Shown: positions 1 through 64,000 of the stretch, one piece after another
Numbering within the stretch: the stretch's first letter is position 1
How the letters are laid out: each line of letters begins with the position of its first letter
Virus record (IMG/VR): IMGVR_UViG_3300027710_000027
DNA: 64,000 bases
Reading direction: 5' to 3' (one strand)
Source: a virus
The notes under the pieces: generated by a model
Told to the model about the DNA's origin: nothing
The model's input: the letters and a program-made list of their open reading frames with translations, nothing else
The model's database searches: none
Made by a program: the position numbers and the translations under genes

Positions 1-428
1 AGGTGGGTGCTAACTCAGACATTGAGCAGAAGGAGAAGAAGGACCGGGTGGACGATGCGGTGTGTGCAGTACGTGCAGCACTAGAAGAGGGCATCCTGCC
101 AGGTGGTGGCGTGGCGTTGAAGGACATCGCTGCTAAAATGGATGAGAATAACAAGGGTGATGAGATACTGCGCCTAGCAATGGTGGCACCAATGATGCGC
201 ATACTAGCTAACGCTGGGATCGACGTGAACGCAGAAGACTTTGACCAGGGACAGCAGTTATCAAAAGAGGGACTAGGCATCAACGTTGCAACAGGGGCCT
301 ACTGCCACATGATGAGCGTTGGGATCATTGACCCGACCAAGGTGACTAAAGAAGCTCTCAAGAACGCTGTGTCAGTGGCTACCACATTACTGTCAACAGA
401 GACTGTCATAACTAACATCCGTGCATAA
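1..428 (+). CDS. groEL: Chaperonin GroEL (Cpn60), C-terminal part; 5' truncated by the window edge
   Basis: KEKKDRVDDAVCAVRAALEEGILPGGGVAL and GIIDPTKVTKEALKNAVSVA are GroEL signature segments; no GGM tail. Confidence 0.97.
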   Translation, partial: VGANSDIEQKEKKDRVDDAVCAVRAALEEGILPGGGVALKDIAAKMDENNKGDEILRLAMVAPMMRILANAGIDVNAEDFDQGQQLSKEGLGINVATGAYCHMMSVGIIDPTKVTKEALKNAVSVATTLLSTETVITNIRA

Positions 429-749
429 TATATTATACATTTATATGCTATTTGGTATAAAATGTATAATATAGTTTACAAATTCGGTAACAAATTTTGC
501 CAAAATACGTTACAAAATAGTGCAAAATTCGGTAGTAATACTACGGATATTTGAGAAAATGTTAACTTATAAGTTAACAAATGTTAAAAATCCAAACCAA
601 TATGGGATGGGAAATGACAAAAATCCAAGGCAATAGTGTATATTAGTAATGCACACTATTGACTAAACTTGTCAAAAATTGCAAGTTCTGATAATAAGGT
701 TAAATAAAATTTACAAATTTGTAAAGAAATCTAAAATATAATTAATGTT
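429..749. repeat. Intergenic array of palindromes and inverted repeats
   Basis: 14-bp IR at 429-442/460-473; 20-bp palindrome TGTTAACTTATAAGTTAACA at 560-579; 9-bp IR at 631-639/653-661; 16-bp palindrome TTTACAAATTTGTAAA at 710-725. Confidence 0.75.
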
Positions 750-1007
750 ATGAAGGTAATTGGAAAGAATATTCTAATAGTCCCAATGGAAGAGGACACA
801 AAATCAAAAGGGGGGCTTATTATGTCCGCATCGGACGTAAATGAGCTACGCTACAAGAAAGCTACCGTGGTATCACAAGGCTCGCTAGTAGATGGCATAA
901 AGCCAGGCTCATTTATTTACTTCGATCGTGCAGCTGGCCACAGTATTCGCATTAATGAGGACCTATATACGGTCATCACCGAGAAAGATGTGGTGGTGGT
1001 GCTTTAA
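750..1007 (+). CDS. groES: Co-chaperonin GroES (Cpn10)
   Basis: 85 aa; ILIVPMEEDTKSKGGLIM mobile loop; ends YTVITEKDVVVVL; follows groEL. Confidence 0.9.
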   Translation: MKVIGKNILIVPMEEDTKSKGGLIMSASDVNELRYKKATVVSQGSLVDGIKPGSFIYFDRAAGHSIRINEDLYTVITEKDVVVVL

Positions 1008-1510
1008 AAGTCTTTATTAAGTCTACCAATGACCCTGTCATATTGCCTTTTGGCAAAGTGATGGGGTTTATTGTTTTTAGGCTTGATATCAGATAGCTTA
1101 GGAATAGGTTTTTCGCCTTGCAACATCTCATAAACTTGACGCATGATGGTCTTTGCTTGGTATGATAGCTCATAAATAGCCCTTTTGCCAGGCTCAGGCT
1201 TCCTAAAGTGCACAACTAGACCCTTATCCATTAAATCTTTGCGTCTATTTTGGGTAAATCCAAAGATTTGGCAGTATTGATCGAATTGGTTAGCATCAAA
1301 TACGTGCTCGGAGTACAAATAGCACAGCATTTCAAAGTCATCTAGGCTTAATCCATGCTTATGACGGGCCCAAGCACGCACAACTTTAATGTATTTTAGA
1401 AAGTCTTTGTCGACAGCCTCACGTCTGATAACTATCGGTTTAACCTTGTATTCACGCACTTTAATAGCCCTTGGCTTTATGTGCCTAGGCTTCATATATG
1501 TTTTGATCAT
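1004..1510 (-). CDS. Winged-helix (MarR-like) DNA-binding protein
   Basis: LSLDDFEMLCYLY...LMDKGLVVHF...IYELSYQAK pattern resembles a wHTH with wing. Confidence 0.55.
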   Translation of the reverse strand: MIKTYMKPRHIKPRAIKVREYKVKPIVIRREAVDKDFLKYIKVVRAWARHKHGLSLDDFEMLCYLYSEHVFDANQFDQYCQIFGFTQNRRKDLMDKGLVVHFRKPEPGKRAIYELSYQAKTIMRQVYEMLQGEKPIPKLSDIKPKNNKPHHFAKRQYDRVIGRLNKDF

Positions 1511-1539
1511 TAAATTAAATTTAGTATTACAAAATTACT

Positions 1540-1547
1540 TATCTTTG
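1540..1547 (+). promoter_or_regulatory. Bacteroidota sigma70 -7 box
   Basis: TATCTTTG matches TAnnTTTG, 20 nt upstream of ATG 1567. Confidence 0.75.
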
Positions 1548-1566
1548 CCAAATAATACTACATAAC

Positions 1567-1881
1567 ATGGAAAAGCCAAAAACAACAAAAAAATTAAAGC
1601 CGGGTCAAATTACTGCTGAACGTGCTTACCAATTATCAGATTCTTTAGCAAAAGCAAGTGCAAGACCTGTTAGATTTGGTTCCGCTCAACAAGCTAAATC
1701 AGACCTTAGATCTAAAGAAGCAGATAGACTTAAGTCTCAAATGCTAAAAAAGAGAGCTGACGAAGCTATCAAGAAATCAGGTGGAGTTATTCGTGAATAC
1801 CGCATGGATGTATCATCTGCTAATAAGGCAGTAGGCCGTGATATGCCATTACCTCCATCTTCTCAATTATTTGACGCTTAG
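1567..1881 (+). CDS. Small basic protein with C-terminal GRDxPLPP motif
   Basis: Lys/Arg-rich 104 aa ORF downstream of a promoter. Confidence 0.75.
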   Translation: MEKPKTTKKLKPGQITAERAYQLSDSLAKASARPVRFGSAQQAKSDLRSKEADRLKSQMLKKRADEAIKKSGGVIREYRMDVSSANKAVGRDMPLPPSSQLFDA

Positions 1882-1887
1882 TAATAA

Positions 1888-2268
1888 ATGAAAAACGTTA
1901 TCAAGAAAGCTGCTAAATTTGAGTCCGCTAAATCTTTAGATGGATATATGAGCTTCTTAAAAGGTAACGCAGGAAAAATAAATGATATGAAAAATCAACC
2001 AAAGGGTTCTAAAACACTTAAAAGCACTAGGGTTAATGCAAAAAAACTTTGGAGCTATGCTAATAACTTAGAAAAAGAAGCTGAGGCTAATAAGTTTATG
2101 AGCAATGTACTAGATCAAGCAGGAATGAAAAAGTCTTCGGCTGGTTACTTCCGTTTATCTGAAGAGCAAGGGTCAAAGTCTACTAAATATAGAGATAGGG
2201 CAATAAAAGCAATAAATAAAGCAACAGGTAGAGATATTCCTTTGCCTCCAACAGAATTCAACAGTTAA
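1888..2268 (+). CDS. Small basic protein with C-terminal GRDxPLPP motif
   Basis: Lys-rich 126 aa ORF; C-terminal motif shared with 1567..1881. Confidence 0.75.
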   Translation: MKNVIKKAAKFESAKSLDGYMSFLKGNAGKINDMKNQPKGSKTLKSTRVNAKKLWSYANNLEKEAEANKFMSNVLDQAGMKKSSAGYFRLSEEQGSKSTKYRDRAIKAINKATGRDIPLPPTEFNS

Positions 2269-2269
2269 T

Positions 2270-2413
2270 ATGGCAAAGCAAGAGAAAACACCGATGACAC
2301 GCCCAATGCCTAAAACAACAACAGGCATCGCAAAATTAGCTGCGGCTAAGAAAGAAATGAAGGTAGCTAAGATAATGAAGGCTGCCAAAGTAATGAAAAA
2401 GATGTCTAAATAA
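2270..2413 (+). CDS. 47-aa Lys/Ala/Met-rich microprotein (histone H1-like composition)
   Basis: Manual translation MAKQEKTPMTRPMPKTTTGIAKLAAAKKEMKVAKIMKAAKVMKKMSK; packed between neighbours; not in the ORF track. Confidence 0.65.
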   Translation: MAKQEKTPMTRPMPKTTTGIAKLAAAKKEMKVAKIMKAAKVMKKMSK

Positions 2414-2421
2414 AAAATAAA

Positions 2422-2883
2422 ATGGCAGAGAAAAAACCAAAAACTAAAGCAAAAGTAGCTTCGACTACTAAGCCTAAGTACCCACAAGCTGAATTGAAAA
2501 ATATTGGTATGGGTTATGACAAAATTGGATTCAAGAACTCAGCAATCGATATGCTTAAGAGTAAAATGAATGCACAGATTGAAGAGCAAGCTGATATTGT
2601 TCCTGAGAAATTCATGCCTGCAAGACCACAAATGAGTTCTAAAGAATTCCCTCTTCGTAGAGAAGGTTGGCCTGGTGGGGTAATGATGGATTATAGCAAG
2701 CGCAATGAATACATCAAAAAAGCATACGAGGGATATGGCGAGTTAACAGGCAAAAAAGGTGTTAGCAAGAAATCTTATGGTAAATACAAAAATTTGATGG
2801 AAGCTTATCGTAAAGACCCAAGTTTAGATGCTAACATTTCAGCGACTATTTACGAAGAGCAACTAAAAAATAAGAAAAAATAA
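2422..2883 (+). CDS. Lys-rich hypothetical protein
   Basis: 153 aa ORF with A-rich leader. Confidence 0.7.
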   Translation: MAEKKPKTKAKVASTTKPKYPQAELKNIGMGYDKIGFKNSAIDMLKSKMNAQIEEQADIVPEKFMPARPQMSSKEFPLRREGWPGGVMMDYSKRNEYIKKAYEGYGELTGKKGVSKKSYGKYKNLMEAYRKDPSLDANISATIYEEQLKNKKK

Positions 2884-3078
2884 ATGCAAGGCTTAGGAGA
2901 CGTAGTCGCCAAAGTTACGCAGGTAACAGGTATTGCAGCCGCTGTTAAAGCCATAGTAGGTGATGACTGCGGCTGTGCTGCTAGAAAGGAACGCATGAAC
3001 GCAATGTTCCCATTCCAAACAGGCAAGGATCAGTATTATACAGAAAAAATAAAAGATGGCAAAGAGCAAAGTAAATGA
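2884..3078 (+). CDS. Small conserved phage protein (GDDCGC motif)
   Basis: GLGDVVAKVT...DDCGCAARKERMN pattern typical of uncultured phage small proteins. Confidence 0.65.
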   Translation: MQGLGDVVAKVTQVTGIAAAVKAIVGDDCGCAARKERMNAMFPFQTGKDQYYTEKIKDGKEQSK

Positions 3079-3232
3079 GGCAGGTAATTATACCAAGCCT
3101 ACTATGAGAAAGGCTTTGTTTAGTAAAATAAAATCCGGATCAAAAGGCGGTGACCCTGGTGAATGGTCAGCTAGAAAAGCACAATTATTAGCTAGAGAAT
3201 ATAAAAGCAAAGGCGGTGGCTACAAGAACTAA
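3056..3232 (+). CDS. DUF5872-like N-terminal half, basic microprotein
   Basis: Manual translation MAKSKVNEAGNYTKPTMRKALFSKIKSGSKGGDPGEWSARKAQLLAREYKSKGGGYKN. Confidence 0.7.
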   Translation: MAKSKVNEAGNYTKPTMRKALFSKIKSGSKGGDPGEWSARKAQLLAREYKSKGGGYKN

Positions 3233-3488
3233 ATCACAACAAAGTCTAAAAGATTGGAGCGACCAAAAATGGATGACCTCTGGGACTCATACCAATAAAA
3301 AGAAAGGCTCGTCTAAAGAAGTAAAATCCGAAGGCAAGAAGCGTTATCTTCCGGAGTCTGCTTGGAGTGCATTGTCTTCATCACAGAAGGCGGCTACAAA
3401 CAAGGCAAAAGCAGAAGGTAATAGCAAAGGCAAGCAATTTGTTTCTCAGCCTAAATCAGTAAAAGAAAAAACTAAAAAATTTAGATAG
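3216..3488 (+). CDS. DUF5872-like C-terminal half, basic protein
   Basis: SQQSLKDWSDQKW...KRYLPESAW...GKQFVSQP; GTG start overlaps the previous ORF. Confidence 0.7.
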   Translation: MATRTKSQQSLKDWSDQKWMTSGTHTNKKKGSSKEVKSEGKKRYLPESAWSALSSSQKAATNKAKAEGNSKGKQFVSQPKSVKEKTKKFR

Positions 3489-3490
3489 TT

Positions 3491-3796
3491 ATGGCAGATA
3501 TAAAAAGCATGCTTGATAGATATGGTTTAGAGGGTGTAAATAAACCCAAAAGACAAACTTCTGGAGGCAAGTCGCATGTTGTATTAGCAAAGGAAGGCGA
3601 TGATGTTAAGTTAATTCGTTTTGGCCAAGCCGGTGTTAAGACAAACCAAACAGCTGGACAAAGGGAGGCTTTCAAATCTCGTCACGCTAAAAATATTGCT
3701 AAGGGCAAAATGTCTGCGGCTTATTGGGCAGACAAAGTAAAGTGGAGTCCAAGTAAAACAGCATCTCCATCTAAAAAATGGGTTAAAGGATCATAA
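3491..3796 (+). CDS. Conserved basic phage protein
   Basis: KSHVVLAK...LIRFGQ...FKSRH...SAAYWADKVKW. Confidence 0.7.
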   Translation: MADIKSMLDRYGLEGVNKPKRQTSGGKSHVVLAKEGDDVKLIRFGQAGVKTNQTAGQREAFKSRHAKNIAKGKMSAAYWADKVKWSPSKTASPSKKWVKGS

Positions 3797-3797
3797 A

Positions 3798-4076
3798 ATG
3801 GCAGGACGCACATCTGAATATTATAAAAAAAACCCAGAGGCTAGAGCTAAACGCTTGGCTTATCAGGCTAAGTACAATCAACGACCCGAGCAACTCGAGA
3901 AACGCATTGAGCTAAACAAGATCAATCGTGACCGTGGGCAGTATGCTGACAAGGATGGCAAAGACATGAGCCACAAAAAGAATGGCCGTGTGATAGAAGA
4001 ATCTGCTAGTAAAAACCGTGGTTCAAAGTCAAATACGGCAGGCGATAGACGTGCTCGTGGAGGCAAAAAAAAATAA
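3798..4076 (+). CDS. Basic protein, possibly degenerate HNH-like
   Basis: DGKDMSHKKNG...SKNRG resembles a reduced HNH-like pattern. Confidence 0.5.
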   Translation: MAGRTSEYYKKNPEARAKRLAYQAKYNQRPEQLEKRIELNKINRDRGQYADKDGKDMSHKKNGRVIEESASKNRGSKSNTAGDRRARGGKKK

Positions 4077-4105
4077 TTAACTTTGTAATTCAAAAGATAT
4101 AAATT

Positions 4106-4234
4106 ATGAAAAAGGTTAGCAAAAAAACAGCGTTTGACATCAAAGAAGCTAGTAATCAAAAATTGACAGCAAAGGCACGTAAGAACTACGCAGAGAATGC
4201 ACAAGCTGCAATGAAAAATAAAAAGAAGAAATAA
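4106..4234 (+). CDS. 42-aa Lys-rich microprotein
   Basis: Manual translation MKKVSKKTAFDIKEASNQKLTAKARKNYAENAQAAMKNKKKK; TAACTTTG box at 4078-4085. Confidence 0.65.
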   Translation: MKKVSKKTAFDIKEASNQKLTAKARKNYAENAQAAMKNKKKK

Positions 4235-4235
4235 G

Positions 4236-4499
4236 ATGGGAGTTTTAAATTATGTACAGTCGGGGCGTGCTGCAGCAGTAACGCCATCCAACACCACTAA
4301 CATTCCTAGCGTATCAGGAGGCACAAATGATGAGGGATGTATCCTTTACATTGGTGGAGCTGGTAACCTAAAGGTGTTAACTATTGGTGGCGACGAGGTT
4401 ACATTCTTCGCAGTTCCAGCAGGCACTACTCTTCAGGTTCGTGTTAGAAGAGTTTTTGCTACAGGCACAGCAGCTACTAACATTGTTGCTCTTTGGTAA
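4236..4499 (+). CDS. Head spike base protein (RcGTA Rcc01079-like)
   Basis: AAAVTPS...LYIGGAGNLKV...VTFFAVPAGT.L.VRV.RVFATGT.AT.IVALW matches the family pattern as I recall it. Confidence 0.8.
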   Translation: MGVLNYVQSGRAAAVTPSNTTNIPSVSGGTNDEGCILYIGGAGNLKVLTIGGDEVTFFAVPAGTTLQVRVRRVFATGTAATNIVALW

Positions 4500-4500
4500 C

Positions 4501-4665
4501 ATGACAGAGGAGGATTTGAAAATAGGTGTGTTAAACACGATAACTTTGATGTTGTCGTTTACCACAATAGAGGCAACTCTTCGTGTGGCATTATTAGGTG
4601 TGTCCATAGTCTATACAGGATTCAAGTTATATAAACTTATAAAAGAAAGAAAGAAATGGCTTTAA
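4501..4665 (+). CDS. Small membrane protein (holin-like)
   Basis: ATG 4501; two hydrophobic segments and a basic C-tail (KLIKERKKWL); upstream of the endolysin. Confidence 0.55.
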   Translation: MTEEDLKIGVLNTITLMLSFTTIEATLRVALLGVSIVYTGFKLYKLIKERKKWL

Positions 4666-4943
4666 TTGACATTTTTAAAGACGACAACGAGATTAACGAA
4701 AAGTCGGTTTTAGGTTTTGCATCATTCGTAGTTTTGGTGGCCTATGGGACAGTTGATATCGTTACAGGGGCATTACAACAGCAGTTTGTTATTGAGCCGA
4801 TTATATTAGAGATTTTTGCAGGATTAACTGCGGCTTGTTTTGGCATCTCAGCATTTGAGAAAGTAAAGAACCGCCAAAACGAAACAGAAAGACAAAAAGC
4901 CCTAGGTGGCCAAATCGAGCCATATGAAGAGTCTGAAGGTTAG
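4656..4943 (+). CDS. Two-TM membrane protein (holin-like)
   Basis: INEKSVLGFASFVVLV and IFAGLTAACFGISAFEK hydrophobic helices. Confidence 0.55.
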   Translation: MALIDIFKDDNEINEKSVLGFASFVVLVAYGTVDIVTGALQQQFVIEPIILEIFAGLTAACFGISAFEKVKNRQNETERQKALGGQIEPYEESEG

Positions 4944-5538
4944 TATTATTATGTTTGTCATCAGCATGGTGCTTCTAGTTCTCTTTATGAGAGAAAGAAG
5001 TAGGAATGCTGAGGTAAAGCCTAATGACACGATTACTGTTCATGATACTACTTGGAAGAGATACGATTCAGTAATTGTCAAGAAAGTACCCATTTACAAA
5101 GAGGTGATTGTAGAGGTGGCATCCAAACCAGAGATGCTACCTGATACAAACTATGCTCGATTGAAAGAGCAGTACATGGCTCTATTAAAATTGTATATAA
5201 ACAAAGTTGTTTACAAAGATACAATCAAGATAGGCGATTACGGGTACATTGCTGTCTTGGACACGGTTAAAGAAAATAAAATAACATATAGACGCACACG
5301 TGATAATTTTAGTATACCGGTTGTTAAAGAGACTAAAACTATTACTAAGTATGCACCACCAGTCCGTCAATTATACGTTGGAGGTGGCGTTATGGTTAAC
5401 AACTCCCTTGGGGTAAGAGGTGCACAGGCAGGCTTAATTTATAAAACAAAAAAGGACAACATCTATAATATCACAGCTGGAGCTAATGTAGACGGCACGG
5501 TTATGTATGGTGTGTATTACTATTATAAACTAAAGTAA
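4924..5538 (+). CDS. Membrane-anchored periplasmic protein (spanin-like candidate)
   Basis: N-terminal TM, VHDT/YKDTI repeats and beta-rich C-terminus; immediately upstream of the endolysin. Confidence 0.5.
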   Translation: MKSLKVSIIMFVISMVLLVLFMRERSRNAEVKPNDTITVHDTTWKRYDSVIVKKVPIYKEVIVEVASKPEMLPDTNYARLKEQYMALLKLYINKVVYKDTIKIGDYGYIAVLDTVKENKITYRRTRDNFSIPVVKETKTITKYAPPVRQLYVGGGVMVNNSLGVRGAQAGLIYKTKKDNIYNITAGANVDGTVMYGVYYYYKLK

Positions 5539-5539
5539 A

Positions 5540-6400
5540 ATGCTATTAAGAGTAGGATCAACAGGAGAAGAAGTAAAGAAGCTCCAAGCATTACTTGGCG
5601 TAGATGTCATTGGTAAGTTTGGGCCAAAGACAGAAGCCGCTGTCAAAGGATGGCAGTCTGCTAACGGCTTGACTCCTGATGGCATAGTTGGGCCTAATAC
5701 TTGGGCAAAGATGTTTGCTCCAGTTGTATTTGCTCCTAGTGCTCATACAATTGAAGTTCCTGCATTACTAACAACTACAGGAGGTGCAGGATTGCCAGTA
5801 TTCAAACTAGATGCACTTAAAGGTCATATACCGCAAGCAGTGATTGATCAGATTCCTGATACAGCTGCCAGATTTGGGATTACTAATACATTAAGACTTG
5901 CTCATTTCTTGGCTCAATGTGGCCATGAGAGCGGAGGCTTTAGAGCTGTTCAAGAAAACTTAAACTATGGTGCGAAGGGCTTGCTTACTATCTTTAAGAA
6001 ATACTTTAAGACTATTGAGAAAGCAAAAGCATACGAACGAAAGCCTGAGAAGATTGCTAACTTAGTTTATGGTAACAGAATGGGTAATGGTAGCGAAGCA
6101 TCAGGAGACGGGTGGAAGCACCGTGGAAGAGGCTATATCCAGCTCACTGGTAAGGACAATTATGAAGCATTTGATGCCACAGTACCTGAAAACATTATGG
6201 CTAATCCAGACTTGGTTGCAACTAAATATGCCTTAGCTTCGGCAGGGTTCTTTTTTAAGAAGAATAACTTGTGGTCAATATGCGACAGAGGTAGTTCTCC
6301 AGATGTTGTAACTTCGGTAACTAAAAGAGTAAATGGCGGTACAATTGGGCTTGCCGATAGACAAAAACATTTCAAAGAATACTATAACCTATTAAGCTAA
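5540..6400 (+). CDS. Endolysin: peptidoglycan-binding domain plus GH19 glycoside hydrolase
   Basis: LLRVGSTGEEVKKLQ...DGIVGPNTW (PG_binding_1); LAHFLAQCGHESGG and RGRGYIQLTGKDNY (GH19). Confidence 0.93.
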   Translation: MLLRVGSTGEEVKKLQALLGVDVIGKFGPKTEAAVKGWQSANGLTPDGIVGPNTWAKMFAPVVFAPSAHTIEVPALLTTTGGAGLPVFKLDALKGHIPQAVIDQIPDTAARFGITNTLRLAHFLAQCGHESGGFRAVQENLNYGAKGLLTIFKKYFKTIEKAKAYERKPEKIANLVYGNRMGNGSEASGDGWKHRGRGYIQLTGKDNYEAFDATVPENIMANPDLVATKYALASAGFFFKKNNLWSICDRGSSPDVVTSVTKRVNGGTIGLADRQKHFKEYYNLLS

Positions 6401-6528
6401 TGGCAAAATCAAAAGTATCATCCGAAGCAAAGAAGATTACATTCGGAGTACGTCGTAAGGGCAAGCATGCTAAGACATCAGGACCAAAAGACAAAAAAAC
6501 TAAACGTAACAGAGGGCAAGGAAGATAA
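6400..6528 (+). CDS. 42-aa basic microprotein ending RGQGR
   Basis: Manual translation MAKSKVSSEAKKITFGVRRKGKHAKTSGPKDKKTKRNRGQGR; TAATG coupling on both sides. Confidence 0.65.
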   Translation: MAKSKVSSEAKKITFGVRRKGKHAKTSGPKDKKTKRNRGQGR

Positions 6529-6671
6529 TGAGAGCAGCTATTTTTATCGTATCGTGTATAGTTGCAACTGCCTTATGCATTGATGCGTACTTTATATACT
6601 TGCATTTCTTTGATAATAACAAAGCCAAACAAATCATATCTTTAGTTGATAAAAAACTAACCCCTAATTAA
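6528..6671 (+). CDS. 47-aa single-TM protein
   Basis: Manual translation MRAAIFIVSCIVATALCIDAYFIYLHFFDNNKAKQIISLVDKKLTPN. Confidence 0.5.
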   Translation: MRAAIFIVSCIVATALCIDAYFIYLHFFDNNKAKQIISLVDKKLTPN

Positions 6672-6673
6672 TA

Positions 6674-6958
6674 ATGGCACTTAAAAAAGTCGACACTAAC
6701 CCATTACCTATATCATTCAAAGATTTTGCCAAGAACCCAGTTGTTGGCACTTTATTTTTAGCATTAATCGGAATATCATATTTATACATTGATGTTCGTA
6801 ATACATTCACAGACCAAATAGAAAGACAAAATGGCAAAATCGACAAAATGGAAATCAAAGTTGATGCGTGTACTAATCAGTTACGCAGGTCCGATTCTCT
6901 CCTCTCAGCTAGTTCGAGTAAAATCATGGTTCTACAACAATTGGGTCAAATAAAATGA
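6674..6958 (+). CDS. TM plus coiled-coil protein
   Basis: VGTLFLALIGISYLYI TM followed by heptad repeats. Confidence 0.6.
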   Translation: MALKKVDTNPLPISFKDFAKNPVVGTLFLALIGISYLYIDVRNTFTDQIERQNGKIDKMEIKVDACTNQLRRSDSLLSASSSKIMVLQQLGQIK

Positions 6959-7326
6959 GAAGTCTAGTTTTTATCTTTTCGGTTATCGTTTTGTTTTCTT
7001 GCTCATCGGTAATAGCTGATCAAGATAAAAAAGAGAATGACTTAGATAATAAAAACGTTGTAGCAAAGGATGATGACTTTGCTGCGATTATGTTGCGTTC
7101 TCAAAAAACAGGATTGTTTGCATCTAGTGCTGTGACGAAAGCTGATAAGGCTGTGGTTAGTAAGATAGAAGTTACTGTTCAGAAAATAGATAAACTTGAA
7201 GATAAAATAGAAAACCTAACCAAGACCAATGAAGAATTACAAGTCAAAGCTAATAGTTTTATTATTGAGCCTTATATTATTGAGCCACTTATCGATAGCA
7301 CAGTATCCAAAAAGAATAATCAATAA
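6955..7326 (+). CDS. Putative lipoprotein with coiled coil
   Basis: Signal MRSLVFIFSVIVLFSC with lipobox-like LFSC. Confidence 0.55.
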   Translation: MRSLVFIFSVIVLFSCSSVIADQDKKENDLDNKNVVAKDDDFAAIMLRSQKTGLFASSAVTKADKAVVSKIEVTVQKIDKLEDKIENLTKTNEELQVKANSFIIEPYIIEPLIDSTVSKKNNQ

Positions 7327-7645
7327 AGATACTCTTGTTGTGATGACCGAAGGTCAAGCAAAAGAAATCAACAATACATTTAAATATTTAAGGTCAGATA
7401 ACGACAAGAAAAAAGCTACTGCTGATTCACTTCGCACGTTAGTTGGTGCGTTTGATGAAGAACGTAACAAGTACAGTAATTATCTTAAAAACGCAGAGAA
7501 CGCTTATTTACTAAGCAAAAAAGAGAATCAAATACTCTTGGATTCACATAAATCATTAAAAATAGGCAAAGTTGCACAAGACATTAGTGTACTTACTTTA
7601 ATGTTTACTATTGTGATGTTATTTAAAGTAACATCTGGTAGATAA
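7229..7645 (+). CDS. Exported coiled-coil protein with C-terminal TM
   Basis: N-terminal signal-like segment and C-terminal ISVLTLMFTIVMLF; overlaps the previous gene by 98 nt. Confidence 0.55.
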   Translation: MKNYKSKLIVLLLSLILLSHLSIAQYPKRIINKDTLVVMTEGQAKEINNTFKYLRSDNDKKKATADSLRTLVGAFDEERNKYSNYLKNAENAYLLSKKENQILLDSHKSLKIGKVAQDISVLTLMFTIVMLFKVTSGR

Positions 7646-7669
7646 CTTGTTTTTTATATTATTTATTTT

Positions 7670-7677
7670 TACATTTG
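7670..7677 (+). promoter_or_regulatory. Bacteroidota sigma70 -7 box for the HNH cassette
   Basis: TACATTTG. Confidence 0.7.
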
Positions 7678-7684
7678 CCATGTA

Positions 7685-7767
7685 GTTGCCATCTCACATT
7701 ACGCAACAAAGACAAAAACAGTCCTATAAATGAAACCGAGGTGAGATGCGGTGGATTTTGTAGGACT
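7685..7767 (+). ncRNA. Candidate structured 5' leader (two hairpins with complementary loops)
   Basis: Stem GTTGC/GCAAC; stem AGTCCTATAAA/TTTGTAGGACT with inner ACCG/CGGT; loop sequences CATCTCAC (7690-7697) and GTGAGATG (7741-7748) are perfectly complementary. Confidence 0.55.
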
Positions 7768-7777
7768 TATTTTTTAT

Positions 7778-8308
7778 ATGGAAATTTGGAAAGATGTTGT
7801 TGGCTATGAAGGGCACTTTATGGTTAGTGAAAGCGGAAAAGTTAAATCATTAGACAGGAAATATAAAAGGTCAGACGGATCTATATATCCTGTAACAGGA
7901 AAAGAATTAACGCCTTTTATTAGTAATGCAGGTTATAAAAGAATTTCACTTAGAAGAAATGGTAAACCAATGAAGTATTCTGTGCACAGATTAGTAGCTG
8001 AAGCATTTTTGCCTAGAGAAGAAGGTCGTGATTTTGTGAATCACCTAGATGGGAACAAATTAAACAATCACTATTCTAATTTAGAATGGGTGTCAATGAT
8101 TGAAAACAATTGTCATAGATTTAATAAAATAAATACAACTAGTAAATACACTGGCGTTACTTGGATAAAAGCAAAACAAAAGTATGTCGCAGTTATGCAA
8201 ATTAATGGTAAGCAAAAAACAATCGGTCATTTTATTTCAGAAGAAGATGCTTATGCTGCTAGATGTAAGTATGAAAAGGATAATGGTATAATAAATAAGT
8301 ATCTGTAA
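7778..8308 (+). mobile_element. Free-standing homing endonuclease (NUMOD4 + HNH + AP2-like)
   Basis: MEIWKDVVGYEGHFMVSESGKVKS (NUMOD4); VHRLVAEAF...VNHLDGNKLNNHYSNLEW (HNH_3); SKYTGVTW...TIGHFISEEDAYAAR (AP2). Confidence 0.92.
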
Positions 8309-8349
8309 AATTCCGTATTTTTGTAAGATAACAAGCAAAGATACCACCT

Positions 8350-11300
8350 ATGTGTGCTAGAATCTCAACGTATTCTCCCGATTTAGATGTCACCGGTAAC
8401 GACCGTTGGATAGGCTCGGACTGGCAAACTCCAGATAAATTAACCAAAAACTTTACAGCCAACGCTGTAGCGGAATACTTCAATCGTGTAGGTATTATTG
8501 ATACAGGTAGTTTTAATTGGTCATACAGAATGTATGCTCCAACAGAAACGCAGCCTGCGAAGACGTTTGAGTTAGTCGACCATCCATTTGATACAGTAGA
8601 TGTAATTGGACTCGCAGGGACCATCAAGGTTTCTTTCTTAACCATGGCCAACACAGAGCCAGGTATATTCATTGAAGAAGTTTGGAACGACAAGATTATT
8701 CTTGTTAATCGACCAGGATTCCCTAGCGAATACGGACTATACAAAGTAACAGCTGTTGTTGAAGATGGCGATTATTATTTCTTAGACTTAGATTTTATTG
8801 GCGGTAACTCAGGAACTATTTCTGAAGACGAGCCGGTTACATTTGGCTTATTCACAGGCGTGAGTGGTACAAGTGGTACTACAGGTACTTCAGGTACAAG
8901 TGGTACGACAGGTACATCAGGCACTAGTGGCGTAAACGGTACAAGCGGCTCATCAGGCACCACAGGTACAAGTGGCTCATCAGGCACGGCTGGCACAAGT
9001 GGGTCATCAGGTACAACAGGTACATCAGGCTCATCAGGCACAGGTGGCACATCAGGTACTAGCGGAACGAATGGTTCAGACGGCACCTCAGGTACACGTG
9101 GTACGTCAGGTACGTCAGGTATTGATGGTATCGATGGAACAGACGGTACGTCAGGAACAACAGGTACATCAGGTAGTTCAGGTACAGATGGCACAGGAGG
9201 TACATCGGGAATAGATGGTACTAGCGGTTCAAGTGGTTCAGGAGGAACTAGCGGGTCAAGTGGAATAGATGGCACATCAGGCACAGGAGGAACTAGCGGT
9301 ACAGATGGTACTGGCGGTACTTCGGGTACAGATGGCACAGGTGGTACTAGTGGTACTTCAGGGTCTAGTGGCTCATCAGGTATTGATGGCACTTCAGGAG
9401 TAAATGGCACATCAGGTATTGATGGAACTAGTGGCTCATCAGGTAGTTCAGGTACAGACGGAACAGGCGGTACATCAGGTACTACAGGTACTAGTGGTAC
9501 TTCAGGGTCATCAGGATTGACAGGATCATCAGGCACATCAGGTACTAACGGTAGTGCAGGTACATCAGGTGCTCAAGGAATATCTAGTGGTAGAATATAT
9601 TATTTAAACTACTCACAAGCAGGTTCTATATCCCCATACAAAAATTTGAGTGAGGAGCCTACAACATTGCCAGCTCCGTCTATTGTACCTGTATCTTTAA
9701 TAGCAAATGAGCAAGATAAGTTAGTAGCTCAATTTATTACAGAAGAATTAGGATTTACTATTATCCCGGCAGGTGTTCAAAGATTCACTTTAGAATATTT
9801 AAAAGAAGACCAAAGCGATAATATATCTACATATGCTAGTGTTCAGTTTACCCAATCAAACGGAACACCTATTGGTAGCCCTGTATTAACAAATACAGCC
9901 CCATTGGCTTGGGTTAACGCAACAACTCCTACTAATGTTTTTGTAGATGTAGTTTTTGCAACTACACCTATTGACCCAACATGGAAAGTATTAGTTAGTT
10001 TATATGTAAACAATGATGACAATCAATTAAGAGCATTAGATTTTTACACAGAGAACTCTGAGTACTCTTATGTAATTACATCAATAGGATTTGAGTCAGG
10101 CACATCAGGTACATCAGGTTCAAGCGGTGTTAACGGAACTAGTGGCTCTTCAGGACTTACAGGTTCTTCAGGTACTAGTGGAGAGTCGGGTACTAGTGGA
10201 ACCTCAGGAGCTGACGGTACAAGCGGAGTAAGCGGTACATCAGGAGTTAGTGGTACGTCAGGAGTAGATGGTACAAGCGGTGTTAGTGGCAGTAGTGGAA
10301 CAAGTGGAGAAAGCGGTTCAAGCGGAAGTTCAGGAGCAAGTGGAACAAGTGGTGTATCAGGTACATCAGGCATCAACGGAACTTCAGGAGTGAACGGTAC
10401 TAGTGGAGTTAACGGTACATCAGGCACGTCAGGTGTGAATGGAACATCAGGATCATCAGGTACAACTCCAGTTGGTCAGATTACAGGTACACTTACAACT
10501 AATAAAATACCTAAGGCTACAGGAGCCAATACAATTGGAGATAGTATTATCACAGAGGCATCAGGCTCAATCACTGTATCAGGTGCTGCGATTGATAATT
10601 ATGTGGCTAGTTTCATTAACACTGACCCAGGGTCTGCAGGTATATATGTAAAAGCAGATGGCCCTGCATTTGTTTGTGAACCATTATCGTTGGTTGGAGG
10701 AATCACTTTAAATGCTAGTGGTAGTGCATCATTTAGTGGGGACATCACTGCTAATAAATTTATTAAGTCAGGTGGTACATCTTCTCAGTTCTTAATGGCT
10801 GATGGCTCTGTTAACACATCTGTTTCACCAACAGGAGCTTATTTACCATTAGCAGGAGGTACGATGACAGGTGCAATCACATTAGTAAATGGTGCAATTG
10901 GAATAAATGTAGGAGATGATGCAACAATTTCAGATAGAAATATAGCTAATACAATATTTGTTGCAGGTATTCAAAATAATGACAGAGGATATATAAATTT
11001 TTCAGAAACAACAGGTAATTCGTTAGGTGCAGTTAATGGCGGTGCATTAACGTGGAGAGGTGTTGCAATTGCGACAACGGCAAATATATCAGGAACCATT
11101 AATTATGTGCCTAAGTTCACGGGTGCAAGTACTATTGGTAATAGTCAGATATTTGACAATGCAACAAATGTAGGAATTGGTACGGCTACACCTAATGCAA
11201 AACTTGAAATATATCCTGGCACAATAACAGGTAGTGCATTACAAGAAGTTTTAAGAATAGATGTCCCTGGGAATAATATATTTTCTTCTGCTACTGGATA

Positions 11301-13308
11301 TATAAACTTTAGAGGCTACGATCTTTCAAATACTACACAAAGAGACGTTGCTTATATTGGAGCTAAATTAGTTCCTAACGGAGGATCTTCTCCTGCAATG
11401 GGAGCAAATCTTGTTTTTAGTACTTGTGCGGATGGAGCATCTCAAACTCCTATTGAACGTATGAGTATAACGAGTGGGGGAGATATAGAATTTTTAAATT
11501 CTCTTGCACTTAAATCTGTGGCTTCAAGTGGATATATTGCAATGTATGCAAATGGGGGTGGGTTGTATTGGGGAGGCATTGCAGCTACTAATCAAATGCA
11601 TTTAACATCAGCTGGTTCATTAGGGATTAACACATTAACTCCTGTTAATACTGCTTGGGGAAGTGGTACAACAACCAAACAATTATCAATTAATGCATCA
11701 GGTTATGCAGTTATAAATTTACAAGGAGGAATTCGTAATTATTCAATGGGTGCTGGAGATGGCACTTTTTATATGTGTTATGATAACACAGCAGCACGTC
11801 ACAATATTACTGTTGCTTCATCAGGTAATATAACAATAAATGGAACAACAGACGCAGGCTTCAGACTTGATGTGAATGGTACGGGGAGGTTTAGTGGCAC
11901 AGGTAGAACACTTACGGTTGTATCAACAAATGATGCTGTACCTGCTGTAATTAGAAGTAGTAATGGAGCAATTTCAACTTTATCATTTCAAGGTACAACA
12001 TCTACAAATGATTTTAATACAAGAATAGGATGTGATGTAAATGATTTAGTTGCGTTTACTGCTAATGAAATTAGATTTCGAATAGCGTCTAATGGAGCCG
12101 CTAGCTTTCAAAGTAGTATTACCGCAGGAACTAATATTACAGCAGGTGGCACATTAAATGGTCAATCTTTAAATATAACAGGAACACAAAGCACATTTAG
12201 AATTGCATCAAATTATACAGGTGGAGGAGATTTACTATCAGGAACATTATTATATATTGATAATGTTGTTAATAATAATTTAACAATAATTCCTAGTAGT
12301 GCAGGAACTAATGGAAGTACAATTGTTGCTGCGGCATTTAATGGTAGTGCTTGGCGAAGTATGTGGGAATTTGCGAATGTTAGCAGTGGCAATCCGAATT
12401 TAATATTAGTAAAAAATGGAGGTAACGTCCTAATAGGTACCACAACGGATGCGGGAAACAGATTGTACGTTTCAGGAACGGGTAGATTTGATGGTCAAGT
12501 ATTAATTTCTACAGACTCGGGAAATGAGCAGTTTATTATCAGAAGAGGTAGCAATTTTAATCAACAATTAATATTAGGATATCACTCTTCAGGATATGGT
12601 AGAATACAAGCTGTAGAACAAGCTGTAGCTTATAGACCTTTAGTATTAAATGGAGATGGAGGCAATGTGTTAATTGGCACCACAACGGATAATGGATATA
12701 AATTAAATGTTGCAGGAACAGGAATTTTTAGTTCATTCTTAAAATTTAGGTGTGGATTTTATGCATATACACAAGATGGATTATTTAGTGCTAATGCTGC
12801 ATATTCAGCCCTTAATACACCTGGAGCAGATGATAGAATAAGGTTTGGTTATTATGATTATGGTTCAGGCCAATATTGGGGAAGAATAGGTTTTGCGGCA
12901 AATGTAAACTGGTCACTAGGTAACATTGGTTCTGCTGGAAATGATTTTAGTATAGGTACAGGAGCTGCAGGACAAATACTTCTTATAACATCAGCTGGTG
13001 CAACAACATTTAGCGGCTCTGTTACAGCAACATCATTCTTTGAGTCATCAGATAAAACTATTAAGACTCTACTTGTAGATAACTATGAAGCTAGAGGAAT
13101 TGAATCTGTTACAGCTAAGTTGTACATTAAGGATGGTAAGGAAGAGCTTGGATATTTTGCACAAGATGTACAAGGGATATTACCAAGTGCAGTAAGTGTT
13201 GGAGACAAAGGTTTATTAAGTCTTTCTTATCGTGAGGTACATACAGCTAAGATTGCAAGACTAGAGAAACGTGTGGAAGAATTAGAGAAACAACTAAACT
13301 TAAACTAA
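8350..13308 (+). CDS. Giant virion fibre with Gly-X-X Ser/Thr repeats and C-terminal intramolecular chaperone (peptidase S74-like)
   Basis: 1652 aa; two SGTSG blocks; repeated GNVLIGTTTD modules; C-terminal SSDKTIK...GYFAQDV...LSY plus coiled coil; TATTTTTG promoter at 8316-8323. Confidence 0.85.
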   Translation: MCARISTYSPDLDVTGNDRWIGSDWQTPDKLTKNFTANAVAEYFNRVGIIDTGSFNWSYRMYAPTETQPAKTFELVDHPFDTVDVIGLAGTIKVSFLTMANTEPGIFIEEVWNDKIILVNRPGFPSEYGLYKVTAVVEDGDYYFLDLDFIGGNSGTISEDEPVTFGLFTGVSGTSGTTGTSGTSGTTGTSGTSGVNGTSGSSGTTGTSGSSGTAGTSGSSGTTGTSGSSGTGGTSGTSGTNGSDGTSGTRGTSGTSGIDGIDGTDGTSGTTGTSGSSGTDGTGGTSGIDGTSGSSGSGGTSGSSGIDGTSGTGGTSGTDGTGGTSGTDGTGGTSGTSGSSGSSGIDGTSGVNGTSGIDGTSGSSGSSGTDGTGGTSGTTGTSGTSGSSGLTGSSGTSGTNGSAGTSGAQGISSGRIYYLNYSQAGSISPYKNLSEEPTTLPAPSIVPVSLIANEQDKLVAQFITEELGFTIIPAGVQRFTLEYLKEDQSDNISTYASVQFTQSNGTPIGSPVLTNTAPLAWVNATTPTNVFVDVVFATTPIDPTWKVLVSLYVNNDDNQLRALDFYTENSEYSYVITSIGFESGTSGTSGSSGVNGTSGSSGLTGSSGTSGESGTSGTSGADGTSGVSGTSGVSGTSGVDGTSGVSGSSGTSGESGSSGSSGASGTSGVSGTSGINGTSGVNGTSGVNGTSGTSGVNGTSGSSGTTPVGQITGTLTTNKIPKATGANTIGDSIITEASGSITVSGAAIDNYVASFINTDPGSAGIYVKADGPAFVCEPLSLVGGITLNASGSASFSGDITANKFIKSGGTSSQFLMADGSVNTSVSPTGAYLPLAGGTMTGAITLVNGAIGINVGDDATISDRNIANTIFVAGIQNNDRGYINFSETTGNSLGAVNGGALTWRGVAIATTANISGTINYVPKFTGASTIGNSQIFDNATNVGIGTATPNAKLEIYPGTITGSALQEVLRIDVPGNNIFSSATGYINFRGYDLSNTTQRDVAYIGAKLVPNGGSSPAMGANLVFSTCADGASQTPIERMSITSGGDIEFLNSLALKSVASSGYIAMYANGGGLYWGGIAATNQMHLTSAGSLGINTLTPVNTAWGSGTTTKQLSINASGYAVINLQGGIRNYSMGAGDGTFYMCYDNTAARHNITVASSGNITINGTTDAGFRLDVNGTGRFSGTGRTLTVVSTNDAVPAVIRSSNGAISTLSFQGTTSTNDFNTRIGCDVNDLVAFTANEIRFRIASNGAASFQSSITAGTNITAGGTLNGQSLNITGTQSTFRIASNYTGGGDLLSGTLLYIDNVVNNNLTIIPSSAGTNGSTIVAAAFNGSAWRSMWEFANVSSGNPNLILVKNGGNVLIGTTTDAGNRLYVSGTGRFDGQVLISTDSGNEQFIIRRGSNFNQQLILGYHSSGYGRIQAVEQAVAYRPLVLNGDGGNVLIGTTTDNGYKLNVAGTGIFSSFLKFRCGFYAYTQDGLFSANAAYSALNTPGADDRIRFGYYDYGSGQYWGRIGFAANVNWSLGNIGSAGNDFSIGTGAAGQILLITSAGATTFSGSVTATSFFESSDKTIKTLLVDNYEARGIESVTAKLYIKDGKEELGYFAQDVQGILPSAVSVGDKGLLSLSYREVHTAKIARLEKRVEELEKQLNLN
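8857..9590 (+). repeat. Gly-X-X (Ser/Thr/Asp/Asn) coding repeat, block 1
   Basis: About 240 aa with Gly every third residue; synonymous codons vary between units. Confidence 0.9.
10096..10462 (+). repeat. Gly-X-X coding repeat, block 2
   Basis: About 120 aa SGTSGVNG-type repeat. Confidence 0.9.
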
Positions 13309-13309
13309 T

Positions 13310-13744
13310 ATGTCTTGGGCAGGTTTAGCAAGTAATCAATGTGTTAGTTGGGCAAATCTACAGAATGCTGTAGACAATAATGTGTTCATACAAATTGGTT
13401 CAATCCCTCCTCCGGGCATACCTAGCAACAGGGAGATAACAAAAACAGGTGCATTATCAGCGGTTGATATTCAAGCAGCTCCATTGGCAGGCAAGAGTAA
13501 TAATCAGTTAGTAGTAAAGAGTAATTTAGTTGCTACTCCTGCTACCTACTACCAGCTTAATAACTGCTCAGGTGGTGCTGCTGCGTGGACAAAGATTGCT
13601 CCTACATTAGGAGTAGGACAGAGATATGTATTGCCTAGTATTACTCCTGTGTTCTATACTTATAATGGGACATCGCAAACTACGCTGCCTGCAGGATACA
13701 ATGGGTCAATACAAATAGTGTCAGGACAAACAGGTTGTCCTTAA
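13310..13744 (+). CDS. Fibre-associated protein with C-terminal Cys...CP module
   Basis: C-terminal about 65 aa resembles the C-terminus of 27882..32018. Confidence 0.7.
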   Translation: MSWAGLASNQCVSWANLQNAVDNNVFIQIGSIPPPGIPSNREITKTGALSAVDIQAAPLAGKSNNQLVVKSNLVATPATYYQLNNCSGGAAAWTKIAPTLGVGQRYVLPSITPVFYTYNGTSQTTLPAGYNGSIQIVSGQTGCP

Positions 13745-13773
13745 TTTTTAGTAATTTTAAAAAAAATATATAC

Positions 13774-14133
13774 ATGAAAACAATTTCACCAGTCTCTATT
13801 TGGGACAATGGCACAGTACAACAAGCAACTATATTAAATGCTTATGCAGTTAATGTAACTTTAAACACATCTGCTACTTTTTGGTACGGGTTATTTTCTA
13901 CAACAGAAAATGGTAATGTAGGTACACAACTTGCTCAAGGTAACTTATCAATGACAGGCGAGGCTTATGCTGAATGGCAGAGTGACGTTTTTGCTTGGGA
14001 TTGGATTGCAGAGCAATTAAACCTAACCATCACAGGAGACTATATTCCTCCGGTTCCTCCTGAGCCTACTCCTGAGCCTACGCCTGAACCTATTGTAGAG
14101 GAAGTAGTTGCATCTGAAGAACCTATTGCTTAA
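13774..14133 (+). CDS. Conserved fibre-locus protein with PEPT tail
   Basis: ATG 13774 MKTISPVSIW...WIAEQLNLTITG then PPVPPEPTPEPTPEP. Confidence 0.7.
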   Translation: MKTISPVSIWDNGTVQQATILNAYAVNVTLNTSATFWYGLFSTTENGNVGTQLAQGNLSMTGEAYAEWQSDVFAWDWIAEQLNLTITGDYIPPVPPEPTPEPTPEPIVEEVVASEEPIA

Positions 14134-14155
14134 ATTTGTTAAAAATAACATAAAT

Positions 14156-14425
14156 ATGAAACTAAACTTTAATTTTAATCTAACCGATTTAGACGGTAAA
14201 GAACTAGAAGGTGCTAATTCTGGAAAGTTATTAGCTAACACACTTATTCAGCAGACCAAGGGTGATGCTGTGAAGTATTGGGAATGGGCTCTTGCTTTAA
14301 ACAAAGGTGAAGTTCTTGACCTAGATACGTCGGATCAAGAGACTCTTAAGACTTTTGTGAAAGACAGTGAGACTATTACTGTTTTAGCTAAGGCCCAATT
14401 GCTTGGCGTTTTTACTAAGAAGTAA
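14156..14425 (+). CDS. Hypothetical protein (possible fibre assembly factor)
   Basis: ATG 14156 MKLNFNFNLTDLDGK. Confidence 0.6.
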   Translation: MKLNFNFNLTDLDGKELEGANSGKLLANTLIQQTKGDAVKYWEWALALNKGEVLDLDTSDQETLKTFVKDSETITVLAKAQLLGVFTKK

Positions 14426-16417
14426 TATTACATCATCAGCAGATATACTCCTCTGGCACTCAAAATGTCGGGGAGTATTTTTAAAGATGGGGCACCAGTC
14501 CCAATCCCCCGCATCGAATTTAAAGTTAGGGTTGTTCCAACAACTGTTGCATACTGACTTGTTAGTCACACGTATACACTCAAACTCGTGGCCATCTGCA
14601 GCGAAGTTATTAATCATAACTACTTCTTTCCCTAATGCATTTGCTAACCATGAGACTCCGCTGCCTAAGCCTAGGTAAAATTGACTATGGTGAATAATAG
14701 CCATTGTCTTTTGGATGTCATAATTAATAATCTGCTCACAGTTATCAAAAGGATTAGGCTCAAGTGATACATTAATTACTTTGTAGCCTTTTCCGTGCAA
14801 ATAGTTTATCACTCCTTGCCATCCCTCTTTTGTCCAAAACTTACACCCAGCTGTAGAATTAGTAGCTATCGTAATATATTTACCATAGTTATTATTACCT
14901 GGCTCATACTTTAATTTAGGCATAATCTCTTTAAACTCAAGTCCTAATATCTTAGTAGCTGCCTCTTGTAATTTAATTGTGTTAGGTAGTTCAGGCTCTT
15001 TGTTTGTGTCGTAGAACCAGCCAATGTTATATTGAGCATACACGTTAGGCACCACTGTTCCAGGTTTTACTAACTCTATTTCAGGAATGTCAAGTATTTT
15101 GTTCAAAAAAGTTGACATAATTACTTTACACTTATGCTTCTTTTGGAATTCTAAAGCGTATGGAGCCCAAGCAATTGTGTCGCCTAATGACTTACTAGAT
15201 ATAGCGATGTACACACGCTTGCCTTCTAGGTCGAGTACGTTATCGTGAATTAGTTTACCATCCATATAGACTTTACTATGCCACTTAGTATAGTATTGTC
15301 TATTTAGTTTTACCCAACTATTTGATCCGATAGTATTCTCGTAGACTAACTTGTCGCCATCAAAGTATTGTACCTTAAAGTCGGCTTTCAGTCCTGATTT
15401 AATTTCTAGGTATGGTTGACCAACAAAGTGTTGGATGATGGTTACATCTTGTTCTTGTTTGTCTAGTGTCATTACTTTATTATAGAATGCCATTTGTTTA
15501 TCCCAGAATTTCCAAGATGTATTATCTGTAGGTATAGTGTAATTACATTTAATAGTATTTAAGTCAGTATCTATGGGTTGAATATACTTATTAAACATTG
15601 AGCCATATTGTGGCAGGTTGTGAGCTATAATTGGCTTACCAAAAGATATTGCCTCACGTAATACCAAAGGGTTACACTCCCAAGTAGAGTTGAACATAAA
15701 TATATCTGCCCATCTCATATAATTTTCTACATCTCTTCTTTCTCCCCATATTTTCACATTGGCTGGCAAATCCTTCATTAATGGCTCCCAGTAATGCTTG
15801 AAATTTATAGCTTGGTTTCCAACAAAGTGAAAGTTCATATGTGGATACTTCTTAGCTATTTCAAGACCCTCAGCTTGGTTTTTACCAGGAGTCCATAATC
15901 CCACATTGACTACGTTTATTTCTCTTGTGTCAAAAGGATTTAGATACAGGTCATTTCTTTTATCATCTATTGGAAACTCAATCACCTCTTTGTAAGATGG
16001 CGATGAAGCGAATGTCTCTAAGTGATATGGTGTGCAGAAGTAATACGCATCAGGATTAAATATCTTTTCTTTGTCATGGTTAAATGACACGTCGTGACAC
16101 GTCTCCACAATTCTGTACCTTCGGTCTTCACGATATAATTCAGATATCATATCACGATTAAAGCGTTCAGCTGGCTCGTGAATGTGAACAATGTCAGGGT
16201 TGAACTTAGCTATGATATTAAATAATTCCATCTTGTCCTCGTGCAAAGTATGAAAAGGAACAAGACTTTTAATGGCATTACGTTGTACGACATAATCTAG
16301 GCTATGGCATTGATACTCTACCACCTCTATATCTAAATTACTGCAGATAATACTTTGTAAAACAAATGCAGGCATCCCGCCAGTTGAACAGTGAGGAATT
16401 AAGTATAGTAGCTTCAT
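14384..16417 (-). CDS. Two-domain glycosyltransferase: GT-B (GT4-like) fused to a TibC/Aah-type O-heptosyltransferase-like domain
   Basis: N-terminal HCSTGGMP...ADIFMFNSTWECNPLVLREA; C-terminal KRVYIAISSKSLGDTIAWAPY and C-x2-C-x15-C-x11-C (CNSCW...WCP...FEC). Confidence 0.85.
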   Translation of the reverse strand: MKLLYLIPHCSTGGMPAFVLQSIICSNLDIEVVEYQCHSLDYVVQRNAIKSLVPFHTLHEDKMELFNIIAKFNPDIVHIHEPAERFNRDMISELYREDRRYRIVETCHDVSFNHDKEKIFNPDAYYFCTPYHLETFASSPSYKEVIEFPIDDKRNDLYLNPFDTREINVVNVGLWTPGKNQAEGLEIAKKYPHMNFHFVGNQAINFKHYWEPLMKDLPANVKIWGERRDVENYMRWADIFMFNSTWECNPLVLREAISFGKPIIAHNLPQYGSMFNKYIQPIDTDLNTIKCNYTIPTDNTSWKFWDKQMAFYNKVMTLDKQEQDVTIIQHFVGQPYLEIKSGLKADFKVQYFDGDKLVYENTIGSNSWVKLNRQYYTKWHSKVYMDGKLIHDNVLDLEGKRVYIAISSKSLGDTIAWAPYALEFQKKHKCKVIMSTFLNKILDIPEIELVKPGTVVPNVYAQYNIGWFYDTNKEPELPNTIKLQEAATKILGLEFKEIMPKLKYEPGNNNYGKYITIATNSTAGCKFWTKEGWQGVINYLHGKGYKVINVSLEPNPFDNCEQIINYDIQKTMAIIHHSQFYLGLGSGVSWLANALGKEVVMINNFAADGHEFECIRVTNKSVCNSCWNNPNFKFDAGDWDWCPIFKNTPRHFECQRSISADDVILLLSKNAKQLGLS

Positions 16418-16466
16418 ATGCTAAAATTAAAATATAATTAGTACTTTTACAAAAAAATATAATACA

Positions 16467-16721
16467 ATGGATAAATTAACACAAGACGAGTTGGACCGTT
16501 TCAGAGCGGCTCACACAGAAATCAGAAATCTTCGCAATGCTTTGGCAGACGCTGAGATTCAAATCCACAACACCAAGTTAGAGAAGCAATCTGTTTTAGC
16601 TCAATTAGATGTAGCTGGTGCAACGCACGTTAGCATTCAGCAAGAACTACACGCTAAGTACGGAGATATCACGATTGACTTTGCTACTGGAGAAATCAAG
16701 AATAAAGATGGTAATTCGTAA
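16467..16721 (+). CDS. Coiled-coil hypothetical protein
   Basis: Heptad pattern, ends KYGDITIDFATGEIK. Confidence 0.65.
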   Translation: MDKLTQDELDRFRAAHTEIRNLRNALADAEIQIHNTKLEKQSVLAQLDVAGATHVSIQQELHAKYGDITIDFATGEIKNKDGNS

Positions 16722-16926
16722 GATATCAGTTGGTGCAGATTATAAGAATGCAATGAATTATATGCATAATCAATCTGTGCTACAAGGAAACTATAAGATA
16801 CATTTGATTCGTCAGACCGATGCAGGAGATATTGAAATCTACATCGAGGCTAATGATGAGGTGGTCTTATGGAAAAAGATTAATGGCAACATGCCATTCT
16901 TAATTGAATATAATATAGATTTCTAA
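16708..16926 (+). CDS. Conserved hypothetical protein
   Basis: ATG 16708 MVIRKISVGADYKNAM...IEYNIDF. Confidence 0.65.
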   Translation: MVIRKISVGADYKNAMNYMHNQSVLQGNYKIHLIRQTDAGDIEIYIEANDEVVLWKKINGNMPFLIEYNIDF

Positions 16927-16927
16927 T

Positions 16928-17491
16928 ATGAAGTCCCCATTTTACTTTATAGTGCAACCCCGTGATGGCAAGAGATATGACAACACGAGGGGAGAGCTCA
17001 TTATTTCTACATCGAAAGAAGACCACCTTGCCACTATGCGTGAGGCTGTTGTTATCTCTACGCCTATTGGATACGAGGGTCCTGTTGAACCAGGCGATAC
17101 GATTATTGTGCATCACAATACTTTTAGGTTGTATTACGATATGCGTGGTAGAGAGAAGTCTGCTTGGAATTACTTCCGAGAGGACTTGTACTTTATTGAT
17201 GATCCGTATGCATACAAGAAACCTGGTGCAGATTGGATTGGTATTGGTCGCTACGTGTTTATTTCTCCTGTGGAGAATGACTACACAGGCATACTTACTG
17301 CGGACGCAGAGAAGCCTCTTGTAGGCACGATAAAGTACCCGAATGAAGAAGCACTAGCATTAGGATTAAAAGAGGGTGACACGGTCACGTTTGAGCCTGA
17401 GAGCGAGTATCCATTCTATATTGATGGTCAGAAAGTGTACCGTATGTATACTAAGAATCTAACAATTAAATTAGATGAACAAAATAACTGA
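16928..17491 (+). CDS. Tandem double GroES-like protein
   Basis: Two Cpn10-like units: FIVQP...GELIIS...AVVISTP...VEPGDTIIVHHN and VFISP...GTIKYP...LKEGDTVTF...IDGQKVYRM. Confidence 0.65.
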   Translation: MKSPFYFIVQPRDGKRYDNTRGELIISTSKEDHLATMREAVVISTPIGYEGPVEPGDTIIVHHNTFRLYYDMRGREKSAWNYFREDLYFIDDPYAYKKPGADWIGIGRYVFISPVENDYTGILTADAEKPLVGTIKYPNEEALALGLKEGDTVTFEPESEYPFYIDGQKVYRMYTKNLTIKLDEQNN

Positions 17492-17756
17492 GTTAAAGAA
17501 ACGCATCATTGACTCTGGGTATAAAGCCGTTGAGGAGTTAATCAAGGTTGCTGAGGAAAAGATTGTCACCCACATGGATGATGACTTGTCTGCAGACAAA
17601 CTTAAGAATGCAGCGGCAGCAAAGAAATTGGCTATCATGGACGCTTTTGAGATTCTTAAAAGAGTCGAGGAGGAGAATAATATTATCGAGGGAGTAGTTG
17701 GTAACTCTGCACCTACCAACCGTGGGTTCGCAGAACAAAGAGCAAAGACTAAATAA
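17475..17756 (+). CDS. Helical protein, possible terminase small subunit
   Basis: 93 aa helical protein upstream of TerL; position-based only. Confidence 0.4.
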   Translation: MNKITELKKRIIDSGYKAVEELIKVAEEKIVTHMDDDLSADKLKNAAAAKKLAIMDAFEILKRVEEENNIIEGVVGNSAPTNRGFAEQRAKTK

Positions 17757-18217
17757 TGGTAATAGACAATTTTTTGCCGAACCCCGATCAACACTTACAA
17801 GATGTTTTAAGTGGTGAATTCTATGATGTGCCAGATGGAGACAAAGTGTTTAAAGGAATACAGCCTAGAGATGGAGATGAGTTTGCCCAGTTATTATTAA
17901 ATATGCACCCTGATTATGAGATTGCTCATAACTTTATTCGTATATCTCCTGAGGGGCAAGTAGAACCAAACTTTATTCATACAGATGAAATGATGGGCGA
18001 CTTGACTGCTATATTATATCTAACAAAGAATCCACCTGAAGAAGATGGTACTACTTTGTATGACGAATGTTACAATAAAATATTGATTACCAACGCCAAG
18101 TTTAATAGGTTGTTTGTATTTGATTCTATAATTCCACATTCTAGGAATATCTATAATAATTATGGACAAGGAGAAGATTCTAGAATTGTTCAAGTTGCAT
18201 TCTTAAAAAAGATATGA
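17756..18217 (+). CDS. 2OG-Fe(II) oxygenase superfamily protein
   Basis: FIHTD (HxD), GTTLY, FNRLFVFDSIIPHSR (distal His), RIVQVAF (Arg). Confidence 0.82.
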   Translation: MVIDNFLPNPDQHLQDVLSGEFYDVPDGDKVFKGIQPRDGDEFAQLLLNMHPDYEIAHNFIRISPEGQVEPNFIHTDEMMGDLTAILYLTKNPPEEDGTTLYDECYNKILITNAKFNRLFVFDSIIPHSRNIYNNYGQGEDSRIVQVAFLKKI

Positions 18218-20427
18218 GTTTATTTTACATTGATGAGTCTACCGTTCCTGATAAGATTCTTGCAAAAAGAAATGCAAAGAAAGATTGGGAGTATGGTTGG
18301 GACCCTGAGTACGACTTTGTGGTCGTGTCAAAAGATGGCACGATTGGAGAGGTCTACAATATCAGTGGCCTAAGAGTTGCTCTACCATTGGCTCCCGACA
18401 AGGTTGACTACGATGGTAACAAGTGGAAAGCCACAGAGCTACCTAAAGAGCTATCTCGCATCAAGACCATCTTTGATTGGAACCGTCGTGACAATTCATT
18501 TAAGTCTCAATGGGTAGACTACATCGAGAAAGAGTTTGACAGACGTGAGCTAGGCTATTGGTTTATTAATAATGGCGATAAGACTTATATCACAGGTGCA
18601 CATTATATGTACTTGCAATGGTCAAAGACTGACGTAGGTCATCCTGACTTCCGTGAATCAAACAGAATATTCTTTATATTTTGGGAAGCGTGTAAGGCTG
18701 ACAGCAGATGCTTTGGCATGTGCTACCTTAAGAACCGTCGTTCAGGTTTCTCATTTATGGCTTCATCAGAAGCTGTCAACATCGCAACCTTAGCTAAGGA
18801 TGCTCGTATAGGTTTGACATCTAAGACGGGGCCCGATGCTAAGAAGATGTTTACCGATAAGGTAGTTCCGATTGCAAATAACTATCCATTCTTTTTCCAA
18901 CCCGTGCGTGATGGTATGTCTGCACCAAAAACAGAACTTGCATTCCGTGTCCCAGCTTCTAAGATTACTCGTAAGAATATGCACGAGGAGAACGAGGAAG
19001 AGATTGACGGATTGGATACAACTATTGACTGGCGTAACACAGCGGACAACAGTTATGATGGAGAAAAATTGTTATATTTGGTTGAGGATGAGGCTGCTAA
19101 GTTAGAGCGTCCTATGAACATAGAGAACGGTTGGCGTGTTAGAAAAACTTGTCTTCGTTTAGGTGCCAGGATTATTGGCAAGTGTATGATGGGTTCAACA
19201 TCAAACGCACTCGACAAAGGTGGAGAAAACTATAAACGGATTTACTATGACTCAAACGTCAAGAAAAGAAACCAGAATGGTCAGACTATTTCAGGTCTGT
19301 ATTCGCTCTTTATCCCGATGGAGTATAACTTTGAGGGATATATTGACGAGTATGGTCACGCAGTCTTAGAAAGACCTGAGAAGCCTGTACGTTCGGCAGA
19401 GGGGACTTGGATAACGCAAGGGGTAATTGAGTATTGGAATAATGAAGTTGCATCGCTAAAGGCTAATCCTGATGCACTAAATGAATTCTATCGTCAGTTT
19501 CCTAGAACAGAGTCACACGCTTTCCGTGATGAGACCAAGTCATCTTTATTTAACTTGACTAAAATTTATCAGCAGATAGACTACAATGACAGCTTAGTTC
19601 AAGACCACGTAATAACACGTGGCTACTTTCACTGGGCTAACGGAGAGAAAGACACCAAAGTTATTTGGACTCCTGATAAAAACGGTAGGTTCTTAGTATC
19701 TTGGATACCAGGGCCGGGCGTAAACAATAATTATATTACTAAAAATGGGAATAGATATCCGGGCAATGAGCATATTGGTGCGTTTGGTTGTGACCCCTAC
19801 GACATCTCAGGTGCGACCTTTGGTGGATCAAACGGTTCGCTTCACGGATTGACCAAGTTTAATATGACAGGAGCCCCATCCAATACTTTCTTTTTAGAAT
19901 ACATTGCTCGTCCACAGACAGCAGAAATATTCTTTGAAGAGGTCCTAATGGCTTGTGTGTTCTATGGTATGCCTATCCTTTGCGAGAATAACAAGGCTAG
20001 ACTTTTATATCATTTTAAGAATAGAGGCTACCGTGGGTTCTCAATGAACAGGCCCGATAAGCATGTACACAAACTATCTTTCACGGAAAGAGAGATTGGT
20101 GGTATACCGTCATCAAGTGAAGACATTAAGCAAGCACATGCAACTGGAATCGAGACATACATCGAACGTAATATAGGATTAGACATGGAGGGTAACTACC
20201 GTCAGCCTGATGAAATAGGAAATATGCCGTTTAATAGAACACTTCAAGACTGGGCTAAATTCGACATAAACGACAGAACAAAGTATGATGCGTCAATTAG
20301 TTCGGGATATGCTATTATGGCAAATCAAAAGCACGTATATTTGCCTGAGAAAAAAGAGTCAAAAATAAGCATTAAATTTGCAACTTACGATAACACTGGT
20401 TCCTTCAGTAGAATTAACAAGATATGA
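18214..20427 (+). CDS. terL: Terminase large subunit
   Basis: YLKNRRSGFS Walker A-like, VEDEAAK Walker B, MGST, FGCDPYD RNase H-like nuclease. Confidence 0.92.
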   Translation: MSLFYIDESTVPDKILAKRNAKKDWEYGWDPEYDFVVVSKDGTIGEVYNISGLRVALPLAPDKVDYDGNKWKATELPKELSRIKTIFDWNRRDNSFKSQWVDYIEKEFDRRELGYWFINNGDKTYITGAHYMYLQWSKTDVGHPDFRESNRIFFIFWEACKADSRCFGMCYLKNRRSGFSFMASSEAVNIATLAKDARIGLTSKTGPDAKKMFTDKVVPIANNYPFFFQPVRDGMSAPKTELAFRVPASKITRKNMHEENEEEIDGLDTTIDWRNTADNSYDGEKLLYLVEDEAAKLERPMNIENGWRVRKTCLRLGARIIGKCMMGSTSNALDKGGENYKRIYYDSNVKKRNQNGQTISGLYSLFIPMEYNFEGYIDEYGHAVLERPEKPVRSAEGTWITQGVIEYWNNEVASLKANPDALNEFYRQFPRTESHAFRDETKSSLFNLTKIYQQIDYNDSLVQDHVITRGYFHWANGEKDTKVIWTPDKNGRFLVSWIPGPGVNNNYITKNGNRYPGNEHIGAFGCDPYDISGATFGGSNGSLHGLTKFNMTGAPSNTFFLEYIARPQTAEIFFEEVLMACVFYGMPILCENNKARLLYHFKNRGYRGFSMNRPDKHVHKLSFTEREIGGIPSSSEDIKQAHATGIETYIERNIGLDMEGNYRQPDEIGNMPFNRTLQDWAKFDINDRTKYDASISSGYAIMANQKHVYLPEKKESKISIKFATYDNTGSFSRINKI

Positions 20428-22856
20428 ACAAACCTCTTGGAATATTAATGCCAGATACCCAATTCCCCTCACAGTTAGCAACTGATCAGGAAAAGGCATC
20501 TTGGGAATATGGCTTAAGAATTGGGCAAAGCATTTCATACGAATGGTTTGCAAAGACAGGCAATAGTTGCCGATATTATTCACAATGGATTGATTTCCAT
20601 CGCATTAGATTATATGCTAGAGGCGAACAACCGGTAGCTAAATATAAGAGCCAATTAGAAGTTGATGGCGATATGTCGCACATTAACCTTGATTGGACTC
20701 CAGTTCCAATTATCCCTAAGTTTGTTGACATTGTTGTTAATGGCATGCACGATCGCTTATTTGAGGTTAAAGCATATGCGCAAGACGCAATGTCAATGGA
20801 CAATCGATTTGGATTTCAACAGATGGTTGAGAGGGATATGATTGCAAAAGATGTTTTAAAAATAGGTAAAGAACAGTTAGGTGTTGATGCTTATAATATT
20901 CCTGAGCAAGACATCCCTGAGAATGAACAAGAGTTATCTTTATATATGCAGCTTAAGTATAAGCCTGCTATTGAGATTGCTGAAGAAGAGGCAATCAATA
21001 CTATCTTAGACTTAAATCATTACCAAGACGTTCGTAAAAGGGTCGACTACGACATCACAACAATTGGCATAGGAGTAGTAAAGCACTCATTTGTTCCAGG
21101 AACCGGAGTTCGTGTGGAGTATGTTGACCCCGCTAACATTGTATATAGTTACACAGAGTCCCCAACATTTGACGATTGTTTCTATTGGGGAGAAGTAAAG
21201 CAAGTACCAATCACAGAACTAATTAAGATTAAGCCAGACATTACAAAAGAGGAGTTGGCAGAGATTCAGCAATTAGGAACTGCGTGGTACAATTATTATG
21301 GGATTATGCGTCCTTACCGTAGCGACATCTTTAATAGGGATGTGGTTACATTATTATATTTTAACTACAAAACAGATAAGACATTTGTTTACAAGAAGAA
21401 ATATCTTGAGAACAATGGAGTTCGTGTAATCCAAAAAAATGAGAACTTTAATCCTCCGGAAGGAACTGAAGAAAGGTTTGAGAGAATTGAGAAGAGAATT
21501 GACGTATGGTACGAAGGTATTATGGTACCTGGATCTCCTTATTTACTTAAGTGGGAGCTTGCTCGCAATATGGTTCGCCCTAAATCTGCTTCTCAGTATG
21601 CATTACCACAATATATAGCTGTAGCACCAAGAATGTACAAAGGAATTGTTGAGTCACTGACTCGTCGTATGATTCCTTTTGCTGACTTAATTCAAATGAC
21701 CCATCTTAAATTACAACAAGTTCTTCAACGTGTTGTACCAGATGGTGTGTTCATTGATGCTGATGGTATTAATGAGGTTGACTTAGGTACAGGTGGTGCT
21801 TACAACCCAGAAGATGCTCTTCGTTTGTATTTCCAAACGGGTAGTGTTATTGGACGTAGCATGACAACTGATGGTGACTTAAACCATGGCCGTGTTCCAA
21901 TTCAAGAACTCAATACTAATAGTGGCCAAGGTAAGATTACTGCATTGATTAATGCATACAATCAGTACCTTAGCATGATCCGTGATGTAACAGGATTGAA
22001 CGAAGCACGTGATGCTTCTACTCCAAACCCTGATGCATTAGTAGGTGTTCAAAAGCTTGCAGCACTTAATTCAAATACTGCAACTCGTCACATCTTAGAG
22101 GGAAGTTTATTTATTACTCGCAGGCTATCGGAGGCGTTGTCTCTTCGTGTTGCGGATATATTAGAATACTCTGATTTCAAAGAAGAGTTTACAATGCAAA
22201 TTGGTAAATACAATGTTGCTATTTTAGAAGAAATTAAAGACTTGTACTTACATGACTTTGGTATATTTATTGAGGTTGCTCCTGACGAAGAAGAAAGAGG
22301 TCAACTAGAAGCGAATATTCAGATGGCTTTACAACGTGATCAAATCACGCTTGAGGACGCTATTGATATCCGTCAAATGAAGAATATTAAAATTGCCAAC
22401 GAATTGCTAAAACTTAAACGTAAGAATAAGCAGAAGCAAGATATGGATAATGAGCAAGCAAAAATCCAAATGCAAACTCAGGGTAATATCCAATCTTCTC
22501 AAGCGGCCGCTCAATTTAAGTTACAAGCTATTCAAGCTGAGGCGCAAGCTAAAGCTATGATTGCTCAAAACCAAATGCAGTTGGATGTACAAAGAATGCA
22601 AGCTGAAGCTCAGATTAAAGAGCAATTAATGTCGGTTGAATTCAATTACAACATGCAACTAAAAGGTATGGAGGTTGAGAAGATTAAGCAACTAGATATG
22701 GACAAAGAGAAAGCTAAGGATGATCGCACAAAACTCCAAGCTACTCAGCAATCAAAGTTAATTGAGCAACGTCAAAAAGACCTACCTGCAATGAACTTTG
22801 AGTCTCAAGAAGATTCGTTAGACGGCTTCAGTTTAGAGGAGTTTAACCCAAGATAA
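20424..22856 (+). CDS. Portal protein
   Basis: 810 aa directly after TerL; WTPVPIIPKFVDIVVNG, IRDVTGLNEARD, Gln-rich barrel coiled coil. Confidence 0.88.
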   Translation: MNKPLGILMPDTQFPSQLATDQEKASWEYGLRIGQSISYEWFAKTGNSCRYYSQWIDFHRIRLYARGEQPVAKYKSQLEVDGDMSHINLDWTPVPIIPKFVDIVVNGMHDRLFEVKAYAQDAMSMDNRFGFQQMVERDMIAKDVLKIGKEQLGVDAYNIPEQDIPENEQELSLYMQLKYKPAIEIAEEEAINTILDLNHYQDVRKRVDYDITTIGIGVVKHSFVPGTGVRVEYVDPANIVYSYTESPTFDDCFYWGEVKQVPITELIKIKPDITKEELAEIQQLGTAWYNYYGIMRPYRSDIFNRDVVTLLYFNYKTDKTFVYKKKYLENNGVRVIQKNENFNPPEGTEERFERIEKRIDVWYEGIMVPGSPYLLKWELARNMVRPKSASQYALPQYIAVAPRMYKGIVESLTRRMIPFADLIQMTHLKLQQVLQRVVPDGVFIDADGINEVDLGTGGAYNPEDALRLYFQTGSVIGRSMTTDGDLNHGRVPIQELNTNSGQGKITALINAYNQYLSMIRDVTGLNEARDASTPNPDALVGVQKLAALNSNTATRHILEGSLFITRRLSEALSLRVADILEYSDFKEEFTMQIGKYNVAILEEIKDLYLHDFGIFIEVAPDEEERGQLEANIQMALQRDQITLEDAIDIRQMKNIKIANELLKLKRKNKQKQDMDNEQAKIQMQTQGNIQSSQAAAQFKLQAIQAEAQAKAMIAQNQMQLDVQRMQAEAQIKEQLMSVEFNYNMQLKGMEVEKIKQLDMDKEKAKDDRTKLQATQQSKLIEQRQKDLPAMNFESQEDSLDGFSLEEFNPR

Positions 22857-22893
22857 ATTTTATTACTACTTTTGTGCAACTAAATTAAATCAA

Positions 22894-24000
22894 ATGGATA
22901 ATATTCAAGTAAAACTAGTGGACTTCGAAGAGAAGTCTGTAGCAGAGGTTGAGCAACAATTGCTTGACGAACACGCTGAAAAGACCGCTCCTATAGAGGA
23001 GATGGCCGCAGAGTTAAATGCAACTACCGAGGCAACTCAGGAAGTTATTGAAAGTCAGCCACAATTTGGCGACAACGACGTTCTTTCATATTTAAAAACC
23101 AAATTCAACAAGGAGGTAACCTCTTTGGATGAATTGTTTACAGAAAAGCCACAGCCTCAACAGGAGTTACTACCTGAAGATGTTAATGCTTTCTTAAAAT
23201 TTAAGAAAGAGACAGGGCGTGGTTTAGAAGACTTTTACCGTGTTAACCAAGATTTTTCTAAGGTTACACCAGAAAGACTTCTAGCTGATTATATGCGTGA
23301 GACTAATCCTGATTTTGATGATGAGGATATCGCATTCGAGTACGAATCAAGATTTAGCTATGATGAAGATGAGGATGATGAGAAAGAAATCAAACGCAAA
23401 AAATTAGCACTTAAAAAAGAACTTGGCAAGGCGTCAAAGTACTTTGAAGAACAAAAGGAAAAATACAAAGCTCCCCTTGAGTCGAGGATGGAGTCTACTA
23501 TTCCTGATGAGGACAGAGAGGCTTTGGAATCTTACAAGCAATATATCAGCTCTTCTTCTGCTATGCAGCAGGAGCAGGCTAAAAAATCGGAGTACTTTAT
23601 TAATAAGACAAACGATTTATTCTCTGATGAATTCAAAGGTTTTGATTTCAAGATTGGAGATAAAGAGATTTCTTATAAACCGGGGACTCCAGAGCAGCTG
23701 AAAGCTCAACAAACAGACATTTCTAAATTCTTTAACAATTTTGTTAATGAAGATGGATACATTAAGGATGCTAAACAGTATCACAAAACAATTGCTGCGG
23801 CAATGAACCCAGATGCAATGGCTAAATTTTTCTATGATATGGGAAAAGCCGATGCAATCGATGACAGTGCTCGACAAAGTAAAAACATTGATATGAGTAT
23901 TAGAAATGCTCCGCAAAACATCGAGAAAGGTGGATTTAAAGTAACAGCAATGGATAGTGATCACGGTAACAGACTTAAGATTAAATCATTTAAAAACTAA
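22894..24000 (+). CDS. Capsid scaffolding protein
   Basis: Acidic coiled coil between portal and capsid; TACTTTTG promoter at 22867-22874. Confidence 0.7.
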   Translation: MDNIQVKLVDFEEKSVAEVEQQLLDEHAEKTAPIEEMAAELNATTEATQEVIESQPQFGDNDVLSYLKTKFNKEVTSLDELFTEKPQPQQELLPEDVNAFLKFKKETGRGLEDFYRVNQDFSKVTPERLLADYMRETNPDFDDEDIAFEYESRFSYDEDEDDEKEIKRKKLALKKELGKASKYFEEQKEKYKAPLESRMESTIPDEDREALESYKQYISSSSAMQQEQAKKSEYFINKTNDLFSDEFKGFDFKIGDKEISYKPGTPEQLKAQQTDISKFFNNFVNEDGYIKDAKQYHKTIAAAMNPDAMAKFFYDMGKADAIDDSARQSKNIDMSIRNAPQNIEKGGFKVTAMDSDHGNRLKIKSFKN

Positions 24001-24018
24001 AAACTAAACAACAAACAA

Positions 24019-25434
24019 ATGGCTGGATCAGTTCAAGCTACCCCGGGCTTTCAATTAGAGCCCTCAGCGGTAAAGGCAACATTGCCTACAAACTACATTA
24101 CTAACTTCGACTTCTTAAACCAGTATCTACCTGATACTTACGAGGCTGAATTCGAGCGTTATGGTAATCGTTCTATTGCATCTTTCTTACGTATGGTAGG
24201 TGCAGAATTACCTTCTAACTCTGACTTAATCAAATGGGCAGAGCAAGGTCGTTTACACACTAAGTATGTAAACTGTACTTCAGCAGCTGCTGCAGGACAA
24301 GATACAGCTGTGTGGACTGTTGAAGATGCAGATGTAACTGTTAACTTCCGTGTTAACCAAACTGTATTCTTATCTGCAAACGCTGGTTCAGCTTCTGACA
24401 AAGCGGTTATTACTGCAGTAGATACAGCTGCTAACACTTTCACTGTGGCTTACTATGCTGCTTCAGGACAATCAATCGCTGTAGATACTGCTTCTACTGC
24501 TTTCGTTTACGGTTCTGAATTCACTAAGGGTTCATTAGGAATGGAAGGTTCTTTAGAGTCTCAAGACTTATTCTTCGAGAACAAGCCAATCATCATCAAA
24601 GACAAGTACAGTGTGTCTGGTTCTGATATGGCTCAAATCGGATGGGTTGAAGTAACTTCTGAGAATGGTGCTACTGGTTACTTATGGTACATCAAATCTG
24701 AGCACGAGACTCGTTTACGTTTCGAAGATTACTTAGAGATGTCAATGGTTGAAGGTGTTCCTGCAGAAGCTGGTTCAGCTGCTGCTACTTACTTAACTGT
24801 TGCTTCTTCTCAAGTACAACCTGGTGCTGCTGGTACTCAAGGTTTATTCAATGCAGTTGCAGAGCGTGGAAACGTTTGGGCAGGTGGTAACCCAACTACT
24901 TTGTCTGACTTCGATTCTATCATCCAACGTCTTGACAAGCAAGGAGCAATCCAAGAGAACGTTATCTTCTTAAACCGTAAGTTTGGTTTCGATATCGACG
25001 ATATGTTGGCATCTCAAAACTCTTATGGTTCAGGTGGTACTTCTTACGGTTTGTTCGATAACAGCGAGCAAATGGCGTTAAACTTAGGTTTCACAGGCTT
25101 TAAGCGTGGATACGATTTCTACAAGACTGACTGGAAATACTTAAACGATGCAACTACTCGTGGTGGAATCGTAGGTGGAGCTATTAACGGTATCTTGGTA
25201 CCTGCAGGTTCTACTAACGTATACGATCAAATCTTAGGAAAGAATGCAAAGCGTCCGTTCTTACACGTACGTTACCGTGCTTCTGAAACTGAAGATCGTC
25301 GTTACAAAACTTGGATCACTGGTTCTGCTGGTGGTGCTCAAACAAGTTCTTTAGATGCAATGGAGGTTAACTTCTTATCTGAGCGTGCTTTATGTACTCT
25401 TGGTGCGAACAACTTCTTCTTGTTCGAGAACTAG
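24019..25434 (+). CDS. Major capsid protein
   Basis: 471 aa, strong codon bias, position after scaffold, followed by a terminator; KWAEQGRLH, FYKTDWKYLND. Confidence 0.85.
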   Translation: MAGSVQATPGFQLEPSAVKATLPTNYITNFDFLNQYLPDTYEAEFERYGNRSIASFLRMVGAELPSNSDLIKWAEQGRLHTKYVNCTSAAAAGQDTAVWTVEDADVTVNFRVNQTVFLSANAGSASDKAVITAVDTAANTFTVAYYAASGQSIAVDTASTAFVYGSEFTKGSLGMEGSLESQDLFFENKPIIIKDKYSVSGSDMAQIGWVEVTSENGATGYLWYIKSEHETRLRFEDYLEMSMVEGVPAEAGSAAATYLTVASSQVQPGAAGTQGLFNAVAERGNVWAGGNPTTLSDFDSIIQRLDKQGAIQENVIFLNRKFGFDIDDMLASQNSYGSGGTSYGLFDNSEQMALNLGFTGFKRGYDFYKTDWKYLNDATTRGGIVGGAINGILVPAGSTNVYDQILGKNAKRPFLHVRYRASETEDRRYKTWITGSAGGAQTSSLDAMEVNFLSERALCTLGANNFFLFEN

Positions 25435-25443
25435 TAAACTTAG

Positions 25444-25470
25444 GGGGAGGCTTCGGTCTCCCCTTATTTA
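25444..25470 (+). terminator. Intrinsic terminator
   Basis: GGGGAGGC-TTCG-GTCTCCCC followed by a T-rich tract. Confidence 0.85.
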
Positions 25471-25499
25471 ATTTTGTTTAAATTTTAAAATCAAATATA

Positions 25500-26246
25500 A
25501 TGTCAACTCAGAAAGAATTAAAGGACAAGGTCTATGTCCTTAAAAGAAAAACATTCCCTATCAGCTTTATGCTTGCTAGTAGAAATACTAGAAACAAATC
25601 TTTATTGTACTTCGATACAACTAAAGGTCTTAACCGTGCATTGCGTTATGCAGTTAACCAAAAGTCTCCATTTGAAGACGAACAAGATGGTAACTTCATT
25701 TTAGAGCCAATCATCTTTGAAGATGGTTTATTAGCTGTTAATAAGTACAATCAAGTATTACAACAATTTTTAGAATTCCACCCAGACAATGGTGTGTTAT
25801 TCGAAGAGGTTGATACTCAAAGAGATGCAAACAATCAGATTGAAGTTATGTACTCTCAATTGGATGCACAACTTGCTGCACGTGATTTAGATATCAATAC
25901 TGCAGATGCATTAGGACGTGTGTTATTAGGTGCACGTGTTGATCGTTTAACTACAGAGGAATTAAGACGTGATTTAATTTTATATGCACGTAATCATCCT
26001 TATGATTTCATGAATATGTTAAATGATCCTGAGCTTAAGCTGAATGATATTGCAGCTAAAGCATTTCAAGATGGAACGTTTGTATTAAAGAATAAGAAAC
26101 GTGACATCTTCTTTAACCTGCCTGACAATAAAAACAAGTTAATGGGTGTCCCATTTGGAGAAGACCCAGTGAAACTACTTGTGTCTTGGCTACAAAGTAA
26201 TGATGGATTAGATATTTACGAGTTACTATCTAAAAAATATCGTTAA
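25500..26246 (+). CDS. Conserved hypothetical protein after the capsid gene (probably structural)
   Basis: 248 aa ORF flanked by terminators. Confidence 0.6.
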   Translation: MSTQKELKDKVYVLKRKTFPISFMLASRNTRNKSLLYFDTTKGLNRALRYAVNQKSPFEDEQDGNFILEPIIFEDGLLAVNKYNQVLQQFLEFHPDNGVLFEEVDTQRDANNQIEVMYSQLDAQLAARDLDINTADALGRVLLGARVDRLTTEELRRDLILYARNHPYDFMNMLNDPELKLNDIAAKAFQDGTFVLKNKKRDIFFNLPDNKNKLMGVPFGEDPVKLLVSWLQSNDGLDIYELLSKKYR

Positions 26247-26250
26247 ATTA

Positions 26251-26277
26251 AGAGGGCACATCTAGTGCCCTTTTTTT
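26251..26277 (+). terminator. Intrinsic terminator
   Basis: AGAGGGCAC-ATCTA-GTGCCCTTTTTTT. Confidence 0.85.
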
Positions 26278-26292
26278 ATTATCTTTGTCATT

Positions 26293-26985
26293 ATGATAAA
26301 TTCCGTACGAAATACTGTCCTAAATATTATCAATAAGGATAATAATGGGTTTATTACTCCAGAAGAATTCAACAGCTTTGCGAAGCAGGCTCAGTTAGAA
26401 TTGTTCATGCAATACTTCTTTGACTTTCAGCAGTCCAAAATAAAGGACATGAAGGGCATGGAAACTAGTGGATACTCAGATATCACTAAGCAAATAGACC
26501 AAACTATTGATTTCTTTTCTAAGAACACAGACTTGGTTTATAATAACACAGATGATAAATTTGACTTGCCTGAAAACTTTTTCTTATTAAACGTACTGTA
26601 CTATAATGGCAAAGAGGTTACTCACGTTAATCAAGAGAAGTTACATTATTTGCTTAATTCCAATTTAACGGCACCTACAGAAACATATCCTACATACGTT
26701 ATGCAGGGCAATCAAATAACTGTATACCCAACTACTATTACAGACGATATTAATATCTACTATGTTCGCTACCCAGCTGACCCTAAGTGGACTTATACGG
26801 TCGTAAACGGTAGTCCTTTATTTAACCAATCAGCAAATGACTACCAAGATTTTGAATTAGCTATATCTGATTTCCCTAAGTTGGTGGTTAAGATTTGCCA
26901 ATATGCAGGAGTAAGTATTAGAGAAGCTGATGTAGTTCAAGCAGCTAAAGCAGAAGAAACGTACACTGATCAAAAACAACAATAA
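26293..26985 (+). CDS. Head-tail adaptor / tail ring protein
   Basis: MINSV...VLNIINKDNNGFITPEEFNSFAKQAQ, YVRYPADPKW; TATCTTTG promoter at 26280-26287. Confidence 0.7.
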   Translation: MINSVRNTVLNIINKDNNGFITPEEFNSFAKQAQLELFMQYFFDFQQSKIKDMKGMETSGYSDITKQIDQTIDFFSKNTDLVYNNTDDKFDLPENFFLLNVLYYNGKEVTHVNQEKLHYLLNSNLTAPTETYPTYVMQGNQITVYPTTITDDINIYYVRYPADPKWTYTVVNGSPLFNQSANDYQDFELAISDFPKLVVKICQYAGVSIREADVVQAAKAEETYTDQKQQ

Positions 26986-27881
26986 TGAATCAGGAAAAAT
27001 ATTATACCAATGATGGGGTCTCCCCTACCGATGCCAATTGGGGCACGTATCAGAATGTAACATTAGGTGATGTTGTAAACAACTTCATCTTGATGTATAC
27101 AGACGATGGAGATTTATTAAATAATATCAATAGATATAAAGTTTTATTCCACGCCAAAAGAGCGGTACAGGAATTAAACTATGATGGTAATCGCCAGATT
27201 AATGCTTTACAGCTAGAAGTTGGGCATGACCTTAAATTTATCTTGCCTCCAGATTACGTAAACTATGTTCGTGTATCTTTATTTTGGGGTGGTAATTTGT
27301 ACCCAATGACTGAGAATCCTCAAGCTAATTCATCTATTGAATTCTTGCAGGATGATGAATATCAAATCTTATTTGATGATCAAGGCAATGCATTACAAGG
27401 AACATCTAAATTAGACTTATCCCGTATTGATGGTGAGAACTATATGTTATGTCCATTCAATAATCAGTGGGGTTGGTATGTAGATGGTCTTTGGTATTTC
27501 ACTTGGGGATTCGGTGCTGCTTATGGATTAAACACCGAGGTAGCAAACGTTAACCCAACATTTAGAGTAGATAAAGCAGCCGGAGTTATTAACTTTAGCT
27601 CAGGCATGTTTAATCGCTCTGTGGTATTAGAATATATTTCTGACGGGTTGTATCCAGGTGACGACAATCAAATTGTTATCAATAAGTTAGCAGAAGAGTA
27701 TATCTACTCATATATTAAGTGGGCTATTTTAAATACTAAGGCAAATCAGCCTGAGTATGTTATTAACAGAGCTCGCAAAGAAAAGGTTTCCAACTGGAGA
27801 AACACAAAGATTAGATTAAGTAATTTACACCCAGGTCGCTTGCTAATGAGCATGAGAGGCCAATCTAAGTGGATTAAGTAA
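26985..27881 (+). CDS. Tail ring / adaptor protein 2
   Basis: VLFHAKRAVQELNYD, LPPDYVNYVRVS, VVLEYISDG. Confidence 0.65.
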   Translation: MNQEKYYTNDGVSPTDANWGTYQNVTLGDVVNNFILMYTDDGDLLNNINRYKVLFHAKRAVQELNYDGNRQINALQLEVGHDLKFILPPDYVNYVRVSLFWGGNLYPMTENPQANSSIEFLQDDEYQILFDDQGNALQGTSKLDLSRIDGENYMLCPFNNQWGWYVDGLWYFTWGFGAAYGLNTEVANVNPTFRVDKAAGVINFSSGMFNRSVVLEYISDGLYPGDDNQIVINKLAEEYIYSYIKWAILNTKANQPEYVINRARKEKVSNWRNTKIRLSNLHPGRLLMSMRGQSKWIK

Positions 27882-30800
27882 ATGATAGAACTTCAAAGAA
27901 ATTTCCTTTCAGGGGTTATGAATAAGGACCTCGACCCACACTTCTTACCTGATGGGGCATATCGAGATGCGCTTAATATTATTGTAGGCGACTCTGATGG
28001 TGCATTTGTTGAGGAGGATGGCAGTCGTAATGGTGTAGCCCAAAACTATTTGGGTAATATTTTAAAAGGCGAAGACTTGGAGTTAACTAATGCTACTTGC
28101 ATTGGCTCGCTGGCTGTTGAGGCTAACAATTCTATTTATTGGTTGGTGGCATCTGACACATTAGATGCGGTGTATGAGTATAACGAAACGTTAGATATAA
28201 CAACTCCTGTACTTCGGGCTACTAAGTTAACACCCACTACGACTTCATTGCTTGGCTTTGACAAGGCGTATTTCGTTACAGGCATCAACTATATCAACGG
28301 ACTTCTTTTTTGGACTGACAACCTAAATCCTCCACGTAGGATTAATGTTGATCGTGCAAAGAATTATGCAGTAGATGGGTTTACTGAAGCTGACATAAAT
28401 GTTATCTTAGCCCCTCCATTAGAGGCTCCTGCAATTAATTTATATTCAGAAGGAGAAGCTAATAATTTAGAGAATAAGTTTCTTTACTTTTCTTATCGCT
28501 ACAAGTATTTAGATAATGAGTACAGCGCATTGTCTCCATTTTCACCTGTAGCATTCTTCCCAAAAGAATATGCTTACGATTATGGAGTGTCAGAAAACAT
28601 ATCTATGGTTAATAACTTTAACACAGCAGATATAACTTTTAACTCTGGGTCAAAGAACGTAAAAGAAATCCAATTAGTATTTAGAGACACTCAAAGTACT
28701 AACACATACATAATTGATAGCTTAGTTAAAGAGCTAAATAATTATAACGACAATACAGAGTATTCTTTTAAGTTCAAAAACAATAAAGTATTCACGTTAC
28801 TTCCTGCTGAGCAATTAAATAGACTTTTTGACAACGTGCCAATTAAGGCGAAGTCTCAAGAATTAATTGGTAGTAGATTGGTGTATGGCAACTATACTCA
28901 GTTCTTTAATTTATTAAAGGAAAATAAGGAGCCAATTAACCCAGCTTTCTCATTATCATTAGTAACGCAATCTATTTTAAGCGGCACTCCTACTCCTACA
29001 TTTAAGAGTAATAGAGATTACGAAATAGGTATTGTATATTTAGATGATTATGGTAGAATGACTACTGTAATTACACCAACAGAGAATACTAACACAATTT
29101 ATATTCCTGCATCAAATGCTATCACCGGAAATAATATCCGTGTAACTATTGATGGTACTTATGAGCCACCTTCTTTTGCGACTCATTATAGATTTGTAAT
29201 TAAGCAAGATAAGCAAGAATACTATAACGTATTCCCATTGACTTATTTTGAAGACGGGCAATTCAAGTGGTTTTTAATTAACCAAGCAGACCAAGATAAA
29301 ATATCTGTTGGCTCTTACGTATATCTTAAGAGTGCAACAAATAATACTAATATTCAGTATAAGATATTAGATATCCAATCTAAGAATGCAAACTTCTTAA
29401 ACAGTGCTGATTCTAATCAGCCTGCTGGTGTATACTTTAGAATTAAGATAGAGTCATCTGTATTGCCTCCTCTTACATATTTCTACGACTACAATGTTGG
29501 AGGTGGAGAAGATCCACCTAGCACACTAGTTACGGATAGATTTAATGTTGCTGAGAACGCTATTTTTTATGGTGTTGGCATCAACGATATGATAGTAGGT
29601 GCAAGCAATGCTTACACAGGAGCAAATGATGCTAGGTTCTATGTTGAGATTGACTCTACATCAGGTGTAGCTGATACATTTAAGTATTATGTTTCATATG
29701 ATGGCAACTACAAAGTATTAGTTGCTAGTGGAATTACAATTAACTCAGCTGCTGACCAAACACTAACTTATTCAGGTAGTACTTGTTCTATTAGATTCTT
29801 GTCAAACACAGGCCACAGAACAAAGGACTATTGGGTTGTTAATTGTAGAGGTAATTTAGAAGATGTATGTTTAAATATATTTGGTGGGCTTATTGACCAT
29901 AGCACTCCTGTACCGGGCGTATTTTTTACTTTAGATGGATGGAGTCCATCACCGGGTGATAATCAAGATAGACCTGTTAATGCAGGTGCTATATTGACGT
30001 TTAAATACAAGGAGACTAACGGTACTGACCAATGGATTACTCAAACATTTATATCAACAAAAGATTACGTAAATATTGAGGAGTGGTTTATTGAAGATGG
30101 AGCATATCAGAAATGGATTGCTTTAGATGAATCAGATCAAAGTATTGGGCCTAAGAATGTTTGCTTTAGACGTGGGGTATTAGTTTCTACTGGTAGACCA
30201 GGTCTTATATCACAAGGGTCAACTATTGCTCCAAGCACTTTGACGTACCCTGTGTACATGTATTTTTATTCATTCCAGGGGGGAGTTGAACCTGCTATTG
30301 ATACACAGTTTTCATTACAGCAGTCTGAGTTCCCATCTTTGTTTGAAACAGTTCCATTAGACACCAACCAAGATATATATTATGAGCTTTCACAAACGTA
30401 TCCTATTATCGATGGCAATCACTATGGAAATGTTGACAATCAGAATATTGCATTGGGTGCTCCGGCGATAATAAGTTTAAACACGTTTAACTTTAATTCC
30501 GATTTTAACGCATTCTCATTTGGTAATGGAGTAGAAAGTTTTAGAATTAGAGATGACTTTAATTCTGCAACAATGCAATTTAGTCCACGTGCTAATTCAA
30601 CTATTGAAGGATACGAACAACAAACAGTTGTTCAAGCACTAACATATAGTGGTATTTATACTGAAACAACTGCAATTAATAGGTTAAATGAGTTTAACTT
30701 ATCACTTGGTAACTTTAAGTATTTAGATAGATTCTTTGGGTCTATTCAAAAATTATTCTCTCGTGATACAGATTTAATTGTATTACAAGAAAGTAAAGTA

Positions 30801-32018
30801 TCTAAGGTTCTTTATGGTAAGAATTTATTGAGTGACTCTACAGGTGGAGGCGTTGTTGCATCCATTCCTGAGGTATTGGGTACTCAGATTTCTTACGAAG
30901 GTGAGTATGGAATTAGTTTAAACCCAGAGAGTTTTACTAAATGGGGGAATGATTTATTCTTCACAGATGCTAGACGTGGTGCTGTAATGGCATTACAACC
31001 TAATGGGTTATTTGAGATATCATCTCAAGGCATGAAAAACTGGTTTAAGGCGAACCTAGATACCAATACAGTAAAACTAGGTATGTTTGATCCATACTTC
31101 GAGCATTATGTTTTAGCTGTAGATAACGATAGAAAGATTGAAACTTGTTATATCTCAGTAACGCCTACTAGTTTATCTTTCAATGGCACAGTGCAAAAGA
31201 AATCATTCTATATTGAGTCAAATACAGATTGGGTAATAACGGTGCCTACTAACGGATGGTTGACGATTAGTGATAGATTTGGGTCAAATAACCAACTGAT
31301 ATATGTTGAGGTTTTAGAAAACTTAGGAGCTCCAAGAAGTTTAAATATCACTGTATCAGGATGTACAGATGACATTACTATAGCAGTTACACAAGCTACA
31401 AAGCCAGTTGTTTATGACTGGTATGAGTTATTGAATTGTGAGACATTAAATACTATATTTTCTGAACAATACGCAGAAGGATCATTTGATTTAAATGAGC
31501 GTGTTACTTCTGATGGTGATACGTATACTATTACAGATATTCTAAACACTGAGCCTGAGGGCGAATTAATACCTATTACTACAACAGGAGAAGAGGGATG
31601 CCCTACTCCAACTTTTGATTGGTATGCATTATACAAGTGTTCTGACGGATCTACAGCTAACTCTCAGGCATATGCGATAGGCACATTCTCTGTTAATGAT
31701 AGAGTTGAATCAGGTGGGTCTACTTACTCTATAACTAGCGTATTGGGATCAAGCCCTGGTGGAACATTAATATCAATTACAGATACAGGTTTAACAGGAT
31801 GTCCTACATTGACAACTTACTATGAGTTGTCTGAGTGTTCCCCTGGTGTTGGTATTGCATACACTACGATAGTACCAGTTTCTGTAGGAAGAAGATATGT
31901 ATTGCCTAGTATGACCCCTGTATTCTACACTTACACAGGAGCTACGCTTACACAAAGCACACCTCCACCTGCATACAATGGCTCAATTCAAATTACACCG
32001 TTCTATAGTTGTCCGTAA
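27882..32018 (+). CDS. Tail nozzle/muzzle (P22 gp10 / T7 gp12-like) with C-terminal Cys-module repeats
   Basis: RNFLSGVMNKDLDPHFLPDGAYRDALNI start, propeller-like repeats, YFTDARRGAV-like motif; three terminal Y..L..C...CP units. Confidence 0.75.
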   Translation: MIELQRNFLSGVMNKDLDPHFLPDGAYRDALNIIVGDSDGAFVEEDGSRNGVAQNYLGNILKGEDLELTNATCIGSLAVEANNSIYWLVASDTLDAVYEYNETLDITTPVLRATKLTPTTTSLLGFDKAYFVTGINYINGLLFWTDNLNPPRRINVDRAKNYAVDGFTEADINVILAPPLEAPAINLYSEGEANNLENKFLYFSYRYKYLDNEYSALSPFSPVAFFPKEYAYDYGVSENISMVNNFNTADITFNSGSKNVKEIQLVFRDTQSTNTYIIDSLVKELNNYNDNTEYSFKFKNNKVFTLLPAEQLNRLFDNVPIKAKSQELIGSRLVYGNYTQFFNLLKENKEPINPAFSLSLVTQSILSGTPTPTFKSNRDYEIGIVYLDDYGRMTTVITPTENTNTIYIPASNAITGNNIRVTIDGTYEPPSFATHYRFVIKQDKQEYYNVFPLTYFEDGQFKWFLINQADQDKISVGSYVYLKSATNNTNIQYKILDIQSKNANFLNSADSNQPAGVYFRIKIESSVLPPLTYFYDYNVGGGEDPPSTLVTDRFNVAENAIFYGVGINDMIVGASNAYTGANDARFYVEIDSTSGVADTFKYYVSYDGNYKVLVASGITINSAADQTLTYSGSTCSIRFLSNTGHRTKDYWVVNCRGNLEDVCLNIFGGLIDHSTPVPGVFFTLDGWSPSPGDNQDRPVNAGAILTFKYKETNGTDQWITQTFISTKDYVNIEEWFIEDGAYQKWIALDESDQSIGPKNVCFRRGVLVSTGRPGLISQGSTIAPSTLTYPVYMYFYSFQGGVEPAIDTQFSLQQSEFPSLFETVPLDTNQDIYYELSQTYPIIDGNHYGNVDNQNIALGAPAIISLNTFNFNSDFNAFSFGNGVESFRIRDDFNSATMQFSPRANSTIEGYEQQTVVQALTYSGIYTETTAINRLNEFNLSLGNFKYLDRFFGSIQKLFSRDTDLIVLQESKVSKVLYGKNLLSDSTGGGVVASIPEVLGTQISYEGEYGISLNPESFTKWGNDLFFTDARRGAVMALQPNGLFEISSQGMKNWFKANLDTNTVKLGMFDPYFEHYVLAVDNDRKIETCYISVTPTSLSFNGTVQKKSFYIESNTDWVITVPTNGWLTISDRFGSNNQLIYVEVLENLGAPRSLNITVSGCTDDITIAVTQATKPVVYDWYELLNCETLNTIFSEQYAEGSFDLNERVTSDGDTYTITDILNTEPEGELIPITTTGEEGCPTPTFDWYALYKCSDGSTANSQAYAIGTFSVNDRVESGGSTYSITSVLGSSPGGTLISITDTGLTGCPTLTTYYELSECSPGVGIAYTTIVPVSVGRRYVLPSMTPVFYTYTGATLTQSTPPPAYNGSIQITPFYSCP

Positions 32019-32045
32019 TATTAAAATAAGTAAATTTGTAAGCAT

Positions 32046-32774
32046 ATGGCTAACTATACAATAACATATTCTCCGAGATTATCAGGATGGACATCATACC
32101 ACTCATATTTACCTGAGTGGATGGTGTCTATGAATAATTATTTGTACACATTTAAGAATGGTAATTTATATAAGCATAATTCCAATATAACTAGAAATAG
32201 TTATTATGGCGTTTTATACCCATCTAAAATAACTACCATTTTTAATACTGAACCGTCTCAGACAAAGTCATTTAAAACTATAGCCACTAATTCAACTACT
32301 GCTTGGGAAACAGATATTTTATCTGATCAAGGAGAAGGTTACATTGATGCTGATTGGTATGACTTAAAAGAAGGGACGTGGTATGGTTATATTAGAAGAA
32401 CTGAATTATCTGCCAATGATGTATCTATGACATCTGTTCAAGGTATAGGCAATGTAACTACTTATGCGGCAGGTCTATTAACATTTACGTTTAATATAGG
32501 CGATATAATTAGCACAGGAGATATTCTTTATTGGGTAAACGCAGGCGTACTTACACGCATTGGGCCAATTACTGCGCATACCGCAACTACAGTAACCGTG
32601 AGTGTGACTGGCACTGCACCGACAAATGGTAGTTTTATTCTTTATGAGAAAAGTCCTGTGGCAGAATCTAGCCCAACAAGAGGCACTTACTTAAGCGTAG
32701 AGTTTACAAATAACGATACAGATTACACTGAAATGTATATGGTAACTTCTGATGTATTTAAGAGTTATCCTTGA
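32046..32774 (+). CDS. Tail nozzle-associated protein
   Basis: GWTSYHSYLPE...KSFKTI...KEGTWYGYI; TAAATTTG promoter at 32031-32038. Confidence 0.6.
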   Translation: MANYTITYSPRLSGWTSYHSYLPEWMVSMNNYLYTFKNGNLYKHNSNITRNSYYGVLYPSKITTIFNTEPSQTKSFKTIATNSTTAWETDILSDQGEGYIDADWYDLKEGTWYGYIRRTELSANDVSMTSVQGIGNVTTYAAGLLTFTFNIGDIISTGDILYWVNAGVLTRIGPITAHTATTVTVSVTGTAPTNGSFILYEKSPVAESSPTRGTYLSVEFTNNDTDYTEMYMVTSDVFKSYP

Positions 32775-32795
32775 TAATTTAATTATATTTGTAGA

Positions 32796-33203
32796 ATGGA
32801 ATTTAATATAAGGTTACTAAACGAAAGTGACTACGATGAAACATTGGTTAAGTGGTGGAAAGATTGGAGATGGGAAGCACCGGCAAAAGAAATGCTACCG
32901 AATAATGGAGTAGGTGGTTTTATGGTTTCAAAAGGAGACATAAATATTTGCGCAGGTTTTGCTTATTTAACCAATTCAGGTATTGCTTTTTGTGAGTTTA
33001 TTGTATCCAATTTTGAATATAAAGAAGAAGACAGAAAAGAAGCAATTGAATTTTTAATTGAATCTATTTCTGTTGTGTGTAAAAACTCAGGACACAAAGC
33101 TGTTTGGACTGTTTTACGCAATAAGAGCTTAATAGATAAATACGAAAATTGCGGATTTATTAAAACGCAAGAAGGATGTACCGAAATGATAAAATTATTA
33201 TAA
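32796..33203 (+). CDS. GNAT-fold virion assembly protein (P22 gp14/T7 gp13-like position)
   Basis: Acetyltransferase-like pattern directly before the ejection genes; TATATTTG promoter at 32784-32791. Confidence 0.6.
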   Translation: MEFNIRLLNESDYDETLVKWWKDWRWEAPAKEMLPNNGVGGFMVSKGDINICAGFAYLTNSGIAFCEFIVSNFEYKEEDRKEAIEFLIESISVVCKNSGHKAVWTVLRNKSLIDKYENCGFIKTQEGCTEMIKLL

Positions 33204-33204
33204 C

Positions 33205-33897
33205 ATGGGAATAGGAACAGCTGCCGCTATAGGTTTAGGAATATCTGCCTTAGGTTCTGGCTACCAGATATACCAAGGGCAAAAAGCAAGAACAGATGCT
33301 AGTAATGCGGCTAGTAAGGCTGCCCAACAATTTGCAGCCATTAATGAAGCTAATAAATTTGCGGATATTCAAGTTCCTACATTAGGGCTTGAGTTGGCTC
33401 AACAAAATATGCAAGCAAGACAAGCTAGTAATATACAAGCATTACAAGAGGGTGGCGCAGCTACTGTTCTTGGAGGATTGACTGCAGCAAATCAACAAGC
33501 GCAAGCTCAAGATTTACAATTAGCTGCACAAGCACAAGAAGCCCAATATGCACGTGATATAGCTAGAGCTCAAAATGCACAGCAAATTGAAGCTAATAGA
33601 GCTAACAGAGAAGCATCATTAGCACAAAGTAGAATTCAAGGGGCTCAGATTGCCGCTGCTGAAGGAGCTAGTAATATTGCTGCTGGGGTTGGCGGTTTAG
33701 CACAAGGTGCTTCTGATATTGCAACATTGGCATCATATAAAGACATTTATGGTAACAAAGGTACTTTGGGGGATACAGCTTTTGGCCAATCGGTAAAAGA
33801 TTATTCAAACCAATTGAATACAACTCCCATGAATTTTAATATGCCTAGTGGTATAACAGGGTACTATGCTAATCCATACTCTAAAATAGGACAATAA
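33205..33897 (+). CDS. Internal virion / ejection protein (small)
   Basis: Hydrophobic Gly/Ala N-terminus and Ala/Gln-rich coiled coil. Confidence 0.7.
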   Translation: MGIGTAAAIGLGISALGSGYQIYQGQKARTDASNAASKAAQQFAAINEANKFADIQVPTLGLELAQQNMQARQASNIQALQEGGAATVLGGLTAANQQAQAQDLQLAAQAQEAQYARDIARAQNAQQIEANRANREASLAQSRIQGAQIAAAEGASNIAAGVGGLAQGASDIATLASYKDIYGNKGTLGDTAFGQSVKDYSNQLNTTPMNFNMPSGITGYYANPYSKIGQ

Positions 33898-33899
33898 TT

Positions 33900-35330
33900 A
33901 TGGCAGAATACGCAGGATATGTAGCAACCCAACCAATTGATTTTGGGAAAATCGGTACTGGATTAGTTTCCAATGTTATTGATTTGCAAGAAAGAAAAAG
34001 AGCTGAGGATGAAAAGGCTTTATTGCAACAAGAAAAACTCCAAGAGAAACAAGATTTGTTATTAGCTTCAGAAACTGAAAAAGCTATGGCTCCTCTTCGT
34101 TCTGGGTTTAAAGCTGTGTCTGCACCTACTATAAAGGAGATTAAATTCAAAGCAGTAGATGGAATAGCTAATAGATTACAAGAATTAGAGAATCTACAAA
34201 AGTCGGGCCAAATATCTAAAATGGATGCTAAGATTGAGAGAGAAAATCTAGTTCAAGATGTAAACGATTTAAAGTCTTCTATTGATGGTTATGCTAGTGC
34301 AGAACAAAGAATAATTGCAGATGCTGAAAAACAATCTCCATTGGGAAGGTATTTTAATGAAATATTTTTGCAAACAGGAGATTTAGAAAACACATCTCCT
34401 ATTATTAAAGATAAGCGATTAATGTTTGCTAAGATAGATCCAAATACAAATGAGGTTATTGAGGGAACTGAAACAACTCCTGGCATTGTAGCTAGATACG
34501 ATAAGTTCCAAGATGACATAGTTAACTACGATCTAGCTGCCGATAAATTCAAGGTAGCAACTTATGATGTATTATCTAATTTAGGAGCTAGAGGGTTGCT
34601 CAAAACATCCTCTATGGAAAACAATCCTGATTATAAGAATGCTAAAGATACATTTATTGCTAGTTATGTAGCTACACCTTATGATGTAGCACGTGTGCTT
34701 TCTGAAAGAGAGGGTTACGATTTTTATAGAACAGACTCAGAAAAGAAAGAAAAATTAAAAGCAAACCCTAATGCAAAACTTATATTTATAACAAAAGATG
34801 CTAATGGGTTCCCTGCACCTGTCATTGATGAAAAGATGAAAGAGGAGGCAGTGGGTAGTTTAAATGAATTAATTTCTGCTAAAACAGGTCAAAAGAAATC
34901 AGTAACAACTAATCCTAATGCCATTAAGACTACTGGTGGCGGAGGTGGTAAGCCTAAAGTTGCCGATGTAAATAGAGCTACACTAAGACAGGTAGCTGTA
35001 AATAACCTAACTGATATACAATCAAAAGGTAAAGATAGTGAAGCTGCAAAAGATATAGCAAATGATTTAAATAATAAAGGATATTCAATTACAAATATTA
35101 TAACCATACCAGGCGGTGTTAAATACGTTGATGCTAATGGCAAAACTGTATACACTGTAGCTGATTTAAAGAGTACATTTAAAGCTATTCACCCATCCAA
35201 CAAAAGCGGAATTATTGAAAAAGATTGGTTACTTTTGTCTGGTAGTAAGCCTGCAGCAAAATCTGCTGCAAAGCCTAAGGCTGCAGCAAAACAAAAGACT
35301 AAGAAGGCGGGTAAAGCAGACGCATTATAA
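33900..35330 (+). CDS. Internal virion / ejection protein (medium)
   Basis: 476 aa helical protein between the small and giant ejection proteins. Confidence 0.6.
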   Translation: MAEYAGYVATQPIDFGKIGTGLVSNVIDLQERKRAEDEKALLQQEKLQEKQDLLLASETEKAMAPLRSGFKAVSAPTIKEIKFKAVDGIANRLQELENLQKSGQISKMDAKIERENLVQDVNDLKSSIDGYASAEQRIIADAEKQSPLGRYFNEIFLQTGDLENTSPIIKDKRLMFAKIDPNTNEVIEGTETTPGIVARYDKFQDDIVNYDLAADKFKVATYDVLSNLGARGLLKTSSMENNPDYKNAKDTFIASYVATPYDVARVLSEREGYDFYRTDSEKKEKLKANPNAKLIFITKDANGFPAPVIDEKMKEEAVGSLNELISAKTGQKKSVTTNPNAIKTTGGGGGKPKVADVNRATLRQVAVNNLTDIQSKGKDSEAAKDIANDLNNKGYSITNIITIPGGVKYVDANGKTVYTVADLKSTFKAIHPSNKSGIIEKDWLLLSGSKPAAKSAAKPKAAAKQKTKKAGKADAL

Positions 35331-35337
35331 ATAATAA

Positions 35338-38300
35338 TTGATGGATAACACTAGCAGAAAAAAATTACATAATTTATTGGTAAGTGAGAATCTTTACACT
35401 AAATCATTTGATGATTTTGAGAAGCAGTTTTCAAATCCTGAATCTCAAAAAAAATTACATGGATTATTAGTTTCTGAAGATTTATATACCAAGCCTGAAA
35501 CAGAGTTTTATACTCAGTTTTTTGGCGAAGCTAAAAAAAAAAATCCGTCACAACCTACAGAAGAAGTTCTGTCTGTTTCTGGGGCGTCTGCTTCACCTAC
35601 GGCTCCTCGTCAAAAGGGTTCTATATTAAAATCTCCTACACAAGGAGAAAGCATGGGATTGCTATTATTAGACCCATCAAAAAAGAAGAATAAATTTGAT
35701 TATACCAATCCCGTTTTTTTCGCTCCTAAAGGGAGTGTTACTAAAGATGTTGATTTTGTTGGTAAAGCTTTAAGCGGTAAATCAAAAGACTTATCTATTA
35801 AACAAGTCGATTTAAAAAAGAGGGCTGATTTGTTGTCAAAACAATACGATGAGTTAAATGCTTACATCGAATTAAACCCTAATGACCCATCGGTCAATGC
35901 TAAGATTGCTACTTTAGAAAATCAAAAAGAATCATTAAATAAAGAGTCTGAAACTGTAAACCAAGATGTTGCACAGTTAAATCAAGATGTAAAGGGATTA
36001 AATAAATTAGTCACTCAAAACTATGCGGAAAAAGCCAAGCAAGGTAATTGGGGTGGTGCTCTTTGGAATTCTGTTGTAACTGGATTCGAAAAGTATGGCC
36101 AAGGTATGCAAAGGGCAACCATTGATGCAGGTATTGAAATACTTGATTTAATGGGAATACCTTATGCAAGCAAGCAAAAGGAATCTGAGCTAAGAAACAA
36201 GGTTATCAAAGAATCAAAAGGCAAACTTACCGAAGATCAAATACAAACTAAAGTTAAAGACCTTTCTAAGAAAGAAGTTATTAATGAGTTTAAACCAATT
36301 CTAAAGAAAGGTTACGAAGGAGTAAAATCTGAGGGTACTACTGAGGAATTTATTCAAGAAAAAAAGAAGTCAGGGGATATTGCTCAGGCCGTATTAGGTG
36401 TTGCTGAAAGTATTCCTATGATGGCTTCAGGTGGATATGGTCGTTTTGCTACAGGTGCAATGCAAATGTATGCTAATCTAAATGAAGAGATGGATAACAA
36501 TCCTCAGACAGCTTCAATGGATGAGAACGAAAGAAAGAAGATAACACTTCCCATTGCGATTGTATCTGGATTCTTAGAGGATTTTGGATTTAGAAATGTA
36601 TTAGGTAAAGGCACCCCTTTGTTGGGTAGATTTACCAATATGGTATTGTCTCAGATTCCTAAAAATGCTACGTTAGGAGCTATAGAATTAGCTACTAAAA
36701 AGGTTGCAGAAAGTGCTGTAGGTAAGATGATTTTACAAGGAGGAACTACAGCAGCAAAAGCCTACTTAAGTGAATTTGAAACTGGTGGTCTTCAATCTGC
36801 GACAGAAGTTGTTACTAAGGAAATTTATGACAAGGCAAATAATATTGACTTATTTGAAAACCCTAAATTGCTTTCAGGTGAATTTTTAGATAAGGTTTTA
36901 TATGATGCACACGTAGAAGGCTTAGGTGGTCTTATTATGGGTGGTACAATTTCAGGGGCCCAAAGAGCTTTGTCAGGAAAGCAAATGAGTGATGCTGACT
37001 TTGAAGAGTGGAGAGACTTGGTGTTGGATGACAACCATATGACAGCCACTTTAGCAAACTTGCAAGTGCAATTTATCGAAGGTAAGATTACTGAAGATCA
37101 AGCTAAGGCATCTATAAAAGAACTAGCTAATAGCAAAAAAATATTGCAGGAAATACCTGACAATCTTTCTACTAAAGGACAAAGGGAAGCTTTTGCTTTA
37201 ATTGCACAGAATCAGAAAGTCCAAAATGAGATTGATGATTTATCTGCTTATATGGCAAATAAAAATCCGCAATTAGTTAAAAACATTGCAGCTGAAATTG
37301 AAAGTAAGCAAGCGATAATAAATAAAAATAACGAACAACTATCTAAAATACCAGAAAATGCCGTTCAAGAGCAAACAACAAGTGAAGTACCTGTACAGCC
37401 AGAAACCGGAGTTAGCGGAGAAGTGGCGCAAGGAGAACCCCAAGCAGAACCTGAAGTCGTTACCGAAGAAGTTAAAGCAGAAGAAGTAACTCCTACTGAA
37501 GAAGTAGTAACTACTACAGAAGAGGTTGTTACCCCGGCTGTAACAATAATTGATGCAGTAGATAAGCCTAAAGTATTTACATTAGATGGCAAAAGGGGTA
37601 GTTTGTATACTGAAGAGAATGGCACAGTTGTGTTTGAATCTGACGATAGAATTACTGAACTTGGCAACATCAATGAAATACAAGACCAATCTCTAGAAGA
37701 GTTAGGTCTTTCTGAGGAGGCACCTTTAGAAATCACAGTAAACGATGACAACTCTGTAACAATAGAGGGTAATACTTTACTAAATAATTATAGCGATCCA
37801 ATGGCTGCTATTAATTATGATGAAAATGGTGATGTAGTATCTGTAAACTTAGATACGAATAACAATCAAAAAAGAACAATCCGTGGGCAACGTGCTCAAG
37901 AGATAGCTTACCAATACACACTTAAAAACTTTGAGCAAAATGCAACAGAACAAGACATCGATGAAGTCTTCGGAGCCATCGAACAAACTCCAACAACTCA
38001 AGGAGTCACTGAGCAAGTTACCAGTGGCCCAACGGTTACAGTTACTGAAGAAGTTCAACCTGAAGAAGTAGTTGAGCAAGTAACAGAAGAGCCTGTCACA
38101 CCTACAAAAGGTAAGAAAGCCCCATCAGCTAAAAAGATATTAGGTCAAGAGCCTGGTAAGAAAGTTCCTGTTAATGAAGTTACAGGATTAAAAGAAAAGT
38201 TGCGAGTAGAATCTAAGGCTGCTAAGACAGGATTTGACTTTGCAGAAAAAGCAAGAAAGCTTATTAATGATTATGTAAAGAAAAATATTCAAGGTGCATT

Positions 38301-41300
38301 AAGCAAAAGAGACCTTAATATTGTATTCAATGCATTAGGCAAAAAGCTAGATACAGTAGATGCTAGAAAAAAATTCATAGAGAAAGTAAATAGTATTCTA
38401 AAAGGATCTTTAGATAAGATTGCTATCAATGAATTAGATGCATTGAAAGCTACATTAAAAGCAGAAGCTAAAGGAGCAAAGGTTGCTACTAAAGCAGTGC
38501 AAACAAGTATTGCTAATGCGGTAGCTAAAATAAAGTCACTTCAGAAAGGGAACAAGTTAACTCAAGCCCAAGCCAATGTTTTATTGAATGGGTTGAAATC
38601 TAATTTGATGAATCCTGCTATACGTGAGAACTTCTTTAATAGAGTTGAACGTGTATTAGATAACGCTGAGTATGCGGCTAAGGTAGCTCAGGCTAATGAT
38701 TTAAAAGCTAAGATTAAGAAAGCTATTAAGTCAGATACTGTAGTTGATGATATTAAGATTGCAGCAAGAGGACTCGTAGCTATCAGACCAAGTTTAGTAG
38801 AGGATATTGATGAGTATATTGATTATACTGAACAAATGTTCAATGCGGTACGTGGTGTAAAAGTAGTTAAAGGAGAAGTATTAGCAAGACGTGCAGCTGT
38901 ATTGTCTGAAATAAATGATTATGTTAAAGAGCAGAAAGATATCCAAGATGAGATAAATAAAAATATCTTATTGGATCAATACCAATATTTGGTGGATGCA
39001 AAACTAATCGACGACACTATGTCATTAGAAGACATTCAAAATTACATCTCATCAGTGGAAGAGAATGTAGAGAATGCAGATTCTACTAAGTCCGACATAG
39101 TAAAAGAATACACTAAGAATGCCTTTGAGGGGTTCTCTGATGTTGTACGTGATATGATGGCCAACGGGGAGATTGATGAGTTGGATGCCGATTTTGATTT
39201 GATTAACAATTTCTTAAATATGGACATTGAAGCATTGCCTCTTGATAAACAATTGGCTGCTGTAAATGCATTAGAGAACTTAATCGTTAATGGTATTACA
39301 ACTCGAATGGGAGCTGTGTATGAATCATACGTTGGTGTTACTAATTCCGATAAAGATTTAAATGCAGGTTTAGTCGCCCAACCATTAATCTATGGATTAT
39401 TAGGACGAATTCCTCTTGCTGGTAAGATATATAGTTCTCTATGGGGTCGCTATGTATCAAAGGTGGACTCTTTGGTTGTCAATATGTTTAGAAGCACAGC
39501 CAAGGGTATTAAGTTCTTAAGAAACTCTGGGTTTTCTGGAATTGTTAAGGGATTTGTTGATGGTAAAAGTATTGCTAATAAGTTTGCTGATAAATACTCA
39601 GAAAGATTTAAAGGCTCTAGACCAAATGACCAAGATTTCTATACAGCATATAATGCATACGAGCGTGGTATATTTGCTGATTTATCTAGAACCATTCTAA
39701 ATGGAACTCCTGAGGAAATTAAAAAAGAGTTCGATAGAAAGATGAAGCAATTACGTCTTACGATTGAAGAATTGAAAAAGACGAAAGACAGTTTATTGGT
39801 CAAGAAAGCTGACCTATATGACCAGGTATATCAAAAAATAAAAGATAAAAAAGATATCGATGGTGTTAAGAAAGAAATTGATCCTATAAATCAAACTGCT
39901 GTTCAGGAATTCCAAAACGAATGGAAAAAATACTATCCTGAATTTAAGAGAATGGCGGCCGATTATTATGGTATAATTCTAGGTGAAGATACAAACTATA
40001 CCCCTGAGATGTATGAAAAATTAGCCTCAGATACAAGCGTTGATTTATTGACTAAAGGTTCATTTAAAATGGATTTTGATGCAATAAAAACTGAGCGTGT
40101 TGGTACGTTACAAAAAATAAATAGAATAGAAGGTCTTCCTATGACGAATAATGAAGTTACCCGTGTTAGAGATTATGACTTTGATTCTGGTAATATTAAA
40201 GCTTTAGAAAGAACCATAATAGATGTAAGAACAACTCCTTTTGTTCAAAGGTATATGGGTTATATAAACTCAAACGCATTTAAAGAAATGATTCCTGATT
40301 ACAATCAAAGACAAATGATTAAGGATCGTTTGATGTTTAATATAAATGCATTAAGAGAGCGATCAGATACATCTAGTTTATATGAAACTAAGATTGCAGC
40401 TAAGGTACTCTCTACTGTAAGTCGTATGGGTACAAAGATTGGTTTAGGATCTATGAATGCTGCTGTTAAGCAATCATTGCCTATGACATTTAATACATTA
40501 ATCAATACTATTGACGACCCACAGGCTTATCTTAATAGCTTTGCAGATTATATGAATGATGATGCTATAAAAGCATTAAATAATTCTGGATATGGTATTT
40601 CTTTGCGTGGTGCAGAGTCTCAAACATCCATAGACTATGCAGAGAATTTAATAGAGAGGAATAAAAATAAGAATGTAAACCAATTGGTAGATGGTGCTTC
40701 AAATATAAGTGATTTCTATATTGAAACATTCTTAAAAAAGCCTGACGTTTTTGTAGCTAAAGTTTCTTGGTTTGCATACTACAGAAAGAAACTAAAGGAC
40801 TTAGGTTTAGATACAAATATTGACTGGAAAACTCACGAAATAAACGAAGAGGCTGCTGATTACGCTGAATATATGGTTCAAGATCAGCAAAATATGAACG
40901 TATCTGAGTTGGGAGGAAAGTTACTTGCATCTAAAAATCCAACCACAAAGATTATTCGTCAATTGGTATTTCCGTTTGCGTCTTATCAATTTAACTTAAA
41001 GGATAAGAATGCAAGAAATATAACAATACTTACATCTAAAAACTCTAACATTGAAGATAAAGCTGTTGCTTTACAATCTTTAGCATCCGGTATTGCTGAA
41101 TCATATATATTCGAATGGGTTCAAAGAGGTATACAAGGATGGTTATTAGCAGCAGCATATGCTTCTTTAGGTGGAGACGATAGAGACGAAGAGGATAAAT
41201 TACTAGACGAACAATTTAAGGATAAGATATTTTATGGTAAACTTTTTAATGAATTTGCTCTTAATTTACCTGAATTTACATCTGATTTAGTATTATTAAG

Positions 41301-41862
41301 CCTTAATTCAGCTTTAGATATGATTCAAGGAGGTACTCCAGATGAACAACTAAAAGCTAAAAAAGAAGCTGAAAAAGAAGCCGAGAAAGAAGCTGCTAAA
41401 AATGCAGAATCATTATTAGGCAAAAAAGTAAAGGGCAAACGTAAACCTAGAAAAACATTACAAGAAAGAGAGACAGCAAAGAAAAAAGAAAGGCTAGATA
41501 CTCCATTTAGATTCTATGTAAAAGACCCGAAAGAGGGAGAAAGTTTAATGTCCTTAATTGGTGGTGTTCCGAATGTCGCTTATGAAACATTGTATAAAAT
41601 ATACCAAACGTATAAAGATGCAGACAAAGGTTACTTCACTGATAAGTATGGGAATAAAACAGAATACACAGAGGAGCAGAAGAAACAACTAAAATTATCC
41701 TTGATACCTAGAGCCATAACTGCTAGTACATTAGGGCCAAGAGAATTCTTGAGTTATGGAACAAACATCGAGAAGATTGTAAAGAATCAAGCTTTGAAAA
41801 ATAAAAAGAAAGCTAAAGAAGAAAAAACTGCTTCTAAATCAAAAACAAAAGTGAAGTTCTAA
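35338..41862 (+). CDS. Giant internal virion / ejection protein
   Basis: 2174 aa, largely helical, last gene of the structural operon. Confidence 0.7.
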   Translation: MMDNTSRKKLHNLLVSENLYTKSFDDFEKQFSNPESQKKLHGLLVSEDLYTKPETEFYTQFFGEAKKKNPSQPTEEVLSVSGASASPTAPRQKGSILKSPTQGESMGLLLLDPSKKKNKFDYTNPVFFAPKGSVTKDVDFVGKALSGKSKDLSIKQVDLKKRADLLSKQYDELNAYIELNPNDPSVNAKIATLENQKESLNKESETVNQDVAQLNQDVKGLNKLVTQNYAEKAKQGNWGGALWNSVVTGFEKYGQGMQRATIDAGIEILDLMGIPYASKQKESELRNKVIKESKGKLTEDQIQTKVKDLSKKEVINEFKPILKKGYEGVKSEGTTEEFIQEKKKSGDIAQAVLGVAESIPMMASGGYGRFATGAMQMYANLNEEMDNNPQTASMDENERKKITLPIAIVSGFLEDFGFRNVLGKGTPLLGRFTNMVLSQIPKNATLGAIELATKKVAESAVGKMILQGGTTAAKAYLSEFETGGLQSATEVVTKEIYDKANNIDLFENPKLLSGEFLDKVLYDAHVEGLGGLIMGGTISGAQRALSGKQMSDADFEEWRDLVLDDNHMTATLANLQVQFIEGKITEDQAKASIKELANSKKILQEIPDNLSTKGQREAFALIAQNQKVQNEIDDLSAYMANKNPQLVKNIAAEIESKQAIINKNNEQLSKIPENAVQEQTTSEVPVQPETGVSGEVAQGEPQAEPEVVTEEVKAEEVTPTEEVVTTTEEVVTPAVTIIDAVDKPKVFTLDGKRGSLYTEENGTVVFESDDRITELGNINEIQDQSLEELGLSEEAPLEITVNDDNSVTIEGNTLLNNYSDPMAAINYDENGDVVSVNLDTNNNQKRTIRGQRAQEIAYQYTLKNFEQNATEQDIDEVFGAIEQTPTTQGVTEQVTSGPTVTVTEEVQPEEVVEQVTEEPVTPTKGKKAPSAKKILGQEPGKKVPVNEVTGLKEKLRVESKAAKTGFDFAEKARKLINDYVKKNIQGALSKRDLNIVFNALGKKLDTVDARKKFIEKVNSILKGSLDKIAINELDALKATLKAEAKGAKVATKAVQTSIANAVAKIKSLQKGNKLTQAQANVLLNGLKSNLMNPAIRENFFNRVERVLDNAEYAAKVAQANDLKAKIKKAIKSDTVVDDIKIAARGLVAIRPSLVEDIDEYIDYTEQMFNAVRGVKVVKGEVLARRAAVLSEINDYVKEQKDIQDEINKNILLDQYQYLVDAKLIDDTMSLEDIQNYISSVEENVENADSTKSDIVKEYTKNAFEGFSDVVRDMMANGEIDELDADFDLINNFLNMDIEALPLDKQLAAVNALENLIVNGITTRMGAVYESYVGVTNSDKDLNAGLVAQPLIYGLLGRIPLAGKIYSSLWGRYVSKVDSLVVNMFRSTAKGIKFLRNSGFSGIVKGFVDGKSIANKFADKYSERFKGSRPNDQDFYTAYNAYERGIFADLSRTILNGTPEEIKKEFDRKMKQLRLTIEELKKTKDSLLVKKADLYDQVYQKIKDKKDIDGVKKEIDPINQTAVQEFQNEWKKYYPEFKRMAADYYGIILGEDTNYTPEMYEKLASDTSVDLLTKGSFKMDFDAIKTERVGTLQKINRIEGLPMTNNEVTRVRDYDFDSGNIKALERTIIDVRTTPFVQRYMGYINSNAFKEMIPDYNQRQMIKDRLMFNINALRERSDTSSLYETKIAAKVLSTVSRMGTKIGLGSMNAAVKQSLPMTFNTLINTIDDPQAYLNSFADYMNDDAIKALNNSGYGISLRGAESQTSIDYAENLIERNKNKNVNQLVDGASNISDFYIETFLKKPDVFVAKVSWFAYYRKKLKDLGLDTNIDWKTHEINEEAADYAEYMVQDQQNMNVSELGGKLLASKNPTTKIIRQLVFPFASYQFNLKDKNARNITILTSKNSNIEDKAVALQSLASGIAESYIFEWVQRGIQGWLLAAAYASLGGDDRDEEDKLLDEQFKDKIFYGKLFNEFALNLPEFTSDLVLLSLNSALDMIQGGTPDEQLKAKKEAEKEAEKEAAKNAESLLGKKVKGKRKPRKTLQERETAKKKERLDTPFRFYVKDPKEGESLMSLIGGVPNVAYETLYKIYQTYKDADKGYFTDKYGNKTEYTEEQKKQLKLSLIPRAITASTLGPREFLSYGTNIEKIVKNQALKNKKKAKEEKTASKSKTKVKF

Positions 41863-41865
41863 AAT

Positions 41866-41893
41866 AAAAATGGGGGCCAAGAGCCCCCTTTTT
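41866..41893. terminator. Bidirectional intrinsic terminator
   Basis: AAAAAT-GGGGGC-CAAGA-GCCCCC-TTTTT at the convergence of the two genome arms. Confidence 0.85.
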
Positions 41894-41916
41894 AACTAAT
41901 CACCTTATACGCAATT

Positions 41917-42270
41917 TTAACTTAAAAATCTTAATTTATATAGAGTTGTACTCAATAACTCTTGTGTGTTGTCAACCATTTGTTGCAAGTAGCCATCAGT
42001 TAATGTAGCCTTATACATTTCAAATGCTGACATCTTTTCTTTCAAATAAGATACCATATCAACAGACTCATCTAATTTAAAAGACTTGTATCCTTTGATG
42101 ATGCCATACTTACCTTGGTAAGCCTCCACGAATGCGTCGAACTGGTCAGCAATTCCGTCGTATAATTCATTCAAAGCCTTATGCTCTGCGAATGATGATG
42201 TCTGTAGGTGTGCGATGTGAGATATATTCTCAATCTCCATCAATGCACTAACATATTCTTGTACTGTCAT
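41917..42270 (-). CDS. Ferritin-like four-helix protein (DUF5856-like)
   Basis: HIAHLQTSSFAEHKALNELYD...DAFVEAYQGKYG; own TATTTTTG promoter at 42286-42293 (minus). Confidence 0.75.
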   Translation of the reverse strand: MTVQEYVSALMEIENISHIAHLQTSSFAEHKALNELYDGIADQFDAFVEAYQGKYGIIKGYKSFKLDESVDMVSYLKEKMSAFEMYKATLTDGYLQQMVDNTQELLSTTLYKLRFLS

Positions 42271-42293
42271 GATATTATGTTTTCACAAAAATA

Positions 42294-43427
42294 CTAAAAT
42301 ATATTAACTAGTCGTGCAACCTGCCCATTCTCTTTGTGGTGGATGAATCCCTCAACCGCTTTAGGTGCGTGTTGATAGCCATTTCTATGGTGCCATGAAT
42401 CGGTACCACTGGGAGATCGGAGAGACTCGACGCAAACGCCCATATAATCCTTAGAAGACTTGTGGTGCACATGGTGAGTATATACGTAACGGTGTTTGGA
42501 TTCTGCCCACTCCTTGCTTGCTTCATGAGCCATTAATAAAGGTAAGTCTTGAGTCTTCGCACCATCGCCATGCGTAGTCCCAATTAAATTGTTTCCATAT
42601 TTTGTATACTTTCTGTGTGCGATAGAGCAATCAAATGTAATGTTGGGATTGTTGTGGAACCAAGACTCAATAGCATCAGCTAAAAAGAAACCATTAGTGT
42701 AGTCGTGGTTTGATGGGTTGAACACAAAGTGAACGTCAGCAATACTAATTAGCATCTCGATGACGTCGATATATAGCTTCTTAGCGACTCTAAAGTTGTC
42801 ATACCACATTCCATCTGTATCTTGTGGAGTTCCGCCCGTAGTCGTACGCTTTGGTGTGTCTATATGAAGAATGTCATTGCCACCTACAAAAAGAATCTTG
42901 TCGATATTAAATCCTGATGCCTTTTGTATAATACCACGTACACCATCAAGTACACGCTGAACAGCGATGTGATTATTGTAATCATCTCCAGTCTCAAATG
43001 AGGAGGCTAACTTACCGATGTGAATGTCAGCTGGGTCAACTACTAATAGGTGGCCATCTTGATTATTGTTACGATCTAACTTAGGGTATACAGGTGCGTG
43101 CTTTTGCATCTCAGCCACGATGTCTGCTCGCATATCATGGTAGGCTTCTATCGGGTCTTTCTTGTCAACCTTAACAAATATAGAATGCTTGTCTGTTTTT
43201 AGCCAGTAGTGCGACACCTCACCTGCGGGTGCACCTTGCGCATCACACTCATCACTGAGGCTCTTGTGCTCTATCTTTAAAATGTATGCGGATATTTTCT
43301 TGCGAAGAGTCTCTACGTTGCGGTCGTGCATACTGTAGTGTTCCTGTACTCTTTTAGCAATCTCAGCTTTATTAAGGTCTCCCTGCTGGTGTAGTTCTAG
43401 TGCGTATTCTAGGTAAGGTTTCATCAC
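42294..43427 (-). CDS. Calcineurin-like metallophosphoesterase with N-terminal HTH-like region
   Basis: DPADIHIGK, GGNDILH, PSNHD, THGD, THHVHH motifs. Confidence 0.85.
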   Translation of the reverse strand: MMKPYLEYALELHQQGDLNKAEIAKRVQEHYSMHDRNVETLRKKISAYILKIEHKSLSDECDAQGAPAGEVSHYWLKTDKHSIFVKVDKKDPIEAYHDMRADIVAEMQKHAPVYPKLDRNNNQDGHLLVVDPADIHIGKLASSFETGDDYNNHIAVQRVLDGVRGIIQKASGFNIDKILFVGGNDILHIDTPKRTTTGGTPQDTDGMWYDNFRVAKKLYIDVIEMLISIADVHFVFNPSNHDYTNGFFLADAIESWFHNNPNITFDCSIAHRKYTKYGNNLIGTTHGDGAKTQDLPLLMAHEASKEWAESKHRYVYTHHVHHKSSKDYMGVCVESLRSPSGTDSWHHRNGYQHAPKAVEGFIHHKENGQVARLVNIF

Positions 43428-43578
43428 GTAATTGATTTAATTTTTCGATTAGAATGTAAATGGAATCCTGAAGATCTTCGTACTCTTTGTCCATAAGAGC
43501 CTCATATATCTCATCCGTCATCTTATTGATGAATCGAATTGTTGTGTTAGTATAGTCAATATGCTCTTTCATAAACAA
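43372..43578 (-). CDS. Hypothetical protein
   Basis: 68 aa helical ORF. Confidence 0.5.
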   Translation of the reverse strand: MFMKEHIDYTNTTIRFINKMTDEIYEALMDKEYEDLQDSIYILIEKLNQLRDETLPRIRTRTTPAGRP

Positions 43579-43581
43579 ATA

Positions 43582-43615
43582 AAGGGGAAGTGTAAAACGA
43601 TAAACACCTCCCCTT
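43582..43615 (-). terminator. Hairpin, probable terminator downstream of nrdA
   Basis: AAGGGGAAGTGT...ACACCTCCCCTT. Confidence 0.55.
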
Positions 43616-43689
43616 CAAAAAAATTATCACTTTAACCTTTGTAAATTTAGTTAAATATCTAATTACTTGTATATTTTTAATAAAAAATT

Positions 43690-45453
43690 TTAACCATCAC
43701 AAGATAAACAATCAGGGTCGGTTGCACGTGTAGCAATATCAGCACGTAAAACAGACTCAGTTCGCATATAATACAATGTTTTGATGCGTTGTCTCCATGC
43801 CTCCATGTGTACCTGATTAATCCATTTAGGTGTAGCCTGAGATGGGAATGCTAGGTTCAACGAAACAGATTGGTCGATGTACTGCTGACGGATACCTGCC
43901 TGTTTAATTAATTCTAATTGGTTTATCTCCTTGAATGTTTTAAATACATCTTTAACTGGGATGTGGTCATCGCCTTCAGGATTCTCTGTCAACTTACCGT
44001 TCACATAGAACCAACTGTCTAGCTCAGGTATGTCTTGGATTGATCCACCATCGGCAAGAATCTTATCCCATATCTCTCTAGTGTTAATGCCAATCTTCTT
44101 TAGCACTTTCTCAAGTTCTTTGTTCTTGCGAATGAATGTACCCTTAGCTGATTGGTCTGTGAATACGTTAGCGGCCCAAGGCTCAACACCAGCTGATACG
44201 TTACCACTTAGTTTAGAGTTGGATACTGTGGGAGCAATAGCACGAAGGTGTGTGTTACGCATACCTGTCTCTACGCACCATAGTGGCTCACCATATTCAG
44301 CGGCCATGTCACGTGATGCACGCTCAGACTCAATCTTAATCTGAGAGAATATCTTACGTGTCTCAAATTGAGCAAGTAGTCCTTCGAATGGAATACCTTT
44401 CTGTTGTAAGTATGTATGCCACCCAAGTACACCTAGGCCAATAGCACGACCTTTCTCAGCGAAGCGAACTACATTCTCGAAGCCTTTCATGTTCTTAGCT
44501 TTTTGGATGAACTCCTCTAGCACACCATCTAGGAACCATGTAGCTACATAGATTAAGTCTGTGTCTTTCCACTCATCGTACTTAGCTAGGTTGACTGATG
44601 ACAGACAACAAACAAAGCTATGGTTTTCATCTGTGTGCAATACGATTTCAGAGCAGATGTTGGTCATGTATACCTTCAAGCTATTCTTCTTGTATGCCTC
44701 AGGGTTCTGCTTGTTCACGTTGCCTTTGAACATAATGTACGGTTCACCTGTGGCCTTACGCTTCTGCAGTAACTTACCCCACTTGCGACGGGCATCCACA
44801 TCTCCATCTTCTAGCTTACGCATAAACTTATCACCCACCACAGCACATTGGTGTAGGTTTAAGCACTGACGATTTACATCCCCTTTAGGCTCACGAATCT
44901 CTAACCAATCCTCAAAGTCTTTGTGCTCAATGTTTAGATTACTCGATGCCGCACCACGACGGACATTGCCCTGTGATGTTGCAAGAATAGTAGAGTCAAA
45001 TATCTTACTAAATGGAATAACACCATCAGACGTACCGTTCTTAGATATCTTTGATCCTGCAGGACGGATGCGGTTAAAGCCCACACCTACTCCGCCACCA
45101 TGCTTGGCTAGTAGCATCATCTCTAAGTTTTTGGTTCCGATATCAAACACTGAGTCCTCAATGTCAATACCATAACAAGAAATAGGTAAGCCTCTGTCTG
45201 TTCCTGTGTTAGATAGCACAGGTGTGGCTAGGTTTAACCATCCATTCCAAATGTATTGAAAGAACTTGTCAGCCAACTCAGGCTTACCAAGTCTATCAGC
45301 TACAGCACGAGACACACGTGCGTATGCGTTTATTGGTTTCTCTCCTGCAAGCAGGTATCCACCTGAGATTGTCTTTACGTATTCGGGTGAGTTACCCCAA
45401 GCTGGGAAATCTACATCTAGTTCCCATCCTAGGCTCTCTGCGTGATTAATCAT
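43690..45453 (-). CDS. nrdA: Ribonucleotide reductase class I alpha subunit (small, no ATP cone; NrdAi-like)
   Basis: TPVLSN, PISCYG, RRGA, TNICSEI, CCLSSVN, APTVSNS, DQSVSLN, TLYY, C-terminal CLSCDG. Confidence 0.95.
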   Translation of the reverse strand: MINHAESLGWELDVDFPAWGNSPEYVKTISGGYLLAGEKPINAYARVSRAVADRLGKPELADKFFQYIWNGWLNLATPVLSNTGTDRGLPISCYGIDIEDSVFDIGTKNLEMMLLAKHGGGVGVGFNRIRPAGSKISKNGTSDGVIPFSKIFDSTILATSQGNVRRGAASSNLNIEHKDFEDWLEIREPKGDVNRQCLNLHQCAVVGDKFMRKLEDGDVDARRKWGKLLQKRKATGEPYIMFKGNVNKQNPEAYKKNSLKVYMTNICSEIVLHTDENHSFVCCLSSVNLAKYDEWKDTDLIYVATWFLDGVLEEFIQKAKNMKGFENVVRFAEKGRAIGLGVLGWHTYLQQKGIPFEGLLAQFETRKIFSQIKIESERASRDMAAEYGEPLWCVETGMRNTHLRAIAPTVSNSKLSGNVSAGVEPWAANVFTDQSAKGTFIRKNKELEKVLKKIGINTREIWDKILADGGSIQDIPELDSWFYVNGKLTENPEGDDHIPVKDVFKTFKEINQLELIKQAGIRQQYIDQSVSLNLAFPSQATPKWINQVHMEAWRQRIKTLYYMRTESVLRADIATRATDPDCLSCDG

Positions 45454-45539
45454 TTTCTAAAGATTTAATTAGTTCAAGTAAAAATTCTATCATTTGCACA
45501 GCACTCTCGGAGCTACTTGCATCTATCGAAGCGGTTGAC

Positions 45540-45836
45540 TTATCTGGCAACACTATCTCCATTTTTATCGGGGAGTTTGGCATAGCTAAAAGATGTTAAA
45601 AAGTTTGTTAGAGGCTCTATCTCGTCAAAGTAAAAGTCATCATCAAATAAGTACACATGCCACCTGCCAAGTTTTGCTTCATCATCAGCGTTAGTTATCA
45701 AGGTAGTGTGATTGGATATTACATACACGTAGTAATAGAAATCGTGCTCATGCCCTGACTCGTGTTTAGAGATAAGTACTTTCTCAAAACCTAAATCTAT
45801 TAGGTCTTGTTCGTGAATTGGGTGATGCTTGATCAT
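45540..45836 (-). CDS. Hypothetical protein
   Basis: 98 aa; DLIDLGFEKV...DFYYY pattern. Confidence 0.55.
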   Translation of the reverse strand: MIKHHPIHEQDLIDLGFEKVLISKHESGHEHDFYYYVYVISNHTTLITNADDEAKLGRWHVYLFDDDFYFDEIEPLTNFLTSFSYAKLPDKNGDSVAR

Positions 45837-45859
45837 CGTTTTATTTAATTTAGTTAAAT

Positions 45860-46852
45860 TTAAAACATGTCACTCCAGTCCTCGCCTTCGTTGGCTTTAC
45901 TGTATGCTGTTGGTCTAGTTGCAAAGAAATCAGAATGCTCAACGCCTGCTGTTAATTGGTAGAACCAATCTAATTGTTCAGCGGCCGCAGGGTCGTAAGC
46001 AAAGATAGGGTCATAGCCTAACTCTACTAACTTGTCATTGATGCGTTTGTGCATAAAGTGTTTGAGGTCGTAAGCCTTTAAGTTCTCTAAGTCTCCCCTC
46101 TCGAATATCTTGTCGATGAATTTCATCTCCATATCAAGCGTTAACTTAGCCGCCTCGATGATAGCATCCTTGGCATCTGTCTTTAGGTCAGGGAACTCCT
46201 CGCACATGTGACGGAACAATTGACATCCCATCTTAGAATGCAAAGCCTCATCCCTTACAGACCACTTCATCTGTTGGCCAACACCTTTTAGCTTGTTGTT
46301 CAATTGGAACGAGTAGAGCACAGCGAATGAGCTGTACAGTGCTACTCCCTCAGTGAACGCTGAGAAGATTGCTAGTGATTTAGCCACATCTCTACGGGCC
46401 GGTGCACTGGTGCAAAGAATCTTATAATTGTAATGGTGAGGCACAGATGTTAATGCCTCCACACGACTAGCAATAGCAGGCTCGTGCATGAATCCTTCGT
46501 AGTCATCAAGACCAAGGGTATCATTAAGATACGAGTAAGCTGTTGCGTGAACAGTCTCCTGAGCTCCGAACATCATAGCCATCTGAATGATTTCATACTT
46601 AGGAAACCAATCAGTCACCATGCCTGTCCAATAGTCTGACACAGCACATTCTGTTTGAGCGAAGCCTAGTAGGATATTGCCTACCACGTGCTTCTCATTC
46701 TCTGTTAGATTCTCATTCCAATCCTTTACATCGGATGACATGGGAATCTCTGTGTGTAACCAAAATGCCTGAGCTTGTTTAAGCCATCCTTCTGTATAGT
46801 ACTCAGGGTATTCAAAAGGTTTGTATGCAATTCTTTTTTCAAATAAGCTCAT
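45860..46852 (-). CDS. nrdB: Ribonucleotide reductase class I beta subunit (NrdBi-like)
   Basis: YKPFEYP, FWLHTE, ETVHATAY, TEGVALYSSF, RDEALH, DFFATRPTAY. Confidence 0.95.
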   Translation of the reverse strand: MSLFEKRIAYKPFEYPEYYTEGWLKQAQAFWLHTEIPMSSDVKDWNENLTENEKHVVGNILLGFAQTECAVSDYWTGMVTDWFPKYEIIQMAMMFGAQETVHATAYSYLNDTLGLDDYEGFMHEPAIASRVEALTSVPHHYNYKILCTSAPARRDVAKSLAIFSAFTEGVALYSSFAVLYSFQLNNKLKGVGQQMKWSVRDEALHSKMGCQLFRHMCEEFPDLKTDAKDAIIEAAKLTLDMEMKFIDKIFERGDLENLKAYDLKHFMHKRINDKLVELGYDPIFAYDPAAAEQLDWFYQLTAGVEHSDFFATRPTAYSKANEGEDWSDMF

Positions 46853-47231
46853 AAGATGCGATAAATCGTTTTATTGTTTTGTCTTTAATAATTTGATTGC
46901 CAGCTAGTACCTCGTCTAAAAATTCGTCGATGTCTATCTGCTCTAGTAACTCAACTGCTACCATATCTTCAGGAGGTTGGTTATCAAACGTTATTTCTCC
47001 TTTAGAAGCTAAGAACCTAAAATACTTGGGCTCTTCTCCTACCACGTTAAAGACGATACTTCTATCATCATTTTCGTTTATTTCGTTTGAGAAGTATACC
47101 AATGCATCAGTTACCTGATCAAAAGTATCCGCCTTCATCGAGTTTATCCACCCGAAAAGACTCCTCGGTACTGCTACCATCTGTCTGTCCTCGAAATACT
47201 TCGACTCTAAATCCATGTTTTCTAAGCTCAT
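46839..47231 (-). CDS. Hypothetical protein
   Basis: 130 aa ORF; start codon uncertain. Confidence 0.5.
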   Translation of the reverse strand: MSLENMDLESKYFEDRQMVAVPRSLFGWINSMKADTFDQVTDALVYFSNEINENDDRSIVFNVVGEEPKYFRFLASKGEITFDNQPPEDMVAVELLEQIDIDEFLDEVLAGNQIIKDKTIKRFIASYELI

Positions 47232-47424
47232 CTAGTCTAAATTTTTGTAAGTCCGATACTTTTCCTGTTGGTGTCTTCACCTCACTAAACAAAACTCCTT
47301 TCGTCGGGTGCAAAGCTAGTAAGTCAGGTATGCCGTTCTTGTTAGTCTTAATTAACTTAAGAACGTAGTACCCTTCTTTCTCTAGTTGCTTAATTCGTTT
47401 GGATTGGATTTGTTGTTCTGACAT
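47119..47424 (-). CDS. VRR-NUC / PD-(D/E)XK nuclease (resolvase-like)
   Basis: EQQIQ...GIPDLL...FSEVK...SDLQKFRL. Confidence 0.82.
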   Translation of the reverse strand: MSEQQIQSKRIKQLEKEGYYVLKLIKTNKNGIPDLLALHPTKGVLFSEVKTPTGKVSDLQKFRLDELRKHGFRVEVFRGQTDGSSTEESFRVDKLDEGGYF

Positions 47425-47428
47425 GGGG

Positions 47429-48664
47429 CTACGAATTTAAGAAATCTTTCTTGAAAAAATTTAGAGTGTAATCCTTTTTTTGTTGAACCACTTCATAAAT
47501 CTTTTCTTCTATTCCTCCAATCGTAAATACCCAATACACCTTGTTAAACTTTCTGTCGATGGTGGTCATCCTGTCCTTGCTCTGCCAATATGATGTTGCA
47601 CTAAAGTCTATGTTATAGTACACCAAGAAGTCGGCATTGCGGAGGCTGATCCCTTCACGGCCTGATACAATCTGAAGAGCGATGTTCTTGCGAGTGGTAT
47701 TGAACTCATCAAGATTATCTGTTAAGTCCTCTCCAAAAACAAACTTCAATGCATCCCATTCAGCTTTGAACTTATAAAAGATTCCTATCTTTTTGTTTCT
47801 AAACTGCTCCTTGATATACTCAGCCTTGGTGTAGTCAAACACTAACCGCTTGCCTGATTCAAGTATGATGGTACCGGAATACATCTGATGAAGTTTGTTC
47901 ATCATCTTAGCACCAGTGTCAGCAAGAATCACATCGTCATCACCTTGAACAACCGAGTCCTTCTTTAGCTTGTTAGCTAACTTGTATGTCATTGGCTTCA
48001 TTGCAATTCTAAGCACTGCCTCCTCTACTGATGTAGTAAAGCCTGCCTTCTCTTGGGTGAATGATATCATTAGATGCTTGATGGCATCCATAATCTTATC
48101 CTTCATTGCACCTGAGTAGTCATTAACTTTCATTGCACCTATGTATTTTATTTTAACTTTAACATAGTCATTAGCCCACCTATAAAAGTTGACATACGAT
48201 CTGAATGGGTTGTTAGGATGCACATAAAGTTGGTGGTATATCTGAGAGTAACTCTCAGGTGTCGGTGTACCCGATAGAAATATAACCTTTGCGTTAGACT
48301 TCTTTACCAAATCTTTAACCTGCTTCGCTCTTTTGCTAGGCTTAGGGAATGCACCCATCGTGTGTGCTTCATCACAAATTATGAGGTTCCAATTTGTCCC
48401 CTCAAGTTTATGAATCGACTCATAGTTTACACACGTAAGGTTAAAGTTACAACCTAAATCTTTATGGTCTTTCTTGATACCCGGCACCACCTTTAGCTTA
48501 GTGATAAACAATACTTCTTTAGCACCCAACGCATCGCATATAGCTAAGGATGTCATGGTCTTACCAGTTCTTACCTCCATGGATAGATATAGTAGACCGT
48601 GCTCTTTAATAATGCCAAGCCCGTCGCTTACTATCTTCTTTTGGTAATCCCTCAGTTGTATCAT
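47429..48664 (-). CDS. SF2 (SNF2/DEAD-like) helicase
   Basis: LRDYQ, EVRTGKT, CDEAH, LSGTP, SGREGISL, QSKDR. Confidence 0.88.
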   Translation of the reverse strand: MIQLRDYQKKIVSDGLGIIKEHGLLYLSMEVRTGKTMTSLAICDALGAKEVLFITKLKVVPGIKKDHKDLGCNFNLTCVNYESIHKLEGTNWNLIICDEAHTMGAFPKPSKRAKQVKDLVKKSNAKVIFLSGTPTPESYSQIYHQLYVHPNNPFRSYVNFYRWANDYVKVKIKYIGAMKVNDYSGAMKDKIMDAIKHLMISFTQEKAGFTTSVEEAVLRIAMKPMTYKLANKLKKDSVVQGDDDVILADTGAKMMNKLHQMYSGTIILESGKRLVFDYTKAEYIKEQFRNKKIGIFYKFKAEWDALKFVFGEDLTDNLDEFNTTRKNIALQIVSGREGISLRNADFLVYYNIDFSATSYWQSKDRMTTIDRKFNKVYWVFTIGGIEEKIYEVVQQKKDYTLNFFKKDFLNS

Positions 48665-48950
48665 TTGCGTATGTTTCGTTGTAATATTGTTCTGCTTCAT
48701 CCATAAGAATATCTGTGCCAGTTTTACTGTCATCTACCTTATGCAGATGCATAGCAAATTCTATCATCTGATCTTTCTCCATTTGTTTGGCTTCATCGAT
48801 TAAATACATTATATCTGCATTTATTCGATAAACTTTATCTCCTACAACACCAGATAATTCAATAAACCCATACTTGCCAGTTAAATAAGTATTAGGCATT
48901 TCAGCTATTTGATTAGCCAACCATTCTACTGCTGTTTGTTTATTTCCCAT
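48606..48950 (-). CDS. Hypothetical protein (KQTAVEWL family)
   Basis: KQTAVEWL...AKQMEKDQ...EQYYNETY. Confidence 0.6.
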   Translation of the reverse strand: MGNKQTAVEWLANQIAEMPNTYLTGKYGFIELSGVVGDKVYRINADIMYLIDEAKQMEKDQMIEFAMHLHKVDDSKTGTDILMDEAEQYYNETYANDTTEGLPKEDSKRRAWHY

Positions 48951-49224
48951 TGTCTTTTTGTTCAAAGTTCTTCATTAACCAATATGCCATTCGCTTGGCA
49001 CCTTCTTCTAATCCCTGATAATGATTGCGTTGCATTACAAAATAATTATGAGCAATGCTTTCTGCTTCATCACAAATATCATCATCACTTGGTATCTCTA
49101 TAGGTTTCAATGCTTTAACGTGGTTGTCAATTATTTTATCAACAACATTTTCACTATAATGATTAACATAATATCTAACAGATTGCATTGAATTTAACAA
49201 CTGTTCTTCCGTGTATAGCTTCAT
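48940..49224 (-). CDS. Hypothetical protein
   Basis: MKLYTEEQ...IEIPSDDDI pattern. Confidence 0.55.
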   Translation of the reverse strand: MKLYTEEQLLNSMQSVRYYVNHYSENVVDKIIDNHVKALKPIEIPSDDDICDEAESIAHNYFVMQRNHYQGLEEGAKRMAYWLMKNFEQKDNGK

Positions 49225-49853
49225 TTTTTTTCTTCTTTAAACTCAGTTACATAACTATAATCAGTCTCGTAGTTTGTCTTGTTCTCAATAGAGTACACCG
49301 ACATGTCAATCTGATAGCCAGGGTTCTTATCAATGCGATTGTAAGTCCAAGCATTGTCCATCCAAATGATTCTGTTGTTAGGATAGATAAAGTAGTTGCC
49401 ATTGTCCATCTTAAACACGTGACCACACTTGTGCTCAGGTGTCTCAGAGAAGTTCGTATCTAGCATACTCTTGTTCTCAAATGCCCAGTCTAGCGTAAAC
49501 AAGTAAACACCTTTTCTCTTTACTCCTGTTATTGAAATCAGGTCAGCTCTTAGCCCTGACATGCGTGCTCTTACCTGAACATCTACGTATGAGCTAAAGC
49601 AGTCCCAATACATGTACTCAGTAAGTGGTAGCTCCTCCGCATCTTTTCTCCAACAGAATGCGTGGATAGGTCTGCGTGTCCAGTTGACTCCGTTCTCCAA
49701 GAATGCCTCAAACAAAGGGATTCTTTTCTCAATGGATGCGACTGAGTGAACGTCACATAGCGTGTGCTCTCCATGCCCCTTGGTATGGTTAAATAAAAAC
49801 TCGTTACGTATGAAACAAGTTAGTGTTGGAATGTTATGATTCAAGTATGGCAT
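49221..49853 (-). CDS. Conserved phage hypothetical protein
   Basis: ATG 49853 MPYLNHNIP...RPIHAFC...EHKCGH...PNNRIIW. Confidence 0.65.
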   Translation of the reverse strand: MPYLNHNIPTLTCFIRNEFLFNHTKGHGEHTLCDVHSVASIEKRIPLFEAFLENGVNWTRRPIHAFCWRKDAEELPLTEYMYWDCFSSYVDVQVRARMSGLRADLISITGVKRKGVYLFTLDWAFENKSMLDTNFSETPEHKCGHVFKMDNGNYFIYPNNRIIWMDNAWTYNRIDKNPGYQIDMSVYSIENKTNYETDYSYVTEFKEEKK

Positions 49854-50028
49854 CTTCTTTTTTATAGTTATCGTATTGTTCGTTGTTCCAAAAATACTGA
49901 CATGTACCATCCTCCTTTACAGGTGGTGTCATGAAATAAGATTGGTAGTCACTTGCTTTTGCTGTGTATCGATAGCAGTTCTGCTTATCGTGACAGTTGC
50001 CCCCAGGACACATTGAAATATCTGGCAT
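49834..50028 (-). CDS. Small Cys-rich protein
   Basis: MPDISMC...C...CYRY...CQYFW. Confidence 0.6.
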   Translation of the reverse strand: MPDISMCPGGNCHDKQNCYRYTAKASDYQSYFMTPPVKEDGTCQYFWNNEQYDNYKKEDAILES

Positions 50029-50030
50029 AG

Positions 50031-50885
50031 TTATAGTCCGCAGAAACCTGAGTCGCATTCATTAAAGTCCGACTCAAATAATTCCACTTGTTTAAATGAT
50101 TCTTTGATTTTATTATAAGATGTACCCTTAATAAATCTAGCCGAGTCGGTCTCCTGATTAGCGAACCAATCAAACTTAGTGGGCTGAATTTCCGACATTA
50201 ACTTAAGTAAAGCAGGATTACGATGGAAACATCCAACACAGTTGTTCATGTAAGCGAACCTTACTGGTTTATCTTTCCAATACTCGTGAACCTGCTCTCT
50301 TAAAATGTTTTCTTCTATCAAAGGGAATCTTGGTGTGCGGTATGGGATAGAGTGCCACTTATGTCTGCCACGCTCGTTAGTTGACTTGATAACCCTAAAG
50401 TTCTCAATGCCATCTACGCAACGCTTCAACATATTGTTGGCACGTCTAGTCTCATTAGCCCTGAACCCAATTCTCATTTCAACAGGTAGATCCGTATTGG
50501 CTCTACACCATTCAAAGATTGGGTTAACTTTCATATGCACCGTGCAGAATCTTTGCATTACATTAGGCAAGTATTTATAATACTCCCCATTGTCTTTGCG
50601 ATTCTTGTTAACGATTGAGTCAAAAGTTGGGCCGGTTATCCAAGTAATCTTTCTACCTAGATACTGCTCTAAATCTAGCATCGTGTAGATAATTGCATCC
50701 TCTTCTAGCGTACCAATAAAATCAGTCTGAAGCCTGTCTTCTACAATCTTTCTGATTGCATCGTCCTTAAACTTACACGACTCATCTGTGGTTCTAACCA
50801 AAGAGAATAAATCTACGTCAGCTGGGAAATGAGCCGCCATATATGATGATGTTTTGCCTCCACTTAAAGAGTTGACTGTTGTCAT
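50031..50885 (-). CDS. PAPS-reductase-like (adenine nucleotide alpha-hydrolase) protein
   Basis: SLSGGKTS PP-loop, RFCTVHMK, GFRANE, NCVGC, CDSGFCG. Confidence 0.8.
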   Translation of the reverse strand: MTTVNSLSGGKTSSYMAAHFPADVDLFSLVRTTDESCKFKDDAIRKIVEDRLQTDFIGTLEEDAIIYTMLDLEQYLGRKITWITGPTFDSIVNKNRKDNGEYYKYLPNVMQRFCTVHMKVNPIFEWCRANTDLPVEMRIGFRANETRRANNMLKRCVDGIENFRVIKSTNERGRHKWHSIPYRTPRFPLIEENILREQVHEYWKDKPVRFAYMNNCVGCFHRNPALLKLMSEIQPTKFDWFANQETDSARFIKGTSYNKIKESFKQVELFESDFNECDSGFCGL

Positions 50886-53260
50886 AATAATTCTAATTGT
50901 TTATCTTCTTTTAATGGGAACACCATCCACTTACCTGCACCATCACGACCCTCTACAGGGTTGCTACCAGTTAAATGCAAGCAGTAGGTACGTAGCCACG
51001 AATTAAATCGTTGCTTAGATAGCATACGGAACATTCCGTTGTTATCCGCTATAAACTTATCAAACACATCATCAGGTCTGAATCGCTGATTTGTTGGTAT
51101 GAATGACGGCCCAAATTCGTGAGCCCACTCAGCAAACTCAGCGTTAGTCTCTGCCCTGAACTTGCGTTCTTTAAGGTTTACAAAGTTACACTTAACCAAG
51201 CCAGTATTTAGGTAGCCCTGCAATACTTTGATCATGTAGTTGTCGAACGCACACCAATCATCTTGGCTCCAATCGTTGAACAACAACCGACCAAACTCAT
51301 CCTGAGGTGTGAAGTCTTTAGAATAGAATTGCTTGAACTCCATCTCCCACTTACGCCTCTCAAATGAGTTACCCTTACCTTGAATAGCGTAGTTGGTCGT
51401 GATGACAACCTTAGGTGACTTATGGAATGGAATCTTTATCGCATCTTTGTTCTTACGCTCAACCGTGATGCCCTCAGTAACTACCGAGAATAAACGCTCA
51501 AAGTCAAAGTTCTTCTTCACATCATCGAACACTAACACCTGCGTGTCTGTGCTCACTAACTGATAAGCAAAAGACTTATCGAATGAGAATGATTTGCCAT
51601 CAATAGTAACTGCCTTCTTCATGCGACTGATGCCGTTCATGAATAGACCCTTACCAGTACCTCCCTCAGGGTTCTCTGATATCACCTCATCATTAATGAT
51701 TACCGCAGGGCAGTAGCCACCATTCTTAAATGCATGTAGGATGAACCCGATGGTAGACTCGATGGAGGCCACACGTTGGTCATCATTGCCACCGATGTTG
51801 CGAATGAATGTTTTGTAGTCACACTCATCTGCGGGGCAGAACACAAAGTCACGTTGGATGACTTGGTCAGACCAAACGTAGCCACCTAAGTCCTCATAGT
51901 TAAGCAGGACAGTTTGGTTCTTAGTCACCTTGACCACACCGTTCTTGAAGTATAGGTACGCCTCATCCTTTGTGTCCTCCACAAAATAGATGTTGACTGA
52001 GTCAAGCATAGACAAGAAGTCCTCTCTAAAGAATCGGGTCTTGTCCGCAAAGTAATTGTACACGCTTAGATCCTGAAAGTTATCAAGGATGTGGTTTAAC
52101 ACAAAGTCCTTGATGTCATCCTCTGTGCACATCTCAATCAAGTTCTGATTGATGCGTACAAAGATGAAACCCTTGTTACCCTCAGGCACATACTTGCGAT
52201 ACCCATTGTTTTCTAAGAATGTCTTGAGTTCGTAGTGTATCAATGTCACCACACCCTTGTCACTCTTAGTCCAGAATGTATTCTTGCTTTGCTCCTCCTC
52301 GATTCTAGTTAATACTGAATCAATCGTTCCGTCCTCCACTCCGGAGGCTTTCAGTTGAGAACGGATGTCCTTTTTTGGTACGCCACGGCTAAGTTGATTC
52401 TTTGCAAAGTCAACACGTGAGGTGTCCTCAAAATACTTAGTGGCATACTTGTCAGTATGACGATAGGCTGAGTCAATGATGGATTGAATCTCCTTGGTTG
52501 TAAAGTCCTCAGATGCAAATGCCATCATGCGATACATCGCCTCAGACTTAGACACACCATACTCATTAAAAGCCATAGCAAGCACGAACAAGTTATTGTT
52601 GCGTGCACCTGACACGAAGCCAAACTTATTATCCCACCACTTAGCTAGTCTATTAATGATTTCGTTCTCATCATCGATAGGGATGGTCGGCCTCATGTCC
52701 TTTGTCACGTGCTCAATCTCTGCATCATCAATCTTGTTCCACTCAATAGAGTTGATGTTAACAAAGATGGTCGGATCGTATGACTCGTAGCACACACGTG
52801 ATACATTCTTGGATGTCTTATCAAACTGCTCGCAGTTATAGTAAGCCTCCAGTGCATTAAAGAATGACTTGTGCTTGTTAGCATCCTTTGGTATCTTAAC
52901 CAATACCTTCAGGCCATTGCCTGATGGGGATATAAAAACTGAAAACGTATAAGGGTCATTAGCCAATTCATCTTTCTTGGCTAGTATCTCATCATTGGAT
53001 GGGAAGTTATCGAAGTCTAAACATATCAGACCACTATGCTCCATGAGAGCCGAGTCTTCACGCTTAGAGAACGTACCTGAGAAACATATCGCAGGCAACT
53101 CTTGCTTGAGCTTGTTACGTAGCTCCTTATCTTTTTCCAATCTAATCTTGCGGACAATGTCTTTGGACTTACCCTCCTTGACTCTGGAGAGTATAGCCAA
53201 GACATCCCGATAGAATGGGACAGATGTCTCCTTAATATTTGAGAATATGGTTACTTGCAT
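50882..53260 (-). CDS. Primase-helicase: VirE-N/BT4734-like plus PriCT plus D5/SF3 helicase
   Basis: LPAICFSGTF, LDFD, SPSGNGLK, DKTSKNVSR; GARNNNLF; GGTGKG Walker A, FDD Walker B, ITTN. Confidence 0.88.
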   Translation of the reverse strand: MQVTIFSNIKETSVPFYRDVLAILSRVKEGKSKDIVRKIRLEKDKELRNKLKQELPAICFSGTFSKREDSALMEHSGLICLDFDNFPSNDEILAKKDELANDPYTFSVFISPSGNGLKVLVKIPKDANKHKSFFNALEAYYNCEQFDKTSKNVSRVCYESYDPTIFVNINSIEWNKIDDAEIEHVTKDMRPTIPIDDENEIINRLAKWWDNKFGFVSGARNNNLFVLAMAFNEYGVSKSEAMYRMMAFASEDFTTKEIQSIIDSAYRHTDKYATKYFEDTSRVDFAKNQLSRGVPKKDIRSQLKASGVEDGTIDSVLTRIEEEQSKNTFWTKSDKGVVTLIHYELKTFLENNGYRKYVPEGNKGFIFVRINQNLIEMCTEDDIKDFVLNHILDNFQDLSVYNYFADKTRFFREDFLSMLDSVNIYFVEDTKDEAYLYFKNGVVKVTKNQTVLLNYEDLGGYVWSDQVIQRDFVFCPADECDYKTFIRNIGGNDDQRVASIESTIGFILHAFKNGGYCPAVIINDEVISENPEGGTGKGLFMNGISRMKKAVTIDGKSFSFDKSFAYQLVSTDTQVLVFDDVKKNFDFERLFSVVTEGITVERKNKDAIKIPFHKSPKVVITTNYAIQGKGNSFERRKWEMEFKQFYSKDFTPQDEFGRLLFNDWSQDDWCAFDNYMIKVLQGYLNTGLVKCNFVNLKERKFRAETNAEFAEWAHEFGPSFIPTNQRFRPDDVFDKFIADNNGMFRMLSKQRFNSWLRTYCLHLTGSNPVEGRDGAGKWMVFPLKEDKQLELL

Positions 53261-53547
53261 TTGCGTACTGGTGGTTCAAAGTTTCTTTCTAGGAAATCCA
53301 TAAAATGTTCTGTTACTCCTGCATTTACCCACTCTTGGTTAACAGACCACCAACTAGGTTTAGGTTTTTCCAATGTAAATCCTTCTAATGTGTATTCAGT
53401 ATAAGAAAGCAAAGGTTGTAAAAGAGTGCTAAATGCACATGAATTTCCATTGTCGAACTTAACATAAAAAATACCCGTCTTACTTGTATCATATACTTCA
53501 CCCCATCCATATTGGATGTGAAATACTCTATCATTTATTTCAAACAT
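53251..53547 (-). CDS. Hypothetical protein
   Basis: FEINDRVFHIQYGWGEV...LSYTEYTLEGF. Confidence 0.55.
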   Translation of the reverse strand: MFEINDRVFHIQYGWGEVYDTSKTGIFYVKFDNGNSCAFSTLLQPLLSYTEYTLEGFTLEKPKPSWWSVNQEWVNAGVTEHFMDFLERNFEPPVRKCK

Positions 53548-53556
53548 ATCGTTTTA

Positions 53557-53760
53557 AGTTAAAGTTGTACACTTTTTAGTTTTTTTTATGTACAAAATTT
53601 TTAATTTGTACACTAGTTAACTAATTGATTATTAGTATATTATATTCTTTTATGTACAAAGTGAACAAAATATATAAGAAAAGAGAAAAAAATAATTTAT
53701 CTATAAAGAAAAAATATATATTCATCTAAGTCCCACATATTTTGTTCATTTGTACACAAC
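53557..53760. repeat. AT-rich iteron-like element A (candidate origin)
   Basis: TGTACA at 53566, 53589, 53607, 53653, 53751; TGAACA/TGTTCA; IHF consensus TAACTAATTGATT at 53618-53630. Confidence 0.65.
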
Positions 53761-53761
53761 A

Positions 53762-54070
53762 TTAGAATGGAAGATCTTGTTCTTCCACCGTTGGAGTTGG
53801 TGCAGGAGCCGGAGCAGGTGCACTTTGCTTGGCTGTAGAGCCACCATCAGATGACCACACTAGCTTTGCATTACCTAAGTAGTTTCTAGGTGCTTTAGCC
53901 TCACGTTCCTCCTTAGTTTGAGACTCGTAGATACTAGCTAAATTTTTGTAAGCATCCTCCTCGTCATTTACAGAGATAGTAATGTTAAGATAATTGCCTT
54001 TCTCTCCTTTAACTAATTTGTCCTTAGAGATTTTTGATACATCAATAGATGCTGAAAATAATTGTGCCAT
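53762..54070 (-). CDS. Single-stranded DNA-binding protein (phage type)
   Basis: SIDVSKISK...YLNITI...YLGNAK with an acidic DLPF C-tail. Confidence 0.7.
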   Translation of the reverse strand: MAQLFSASIDVSKISKDKLVKGEKGNYLNITISVNDEEDAYKNLASIYESQTKEEREAKAPRNYLGNAKLVWSSDGGSTAKQSAPAPAPAPTPTVEEQDLPF

Positions 54071-54084
54071 AATTTATTATTTGT

Positions 54085-54285
54085 TTAATTGTTTACTATT
54101 TTAACTATTGCTGTTTTTTTTAACGGAAAGGATGCGACTAATGGATTCATTTCCATATCAATATATGCTTCTTTACCTGTAAAAAACTTAAGTCGATTGC
54201 CTTCATAATGCTCCATGCAATAATCTGCATCAATGGAATAAATATCTTTTTTATATAAAAGAGTATATGTTTTTTTAGGTGTCAT
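54085..54285 (-). CDS. Hypothetical protein
   Basis: 66 aa ORF coupled to its neighbours. Confidence 0.45.
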   Translation of the reverse strand: MTPKKTYTLLYKKDIYSIDADYCMEHYEGNRLKFFTGKEAYIDMEMNPLVASFPLKKTAIVKIVNN

Positions 54286-54542
54286 AGCTTATCTATTTCA
54301 TTTAAAACTTTAATGTAATGTTGTTTATTAGATATAAGATTTTTCATTGAGTCTTTATCATAGGTGTATGGTATTACATTAGAATTTATAAAAGTTAATA
54401 TCAAATTAACTGCAATATGTGCACATCTTTTAGCTTCTAATTCATTAACATAGTATTCAATACCTTCTACATCTGTACCTAAATAAAGGGTAAATTGGCC
54501 AAACAAATCTTTCGCTTCTTCAGCTGGATTCATATATCTCAT
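54282..54542 (-). CDS. Hypothetical protein
   Basis: NPAEEAKDL...AKRCAHIAV...VLNEIDKL. Confidence 0.55.
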   Translation of the reverse strand: MRYMNPAEEAKDLFGQFTLYLGTDVEGIEYYVNELEAKRCAHIAVNLILTFINSNVIPYTYDKDSMKNLISNKQHYIKVLNEIDKL

Positions 54543-55267
54543 AGAGTTTCTAATTTAAAATACTGAGTAATATCATCGGTCGCATTGGGCCCGAAGAACT
54601 TTTGGTAGACCTCGATAGCCTTGTAGACCTTCTCTCTGCCACGATCCAAGAACTCATCTGAGCATTCAAACAAGCCTGTACGACAACTATCTTTCTCGAC
54701 TGCGATAAACACCATAGGCTTACCGAATAACTGGTTATAGATGTAAGCCTGAGAGTCGTAGTTATACTTGCGAGCAGAGAACTTAAAGTCATCTAAGTTA
54801 GCCGTGGTCTTGAGGTCGATAAGAATCTCATCCCCGACAATATCCGACTTACCTTTCCACTGGATGCCACCAATTTCTCCGATGGCCGGAACCTCATAAG
54901 AGTTTGATGAGTCACGGATCATGTCGTAGAATGTCAGGTTGCCCATCAATGCCTTGGCCATACGCTCGCAGTCATCAACTTCTTTCTGAAGCAATAGCAT
55001 GTCTGTGCCTGATGAGGCCAATGCCTCCTTGTAGATGTTAGTCGTACGTGTTGAGCAGTCCACGGCCACAAAGTTTTTTAACTTCTCAGGCTCAAGAATG
55101 AACGTGTGAAAGTAAGACCCTGCAAGCATAGCAGGAGTCTTCTCTTTCGGCACACCATACTGCGATGGATTGTACAATAACGCTCCGATGTCGGAGTTGG
55201 ATAAGTACTGTTTACCAATTCCAGAATAATATTCTGAATCGTTTTTCAATGTTTCTAAAATTTCCAT
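54539..55267 (-). CDS. PD-(D/E)XK exonuclease (DUF3799 / RecE-like)
   Basis: LSNSDI, GSYFH, KGKSD, IDLKTT, YNYDSQAYIY. Confidence 0.85.
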   Translation of the reverse strand: MEILETLKNDSEYYSGIGKQYLSNSDIGALLYNPSQYGVPKEKTPAMLAGSYFHTFILEPEKLKNFVAVDCSTRTTNIYKEALASSGTDMLLLQKEVDDCERMAKALMGNLTFYDMIRDSSNSYEVPAIGEIGGIQWKGKSDIVGDEILIDLKTTANLDDFKFSARKYNYDSQAYIYNQLFGKPMVFIAVEKDSCRTGLFECSDEFLDRGREKVYKAIEVYQKFFGPNATDDITQYFKLETL

Positions 55268-55860
55268 TACTTCTTAAGTTTATTAATTGCGTTTTTTACT
55301 TCATTAGATAAATCGTACTTCTTGGATAAGTTCTTGAACACATCCTCAGACTTGAGCCCTATGTTATCAACCACATAGTTGACCACCTTCTCCCAGTTAG
55401 CATCGCCTATTGCAAGAGGAATCTTGCCTACAGGTTTAGCCACCACCTTAGCAGGTGTGCCATCAGTTGCCTCAGGGAAATCTTCTTTGGCATAGATGTT
55501 AAGAGCCAAGCCATGTAGAGCCAATGCCTTCACCGTGGAACGCTGAATAGTTTTGTTTACATCGAATGATGTAAGACTAGCTAGTGGGATAGACTTGTTC
55601 ATGTGGTTCATCACTGGTAGGTAGTCGATGTACTCCAAGCCATTGATAGTAACACCAACCTTGACCCAAGCCGTAGCCCCATCTGAAAAGTAATTCATAC
55701 CAGTCTCAGACTCGTACACCGTACGTGTCATGTCAGGGAATAACTTCTTGCATTCTGCCCAAGCAGTAGCCCAAGAAAGGTAAGATAATTGACCTCTCTT
55801 TTCTACTTTAGATGAGAGGTTGAGAGCAGATAACTGCTCGAACACTGATTTGTTAGACAT
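55267..55860 (-). CDS. Sak-type single-strand annealing protein (DUF1071-like)
   Basis: LSYLSWATAW, YLPVMNHMNK, VNKTIQRSTVKALALHGLALNIYAKED. Confidence 0.85.
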   Translation of the reverse strand: MSNKSVFEQLSALNLSSKVEKRGQLSYLSWATAWAECKKLFPDMTRTVYESETGMNYFSDGATAWVKVGVTINGLEYIDYLPVMNHMNKSIPLASLTSFDVNKTIQRSTVKALALHGLALNIYAKEDFPEATDGTPAKVVAKPVGKIPLAIGDANWEKVVNYVVDNIGLKSEDVFKNLSKKYDLSNEVKNAINKLKK

Positions 55861-55889
55861 ATTATATTAAGTTAAAGTGAGCCACAAAT

Positions 55890-56198
55890 TTAATTTTTTT
55901 CTTGGAATAAGCAATAGCCAAGCAATAAATAATTATACAAATCGGCAAATCTTGATGACAAAGGTTCGGCCGGTTTTAGATCAGGATTCTTGATGTGTGC
56001 CTGAATAGAGCTCAATTGCTTATCAAAAAAGATAGACCACACTTGTAATGGAGTGACACCAGCTCGCTTGGCCGACTCCTTAAAATTGTTGAGAATGTCT
56101 ACATTCTCTAACGTGTACTCAGGTTGCTTTGCCTCTCTGATGGACATCGCATGGTTGTAGAGCGTATCGTACGCTTCGTTGAATTGTTCTTGTGTCAT
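55890..56198 (-). CDS. All-alpha NTP-pyrophosphatase-like protein (DUF1599/Nmad-like)
   Basis: AKQPEY...NNFK...FADLYNY; TAAATTTG promoter for the downstream gene at 55885-55892 (minus). Confidence 0.6.
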   Translation of the reverse strand: MTQEQFNEAYDTLYNHAMSIREAKQPEYTLENVDILNNFKESAKRAGVTPLQVWSIFFDKQLSSIQAHIKNPDLKPAEPLSSRFADLYNYLLLGYCLFQEKN

Positions 56199-56204
56199 TT
56201 GATT

Positions 56205-56336
56205 TTAGTTTAAAAAGTCATCACCCTTATAGTCGGGATGGTTTTTGTTCATGTCATCTATGCCATTTACCCACAAGTAAACAAGTGGTGCAAGCACCAA
56301 TGCATGGATTATAAATAATGCTACGTATGTTATCAT
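56205..56336 (-). CDS. 43-aa single-TM microprotein
   Basis: Manual translation MITYVALFIIHALVLAPLVYLWVNGIDDMNKNHPDYKGDDFLN. Confidence 0.6.
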   Translation of the reverse strand: MITYVALFIIHALVLAPLVYLWVNGIDDMNKNHPDYKGDDFLN

Positions 56337-56638
56337 TTTAAGTATCTGTCTATAGCGTTTAAAATTTGCTCGTGATTAATAGCATAAGCTATCTTAATGT
56401 TAAAATACTTTCTATCAGTTATCCAATGCTCAGGCAAATGGTCAAACTGAATAAGTAGGTAATGGTAGTCACCACTAGATTTAAGCACCAACAAATTGTT
56501 GCCACCAAGCACACTAGCATAGCGTAGCCCTTTCTCCCTGAGGGAACGCTTAGTCTTATTACATAAGCCAACAGTAGTTATCTTTTTGCCCATTCTTCTG
56601 AGTAGTCTATTGGTGCATAGAACTTTGTTTGAACCCAA
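56333..56638 (-). CDS. Hypothetical protein
   Basis: ORF track; true start may be internal (MGKKITT). Confidence 0.5.
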   Translation of the reverse strand: MGSNKVLCTNRLLRRMGKKITTVGLCNKTKRSLREKGLRYASVLGGNNLLVLKSSGDYHYLLIQFDHLPEHWITDRKYFNIKIAYAINHEQILNAIDRYLK

Positions 56639-56880
56639 CCAGTTTTGCGTAGTCTACGCTTCTTATGGTCAATGTAAGGGTAAAATGTAAAGTGCCCCTG
56701 CTTGTGCTTTTGCAACTGCATCGTTTTATCACAATCATCGCATACTAGGTTCATCGTTAGCTTATTTCCTGACTTGATGAACAATCGCTCAACTACCTTT
56801 ATGTCGTGCTCATGCTTACACCATGGGCATCGCATGTCGGATTCCTCGAATCCTTTGCGGGATCTAATTAGCTTTTCCAT
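56578..56880 (-). CDS. Zn-ribbon protein
   Basis: ATG 56880; CPWC and CDDC pairs. Confidence 0.55.
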   Translation of the reverse strand: MEKLIRSRKGFEESDMRCPWCKHEHDIKVVERLFIKSGNKLTMNLVCDDCDKTMQLQKHKQGHFTFYPYIDHKKRRLRKTGWVQTKFYAPIDYSEEWAKR

Positions 56881-57011
56881 TAGCTGAATCTGATTAAAAT
56901 GTAAATAGATAGTAATGCACTCAATGTGCCTGATGCACCAATGATGACACCAGTTACAAATTGTCTGAAGGCAACCTCTGAGACTTCCTTGCAATTAAAT
57001 TTTTCTTCCAT
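56880..57011 (-). CDS. 43-aa single-TM microprotein
   Basis: Manual translation MEEKFNCKEVSEVAFRQFVTGVIIGASGTLSALLSIYILIRFS; stop overlaps the next ATG. Confidence 0.5.
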   Translation of the reverse strand: MEEKFNCKEVSEVAFRQFVTGVIIGASGTLSALLSIYILIRFS

Positions 57012-57327
57012 CGCGTTCTCTTGCTAGTTCTTGTTTAGATTTAGCGGTCACCAGGTTAGTAGTGCCCGTTTGATTTTTCTCGAATTCTTTAATCTTGTTA
57101 ATGCCATATAATATGGACGAGTGATCTATTGGATACCCGTACCTCTCGCAGTACCTCTGTATTTCCCATAACTTTATACCCTCGCTTTCGCACAAAGCAT
57201 AGAAGTGGTGACGTGCAGATACAATAGGGGATAGCTTGGTATTAAGAAACATATCCTTCTTTCTAATTCGGTGGCGATAGCAGATTCTCCTTGAGATTCT
57301 ATCTATCTTATCTACATCTGATATCAT
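56995..57327 (-). CDS. DnaA domain IV / TrpR-like HTH protein
   Basis: ATG 57327; IVSARHHF...IDHSSILYGINKI resembles Bac_DnaA_C (DHTTV). Confidence 0.65.
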   Translation of the reverse strand: MISDVDKIDRISRRICYRHRIRKKDMFLNTKLSPIVSARHHFYALCESEGIKLWEIQRYCERYGYPIDHSSILYGINKIKEFEKNQTGTTNLVTAKSKQELARERDGRKI

Positions 57328-57653
57328 ATAATAATTAATAAAGTGATTGTAATTAACCAAAGGGCAATCATGAAGATCGCGAAACGTTTTCTCTCATTCA
57401 TACGTTCAGGATATAGTGAGCGTATAAAAATAAACTAACAGCCCACACTAACCATAATGTAATGGCACTGTATACAATTGCTTTTTCTTTCTTATCCATT
57501 GTTATTTTTATTTAAGTTATCTACATAAACCGCCATCGCTAATACTAACAAACCAGCAGTAAACAATAAAAATGTGGCCGTCATAAATCCAAAGTAACTA
57601 CTTGGTAGCACCGAGGCAAACAAGCCGTATGAAATTTTAAATAGTGAATTCAT
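57324..57653 (-). CDS. Three translationally coupled TM micropeptides (57492-57653, 57398-57499, 57324-57401)
   Basis: Manual translation: 53, 33 and 25 aa hydrophobic peptides with overlapping stop/start codons. Confidence 0.55.
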
Positions 57654-57892
57654 AGTTCTGTATATTGATAAATTATTTCATTAAAATCATGGACTAAGTC
57701 CTTACTAAGTCCGCTATTACTAACCCATATTAAGTTGTTACCATCGTAGCACTGCAGTATGTACCTCTTGGTCGTAGGGTCTCGTGTAAAATTCAACTGA
57801 ACTATCCGACCCGTTGCCGTAGGTAGGCGAAACATCCCGCCTTTTGTCCCAGAAATTAGCATCTCTCTGAACCGATCTATTTGATCTATCAT
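57650..57892 (-). CDS. Hypothetical protein
   Basis: 80 aa; ATGA overlap with the downstream peptide. Confidence 0.5.
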   Translation of the reverse strand: MIDQIDRFREMLISGTKGGMFRLPTATGRIVQLNFTRDPTTKRYILQCYDGNNLIWVSNSGLSKDLVHDFNEIIYQYTEL

Positions 57893-58028
57893 TATCTATC
57901 TGATTTAAAAATTGTTGGTGCTTCGCATTGTTATATTGCTCCACAAATTGTAAGATTTGATTGTCGTATTCGCAAGTCTGCCCGAACTGAGCATACTCGC
58001 ACCATTCGTTGTATGTCATTTGCTCCAT
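57738..58028 (-). CDS. Hypothetical protein
   Basis: MEQMTYNEWCEY; long 3' overlap with 57650..57892. Confidence 0.4.
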   Translation of the reverse strand: MEQMTYNEWCEYAQFGQTCEYDNQILQFVEQYNNAKHQQFLNQIDNDRSNRSVQRDANFWDKRRDVSPTYGNGSDSSVEFYTRPYDQEVHTAVLRW

Positions 58029-58687
58029 TGTTTAGCGATGGCCTTGGCCATTCCTTGAAAAGTTTTACTGCGTAATGTTCTACGTTCAGCAGATGTTTTG
58101 GCTTCACTTAATGCTTTGTAGTACCACATAGGTTGTTTCTTTACTACACCTTTTTTAGTGGTAAACTCAAAGAATTCACCCCTATCTACTATATCAGTAG
58201 GAGCCAGTTTAGGTAGCCCCTTTAGCCAAAAACAAGTAGACTTACTTGCCTTGTCACCAAACATCCAAGGCTGAACTATCTGATCAGGCTTGCGCCATAG
58301 TGAACTAAGTGATCCTATTGGATTCTCAATTGCTATGCAAGGAATATCACACTCATAAAGTCTTTTAACAAAATCTACTGCATCATCCCTATCTTTTTTA
58401 CGTGTAGGGTATTTTGGATGGGGTCTTCTATCTTGACTTAATAAATGCTTGTCTTCAGGATGATACAACCATTGAGTACCGCTTTGAGATAGATAGGTGC
58501 ATGGTGGATGGGCGATCATTATATCCCATCCATTACTAATCACCTCAAATACATCCCCTTGTATGTGCCACTCAGGATGTCCACCACTACATGGCAATAA
58601 ATCGCAACTGAATGCCTCATGGCCTAGTGCTCGCAGTTCTTTAGTGACTGCTTGGCTTTCTTCACATGCTACTAATATCCTTTTCAT
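58016..58687 (-). CDS. DNA cytosine-5 methyltransferase (short phage type)
   Basis: ILVACEESQ motif I, AHPPCTYL catalytic PC, IENP, QPWMFG, KSTCFWL. Confidence 0.85.
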   Translation of the reverse strand: MKRILVACEESQAVTKELRALGHEAFSCDLLPCSGGHPEWHIQGDVFEVISNGWDIMIAHPPCTYLSQSGTQWLYHPEDKHLLSQDRRPHPKYPTRKKDRDDAVDFVKRLYECDIPCIAIENPIGSLSSLWRKPDQIVQPWMFGDKASKSTCFWLKGLPKLAPTDIVDRGEFFEFTTKKGVVKKQPMWYYKALSEAKTSAERRTLRSKTFQGMAKAIAKQWSK

Positions 58688-58920
58688 TATGTTAAAGTTA
58701 TGTCAATGTTAGCTTCTTTGTACTGAAAATTAAACCCAATAAATCCGGTTGTATTGCCTAGTCGGCCTTCGCCAAATAGACTAGCTTTAAGGCCCAGGTC
58801 ACGATCAAACGAGCCCTGCAATGCAATGCGGTAAGGGCTAATTGTAATTGAATAAAAATCTAATGCAGTCATGTTTGCCTCGGCTAAAAACTGCTCAACT
58901 AATTTTAAATTGTTTTCCAT
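58687..58920 (-). CDS. Hypothetical protein
   Basis: 77 aa ORF coupled to the MTase. Confidence 0.5.
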   Translation of the reverse strand: MENNLKLVEQFLAEANMTALDFYSITISPYRIALQGSFDRDLGLKASLFGEGRLGNTTGFIGFNFQYKEANIDITLT

Positions 58921-58948
58921 TGTATTTTATTGTTTATAAGGTTATTAA

Positions 58949-59146
58949 TTAAAATCCAGTATGCTCACGCTGAAACTCATCGCTGATTTGTTTCTTTCTA
59001 TTGGCATAAAACTCTTTGTAAAAATCACGATTTTGTTTCTCGGCATTGCAGTTCTCGCAAAGCCCTTCAAACCATAGGTCATGTCGACCTTTTAATTCCC
59101 CACATTCGTGGCATGACCAAATGTCTTCTTGTTTTGTAAGTCCCAT
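58949..59146 (-). CDS. Small Zn-finger protein
   Basis: CHEC and CENC pairs. Confidence 0.55.
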   Translation of the reverse strand: MGLTKQEDIWSCHECGELKGRHDLWFEGLCENCNAEKQNRDFYKEFYANRKKQISDEFQREHTGF

Positions 59147-59147
59147 T

Positions 59148-59348
59148 TTAATTTTCTTTAAGGTTTCTAAAATAATCTTCGTAACATTCGTAAAGGTTTT
59201 TATACCCATCATCATATCCCGACTTCAAAAAGTCTTCATACAATGTAATTAGTTCACCGAACAAGAAATCATATTCAAGTTCTTTGTTCACGCAATTATA
59301 TGCAAAAGCCAACTGCGTGAATAGAAAAAATTCATAATCGTATTTCAT
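59148..59348 (-). CDS. Hypothetical protein
   Basis: 66 aa Tyr/Phe/Glu-rich ORF. Confidence 0.5.
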   Translation of the reverse strand: MKYDYEFFLFTQLAFAYNCVNKELEYDFLFGELITLYEDFLKSGYDDGYKNLYECYEDYFRNLKEN

Positions 59349-59352
59349 TTTC

Positions 59353-59838
59353 TTATCTAGTTACGTGTTCTCTATAAATTTCTACTAACTCAGCATGCTC
59401 ATCCGCATTCACGAAATGAAACATGTCCATGAACTCATTGAATGACTCGCAGTCATCTAGTCTAGGGATCGCTTCCGATTCTAAAAAGTCACTCCATTCC
59501 TCAAAATGGTACTTGCCTTCGAGGTATGTAAACTCTAAGTTAAACACCAGGCCACCCTTGTCAAACCCAAACTTGCCTGCTATGTCTGAGCCCCACTCAT
59601 CGTACTCGCATTCTATTACTAGACTATAATCTTTGCTTAGTGATTGCAGTTTATCCTTCGGTGGTGACCACCTAGACTCTGCACTAAACTCTAAGCTAGT
59701 AGGGTCTTTGCTAAAATCGCCTAAGCCTACTACCACAAATTCATCTTCGTACCTATCTTTAATTAGGTTATCGTAAAACATTCGCATCCCTTTTTCACTC
59801 CCGAAAACTTGGATGTAATTAAAGCAGTTATTTGCCAT
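59353..59838 (-). CDS. DUF1281/YubB-like ferredoxin-fold protein
   Basis: MANNCFN...FSAESRWSPP...YDEWG...GKF. Confidence 0.65.
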   Translation of the reverse strand: MANNCFNYIQVFGSEKGMRMFYDNLIKDRYEDEFVVVGLGDFSKDPTSLEFSAESRWSPPKDKLQSLSKDYSLVIECEYDEWGSDIAGKFGFDKGGLVFNLEFTYLEGKYHFEEWSDFLESEAIPRLDDCESFNEFMDMFHFVNADEHAELVEIYREHVTR

Positions 59839-60047
59839 TAGATTGCTTTTAAAAAGTTTAAAATTGATTGCGTTTTAGTCGTGTACTTACTGATATAATC
59901 AGTCATGGCTTCGCCTATTTCCGTGAAAATTGATAATTCCAGTAAATCAGAATCAGCCCTATTAAATACTTTTACAATGATTACACCCCCCTCGGAGGCC
60001 ACCACGTGCAGGGTATACTCGCCTTGGTTTATGATTTTTCTTGCCAT
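59838..60047 (-). CDS. Early hypothetical protein
   Basis: 69 aa ORF. Confidence 0.5.
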   Translation of the reverse strand: MARKIINQGEYTLHVVASEGGVIIVKVFNRADSDLLELSIFTEIGEAMTDYISKYTTKTQSILNFLKAI

Positions 60048-60087
60048 TATAAATTGCGTTTATCACACTCACGCTTTCGCGTGATGC

Positions 60088-60282
60088 TTAGTTAAATAAT
60101 TCGTTCCATTCATCGGGAGTAATTCCAGTAATTAGGAACTCCCTTTGTTCGCTAGACAAATGAGGCACTATGTTTTGGATCAATTCGATTTTTAAATTAA
60201 TTCGCTCTAATTGATCGCTTGTAATATCTAAATCCATTGAGGATATTTTACCACTAATACGGCTTTGCTTTGTGACTTGCAT
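60088..60282 (-). CDS. Conserved early phage protein
   Basis: LIQNIVPHLSSEQREFLITGITPDEW. Confidence 0.65.
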   Translation of the reverse strand: MQVTKQSRISGKISSMDLDITSDQLERINLKIELIQNIVPHLSSEQREFLITGITPDEWNELFN

Positions 60283-60288
60283 AGTAAA

Positions 60289-60390
60289 TTATTTTGTAGC
60301 GTTAAAGGCATCTATAATTAGTACAACCACTAAGGATACCGTGACAAATGCAATGAAACCAAATATTAGATTTAAGATTAAATTTTCCAT
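60289..60390 (-). CDS. 33-aa TM microprotein
   Basis: Manual translation MENLILNLIFGFIAFVTVSLVVVLIIDAFNATK. Confidence 0.5.
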   Translation of the reverse strand: MENLILNLIFGFIAFVTVSLVVVLIIDAFNATK

Positions 60391-60391
60391 G

Positions 60392-60733
60392 TTAATAATT
60401 ATTTAAAACGTTTTGAATTAATGTATCTAAGTTTGAATAAGGCTTGCCTAATGCCTCGATAAGGTCGGAAACAATCGCCAAATATCTTTGGTTTTGTGCC
60501 TCTAAATTGTAGGGCTCGCCTAGGCTAAACTCGAAGCCCTCCGATAAATCGGTAATGTTTTGAATTTGTAGCGCGCAAAGGCCCTCTAAATCATCCCACT
60601 GCGGGCTCGCATAAATATCTGTTTTCCCGTCCGTCCAAAATAAACTTTGGCAATGAAAGTCTGAATAAAGGGTAAAATCCAGTATTTTGTCCGTTCCAAA
60701 ATTTGGTTTAGTATAATCTATAAATTTTTCCAT
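60392..60733 (-). CDS. Early hypothetical protein
   Basis: 113 aa ORF. Confidence 0.55.
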   Translation of the reverse strand: MEKFIDYTKPNFGTDKILDFTLYSDFHCQSLFWTDGKTDIYASPQWDDLEGLCALQIQNITDLSEGFEFSLGEPYNLEAQNQRYLAIVSDLIEALGKPYSNLDTLIQNVLNNY

Positions 60734-60737
60734 TTGA

Positions 60738-60902
60738 TTAATTAATTTTTTCGAATAAGGCTCTTTCGCCTTTAATATCTTGAGTGTTATAATAGGCTAC
60801 TTTCTTTTTTCCTTTTTCAAACTGATAAACTTTGTACCCTTTTGCCGTAGGCTCTATCAATTCGATAGTAATTTGCGGGTTAAATTTGTGTACGTAATTC
60901 AT
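60738..60902 (-). CDS. 54-aa early protein
   Basis: Manual translation MNYVHKFNPQITIELIEPTAKGYKVYQ...FEKIN. Confidence 0.5.
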   Translation of the reverse strand: MNYVHKFNPQITIELIEPTAKGYKVYQFEKGKKKVAYYNTQDIKGERALFEKIN

Positions 60903-60950
60903 TTTAAAAATACGGTTGCCTATACACCGAAAGGTATTAAGGTGATTAAA

Positions 60951-61649
60951 TTAAGCTACCACGAAGCCCGTTAAATCTTTTTTAGCCCGTCCTTTTGCTT
61001 TTAGTCCTAGGATGACGGCACCCGACTCAAGCATTAAATCGTCCGCGCTATCCCCGTCTATTACCTTTGTGCCTAGGTAGGTTTTTGGTAGGTCTTTTTT
61101 GTGGTGAAAAACTACGGACACGGGCACGCCGTACATTAGGGCTTGGATCGCTTCCGCTTCGTTGTTTTCAGCGCGTGAAAATGTAAGCTTGTAACGTGTC
61201 CCCGCGTATTTTTTCACTTTTCCCAGGATTTTGGTATAATCGTAAAATTCTAAGTTCTGAAACGTTTCTAATACATCTAAACCGATTTGATTTTTTATAA
61301 TGGAAATGAAATCTAAATCGCTTGTTCCGTTTAATCGGATTGCAATTTTAGCCCCTTGTTTTTGGGCCTTGTTATTTAATGCAGTTAACTCCTTTGCGAT
61401 TTGCTCGCAAAATTGTTTTTTGGAATTTATATAAAATTCCGTCCTATTTTGGCGCGCTTTTTGTATGCTATTGAATGCACCACGGCCCGCCGTAAATAAA
61501 CATCCTATAATACATCCCTTTGTAGCTTTGGTACAAATGTTTATACCTTTTGAATTTTGATTATAAGGACTCATGTATAAAATATGAGTCTCTAAAATGT
61601 TTTTAGCCGTTTTCGCGTTTGTTGTTCCTTTGCTTAATAAAGTTTTCAT
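60951..61649 (-). CDS. GP88-like protein
   Basis: CTKA...CIIGC, IRLNGTSD, FYDYTK, LTFS, DGDSADD, LKAKG. Confidence 0.75.
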   Translation of the reverse strand: MKTLLSKGTTNAKTAKNILETHILYMSPYNQNSKGINICTKATKGCIIGCLFTAGRGAFNSIQKARQNRTEFYINSKKQFCEQIAKELTALNNKAQKQGAKIAIRLNGTSDLDFISIIKNQIGLDVLETFQNLEFYDYTKILGKVKKYAGTRYKLTFSRAENNEAEAIQALMYGVPVSVVFHHKKDLPKTYLGTKVIDGDSADDLMLESGAVILGLKAKGRAKKDLTGFVVA

Positions 61650-61672
61650 ATTGCGTATTTTTGTGATTGTGA

Positions 61673-61891
61673 TTAATTATATATTTCGATTTCAGGATAG
61701 TACTTATTTAGATATCTAAAAAGCGTATCCCTCTTCTTAAATCGCTTTATTGTTTCTCTATCCGTCCACGGTGTCGAATAACTGTATTCCTTTAATATAG
61801 CTATATAGTGACCTTTAAAAATTTCATTTTCATTAGCTAGTAATAATACATTGTCACTAACTACATTTTCTTTTAAAATATACGTTTCCAT
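61673..61891 (-). CDS. Early hypothetical protein
   Basis: 72 aa ORF. Confidence 0.55.
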   Translation of the reverse strand: METYILKENVVSDNVLLLANENEIFKGHYIAILKEYSYSTPWTDRETIKRFKKRDTLFRYLNKYYPEIEIYN

Positions 61892-61901
61892 TTTATTTTG
61901 T

Positions 61902-62210
61902 TTATGCTAGTTCCTCAATTAGTTCCTCAATATCCGACGTACAAAATTCCTCGTTTATGAATTCTTGCAATGCTACGCAAGCGGCTTGCGTAATGTTTGT
62001 AATTTCGCCTAGTTCGTGATTATTCCAATCAGTAAAATTTAATTCTTTGCATATGTCAAAACAATCAGAATAATAAATACAAGCGTTTTCTATTTCCTCA
62101 TTTTGGTACTCCCAAACGTCGGAAATATCCGTAATTTCTCCGCTCTTAATAGCTCCAATTATTGAATTTTTAACGCTATCTAAAAATAAATACTTATTAA
62201 AATTTTTCAT
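61902..62210 (-). CDS. Early acidic hypothetical protein
   Basis: EIENACIYYSDCFDI motif. Confidence 0.55.
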   Translation of the reverse strand: MKNFNKYLFLDSVKNSIIGAIKSGEITDISDVWEYQNEEIENACIYYSDCFDICKELNFTDWNNHELGEITNITQAACVALQEFINEEFCTSDIEELIEELA

Positions 62211-62235
62211 TTTGTTATTTTTTAAAGGTGATAAA

Positions 62236-62532
62236 TTAATATTGTGGCGCATACTCGCGGACGTAATAAGCGAATAGCTCTTTTTTAGTGAACGCTTTGC
62301 GATATCCCGTGCATTGAGTTAAATAGCCGTCCTTTGTTTTTATTACATTGTCTTTTCTCCAATAGTAATAAGCCGAAATGTCATGCACGCTAAAAAGGTA
62401 GTCATGTTCTTGATCCGGACACAATTGATAAGCTATAAACTCCGCATGTGCAAAATCTTTCGCTTTAATTCTTTTTTCGAATACTAGGCTAAAATCCTCG
62501 GCCGTTTCATAGTTTAAATAAAATGTTTTCAT
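62236..62532 (-). CDS. First early protein, hypothetical
   Basis: 98 aa ORF downstream of the early promoter. Confidence 0.55.
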   Translation of the reverse strand: MKTFYLNYETAEDFSLVFEKRIKAKDFAHAEFIAYQLCPDQEHDYLFSVHDISAYYYWRKDNVIKTKDGYLTQCTGYRKAFTKKELFAYYVREYAPQY

Positions 62533-62589
62533 AACTCTATAATTTTAGTAGATTAAATGATATTTTTTTGTTGTTTCCGTTTGTTGATG

Positions 62590-62621
62590 CAATACTACGG
62601 CGCATTTTTTTATTGTGCAAA
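62590..62621 (-). promoter_or_regulatory. Early Bacteroidota sigma70 promoter
   Basis: Minus strand TTTG, 20-nt spacer, TAGTATTG (one mismatch to TAnnTTTG). Confidence 0.65.
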
Positions 62622-63062
62622 TATTTTGTTGAAAAAATGTGGAAAAAATGTGGAAAAAAATAGGCCGTTTCCCTGGAAATTACGGAAATAATACAATAAA
62701 ATATATCGATTAAGATCAATTAAAGCATATTTGCATTAAAAAAGTACAAAGAAAAATATTTTTTTGTTGGTAAAACAAATTGCGAAAAAATAGTGAAATG
62801 TTATGTAAAATTTAAAAGTATGTGAATTTTCGAGCGGGTGCAAAGGTGAAGCTTCGCGCGTCTCGAATTTTATTTTTAGGCGCGTCTAAAAAAATTTTTA
62901 GAGCGATTGTAATGGGGCAATTTGAAAAACGTCTAAATAATATATAGAGCAGTTCGGTAATTAGACAAATGTCTAAACGTTTCCGAAATGTATTTAGATA
63001 GATAGCTAAATAAATAATGAAACGGCACGGCCCGAAAAATCGCAACGTCGGAAACCTAGCAC

Positions 63063-63082
63063 AGCATAGCATAGCATAGCTA
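63063..63082 (+). repeat. (AGCAT)n microsatellite
   Basis: AGCATAGCATAGCATAGC. Confidence 0.8.
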
Positions 63083-63228
63083 GAAAAAAGCTAAAAATCT
63101 GAAAGCAAAATTGCCAAATCCGACCCCCCCTATCGATCGGCCAGGCGTTTCCCCGCGACCCGCCCGCAAGAAATTCCTAGTGGGTACCCTCAACCCCTGT
63201 ATATGACATATTCTTTTTATCTTTGTGT

Positions 63229-63492
63229 ATGCAGTCACAGAAATACATGGGTCGTAACCAATTGGTTGATAGGCTTGCCTCACAGGTGGGTTCTAGAGAC
63301 ATGGCTATTGGTATACTTAAGAAGCGTGGAGATTTAAATTCATTTGGTAAGCTTACAGCCAAGGGTGCTAAACGCAATGCGATGACTGCTAGTGAGCGTG
63401 CGATAGACCGTGCATCAAGGACCTCAGGTCGAAGTAAAAATGAGTATGTTTACAATCGGTTAACTAACAGAGCAACTTTAAGAAACAGATAA
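63229..63492 (+). CDS. Basic conserved phage protein
   Basis: RLASQVG...AIGILKKRG...RNAMTASERAIDR; TATCTTTG box at 63218-63225. Confidence 0.7.
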   Translation: MQSQKYMGRNQLVDRLASQVGSRDMAIGILKKRGDLNSFGKLTAKGAKRNAMTASERAIDRASRTSGRSKNEYVYNRLTNRATLRNR

Positions 63493-63498
63493 TAAAAA

Positions 63499-63529
63499 CC
63501 CAGGTTCACAAGACTTGGGTCTTTTTTTG
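63499..63529 (+). terminator. Intrinsic terminator
   Basis: ACCCAGGT...ACTTGGGT followed by a T7 tract. Confidence 0.75.
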
Positions 63530-63540
63530 CCTAAAAAAGC

Positions 63541-63785
63541 ATTGTACTTTTCCAAGACCAATTGTACTATTTGTAAAGTTGTACACAAACGATGTTGAAT
63601 TGTGTACACTTTTTTTTAAAGTTTACATTTATAACTTATTGATATATAGTTATTTATATATTTTATTATTAGATTATGTATAAAATGAACAAAATATAAT
63701 GGAAAATTAGAAAAATTTTTTTTCTCTAAAATAAAAAAATATTATTTACGTAATGGGGGGTAAAGTTCTACATTTGTACACAAAT
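63541..63785. repeat. AT-rich iteron-like element B (paralogue of element A)
   Basis: TGTACA at 63580, 63603, 63775; TGTACT x2; IHF consensus TAACTTATTGATA at 63632-63644. Confidence 0.65.
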
Positions 63786-63852
63786 AAATTTGTGGCATGA
63801 TAGTTGTTTAGTGTTGCTATTGTATATAAATTTGTAACAAATAAAATCTAAC

Positions 63853-64000
63853 ATGATAGTAAAAGACATAGTCTTCGGAAGTGAAGGCAGACAGAAATTA
63901 ATCAAAGGCGTAAATACCATAGCTAACGCTGTGGGGTCAACACTAGGAGCTCGTGGTCGCACGGTGCTCATTGAGTCAGAGCAACACGTTGGTGGTATTA
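63853..64000 (+). CDS. groEL: Chaperonin GroEL, N-terminal part; 3' truncated by the window edge
   Basis: Manual translation MIVKDIVFGSEGRQKLIKGVNTIANAVGSTLGARGRTVLIE; TAAATTTG promoter at 63827-63834. Confidence 0.95.
   Translation, partial: MIVKDIVFGSEGRQKLIKGVNTIANAVGSTLGARGRTVLIESEQHVGGI

Follow-up and report, generated by a model that had tools for sequence, protein, structure and literature searches.

Among the selfish genes of phages, homing endonucleases are the most frequent, and to our knowledge almost all work on how they are controlled concerns T4-like phages whose hosts use Shine-Dalgarno (SD) sequences. A free-standing HNH endonuclease gene in a 64,000-nucleotide stretch of viral DNA (IMG/VR record IMGVR_UViG_3300027710_000027; the whole stretch is called the window here) raises the question of how such a gene is controlled in a host of another kind. 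A sequence-only reading of the locus had proposed that two hairpins with complementary loops form in the RNA leader of this gene, and that they act as a selected tertiary RNA switch restraining a toxic nuclease in a host lacking SD initiation. The positions that it had given for the promoter box, both hairpins and the ATG match the sequence; the two loops do hold perfect 8-nt complements, and the second stem does end 10 nt before the ATG (Table 1). The leader, of ~90 bases, thus consists of two hairpins with complementary tips, and the questions are whether this arrangement is selected and what it does.

Table 1 Features of the HNH cassette and its borders (positions in the window).
Feature	Position	Strand	Description
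Stop codon of ORF preceding the cassette	7643-7645		Promoter begins right after it
Whole HNH cassette (promoter, leader, ORF)	7646-8308	+	Between a small upstream ORF and the tail-fibre promoter
Bacteroidota-type promoter	7646-7677	+	CTTG (7646-7649), 20-nt AT-rich spacer, -7 box TACATTTG (7670-7677)
Predicted transcription start	~7683-7686		Placed from the published promoter consensus
RNA leader	7685-7777		~90 bases, two hairpins
Hairpin 1	7685-7707	+	Stem GUUGC (7685-7689)/GCAAC (7703-7707), 13-nt loop
Kissing segment 1	7690-7697	+	CAUCUCAC (DNA CATCTCAC); opens the hairpin-1 loop; covaries with 7741-7748 in L129 and L147
Linker	7708-7719	+	A-rich, AAAGACAAAAAC, 12 nt; relatives differ in its sequence and length; part of it possibly pairs with the U-tract
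Hairpin 2	7720-7767	+	48 nt; basal stem, internal loop, apical stem, apical loop
Hairpin-2 basal stem	7720-7730/7757-7767		11 bp, AGTCCTATAAA/TTTGTAGGACT
Hairpin-2 internal loop	7731-7734/7753-7756		4x4, UGAA/GGAU, tandem G-A motif
Hairpin-2 apical stem	7735-7738/7749-7752		4 bp, ACCG/CGGT
Hairpin-2 apical loop	7739-7748		10 nt
Kissing segment 2	7741-7748	+	GUGAGAUG (DNA GTGAGATG); end of the apical loop
U-tract	7768-7777	+	UAUUUUUUAU; directly 3' of hairpin 2; terminator-like tail; unstructured stretch before the ATG at 7778
HNH homing endonuclease gene	7778-8308	+	Free-standing; 176 aa; NUMOD4, HNH_3 and a weak AP2-like C-terminus
-7 box of the tail-fibre gene's own promoter	8316-8323	+	TATTTTTG; retained downstream of the cassette, outside the element

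Using Pfam, we identified NUMOD4, HNH_3 and a weak AP2-like C-terminus in the ORF (E = 8e-14, 4e-10 and 3e-3, respectively), in line with its earlier assignment as a homing endonuclease; it is the sole copy within the window. The nearest relative, a 66.5-kb IMG/VR record (G001), is collinear with the window at 86-97% identity and lacks the cassette: similarity ends at 6611 and restarts at 8311, directly past the HNH stop codon, which indicates that promoter, leader and ORF were inserted as one unit. The leader lies in the region that is replaced relative to G001, which has no copy of the leader architecture. Another relative (L004) carries the cassette in a G001-like context, beginning right after the stop codon of the upstream ORF, and the tail-fibre promoter box is conserved with both G001 and L004. 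The promoter block of the cassette itself is conserved in all close homologues. Across the 64-kb window, the motif TAnnTTTG is approximately four-fold enriched upstream of ORFs, while SD-like motifs upstream of ORFs occur at background level (2/29) with no enrichment. Together, these two observations fit a Bacteroidota host without SD initiation, as had been supposed.

The minimum-energy fold of the leader computed with ViennaRNA comprises exactly hairpins 1 and 2 (z = -2.6), with a free energy of -22.8 kcal/mol that comes mostly from hairpin 2; the duplex formed by the two kissing segments has a computed free energy of -10.3 kcal/mol. A nested alternative, in which the 8-mers pair instead of the hairpins, is 8-12 kcal/mol worse in the full leader, so that the loops must pair while both hairpins are in place, which makes a kissing complex. 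For the same reason we rejected a two-state switch with the 8-mer pairing as a nested antiterminator; such a fold is the best one only for nascent RNA of the window's type (type A, below), before the 3' arm of hairpin 2 exists. The proposal of an RNA switch thus found no two-state evidence here.

Loop complementarity of this kind is not in itself remarkable. A perfect complement of at least 8 nt in the loops of two separate hairpins was found in 3-4 of 1,000 dinucleotide shuffles and in 6 of 2,610 natural 98-nt tiles of the window, so at such a frequency (~0.2-0.4% of shuffles or 98-nt tiles) the case in the window, taken alone, is no more than a scan of 64 kb would be expected to turn up by chance. 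Since a single case is not significant, the test must come from relatives. The window itself holds one copy only, which led us to discard the idea of an element repeated in the genome; two further detector matches (8639 and 46880) fall inside coding regions and look like chance.

Two kinds of leader precede the close homologues of the HNH gene in IMG/VR and JGI metagenomes. Type A, the kind found in the window, is present in L029, L005 and L034, while type B is present in L004, L006, L030, L033 and L171, preceding HNH genes that are 72-94% identical. The two types cannot be aligned and share the same plan. In type B, hairpin 1 has an 8-nt loop, UGUAGGAC, and hairpin 2 is GC-rich (CCCCGAC...GUUGGGG) with a loop containing GUCCUACA, followed by UUUUGUUUUU and the ATG; the loop pair reads TGTAGGAC/GTCCTACA as DNA. 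The 8-mer TGTAGGAC of the type B hairpin-1 loop also recurs in the 3' arm of type A hairpin 2. A leader peptide, for which a 44-codon TTG frame (7675-7809) was the candidate, was rejected: type B leaders are unrelated in sequence, and the frame cannot be conserved.

Further loop pairs precede HNH genes that are only 33-47% identical to that of the window. Across Bacteroidota-type phage contigs and the cultured Flavobacterium phage FCV-1, ~18 different loop pairs were found, including GUGAUGG/CCAUCAC, GGUCAAG/CUUGACC, GUCGCAG/CUGCGAC, GUUGCGG/CCGCAAC, GUUACGG/CCGUAAC, GUCGCUG/CAGCGAC, CAUCUAC/GUAGAUG, CAUCCUAC/GUAGGAUG, CGUCUAAC/GUUAGACG, UUGCUGC/GCAGCAA, AUGGUAG/CUACCAU, GUGGAAG/CUUCCAC and GUAGUGC/GCACUAC. 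The canonical hairpin 1 has an 8-nt loop made of one unpaired base and seven pairing bases, a recurrent geometry that fits a kissing complex. The canonical hairpin 2 has a basal stem of 7-10 bp, an internal loop, an apical stem of 3-5 bp, a loop of 8-10 nt and a U-tract. Its internal loop is of two kinds, UGAN/NGAU (tandem G-A), which recurs in L007, L054, L091, L132, L147 and L129, or AGUA/GAAA (loop-E-like). The linker between the hairpins is variable in sequence and ranges from 3 to 24 nt. With loops of 13 and 10 nt, compared with the usual 8 nt, and 8 kissing pairs, compared with 7 bp in most relatives, the copy in the window is an enlarged and atypical member of the family. It nonetheless has the features that define membership, namely perfect and covarying complements of at least 7 nt in the hairpin-1 loop and the apical loop of hairpin 2, with a U-tract directly after hairpin 2 and then the start codon of an accessory gene. 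It also has a TAnnTTTG promoter box within ~5-15 nt upstream of hairpin 1, a layout that it shares with L004, L016, L054, L065, L091, L132, L103, L120 and FCV-1. A self-cleaving ribozyme was dismissed as a candidate, there being no conserved core and loops and linker varying freely.

The accessory gene that follows is mostly a NUMOD4-HNH endonuclease. Genes of other kinds follow at least two copies, in one case a metallophosphoesterase-like ORF (L076) and in the other an unrelated minus-strand ORF (L218), which shows that the element is not strictly tied to nucleases. Among cultured phages, the leader is absent altogether from Cellulophaga phage phi19:1, and Polaribacter phage P12002L has an arrangement different from the kissing leader. 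A comparison with Rfam, which had been suggested as a check, returned no Rfam 15 match overlapping the leader at E up to 10 when region 7000-8600 was searched, and none overlapping the leaders of eight relatives at E up to 1, and a full-text literature search found no description of a kissing or loop-loop element associated with homing endonucleases. On the basis of these comparisons, the leader belongs to a widespread and uncatalogued family in phages of Bacteroidota.

The pairing was then assessed for covariation. A MAFFT alignment of 17 leader variants was structurally inconsistent, so the formal pair count was restricted to four alignable type-A homologues (the window, L034, L129 and L147) and no family-wide covariance model was made. 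In this set, with the structure derived from one of its members, all 92 cells of the 23 pairs are standard pairs and 14 of the 23 pairs show double-sided changes; none of 500 shuffles reached these values, and slid controls were 35-46% paired. The 15 stem pairs of hairpin 2 are 100% paired in the four homologues, with double changes in 11 of them, and the hairpin-1 stem of L034 shows a compensatory change from G-C to A-U (GTTAC/GTAAC). Of the 8 pairs in the kissing helix, 3 have changed in a compensatory manner, with pairing kept throughout: one from A-U to G-C, one from U-A to C-G, and one position where C-G, A-U and U-A are all found. The claim that the loop-loop pairing is selected, which an absence of covariation would have undone, was therefore upheld by these changes and by the ~18 loop pairs.

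Two further tests used relatives beyond the aligned set. Among 11 non-redundant leaders, chosen only for having a U-tract that abuts the ATG, the longest complement between 5' and 3' halves averaged 7.0 nt within a leader and 5.6 nt between mismatched leaders; the observed mean was reached by 4 of 20,000 permutations and the count of complements of at least 7 nt by 1 of 20,000 (P ~1e-4). In addition, 527 kb of loci were scanned on both strands with a detector requiring a complement of at least 7 nt with at least three G/C, each segment enclosed by a stem of its own and a U-tract after the second. This yielded 32 matches, of which 24, representing 11 distinct loop pairs, lie at HNH start codons; of the other eight, one lies in front of a gene that is not HNH, and two merely echo real elements on the reverse strand. 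In 18 of 19 leaders the sense strand folds more stably than the antisense strand, and G-U accounts for 52 of the 521 predicted pairs across leaders; both observations point to an RNA rather than to a repeat in duplex DNA.

Independent recurrence and covariation in relatives put the kissing leader beyond chance, and as judged from these comparisons the two hairpins and their loop-loop pairing are real and under selection. We accordingly disfavour the view that the complementarity is accidental, or reflects a DNA-level feature, such as inverted repeats at which recombination or protein binding takes place, without any function in RNA. The chance level of the single case in the window, the presence of TGTAGGAC in both the type B hairpin-1 loop and the 3' arm of type A hairpin 2, and the exchange of leaders by recombination would all suit it. 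It is nevertheless hardly credible given that compensatory changes hold pairing at 100%, that pairing within leaders exceeds pairing between leaders, that strand stability and G-U pairs favour RNA, and that no common protein site could accommodate ~18 different loop sequences.

The leader and the nuclease gene have not been inherited strictly together. Types A and B share three genomic contexts, and their distribution does not follow the ORF tree. In the pair made up of the window and L005, the leaders are 99% identical and the ORFs 83%, while between the window and L004 or L030 the ORFs are 89-90% identical and the leaders, at ~57%, are unrelated. This discordance indicates modular exchange of the leader, which is conserved to a higher degree than the nuclease ORF.

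What the leader does is suggested by the 3' side of hairpin 2. The stem is followed at once by a run in which 8 of 10 bases are T, and a U-tract directly follows hairpin 2 in all 19 leaders folded. Hairpin 2 together with TATTTTTTAT hence has the form of an intrinsic terminator, a stable hairpin with a U run within 0-2 nt, and it is often preceded by an A-rich stretch. It is atypical as a terminator in that it lacks a short GC-rich stem and a small loop (~3-8 nt): the basal stem is AU-rich, with G-C at 4 of 11 pairs, and is interrupted by the internal loop below a 10-nt apical loop. A consensus terminator scan did not list hairpin 2; the ordinary terminators of this phage are short hairpin-plus-U structures with loops of 3-10 nt. 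Across the family, an A/U-rich spacer of ~9 to 27 nt separates hairpin 2 from the ATG, while the junction between hairpin 2 and the U-tract is invariant. This implies that the conserved coupling is with termination and not with the start codon, which makes attenuation a better candidate for the core function than a block of translation.

The leader most likely throttles expression of the nuclease, as far as can be judged from its sequence. Our best reading, to which we assign a probability of roughly one half, is a promoter-proximal attenuator in which a terminator hairpin is clamped at its tip to the 5' hairpin, with translational masking as a secondary effect. Transcription would start a few bases after TACATTTG, and the first bases would form hairpin 1. 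After ~35 nt more, hairpin 2 would expose its tip, and the loop there would pair with that of hairpin 1, giving an intramolecular kissing complex, after which hairpin 2 would zip down to the base that abuts the U-tract and act as an intrinsic terminator. Most transcripts, whether from the cassette promoter or reading through from upstream phage genes, would stop just before the ATG, leaving a small share of read-through transcripts to encode the nuclease. The kissing contact may serve to clamp and pre-organize a long, interrupted hairpin, ensuring reliable folding at any new insertion site. We infer such partial termination and its effect on the nuclease level from the arrangement of the parts. 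A promoter directly upstream of an efficient terminator is a paradox unless termination is partial or regulated, and our literature search found no experimental precedent for a kissing contact that aids a terminator. Of the earlier proposal that the leader restrains the nuclease, the structured leader stands, while translation block as its core is not favoured; the terminator-like hairpin 2 with its U-tract had been overlooked.

On the read-through mRNA, the compact fold 10 nt from the AUG may also slow initiation in the window phage, and with the ATG so close to hairpin 2 masking and attenuation are inseparable there. It is also conceivable, albeit unlikely, that translation is the controlled step and transcription is not, with a rigid kissing fold near the start codon blocking access of 30S/S1 to the unstructured leader that SD-less Bacteroidota need. 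This would accord with the lack of SD enrichment in the window, with hairpin 2 ending 10 nt before the AUG in the window and 9-13 nt before it in many relatives, and with the control of T4-family endonucleases by leader RNA structure (PMC2988022). However, a spacer of ~17-27 nt, rich in A/U, frees the initiation region in L075, L103, L125, L129 and L147, the U-tract directly after hairpin 2 is invariant, and neither hairpin pairs the AUG. The sole helix that does so (7678-7684/7775-7781) starts upstream of the predicted transcription start site, folds only when bases upstream of that site are included, and is lost in L005 and in type B leaders. On these grounds a three-way junction with this helix as P1, hiding the AUG, was also rejected.

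Promoter-proximal attenuation can be compared with antitermination units. In lambda PR'-6S RNA-tR' with Q, and in HK022 put, a promoter is followed by a terminator within ~100-200 nt, ahead of genes that are to be expressed, and in HK022 put two promoter-proximal stem-loops act in cis; we know of no loop-loop pairing in these units. The layout here, a promoter, two hairpins and a terminator-like hairpin before a gene, would be compatible with a default promoter-proximal stop at which a phage or host factor reads the shape of the kissing complex and, at a fixed stage of infection, enables RNA polymerase to pass terminators. Recognition of shape would likewise suit a geometry that is conserved (8-nt loops, 1 + 7 bases, GA-type internal loop) while sequences are free. 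Such a platform is improbable, however: in contrast to lambda and HK022, we know of neither an antiterminator nor a conserved recognition sequence for this element, our analysis produced no candidate factor, and movement of the element between unrelated phage backgrounds makes a phage-specific factor unlikely.

Kissing loops also decide the fate of RNAs in plasmid control. In pT181, pIP501 and pAMbeta1 attenuation, and in ColE1 RNAI/RNAII, 7-nt kissing decides the fate of a terminator-bearing leader before a potentially harmful or dosage-sensitive gene; in these countertranscript systems the loops lie on two RNAs and kissing induces terminator formation. Here, in contrast, a single RNA carries both loops, and there is no evident antisense promoter. 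A stand-alone small RNA of ~85-90 nt, running from the promoter to the U-tract, could in principle provide an equivalent: terminated RNAs would pair in trans with nascent leaders, giving copy-number feedback like that of countertranscripts, and loop diversity would keep cassettes orthogonal. The stretch is indeed a complete unit with a promoter and a terminator-like end, the leader is more conserved than the ORF, and loop pairs differ between near-identical cassettes (the window and L004, with ORFs 89% identical and unrelated leaders). Against this, neither 8-mer has a second occurrence in the window, which also disposes of a trans target elsewhere in this part of the phage; kinetics favour pairing within the molecule over pairing in trans; orthogonality is not needed with a single copy in this phage; and loop diversity is also explained by module exchange. 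We thus regard a small RNA as quite improbable. A self-addressed RNA lock, which would make the leader more than a passive throttle, would be a long shot too: the terminated product of ~85-90 nt would accumulate and act in trans on nascent leaders of its own cassette, kissing them through its two complementary loops as a copy-number-sensing feedback on the endonuclease. If true, it would represent a phage counterpart of plasmid countertranscript control, with loop pairs behaving as orthogonal 'incompatibility groups' in co-infection.

In purine riboswitches, L2-L3 kissing loops hold adjacent hairpins parallel within a 5' leader, and this leader governs a terminator further downstream; the loops and junction, conserved in sequence, bind a ligand, and a helix of its own forms the terminator. 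The leader described here differs from them in that its loops vary, it has no conserved junction, core or P1, its linker ranges widely in length, and the kissing hairpin is itself terminator-like.

The control of T4-family endonuclease genes is known to involve hairpins, terminators, autorepression and RNase E processing, with no kissing loops reported (PMC2988022), which agrees with the contrast drawn in the sequence-only reading. Their leaders (the hairpins of I-TevI/II/III, segB and Aeh1 mobE, and the internal terminators of mobE and segF) likewise use RNA structures or terminators in cis to keep the endonuclease low or late, and their cassettes likewise carry their own regulatory signals (PMC2988022). 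The T4 elements are single hairpins that sequester the SD, with a nested late promoter (PMC2988022), whereas here there is no SD, the AUG lies outside the stems rather than paired in a conserved hairpin, and two hairpins are joined by a covarying loop-loop helix of 7-8 bp, the second of them terminator-like and upstream of the ORF. A second likeness is to promoter-early stem-loop (PeSL) elements, the composite promoter-terminator cassettes of T4-like phages, which are also portable units of ~100 bp comprising a promoter and a terminator, placed before accessory genes in hypervariable regions and exchanged by recombination (PMC2839356, PMC4122927). PeSLs have sigma-70 -35/-10 promoters and a single GGGG...CCCC stem-loop, and occur in many copies per genome (PMC2839356, PMC4122927), in contrast to the TAnnTTTG-type promoter, two kissing hairpins and one copy found here. 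The leader therefore resembles both T4-family RNA controls and PeSLs in function and is a member of neither.

Being absent from Rfam 15 and from the literature searched, the leader would constitute a new class of cis-regulatory RNA. Its defining contact would be an intramolecular kissing helix of 7-8 bp between a 5' hairpin and the tip of a terminator, which is supported by covariation and is without known mechanistic precedent. An element that is short, modular and portable, with many natural orthogonal loop pairs, may be an attractive model for co-transcriptional RNA folding and, for the same reasons, an attractive tunable terminator or insulator part for Bacteroidota. Its presence in cultured Flavobacterium columnare phages makes it directly testable: FCV-1 (KY979235.1) carries a canonical copy, with the box TATATTTG, before an HNH-like gene, just upstream of position 40457.

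In hairpin 2 of the kissing-loop leaders, a non-Watson-Crick internal loop recurs, separating the basal from the apical stem. The hairpin 2 of the window carries a symmetric 4x4 internal loop, UGAA/GGAU, with tandem G-A pairs (7731-7734/7753-7756), and this UGAN/NGAU form was also found at six further loci carrying related HNH genes or leaders (L007, L054, L091, L132, L147 and L129). A second form, AGUA/GAAA, resembling loop E or the sarcin-ricin loop, was found in L065, L103, L084, L167 and the cultured Flavobacterium phage FCV-1. Type B leaders, which share the plan of the window's own kind (type A) in an unalignable sequence, have neither form in hairpin 2. The internal loop may set a bend that brings the two kissing loops together, or it may serve in protein binding.

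The two leader types share the 8-mer TGTAGGAC. In type B (L004:2922-2929) it makes up the hairpin-1 kissing loop; in type A (window 7759-7766) it belongs to hairpin 2, as part of the 3' strand of the stem, and is complementary to GTCCTA, which makes up the 5' strand. Its presence in both types may be a relic of shared ancestry, or else type A and type B may have recombined.

The kissing-loop architecture was also found upstream of non-HNH genes, at loci L076 and L218. The L076 leader and the FCV-1 HNH leader have the same loop pair, GUAGUGC/GCACUAC. The start of the L218 ORF lacks the MEIWK-type NUMOD4 N-terminus seen in the HNH genes. A related HNH gene of Polaribacter phage P12002L (L155; KR136259.1, ~27918-28030) is preceded by another kind of leader, consisting of a long hairpin followed by U10. 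The inner loop of this hairpin, GCGUUUA, is complementary to UAAACGC, present in two copies 3' of the U-tract and immediately 5' of the ATG. On the basis of this complementarity, the terminator loop is predicted to pair with the initiation region of its own mRNA rather than with a 5' hairpin.

Leaders at non-HNH genes (positions in L076 and L218) and further genes of the window (positions in the window)
Feature	Position	Strand	Description
L076 leader	666-759	+	240-aa metallophosphoesterase-like ORF 3' of leader
L218 leader	near 1181 of reverse complement	-	ORF downstream, N-terminus unlike HNH genes
Endolysin-like ORF	5540-6400	+	PG_binding_1 and glycoside hydrolase 19 (chitinase-class) domains
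Tail-fibre-like protein, 1652 aa	8350-13308	+	Long collagen-like G-T-S/G-S-S triplet repeats

The HNH cassette lies in a hypervariable module immediately 5' of the tail-fibre gene. In the window, this module (6612-8310) spans 1.7 kb and comprises the cassette and three small ORFs, whereas in G001, the nearest relative (86-97% identical), it spans 4.7 kb (6094-10790) and holds unrelated genes. The G001 record has direct terminal repeats, and both of its ends map within the window: G001 1232-1 is matched by window 13022-14277 and G001 66518-62915 by window 14155-17754, the two segments overlapping at 14155-14277. The window and G001 thus differ by a circular permutation, and nearly the entire phage genome is contained in the window. 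Long PDVP-rich antisense ORFs (for example, 8775-9536, minus strand) were rejected as mirror artefacts of the tail-fibre repeats.

What the first reader, a model, noticed from the sequence alone, without database searches (positions are those of the whole stretch)
8350..16417. Candidate phage virion O-glycosylation system: TibC/Aah-type plus GT4 fusion beside a Ser/Thr-repeat fibre
14384..16417 carries the LGDTxAW motif and the exact C-x2-C-x15-C-x11-C iron-binding pattern of the TibC/Aah autotransporter O-heptosyltransferases, which hyper-glycosylate Ser/Thr in repetitive adhesins. It is fused to a second GT-B domain that could extend the glycan. It is the only antisense gene in this block, looks like a moron with its own 49-nt divergent promoter region, and lies three small genes from a fibre with well over a hundred Ser/Thr acceptors. 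Hypothesis: the phage builds a glycan-coated, mucin-like fibre for stability, adhesion or receptor masking. Many Bacteroidota lack heptose LPS, so the donor sugar may not be ADP-heptose.
Basis: partly seen in the sequence, partly recalled or inferred. Interest (0 to 1): 0.8.

Follow-up and report, generated by a model that had tools for sequence, protein, structure and literature searches.

The report
Phage glycosyltransferase paired with collagen-like fibre
An uncultured freshwater phage carries a two-headed sugar-adding enzyme, related to the bacterial enzymes that sugar-coat adhesins, beside a tail fibre with collagen-like Gly-Thr-Ser repeats; the same pairing recurs across very different phages, so these phages probably sugar-coat their own fibres, although no experiment has shown it.

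Summary
Window 14384-16417 (-) encodes a 677-aa fusion of a GT4 domain and a TibC/Aah-type (BAHT) protein O-glycosyltransferase. It scores 233.8 bits on TIGR04414 (cut-off 200). TibC is the top fold match (TM 0.82-0.85). The catalytic Asp, the beta-phosphate Thr/Lys, the sugar-contacting Trp and all four iron cysteines are kept.

One correction: the 'Ser/Thr repeats' of the fibre (8350-13308) are 122 proline-free collagen-type G-X-Y triplets holding 183 Ser/Thr.

- 41 of 59 GT loci, from about 10 deep clades, hold an S/T-rich collagen-like ORF, against 0 of 120 random viral loci.
- 9 of 15 G-T-S-collagen contigs hold a TibC-like gene, against 0 of 10 control contigs.
- 25 related phage loci without the GT have no S/T-rich collagen.
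- Most apparent exceptions dissolved when whole contigs were searched; two short fragments remain uninformative.
- The pairing also occurs in cultured Microcystis phage Mel-JY01 and in a 735-kb megaphage.

The phage enzymes differ from TibC: the adenine-contacting Arg is Thr, and the dodecamer 'thumb' is 10 residues shorter. The donor sugar is unresolved.

The gene is part of a swappable fibre cassette, not a free-standing moron. I found no publication describing this. This scan has noted similar cassettes on at least 8 other genomes. All evidence is comparative; there is no biochemistry.

The parts
14384..16417 (-). Gene for a 677-aa bifunctional glycosyltransferase (P0001): GT4 domain fused to a TibC/Aah-type (BAHT) domain
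   Evidence: dN/dS against relatives is 0.07-0.12. One search found 2925 homologues with E <= 0.001; the 120 listed are mostly full-length fusions carrying both domains.
15518..16417 (-). GT4 (retaining GT-B) domain, about aa 1-300, with E-x7-E motif E247/E255, H108, K179 and R227
   Evidence: PF00534 E 3.6e-10 and PF13692 E 1.3e-9. The residues are invariant or nearly so in 36 homologues. After TibC, the fold resembles BshA, PglA, HepE, MshA and PimA.
15227..15460 (-). Flattened beta-barrel, about aa 320-397, equivalent to the TibC N-terminal barrel
   Evidence: The AF2 model has strands at 325-394. The Foldseek alignment covers about 372 columns of the 380-390-residue TibC chains. TIGR04414 matches from aa 350.
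14387..15226 (-). TibC-type catalytic GT-B domain with iron finger. Key residues: D413, T522, K526, W590 and Cys623/626/642/654. T571 replaces TibC Arg286. The thumb segment 551-568 is 10 aa shorter than in TibC.
8350..13308 (+). Tail-fibre gene (P0002, 1652 aa), the presumed acceptor
   Evidence: PHROG tail-fibre families score down to E 4.5e-38. Pfam Collagen E 6e-42. The N-terminal 168 aa are conserved in a GT-less relative.
8857..9585 (+). Collagen-like block 1: 81 uninterrupted G-X-Y triplets (aa 170-412), mainly GTS and GSS, no Pro
10099..10467 (+). Collagen-like block 2: 41 G-X-Y triplets (aa 584-706)
12991..13308 (+). C-terminal module of about 105 aa shared by many of the collagen-like fibres; a possible intramolecular chaperone/trimerisation domain
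   Evidence: Weak Peptidase_S74 hit (E 0.022, below cut-off). phrog_33119 E 5e-4. Homologous C-termini occur in the fibres of L021 and L028 and in the L024 variant fibre.
13310..13744 (+). Small ORF (144 aa) of the cassette. Its last 64 aa are 59% identical to the C-terminus of the 1378-aa virion protein (27882-32018).
   Evidence: E 5e-18. No Pfam or PHROG hit.
13735..14133 (+). Small ORF (132 aa), function unknown. A homologue also exists in the GT-less relative L381.
14156..14425 (+). Small ORF (89 aa from the ATG at 14156). It converges on the GT gene and overlaps its 3' end by 42 nt.
16418..16466 (.). 49-nt AT-rich divergent intergenic spacer between the GT start and ORF 16467-16721
   Evidence: No exact TAnnTTTG motif. 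The sigma-70 scan is not informative.

Best explanation
The gene encodes a cytoplasmic, bifunctional protein O-glycosyltransferase. It belongs to a phage-specific branch of the TibC/Aah (BAHT) family that is always fused to a retaining GT4 domain.

I infer that it glycosylates Ser/Thr side chains in the proline-free collagen-like G-[T/S]-[S/T] repeats of the fibre encoded in the same cassette. This would happen while the fibre chains are made and before or during trimerisation. One domain would attach the first sugar and the other would add a second sugar. Which domain does which is unknown.

Related phages add methyltransferase, GT2, a second GT9 or PIG-L de-N-acetylase domains to the same polypeptide. 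This indicates a short, tailored glycan.

The window encodes no sugar-nucleotide synthesis genes that I could detect, so the donors would come from host pools.

The most likely benefit is stabilisation, hydration and protease protection of a triple helix that has neither proline nor many charge pairs. Known analogies are glycosylated Thr in BclA-type collagen-like proteins and in worm cuticle collagen.

Shown: domain identities, conserved catalytic residues, purifying selection and co-occurrence. Inferred: the acceptor, the order of the two transfers, the sugars and the benefit.
For: Enzyme identity:
- TIGR04414 over cut-off.
- phmmer to TibC 4rap, E 1.5e-42.
- AF2 model pLDDT 88.4, with TibC as top fold hit at TM 0.82-0.85.
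- The equivalents of TibC D110, T226, K230, W305 and the four Cys are invariant or nearly so in 36 fusions, as is the GT4 E-x7-E motif.
- dN/dS 0.07-0.12.

Linkage to S/T-collagen:
- 41 of 59 GT loci against 0 of 120 random IMG/VR loci.
- Nearly every deep clade of the GT tree has at least one such neighbour.
- Exceptions were resolved in whole contigs.
- In reverse, 9 of 15 G-T-S-collagen contigs carry a TibC-like gene against 0 of 10 control contigs.
- 25 terminase relatives without the GT have no S/T-rich collagen. GenBank relative MW202828 has neither.
- The cassette is swapped as one unit.
- The same pairing occurs in Microcystis phage Mel-JY01 and in megaphage LR756501.
- The collagen repeat is the only feature shared by all partner proteins.
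- Bacterial stand-alone homologues in Negativicutes sit beside large S/T-rich (about 20% Ser/Thr) proteins that I did not identify, not beside collagen. They keep the TibC Arg and thumb.

Precedent: C. difficile sgtA, next to bclA3, O-GlcNAcylates Thr in GPT collagen repeats (PMC7157674).
Against: - There is no biochemical or proteomic evidence.
- The co-occurrence counts treat related loci as independent.
- GT and fibre may travel together simply as a cassette.
- In the 104-kb contig of L024, an 85%-identical GT sits beside a fibre variant without G-X-Y repeats. The same contig also holds a collagen-bearing copy.
- One 84%-complete G-T-S-collagen contig lacks a TibC-like gene, so such fibres do not strictly need this enzyme.
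- TibC acts on a folded beta-helix, not on collagen. The distal fibre has a weak, sub-threshold hit to an autotransporter-adhesin GIN domain, so that part could be the acceptor instead.
- The GT4 halves of some relatives hit Pfam 'GT4-conflict'.
Confidence: 0.6

Rival explanations
1. The enzyme glycosylates virion proteins, but the acceptor is not the collagen-like repeat. It could be the Ser/Thr-rich, probably beta-structured distal part of the fibre, or another virion protein such as the small cassette protein or the 1378-aa protein that shares a module with it.
For: - Canonical BAHT substrates are beta-helical passenger domains (PMC4358343).
- Fibre aa 1100-1500 has a weak DUF2807 'autotransporter adhesin head GIN' hit (E 0.0016, below cut-off).
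- The whole fibre is 26% Ser/Thr.
- The L024 variant keeps the GT beside a collagen-less fibre.
- ORF 13310-13744 shares a module with a virion protein.
Against: Partner proteins in other clades share nothing with the window's fibre outside the G-X-Y repeats: the L033 protein with 852 triplets and the Mel-JY01 protein. GT-less relatives have long, Ser/Thr-containing fibres without collagen.
Confidence: 0.15
2. The enzyme modifies host envelope glycans or host surface proteins. The purpose would be superinfection exclusion, receptor masking or counter-defence. Its linkage to fibre genes would reflect only the location of accessory genes in the host-range region.
For: - Phage GTs are usually interpreted as O-antigen or DNA modifiers (review statements in PMC7029224).
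- GT9 and GT4 families are mostly envelope-glycan enzymes.
- The GT4 halves of some relatives hit PF20706 GT4-conflict.
- The gene is antisense to the late block.
Against: - The match is to the protein-modifying BAHT equivalog, not to the LPS heptosyltransferases (233.8 bits against 14-19 bits).
- No integrase or lysogeny genes were found among the ORFs scanned.
- This reading does not explain the specific, two-way association with S/T-rich collagen across unrelated phage backbones.
Confidence: 0.1
3. GT and collagen-like fibre are co-inherited in a mobile fibre cassette without being enzyme and substrate. For example, the GT might build a glycan that is a ligand or assembly cofactor, or it might act on a fibre chaperone.
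For: The cassette is swapped as a unit. The mosaic modules of the fibres show frequent recombination.
Against: In several contigs the GT and the collagen gene lie tens of kilobases apart yet still co-occur, for example in the L030 contig; whole-contig searches also found TibC-like genes outside the fetched collagen stretches. This argues for a functional rather than a purely physical link.
Confidence: 0.08
4. The enzyme glycosylates phage DNA, in the manner of the T4 glucosyltransferases, to evade restriction.
For: Phage DNA glucosyltransferases also have the GT-B fold (own knowledge).
Against: - No hydroxymethyl-pyrimidine synthesis genes were detected in the window.
- There is specific membership of the protein-modifying BAHT family.
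- The gene is placed in the fibre cassette.
Confidence: 0.02

Closest known systems
TibC / AAH bacterial autotransporter heptosyltransferases (BAHT family; PDB 4rap, 4rb4; PMC4358343)
   Same: - The sequence family is the same (TIGR04414 over cut-off).
- The fold is the same, including the N-terminal beta-barrel.
- The catalytic Asp, the beta-phosphate Thr/Lys and the sugar-contacting Trp are kept.
- The 1Fe-0S iron finger has identical Cys spacing.
- Both hyper-modify Ser/Thr in a long repetitive surface fibre encoded nearby. This is established for TibC and inferred here.
   Different: - The phage enzyme is always fused to a GT4 domain.
- The adenine-contacting Arg286 is Thr.
- The Pro300/Ser294 stereoselectivity site is Gly/Ser.
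- The beta-hairpin thumb that builds the dodecamer is 10 residues shorter and lacks Phe265/Val266.
- The partner is a collagen-like phage fibre, not a beta-helical autotransporter.
- The donor sugar is unknown.
Clostridioides difficile SgtA-BclA3, and the glycosylated Bacillus BclA exosporium collagen-like proteins (PMC7157674, PMC8968730)
   Same: A glycosyltransferase gene sits next to a collagen-like protein gene. Thr residues inside G-X-T triplets are O-glycosylated. The product is a surface filament.
   Different: - SgtA is a GT-A enzyme with TPR repeats, unrelated to BAHT or GT4.
- Its repeats are GPT (proline-rich), whereas here they are GTS/GSS with no proline.
- The setting is a bacterial spore, not a phage virion.
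Mycobacteriophage virion glycosylation (Che8, Corndog, Myrna; Freeman et al. 2023, recalled from my own knowledge; cited by papers listed)
   Same: Phage-encoded glycosyltransferases O-glycosylate the phage's own structural proteins in the host cytoplasm.
   Different: The enzyme families differ. There the acceptors are C-terminal tails of capsid and tail-tube proteins, not collagen-like fibres. The hosts are Actinobacteria.
Mimivirus collagen hydroxylation/glycosylation (mentioned in PMC8968730)
   Same: A virus modifies its own collagen-like proteins with sugars.
   Different: In Mimivirus the sugar goes on hydroxylysine and is added by a bifunctional hydroxylase/glucosyltransferase. The setting is a eukaryotic giant virus.

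Membership tests
BAHT (TibC/AAH protein O-heptosyltransferases) | Sequence membership: the TIGR04414 equivalog model scores over its curated cut-off | tested here: met
   233.8 bits against a cut-off of 200, over aa 350-665. Distant phage relatives score 208-317 bits.
BAHT (TibC/AAH protein O-heptosyltransferases) | Fold: N-terminal flattened beta-barrel plus GT-B catalytic domain | tested here: met
   AF2 pLDDT 88.4. Foldseek to 4rap/4rb4 gives E about 1e-26 and TM (target) 0.82-0.85 over about 372 columns.
BAHT (TibC/AAH protein O-heptosyltransferases) | Catalytic base Asp110 and beta-phosphate ligands Thr226/Lys230 | tested here: met
   D413 and K526 are found in 36 of 36 sequences and T522 in 35 of 36.
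BAHT (TibC/AAH protein O-heptosyltransferases) | Iron finger: four Cys with C-x2-C-x15-C-x11-C spacing | tested here: met
   Cys623/626/642/654 are invariant and align with TibC Cys339/342/358/370. Metal binding itself was not tested.
BAHT (TibC/AAH protein O-heptosyltransferases) | Arg286 contact to adenine N1, the basis of ADP-sugar specificity | tested here: not met
   The position is Thr in 34 of 36 phage fusions and never Arg. Most bacterial stand-alone homologues, including all the Negativicutes ones, keep Arg.
   The segment is 18 aa here against 28 aa in TibC and the bacterial homologues, and the tip residues are absent. The oligomeric state was not tested.
BAHT (TibC/AAH protein O-heptosyltransferases) | Cognate autotransporter (AIDA-I/TibA-type beta-helix) substrate encoded nearby | tested here: not met
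   No autotransporter is present in the window. The neighbour is a collagen-like fibre. Negativicutes homologues instead sit beside large S/T-rich proteins of 1000-3300 aa.
BAHT (TibC/AAH protein O-heptosyltransferases) | Transfers heptose from ADP-heptose | not testable with these tools
   - Trp305, which contacts heptose O4, is kept, but Arg286 is lost.
- The window has no heptose pathway genes that I could detect.
- rfaE-domain-II genes are present in 47 of 121 sampled Flavobacteriales-order genomes.
GT4 retaining glycosyltransferases | GT-B fold with the E-x7-E motif and Pfam Glycos_transf_1 over threshold | tested here: met
   PF00534 scores 40.1 bits against a cut-off of 26.4. E247 is found in 36 of 36 sequences and E255 in 35 of 36. 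The fold resembles BshA, PglA and MshA.
Collagen-like (triple-helix) proteins | Long uninterrupted Gly-X-Y periodicity | tested here: met
   Pfam Collagen E 6e-42. Runs of 81 and 41 triplets. Triple-helix formation itself was not tested. The repeats have no Pro and only 17 charged residues.
Phage virion O-glycosylation systems | Glycan demonstrably attached to a virion protein in a GT-dependent way | not testable with these tools
   Only co-occurrence evidence is available.

The most novel reading that the evidence does not exclude
Glycosylation stands in for hydroxyproline. A phage-specific branch of the autotransporter heptosyltransferases, fused to a GT4 and often to sugar-tailoring domains, decorates nearly every triplet of proline-free G-T-S collagen. 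This is what makes such triple helices stable. On this reading there is a widespread, undescribed class of glycosylated collagen-like fibres on phages ranging from 40-kb viruses to megaphages and cyanophages.
Probability: 0.35. Interest if true: 0.85.

Novelty: new variant of a known kind. Interest (0 to 1): 0.7.

Why it matters
If true, a large and environmentally abundant set of phages builds glycoprotein fibres with its own enzymes. One search found 2925 homologues in the protein collection, and the set includes a cultured cyanophage and megaphages.

This would:
- extend phage virion glycosylation beyond mycobacteriophages;
- give the BAHT family a second substrate class, collagen-like helices;
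- explain how proline-free, almost uncharged Gly-Thr-Ser repeats can form stable fibres;
- matter for host recognition, virion stability in water, and the annotation of 'LPS-type' glycosyltransferases in phage genomes;
- provide enzymes for making glycosylated recombinant collagen-like materials.

Tried and rejected
- A sigma-70 promoter scan found 17 sites against 13.1 expected. It is uninformative and the wrong model for Bacteroidota.
- A search for the Bacteroidota -7 motif found nothing in the 49-nt spacer, and the motif is not enriched in the window (96 sites against 80 expected). The promoter claim stays untested.
- PHROGs has no family for the GT.
- Megablast of the region against GenBank phages found nothing.
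- Only 4 of 50,697 GenBank phage records hold a relative of the GT.
- Literature searches for TibC or heptosyltransferase in phages, and for the NCBIfam product name, found no description of this pairing.
- The window's whole genome is not held.
- L024 looked like a true exception: a GT beside a collagen-less fibre. I set it aside as weak. The identical GT in the complete 65-kb contig of L010 has a collagen-bearing fibre that wraps around the contig ends. The 104-kb L024 contig holds both fibre versions.
- The Mel-JY01 'cytidylyltransferase-like' neighbour was a possible ADP-heptose synthase. It has only a marginal Pfam hit and no NCBIfam hit, so I dropped it.
- I sent no complex prediction. 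Enzyme-substrate contact with a collagen helix is not something that test can judge.

Full report
**What is there**

The window is almost a whole phage genome of about 65 kb. Homologous contigs are 65-68 kb long. It carries:
- GroEL/GroES, an endolysin and an HNH endonuclease;
- a fibre gene, a large terminase and a portal;
- large virion proteins on the plus strand;
- a replication/nucleotide module (RNR, primase, SSAP) on the minus strand.

The nearest cultured relatives by terminase are podoviruses of Flavobacterium, Cellulophaga and Tenacibaculum (44% identity). The nearest GenBank record is a spring-water metagenomic podovirus, MW202828 (67%). Near-identical DNA occurs in subsurface and freshwater metagenomes. 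A Bacteroidota host is likely but not shown.

**The enzyme**

ORF 14384-16417 (-) gives a 677-aa protein.
- The C-terminal half passes the curated cut-off of NCBIfam TIGR04414, 'autotransporter strand-loop-strand O-heptosyltransferase' (233.8 bits against 200).
- It aligns with TibC (PDB 4rap) at E 1.5e-42.
- An AlphaFold2 model built on 36 homologues has pLDDT 88.4. Its best PDB matches are the TibC chains, with TM 0.82-0.85 normalised to TibC and about 372 aligned columns, including the N-terminal beta-barrel.

I used the TibC structure paper to name the functional residues (PMC4358343). The equivalents of the following are invariant or nearly so in the 36 phage fusions:
- catalytic Asp110 (D413);
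- Thr226/Lys230, the beta-phosphate ligands (T522, K526);
- Trp305, which contacts heptose O4 (W590);
- the four iron ligands Cys339/342/358/370 (C623/626/642/654, same spacing).

The N-terminal half is a GT4 domain with the E-x7-E signature (E247, E255). After TibC, its fold is most like retaining GT4 enzymes such as BshA, PglA, MshA and PimA.

dN/dS against seven relatives is 0.07-0.12 over the full length. Both halves are therefore under purifying selection.

**How it differs from TibC**

- Arg286, which reads the adenine of ADP-heptose, is Thr in 34 of 36 phage enzymes.
- The Pro300/Ser294 site, which sets D,D- versus L,D-heptose preference, is Gly or Ser.
- The beta-hairpin thumb that links dimers into the TibC dodecamer is 10 residues shorter and lacks its tip residues.
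- Stand-alone chromosomal homologues in Negativicutes keep the Arg and the full-length thumb. These two changes therefore mark the phage branch.
- The donor sugar and the oligomeric state are unknown.
- I found no sugar-nucleotide synthesis gene in the window.
- An rfaE-domain-II adenylyltransferase scores over cut-off in 47 of 121 sampled genomes of a Flavobacteriales-type order. Host ADP-heptose is therefore not excluded.

**The fibre**

ORF 8350-13308 (+) gives a 1652-aa protein with strong tail-fibre PHROG hits and Pfam Collagen at E 6e-42.
- The 'Ser/Thr repeats' are two uninterrupted runs of 81 and 41 G-X-Y triplets.
- Thr or Ser fills 78% of X positions and Ser or Thr fills 72% of Y positions.
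- The runs hold 183 Ser/Thr, no proline and only 17 charged residues.
- Codons are varied: 77 distinct 9-mers among 122 triplets.

**Co-occurrence, forward direction**

A scan of IMG/VR with the GT returned 59 loci.
- 41 of them contain an ORF with at least 8 consecutive G-X-Y triplets whose X/Y positions are 62-96% Ser/Thr.
- None of 120 loci fetched with a random 14-mer does. Only three of those hold any collagen-like ORF, and these are 8-18% Ser/Thr.
- On a tree of the TibC-like domain there are about ten deep clades, at 36-58% identity to the window. Nearly all have such neighbours.
- The GT4 + TibC-like fusion is universal in these clades. Some add GT2, methyltransferase, a second GT9 or PIG-L de-N-acetylase domains.

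Most negatives were truncated contigs. Whole-contig pattern searches found the missing collagen arrays in the contigs of L007, L010 and L030. The two remaining negatives are 10-11% fragments.

L024 is a special case. An 85%-identical GT lies beside a 1722-aa fibre without G-X-Y repeats. However, its 104-kb contig also contains a collagen-bearing fibre copy about one genome length away. The identical GT in the complete contig of L010 has a collagen fibre.

**Co-occurrence, reverse direction**

I fetched 120 loci with a degenerate (G-T-[S/T])x4 DNA pattern.
- 7 had a TibC-like ORF inside the short stretch fetched, against 0 of 120 controls.
- Whole-contig searches with TIGR04414 were positive in 9 of 15 such contigs, and in 4 of the 5 that are at least 80% complete. 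They were positive in 0 of 10 random control contigs.

**Family-matched control**

- Among terminase relatives at 67-80% identity with at least 5 kb of upstream sequence, 25 loci lack the GT. None has an S/T-rich collagen ORF.
- MW202828 has neither the GT nor such a fibre.
- The GT-less relative L318 keeps the N-terminal 168 aa of the fibre and the genes from 16467 onward. Everything between them (fibre body, small ORFs, GT) is replaced by another fibre body plus a 611-aa ORF.
- The GT is therefore a component of a swappable fibre cassette rather than an independent moron.

**Other phage backbones**

- The cultured Microcystis phage Mel-JY01 carries an unannotated plus-strand ORF with 202 GTS/GSS-type triplets. 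This is followed by a 'structural protein' and a 1226-aa protein with GT4 and TibC-like domains, which GenBank annotates as an FkbM methyltransferase.
- The 735-kb megaphage LR756501 has a 699-aa ORF with 35 S/T-rich triplets 3.6 kb from its GT.
- In one group of ten contigs with identical loci (68-92 kb), the partner protein is 3122 aa with 852 triplets.
- With G-X-Y runs masked, the partner proteins are mosaic. Several share nothing with the window's fibre. The repeat is the common denominator.

**Statistics and caveats**

Fisher tests give 1e-26 (forward), 0.003 (reverse, contig level) and 5e-9 (family-matched). They treat loci as independent, which they are not. The number of deep clades and of distinct backbones is the better measure. 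All evidence is comparative.

**Comparison with what is known**

- TibC/AAH hyper-heptosylate Ser in beta-helical autotransporters. This enzyme is a sequence and fold member of that family but fails three of its defining features: the adenine-binding Arg, the thumb and the autotransporter partner.
- The closest functional precedent is C. difficile SgtA. It is encoded next to bclA3 and O-GlcNAcylates Thr in GPT collagen repeats (PMC7157674). BclA glycosylation is thought to aid the hydration network of the helix (PMC8968730).
- Phage virion glycosylation is known for mycobacteriophages (own knowledge). Four literature searches found no description of TibC-type enzymes in phages or of their link to collagen-like fibres.
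- Earlier notes of this scan describe similar cassettes on at least eight other genomes. They agree with this reading but are not independent evidence.

**Verdict**

The central interpretation is well supported by comparative genomics but is untested at the bench. The promoter and moron details are not supported. I class this as a new variant of a known kind.

Noticed in passing
L300:2-3049 (+) (Microcystis phage Mel-JY01, PP395634.1): A 1016-aa open frame with 202 GTS/GSS-type collagen triplets runs off the start of the linear record. GenBank does not annotate it and instead lists minus-strand 'hypothetical' CDSs at 1-651 and 739-2298. The true gene probably wraps around the record ends.
   Followed up: partly
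L033-L038 and L040-L043:11477-20842 (-): A 3122-aa ORF with 852 G-X-Y triplets (94% Ser/Thr at X/Y) lies directly beside the GT in ten contigs of 68-92 kb. As a triple helix it would be several hundred nanometres long.
   Followed up: no
L024 (IMG/VR contig of 104,271 bp): The contig spans about 1.6 genome lengths and holds two versions of the fibre region, one with collagen repeats (contig 1665-2179) and one without (L024:13099-18264). It is either a chimeric assembly of two strains or evidence of co-circulating fibre variants with an identical GT.
   Followed up: partly
window 13310-13744 and 27882-32018: The last 64 aa of the small cassette protein are 59% identical (E 5e-18) to the C-terminus of the 1378-aa virion protein. 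A small module is shared between the fibre locus and another structural protein.
   Followed up: partly
window 7751-8308: A NUMOD4 + HNH_3 (+ weak AP2) homing-endonuclease gene lies directly upstream of the fibre gene. In relatives L317 and L318 its homologue (40% identity) sits directly upstream of the terminase instead, so it appears to be mobile.
   Followed up: partly
window 14384-14425: The small ORF ending at 14425 and the GT gene converge and overlap by 42 nt. A terminator-like hairpin at 14451-14473 (+) lies inside the GT coding region.
   Followed up: no
L046:5574-9305, L051:2-2824, L030:67-4584, L039:8255-11074: Relatives add further domains to the same polypeptide: PIG-L de-N-acetylase (L046, L051), methyltransferase plus a second GT9 (L030) and GT2 (L039). 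The PIG-L domain hints at a HexNAc in the glycan, by analogy with the BshA/BshB and MshA/MshB pairs.
   Followed up: no
L401-L434 (Negativicutes genomes): Stand-alone BAHT homologues of 410-450 aa occur in Selenomonadales and Acidaminococcaceae. Several lie next to large (1000-3300 aa) proteins with about 20% Ser/Thr that I did not identify. These may be canonical BAHT-substrate pairs in diderm Firmicutes.
   Followed up: partly
Genomes G033-G155 (order of a Flavobacteriales MAG): An rfaE-domain-II-type adenylyltransferase of about 165-185 aa scores over the TIGR02199 cut-off in 47 of 121 sampled genomes, mostly small aquatic ones. ADP-heptose synthesis may be commoner in this order than assumed.
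   Followed up: no
window 3-428, 750-1007, 16928-17491: The phage encodes the C-terminal end of a GroEL at the window start, a GroES, and a 187-aa GroES-like protein (phrog_13932) next to the terminase.
   Followed up: no
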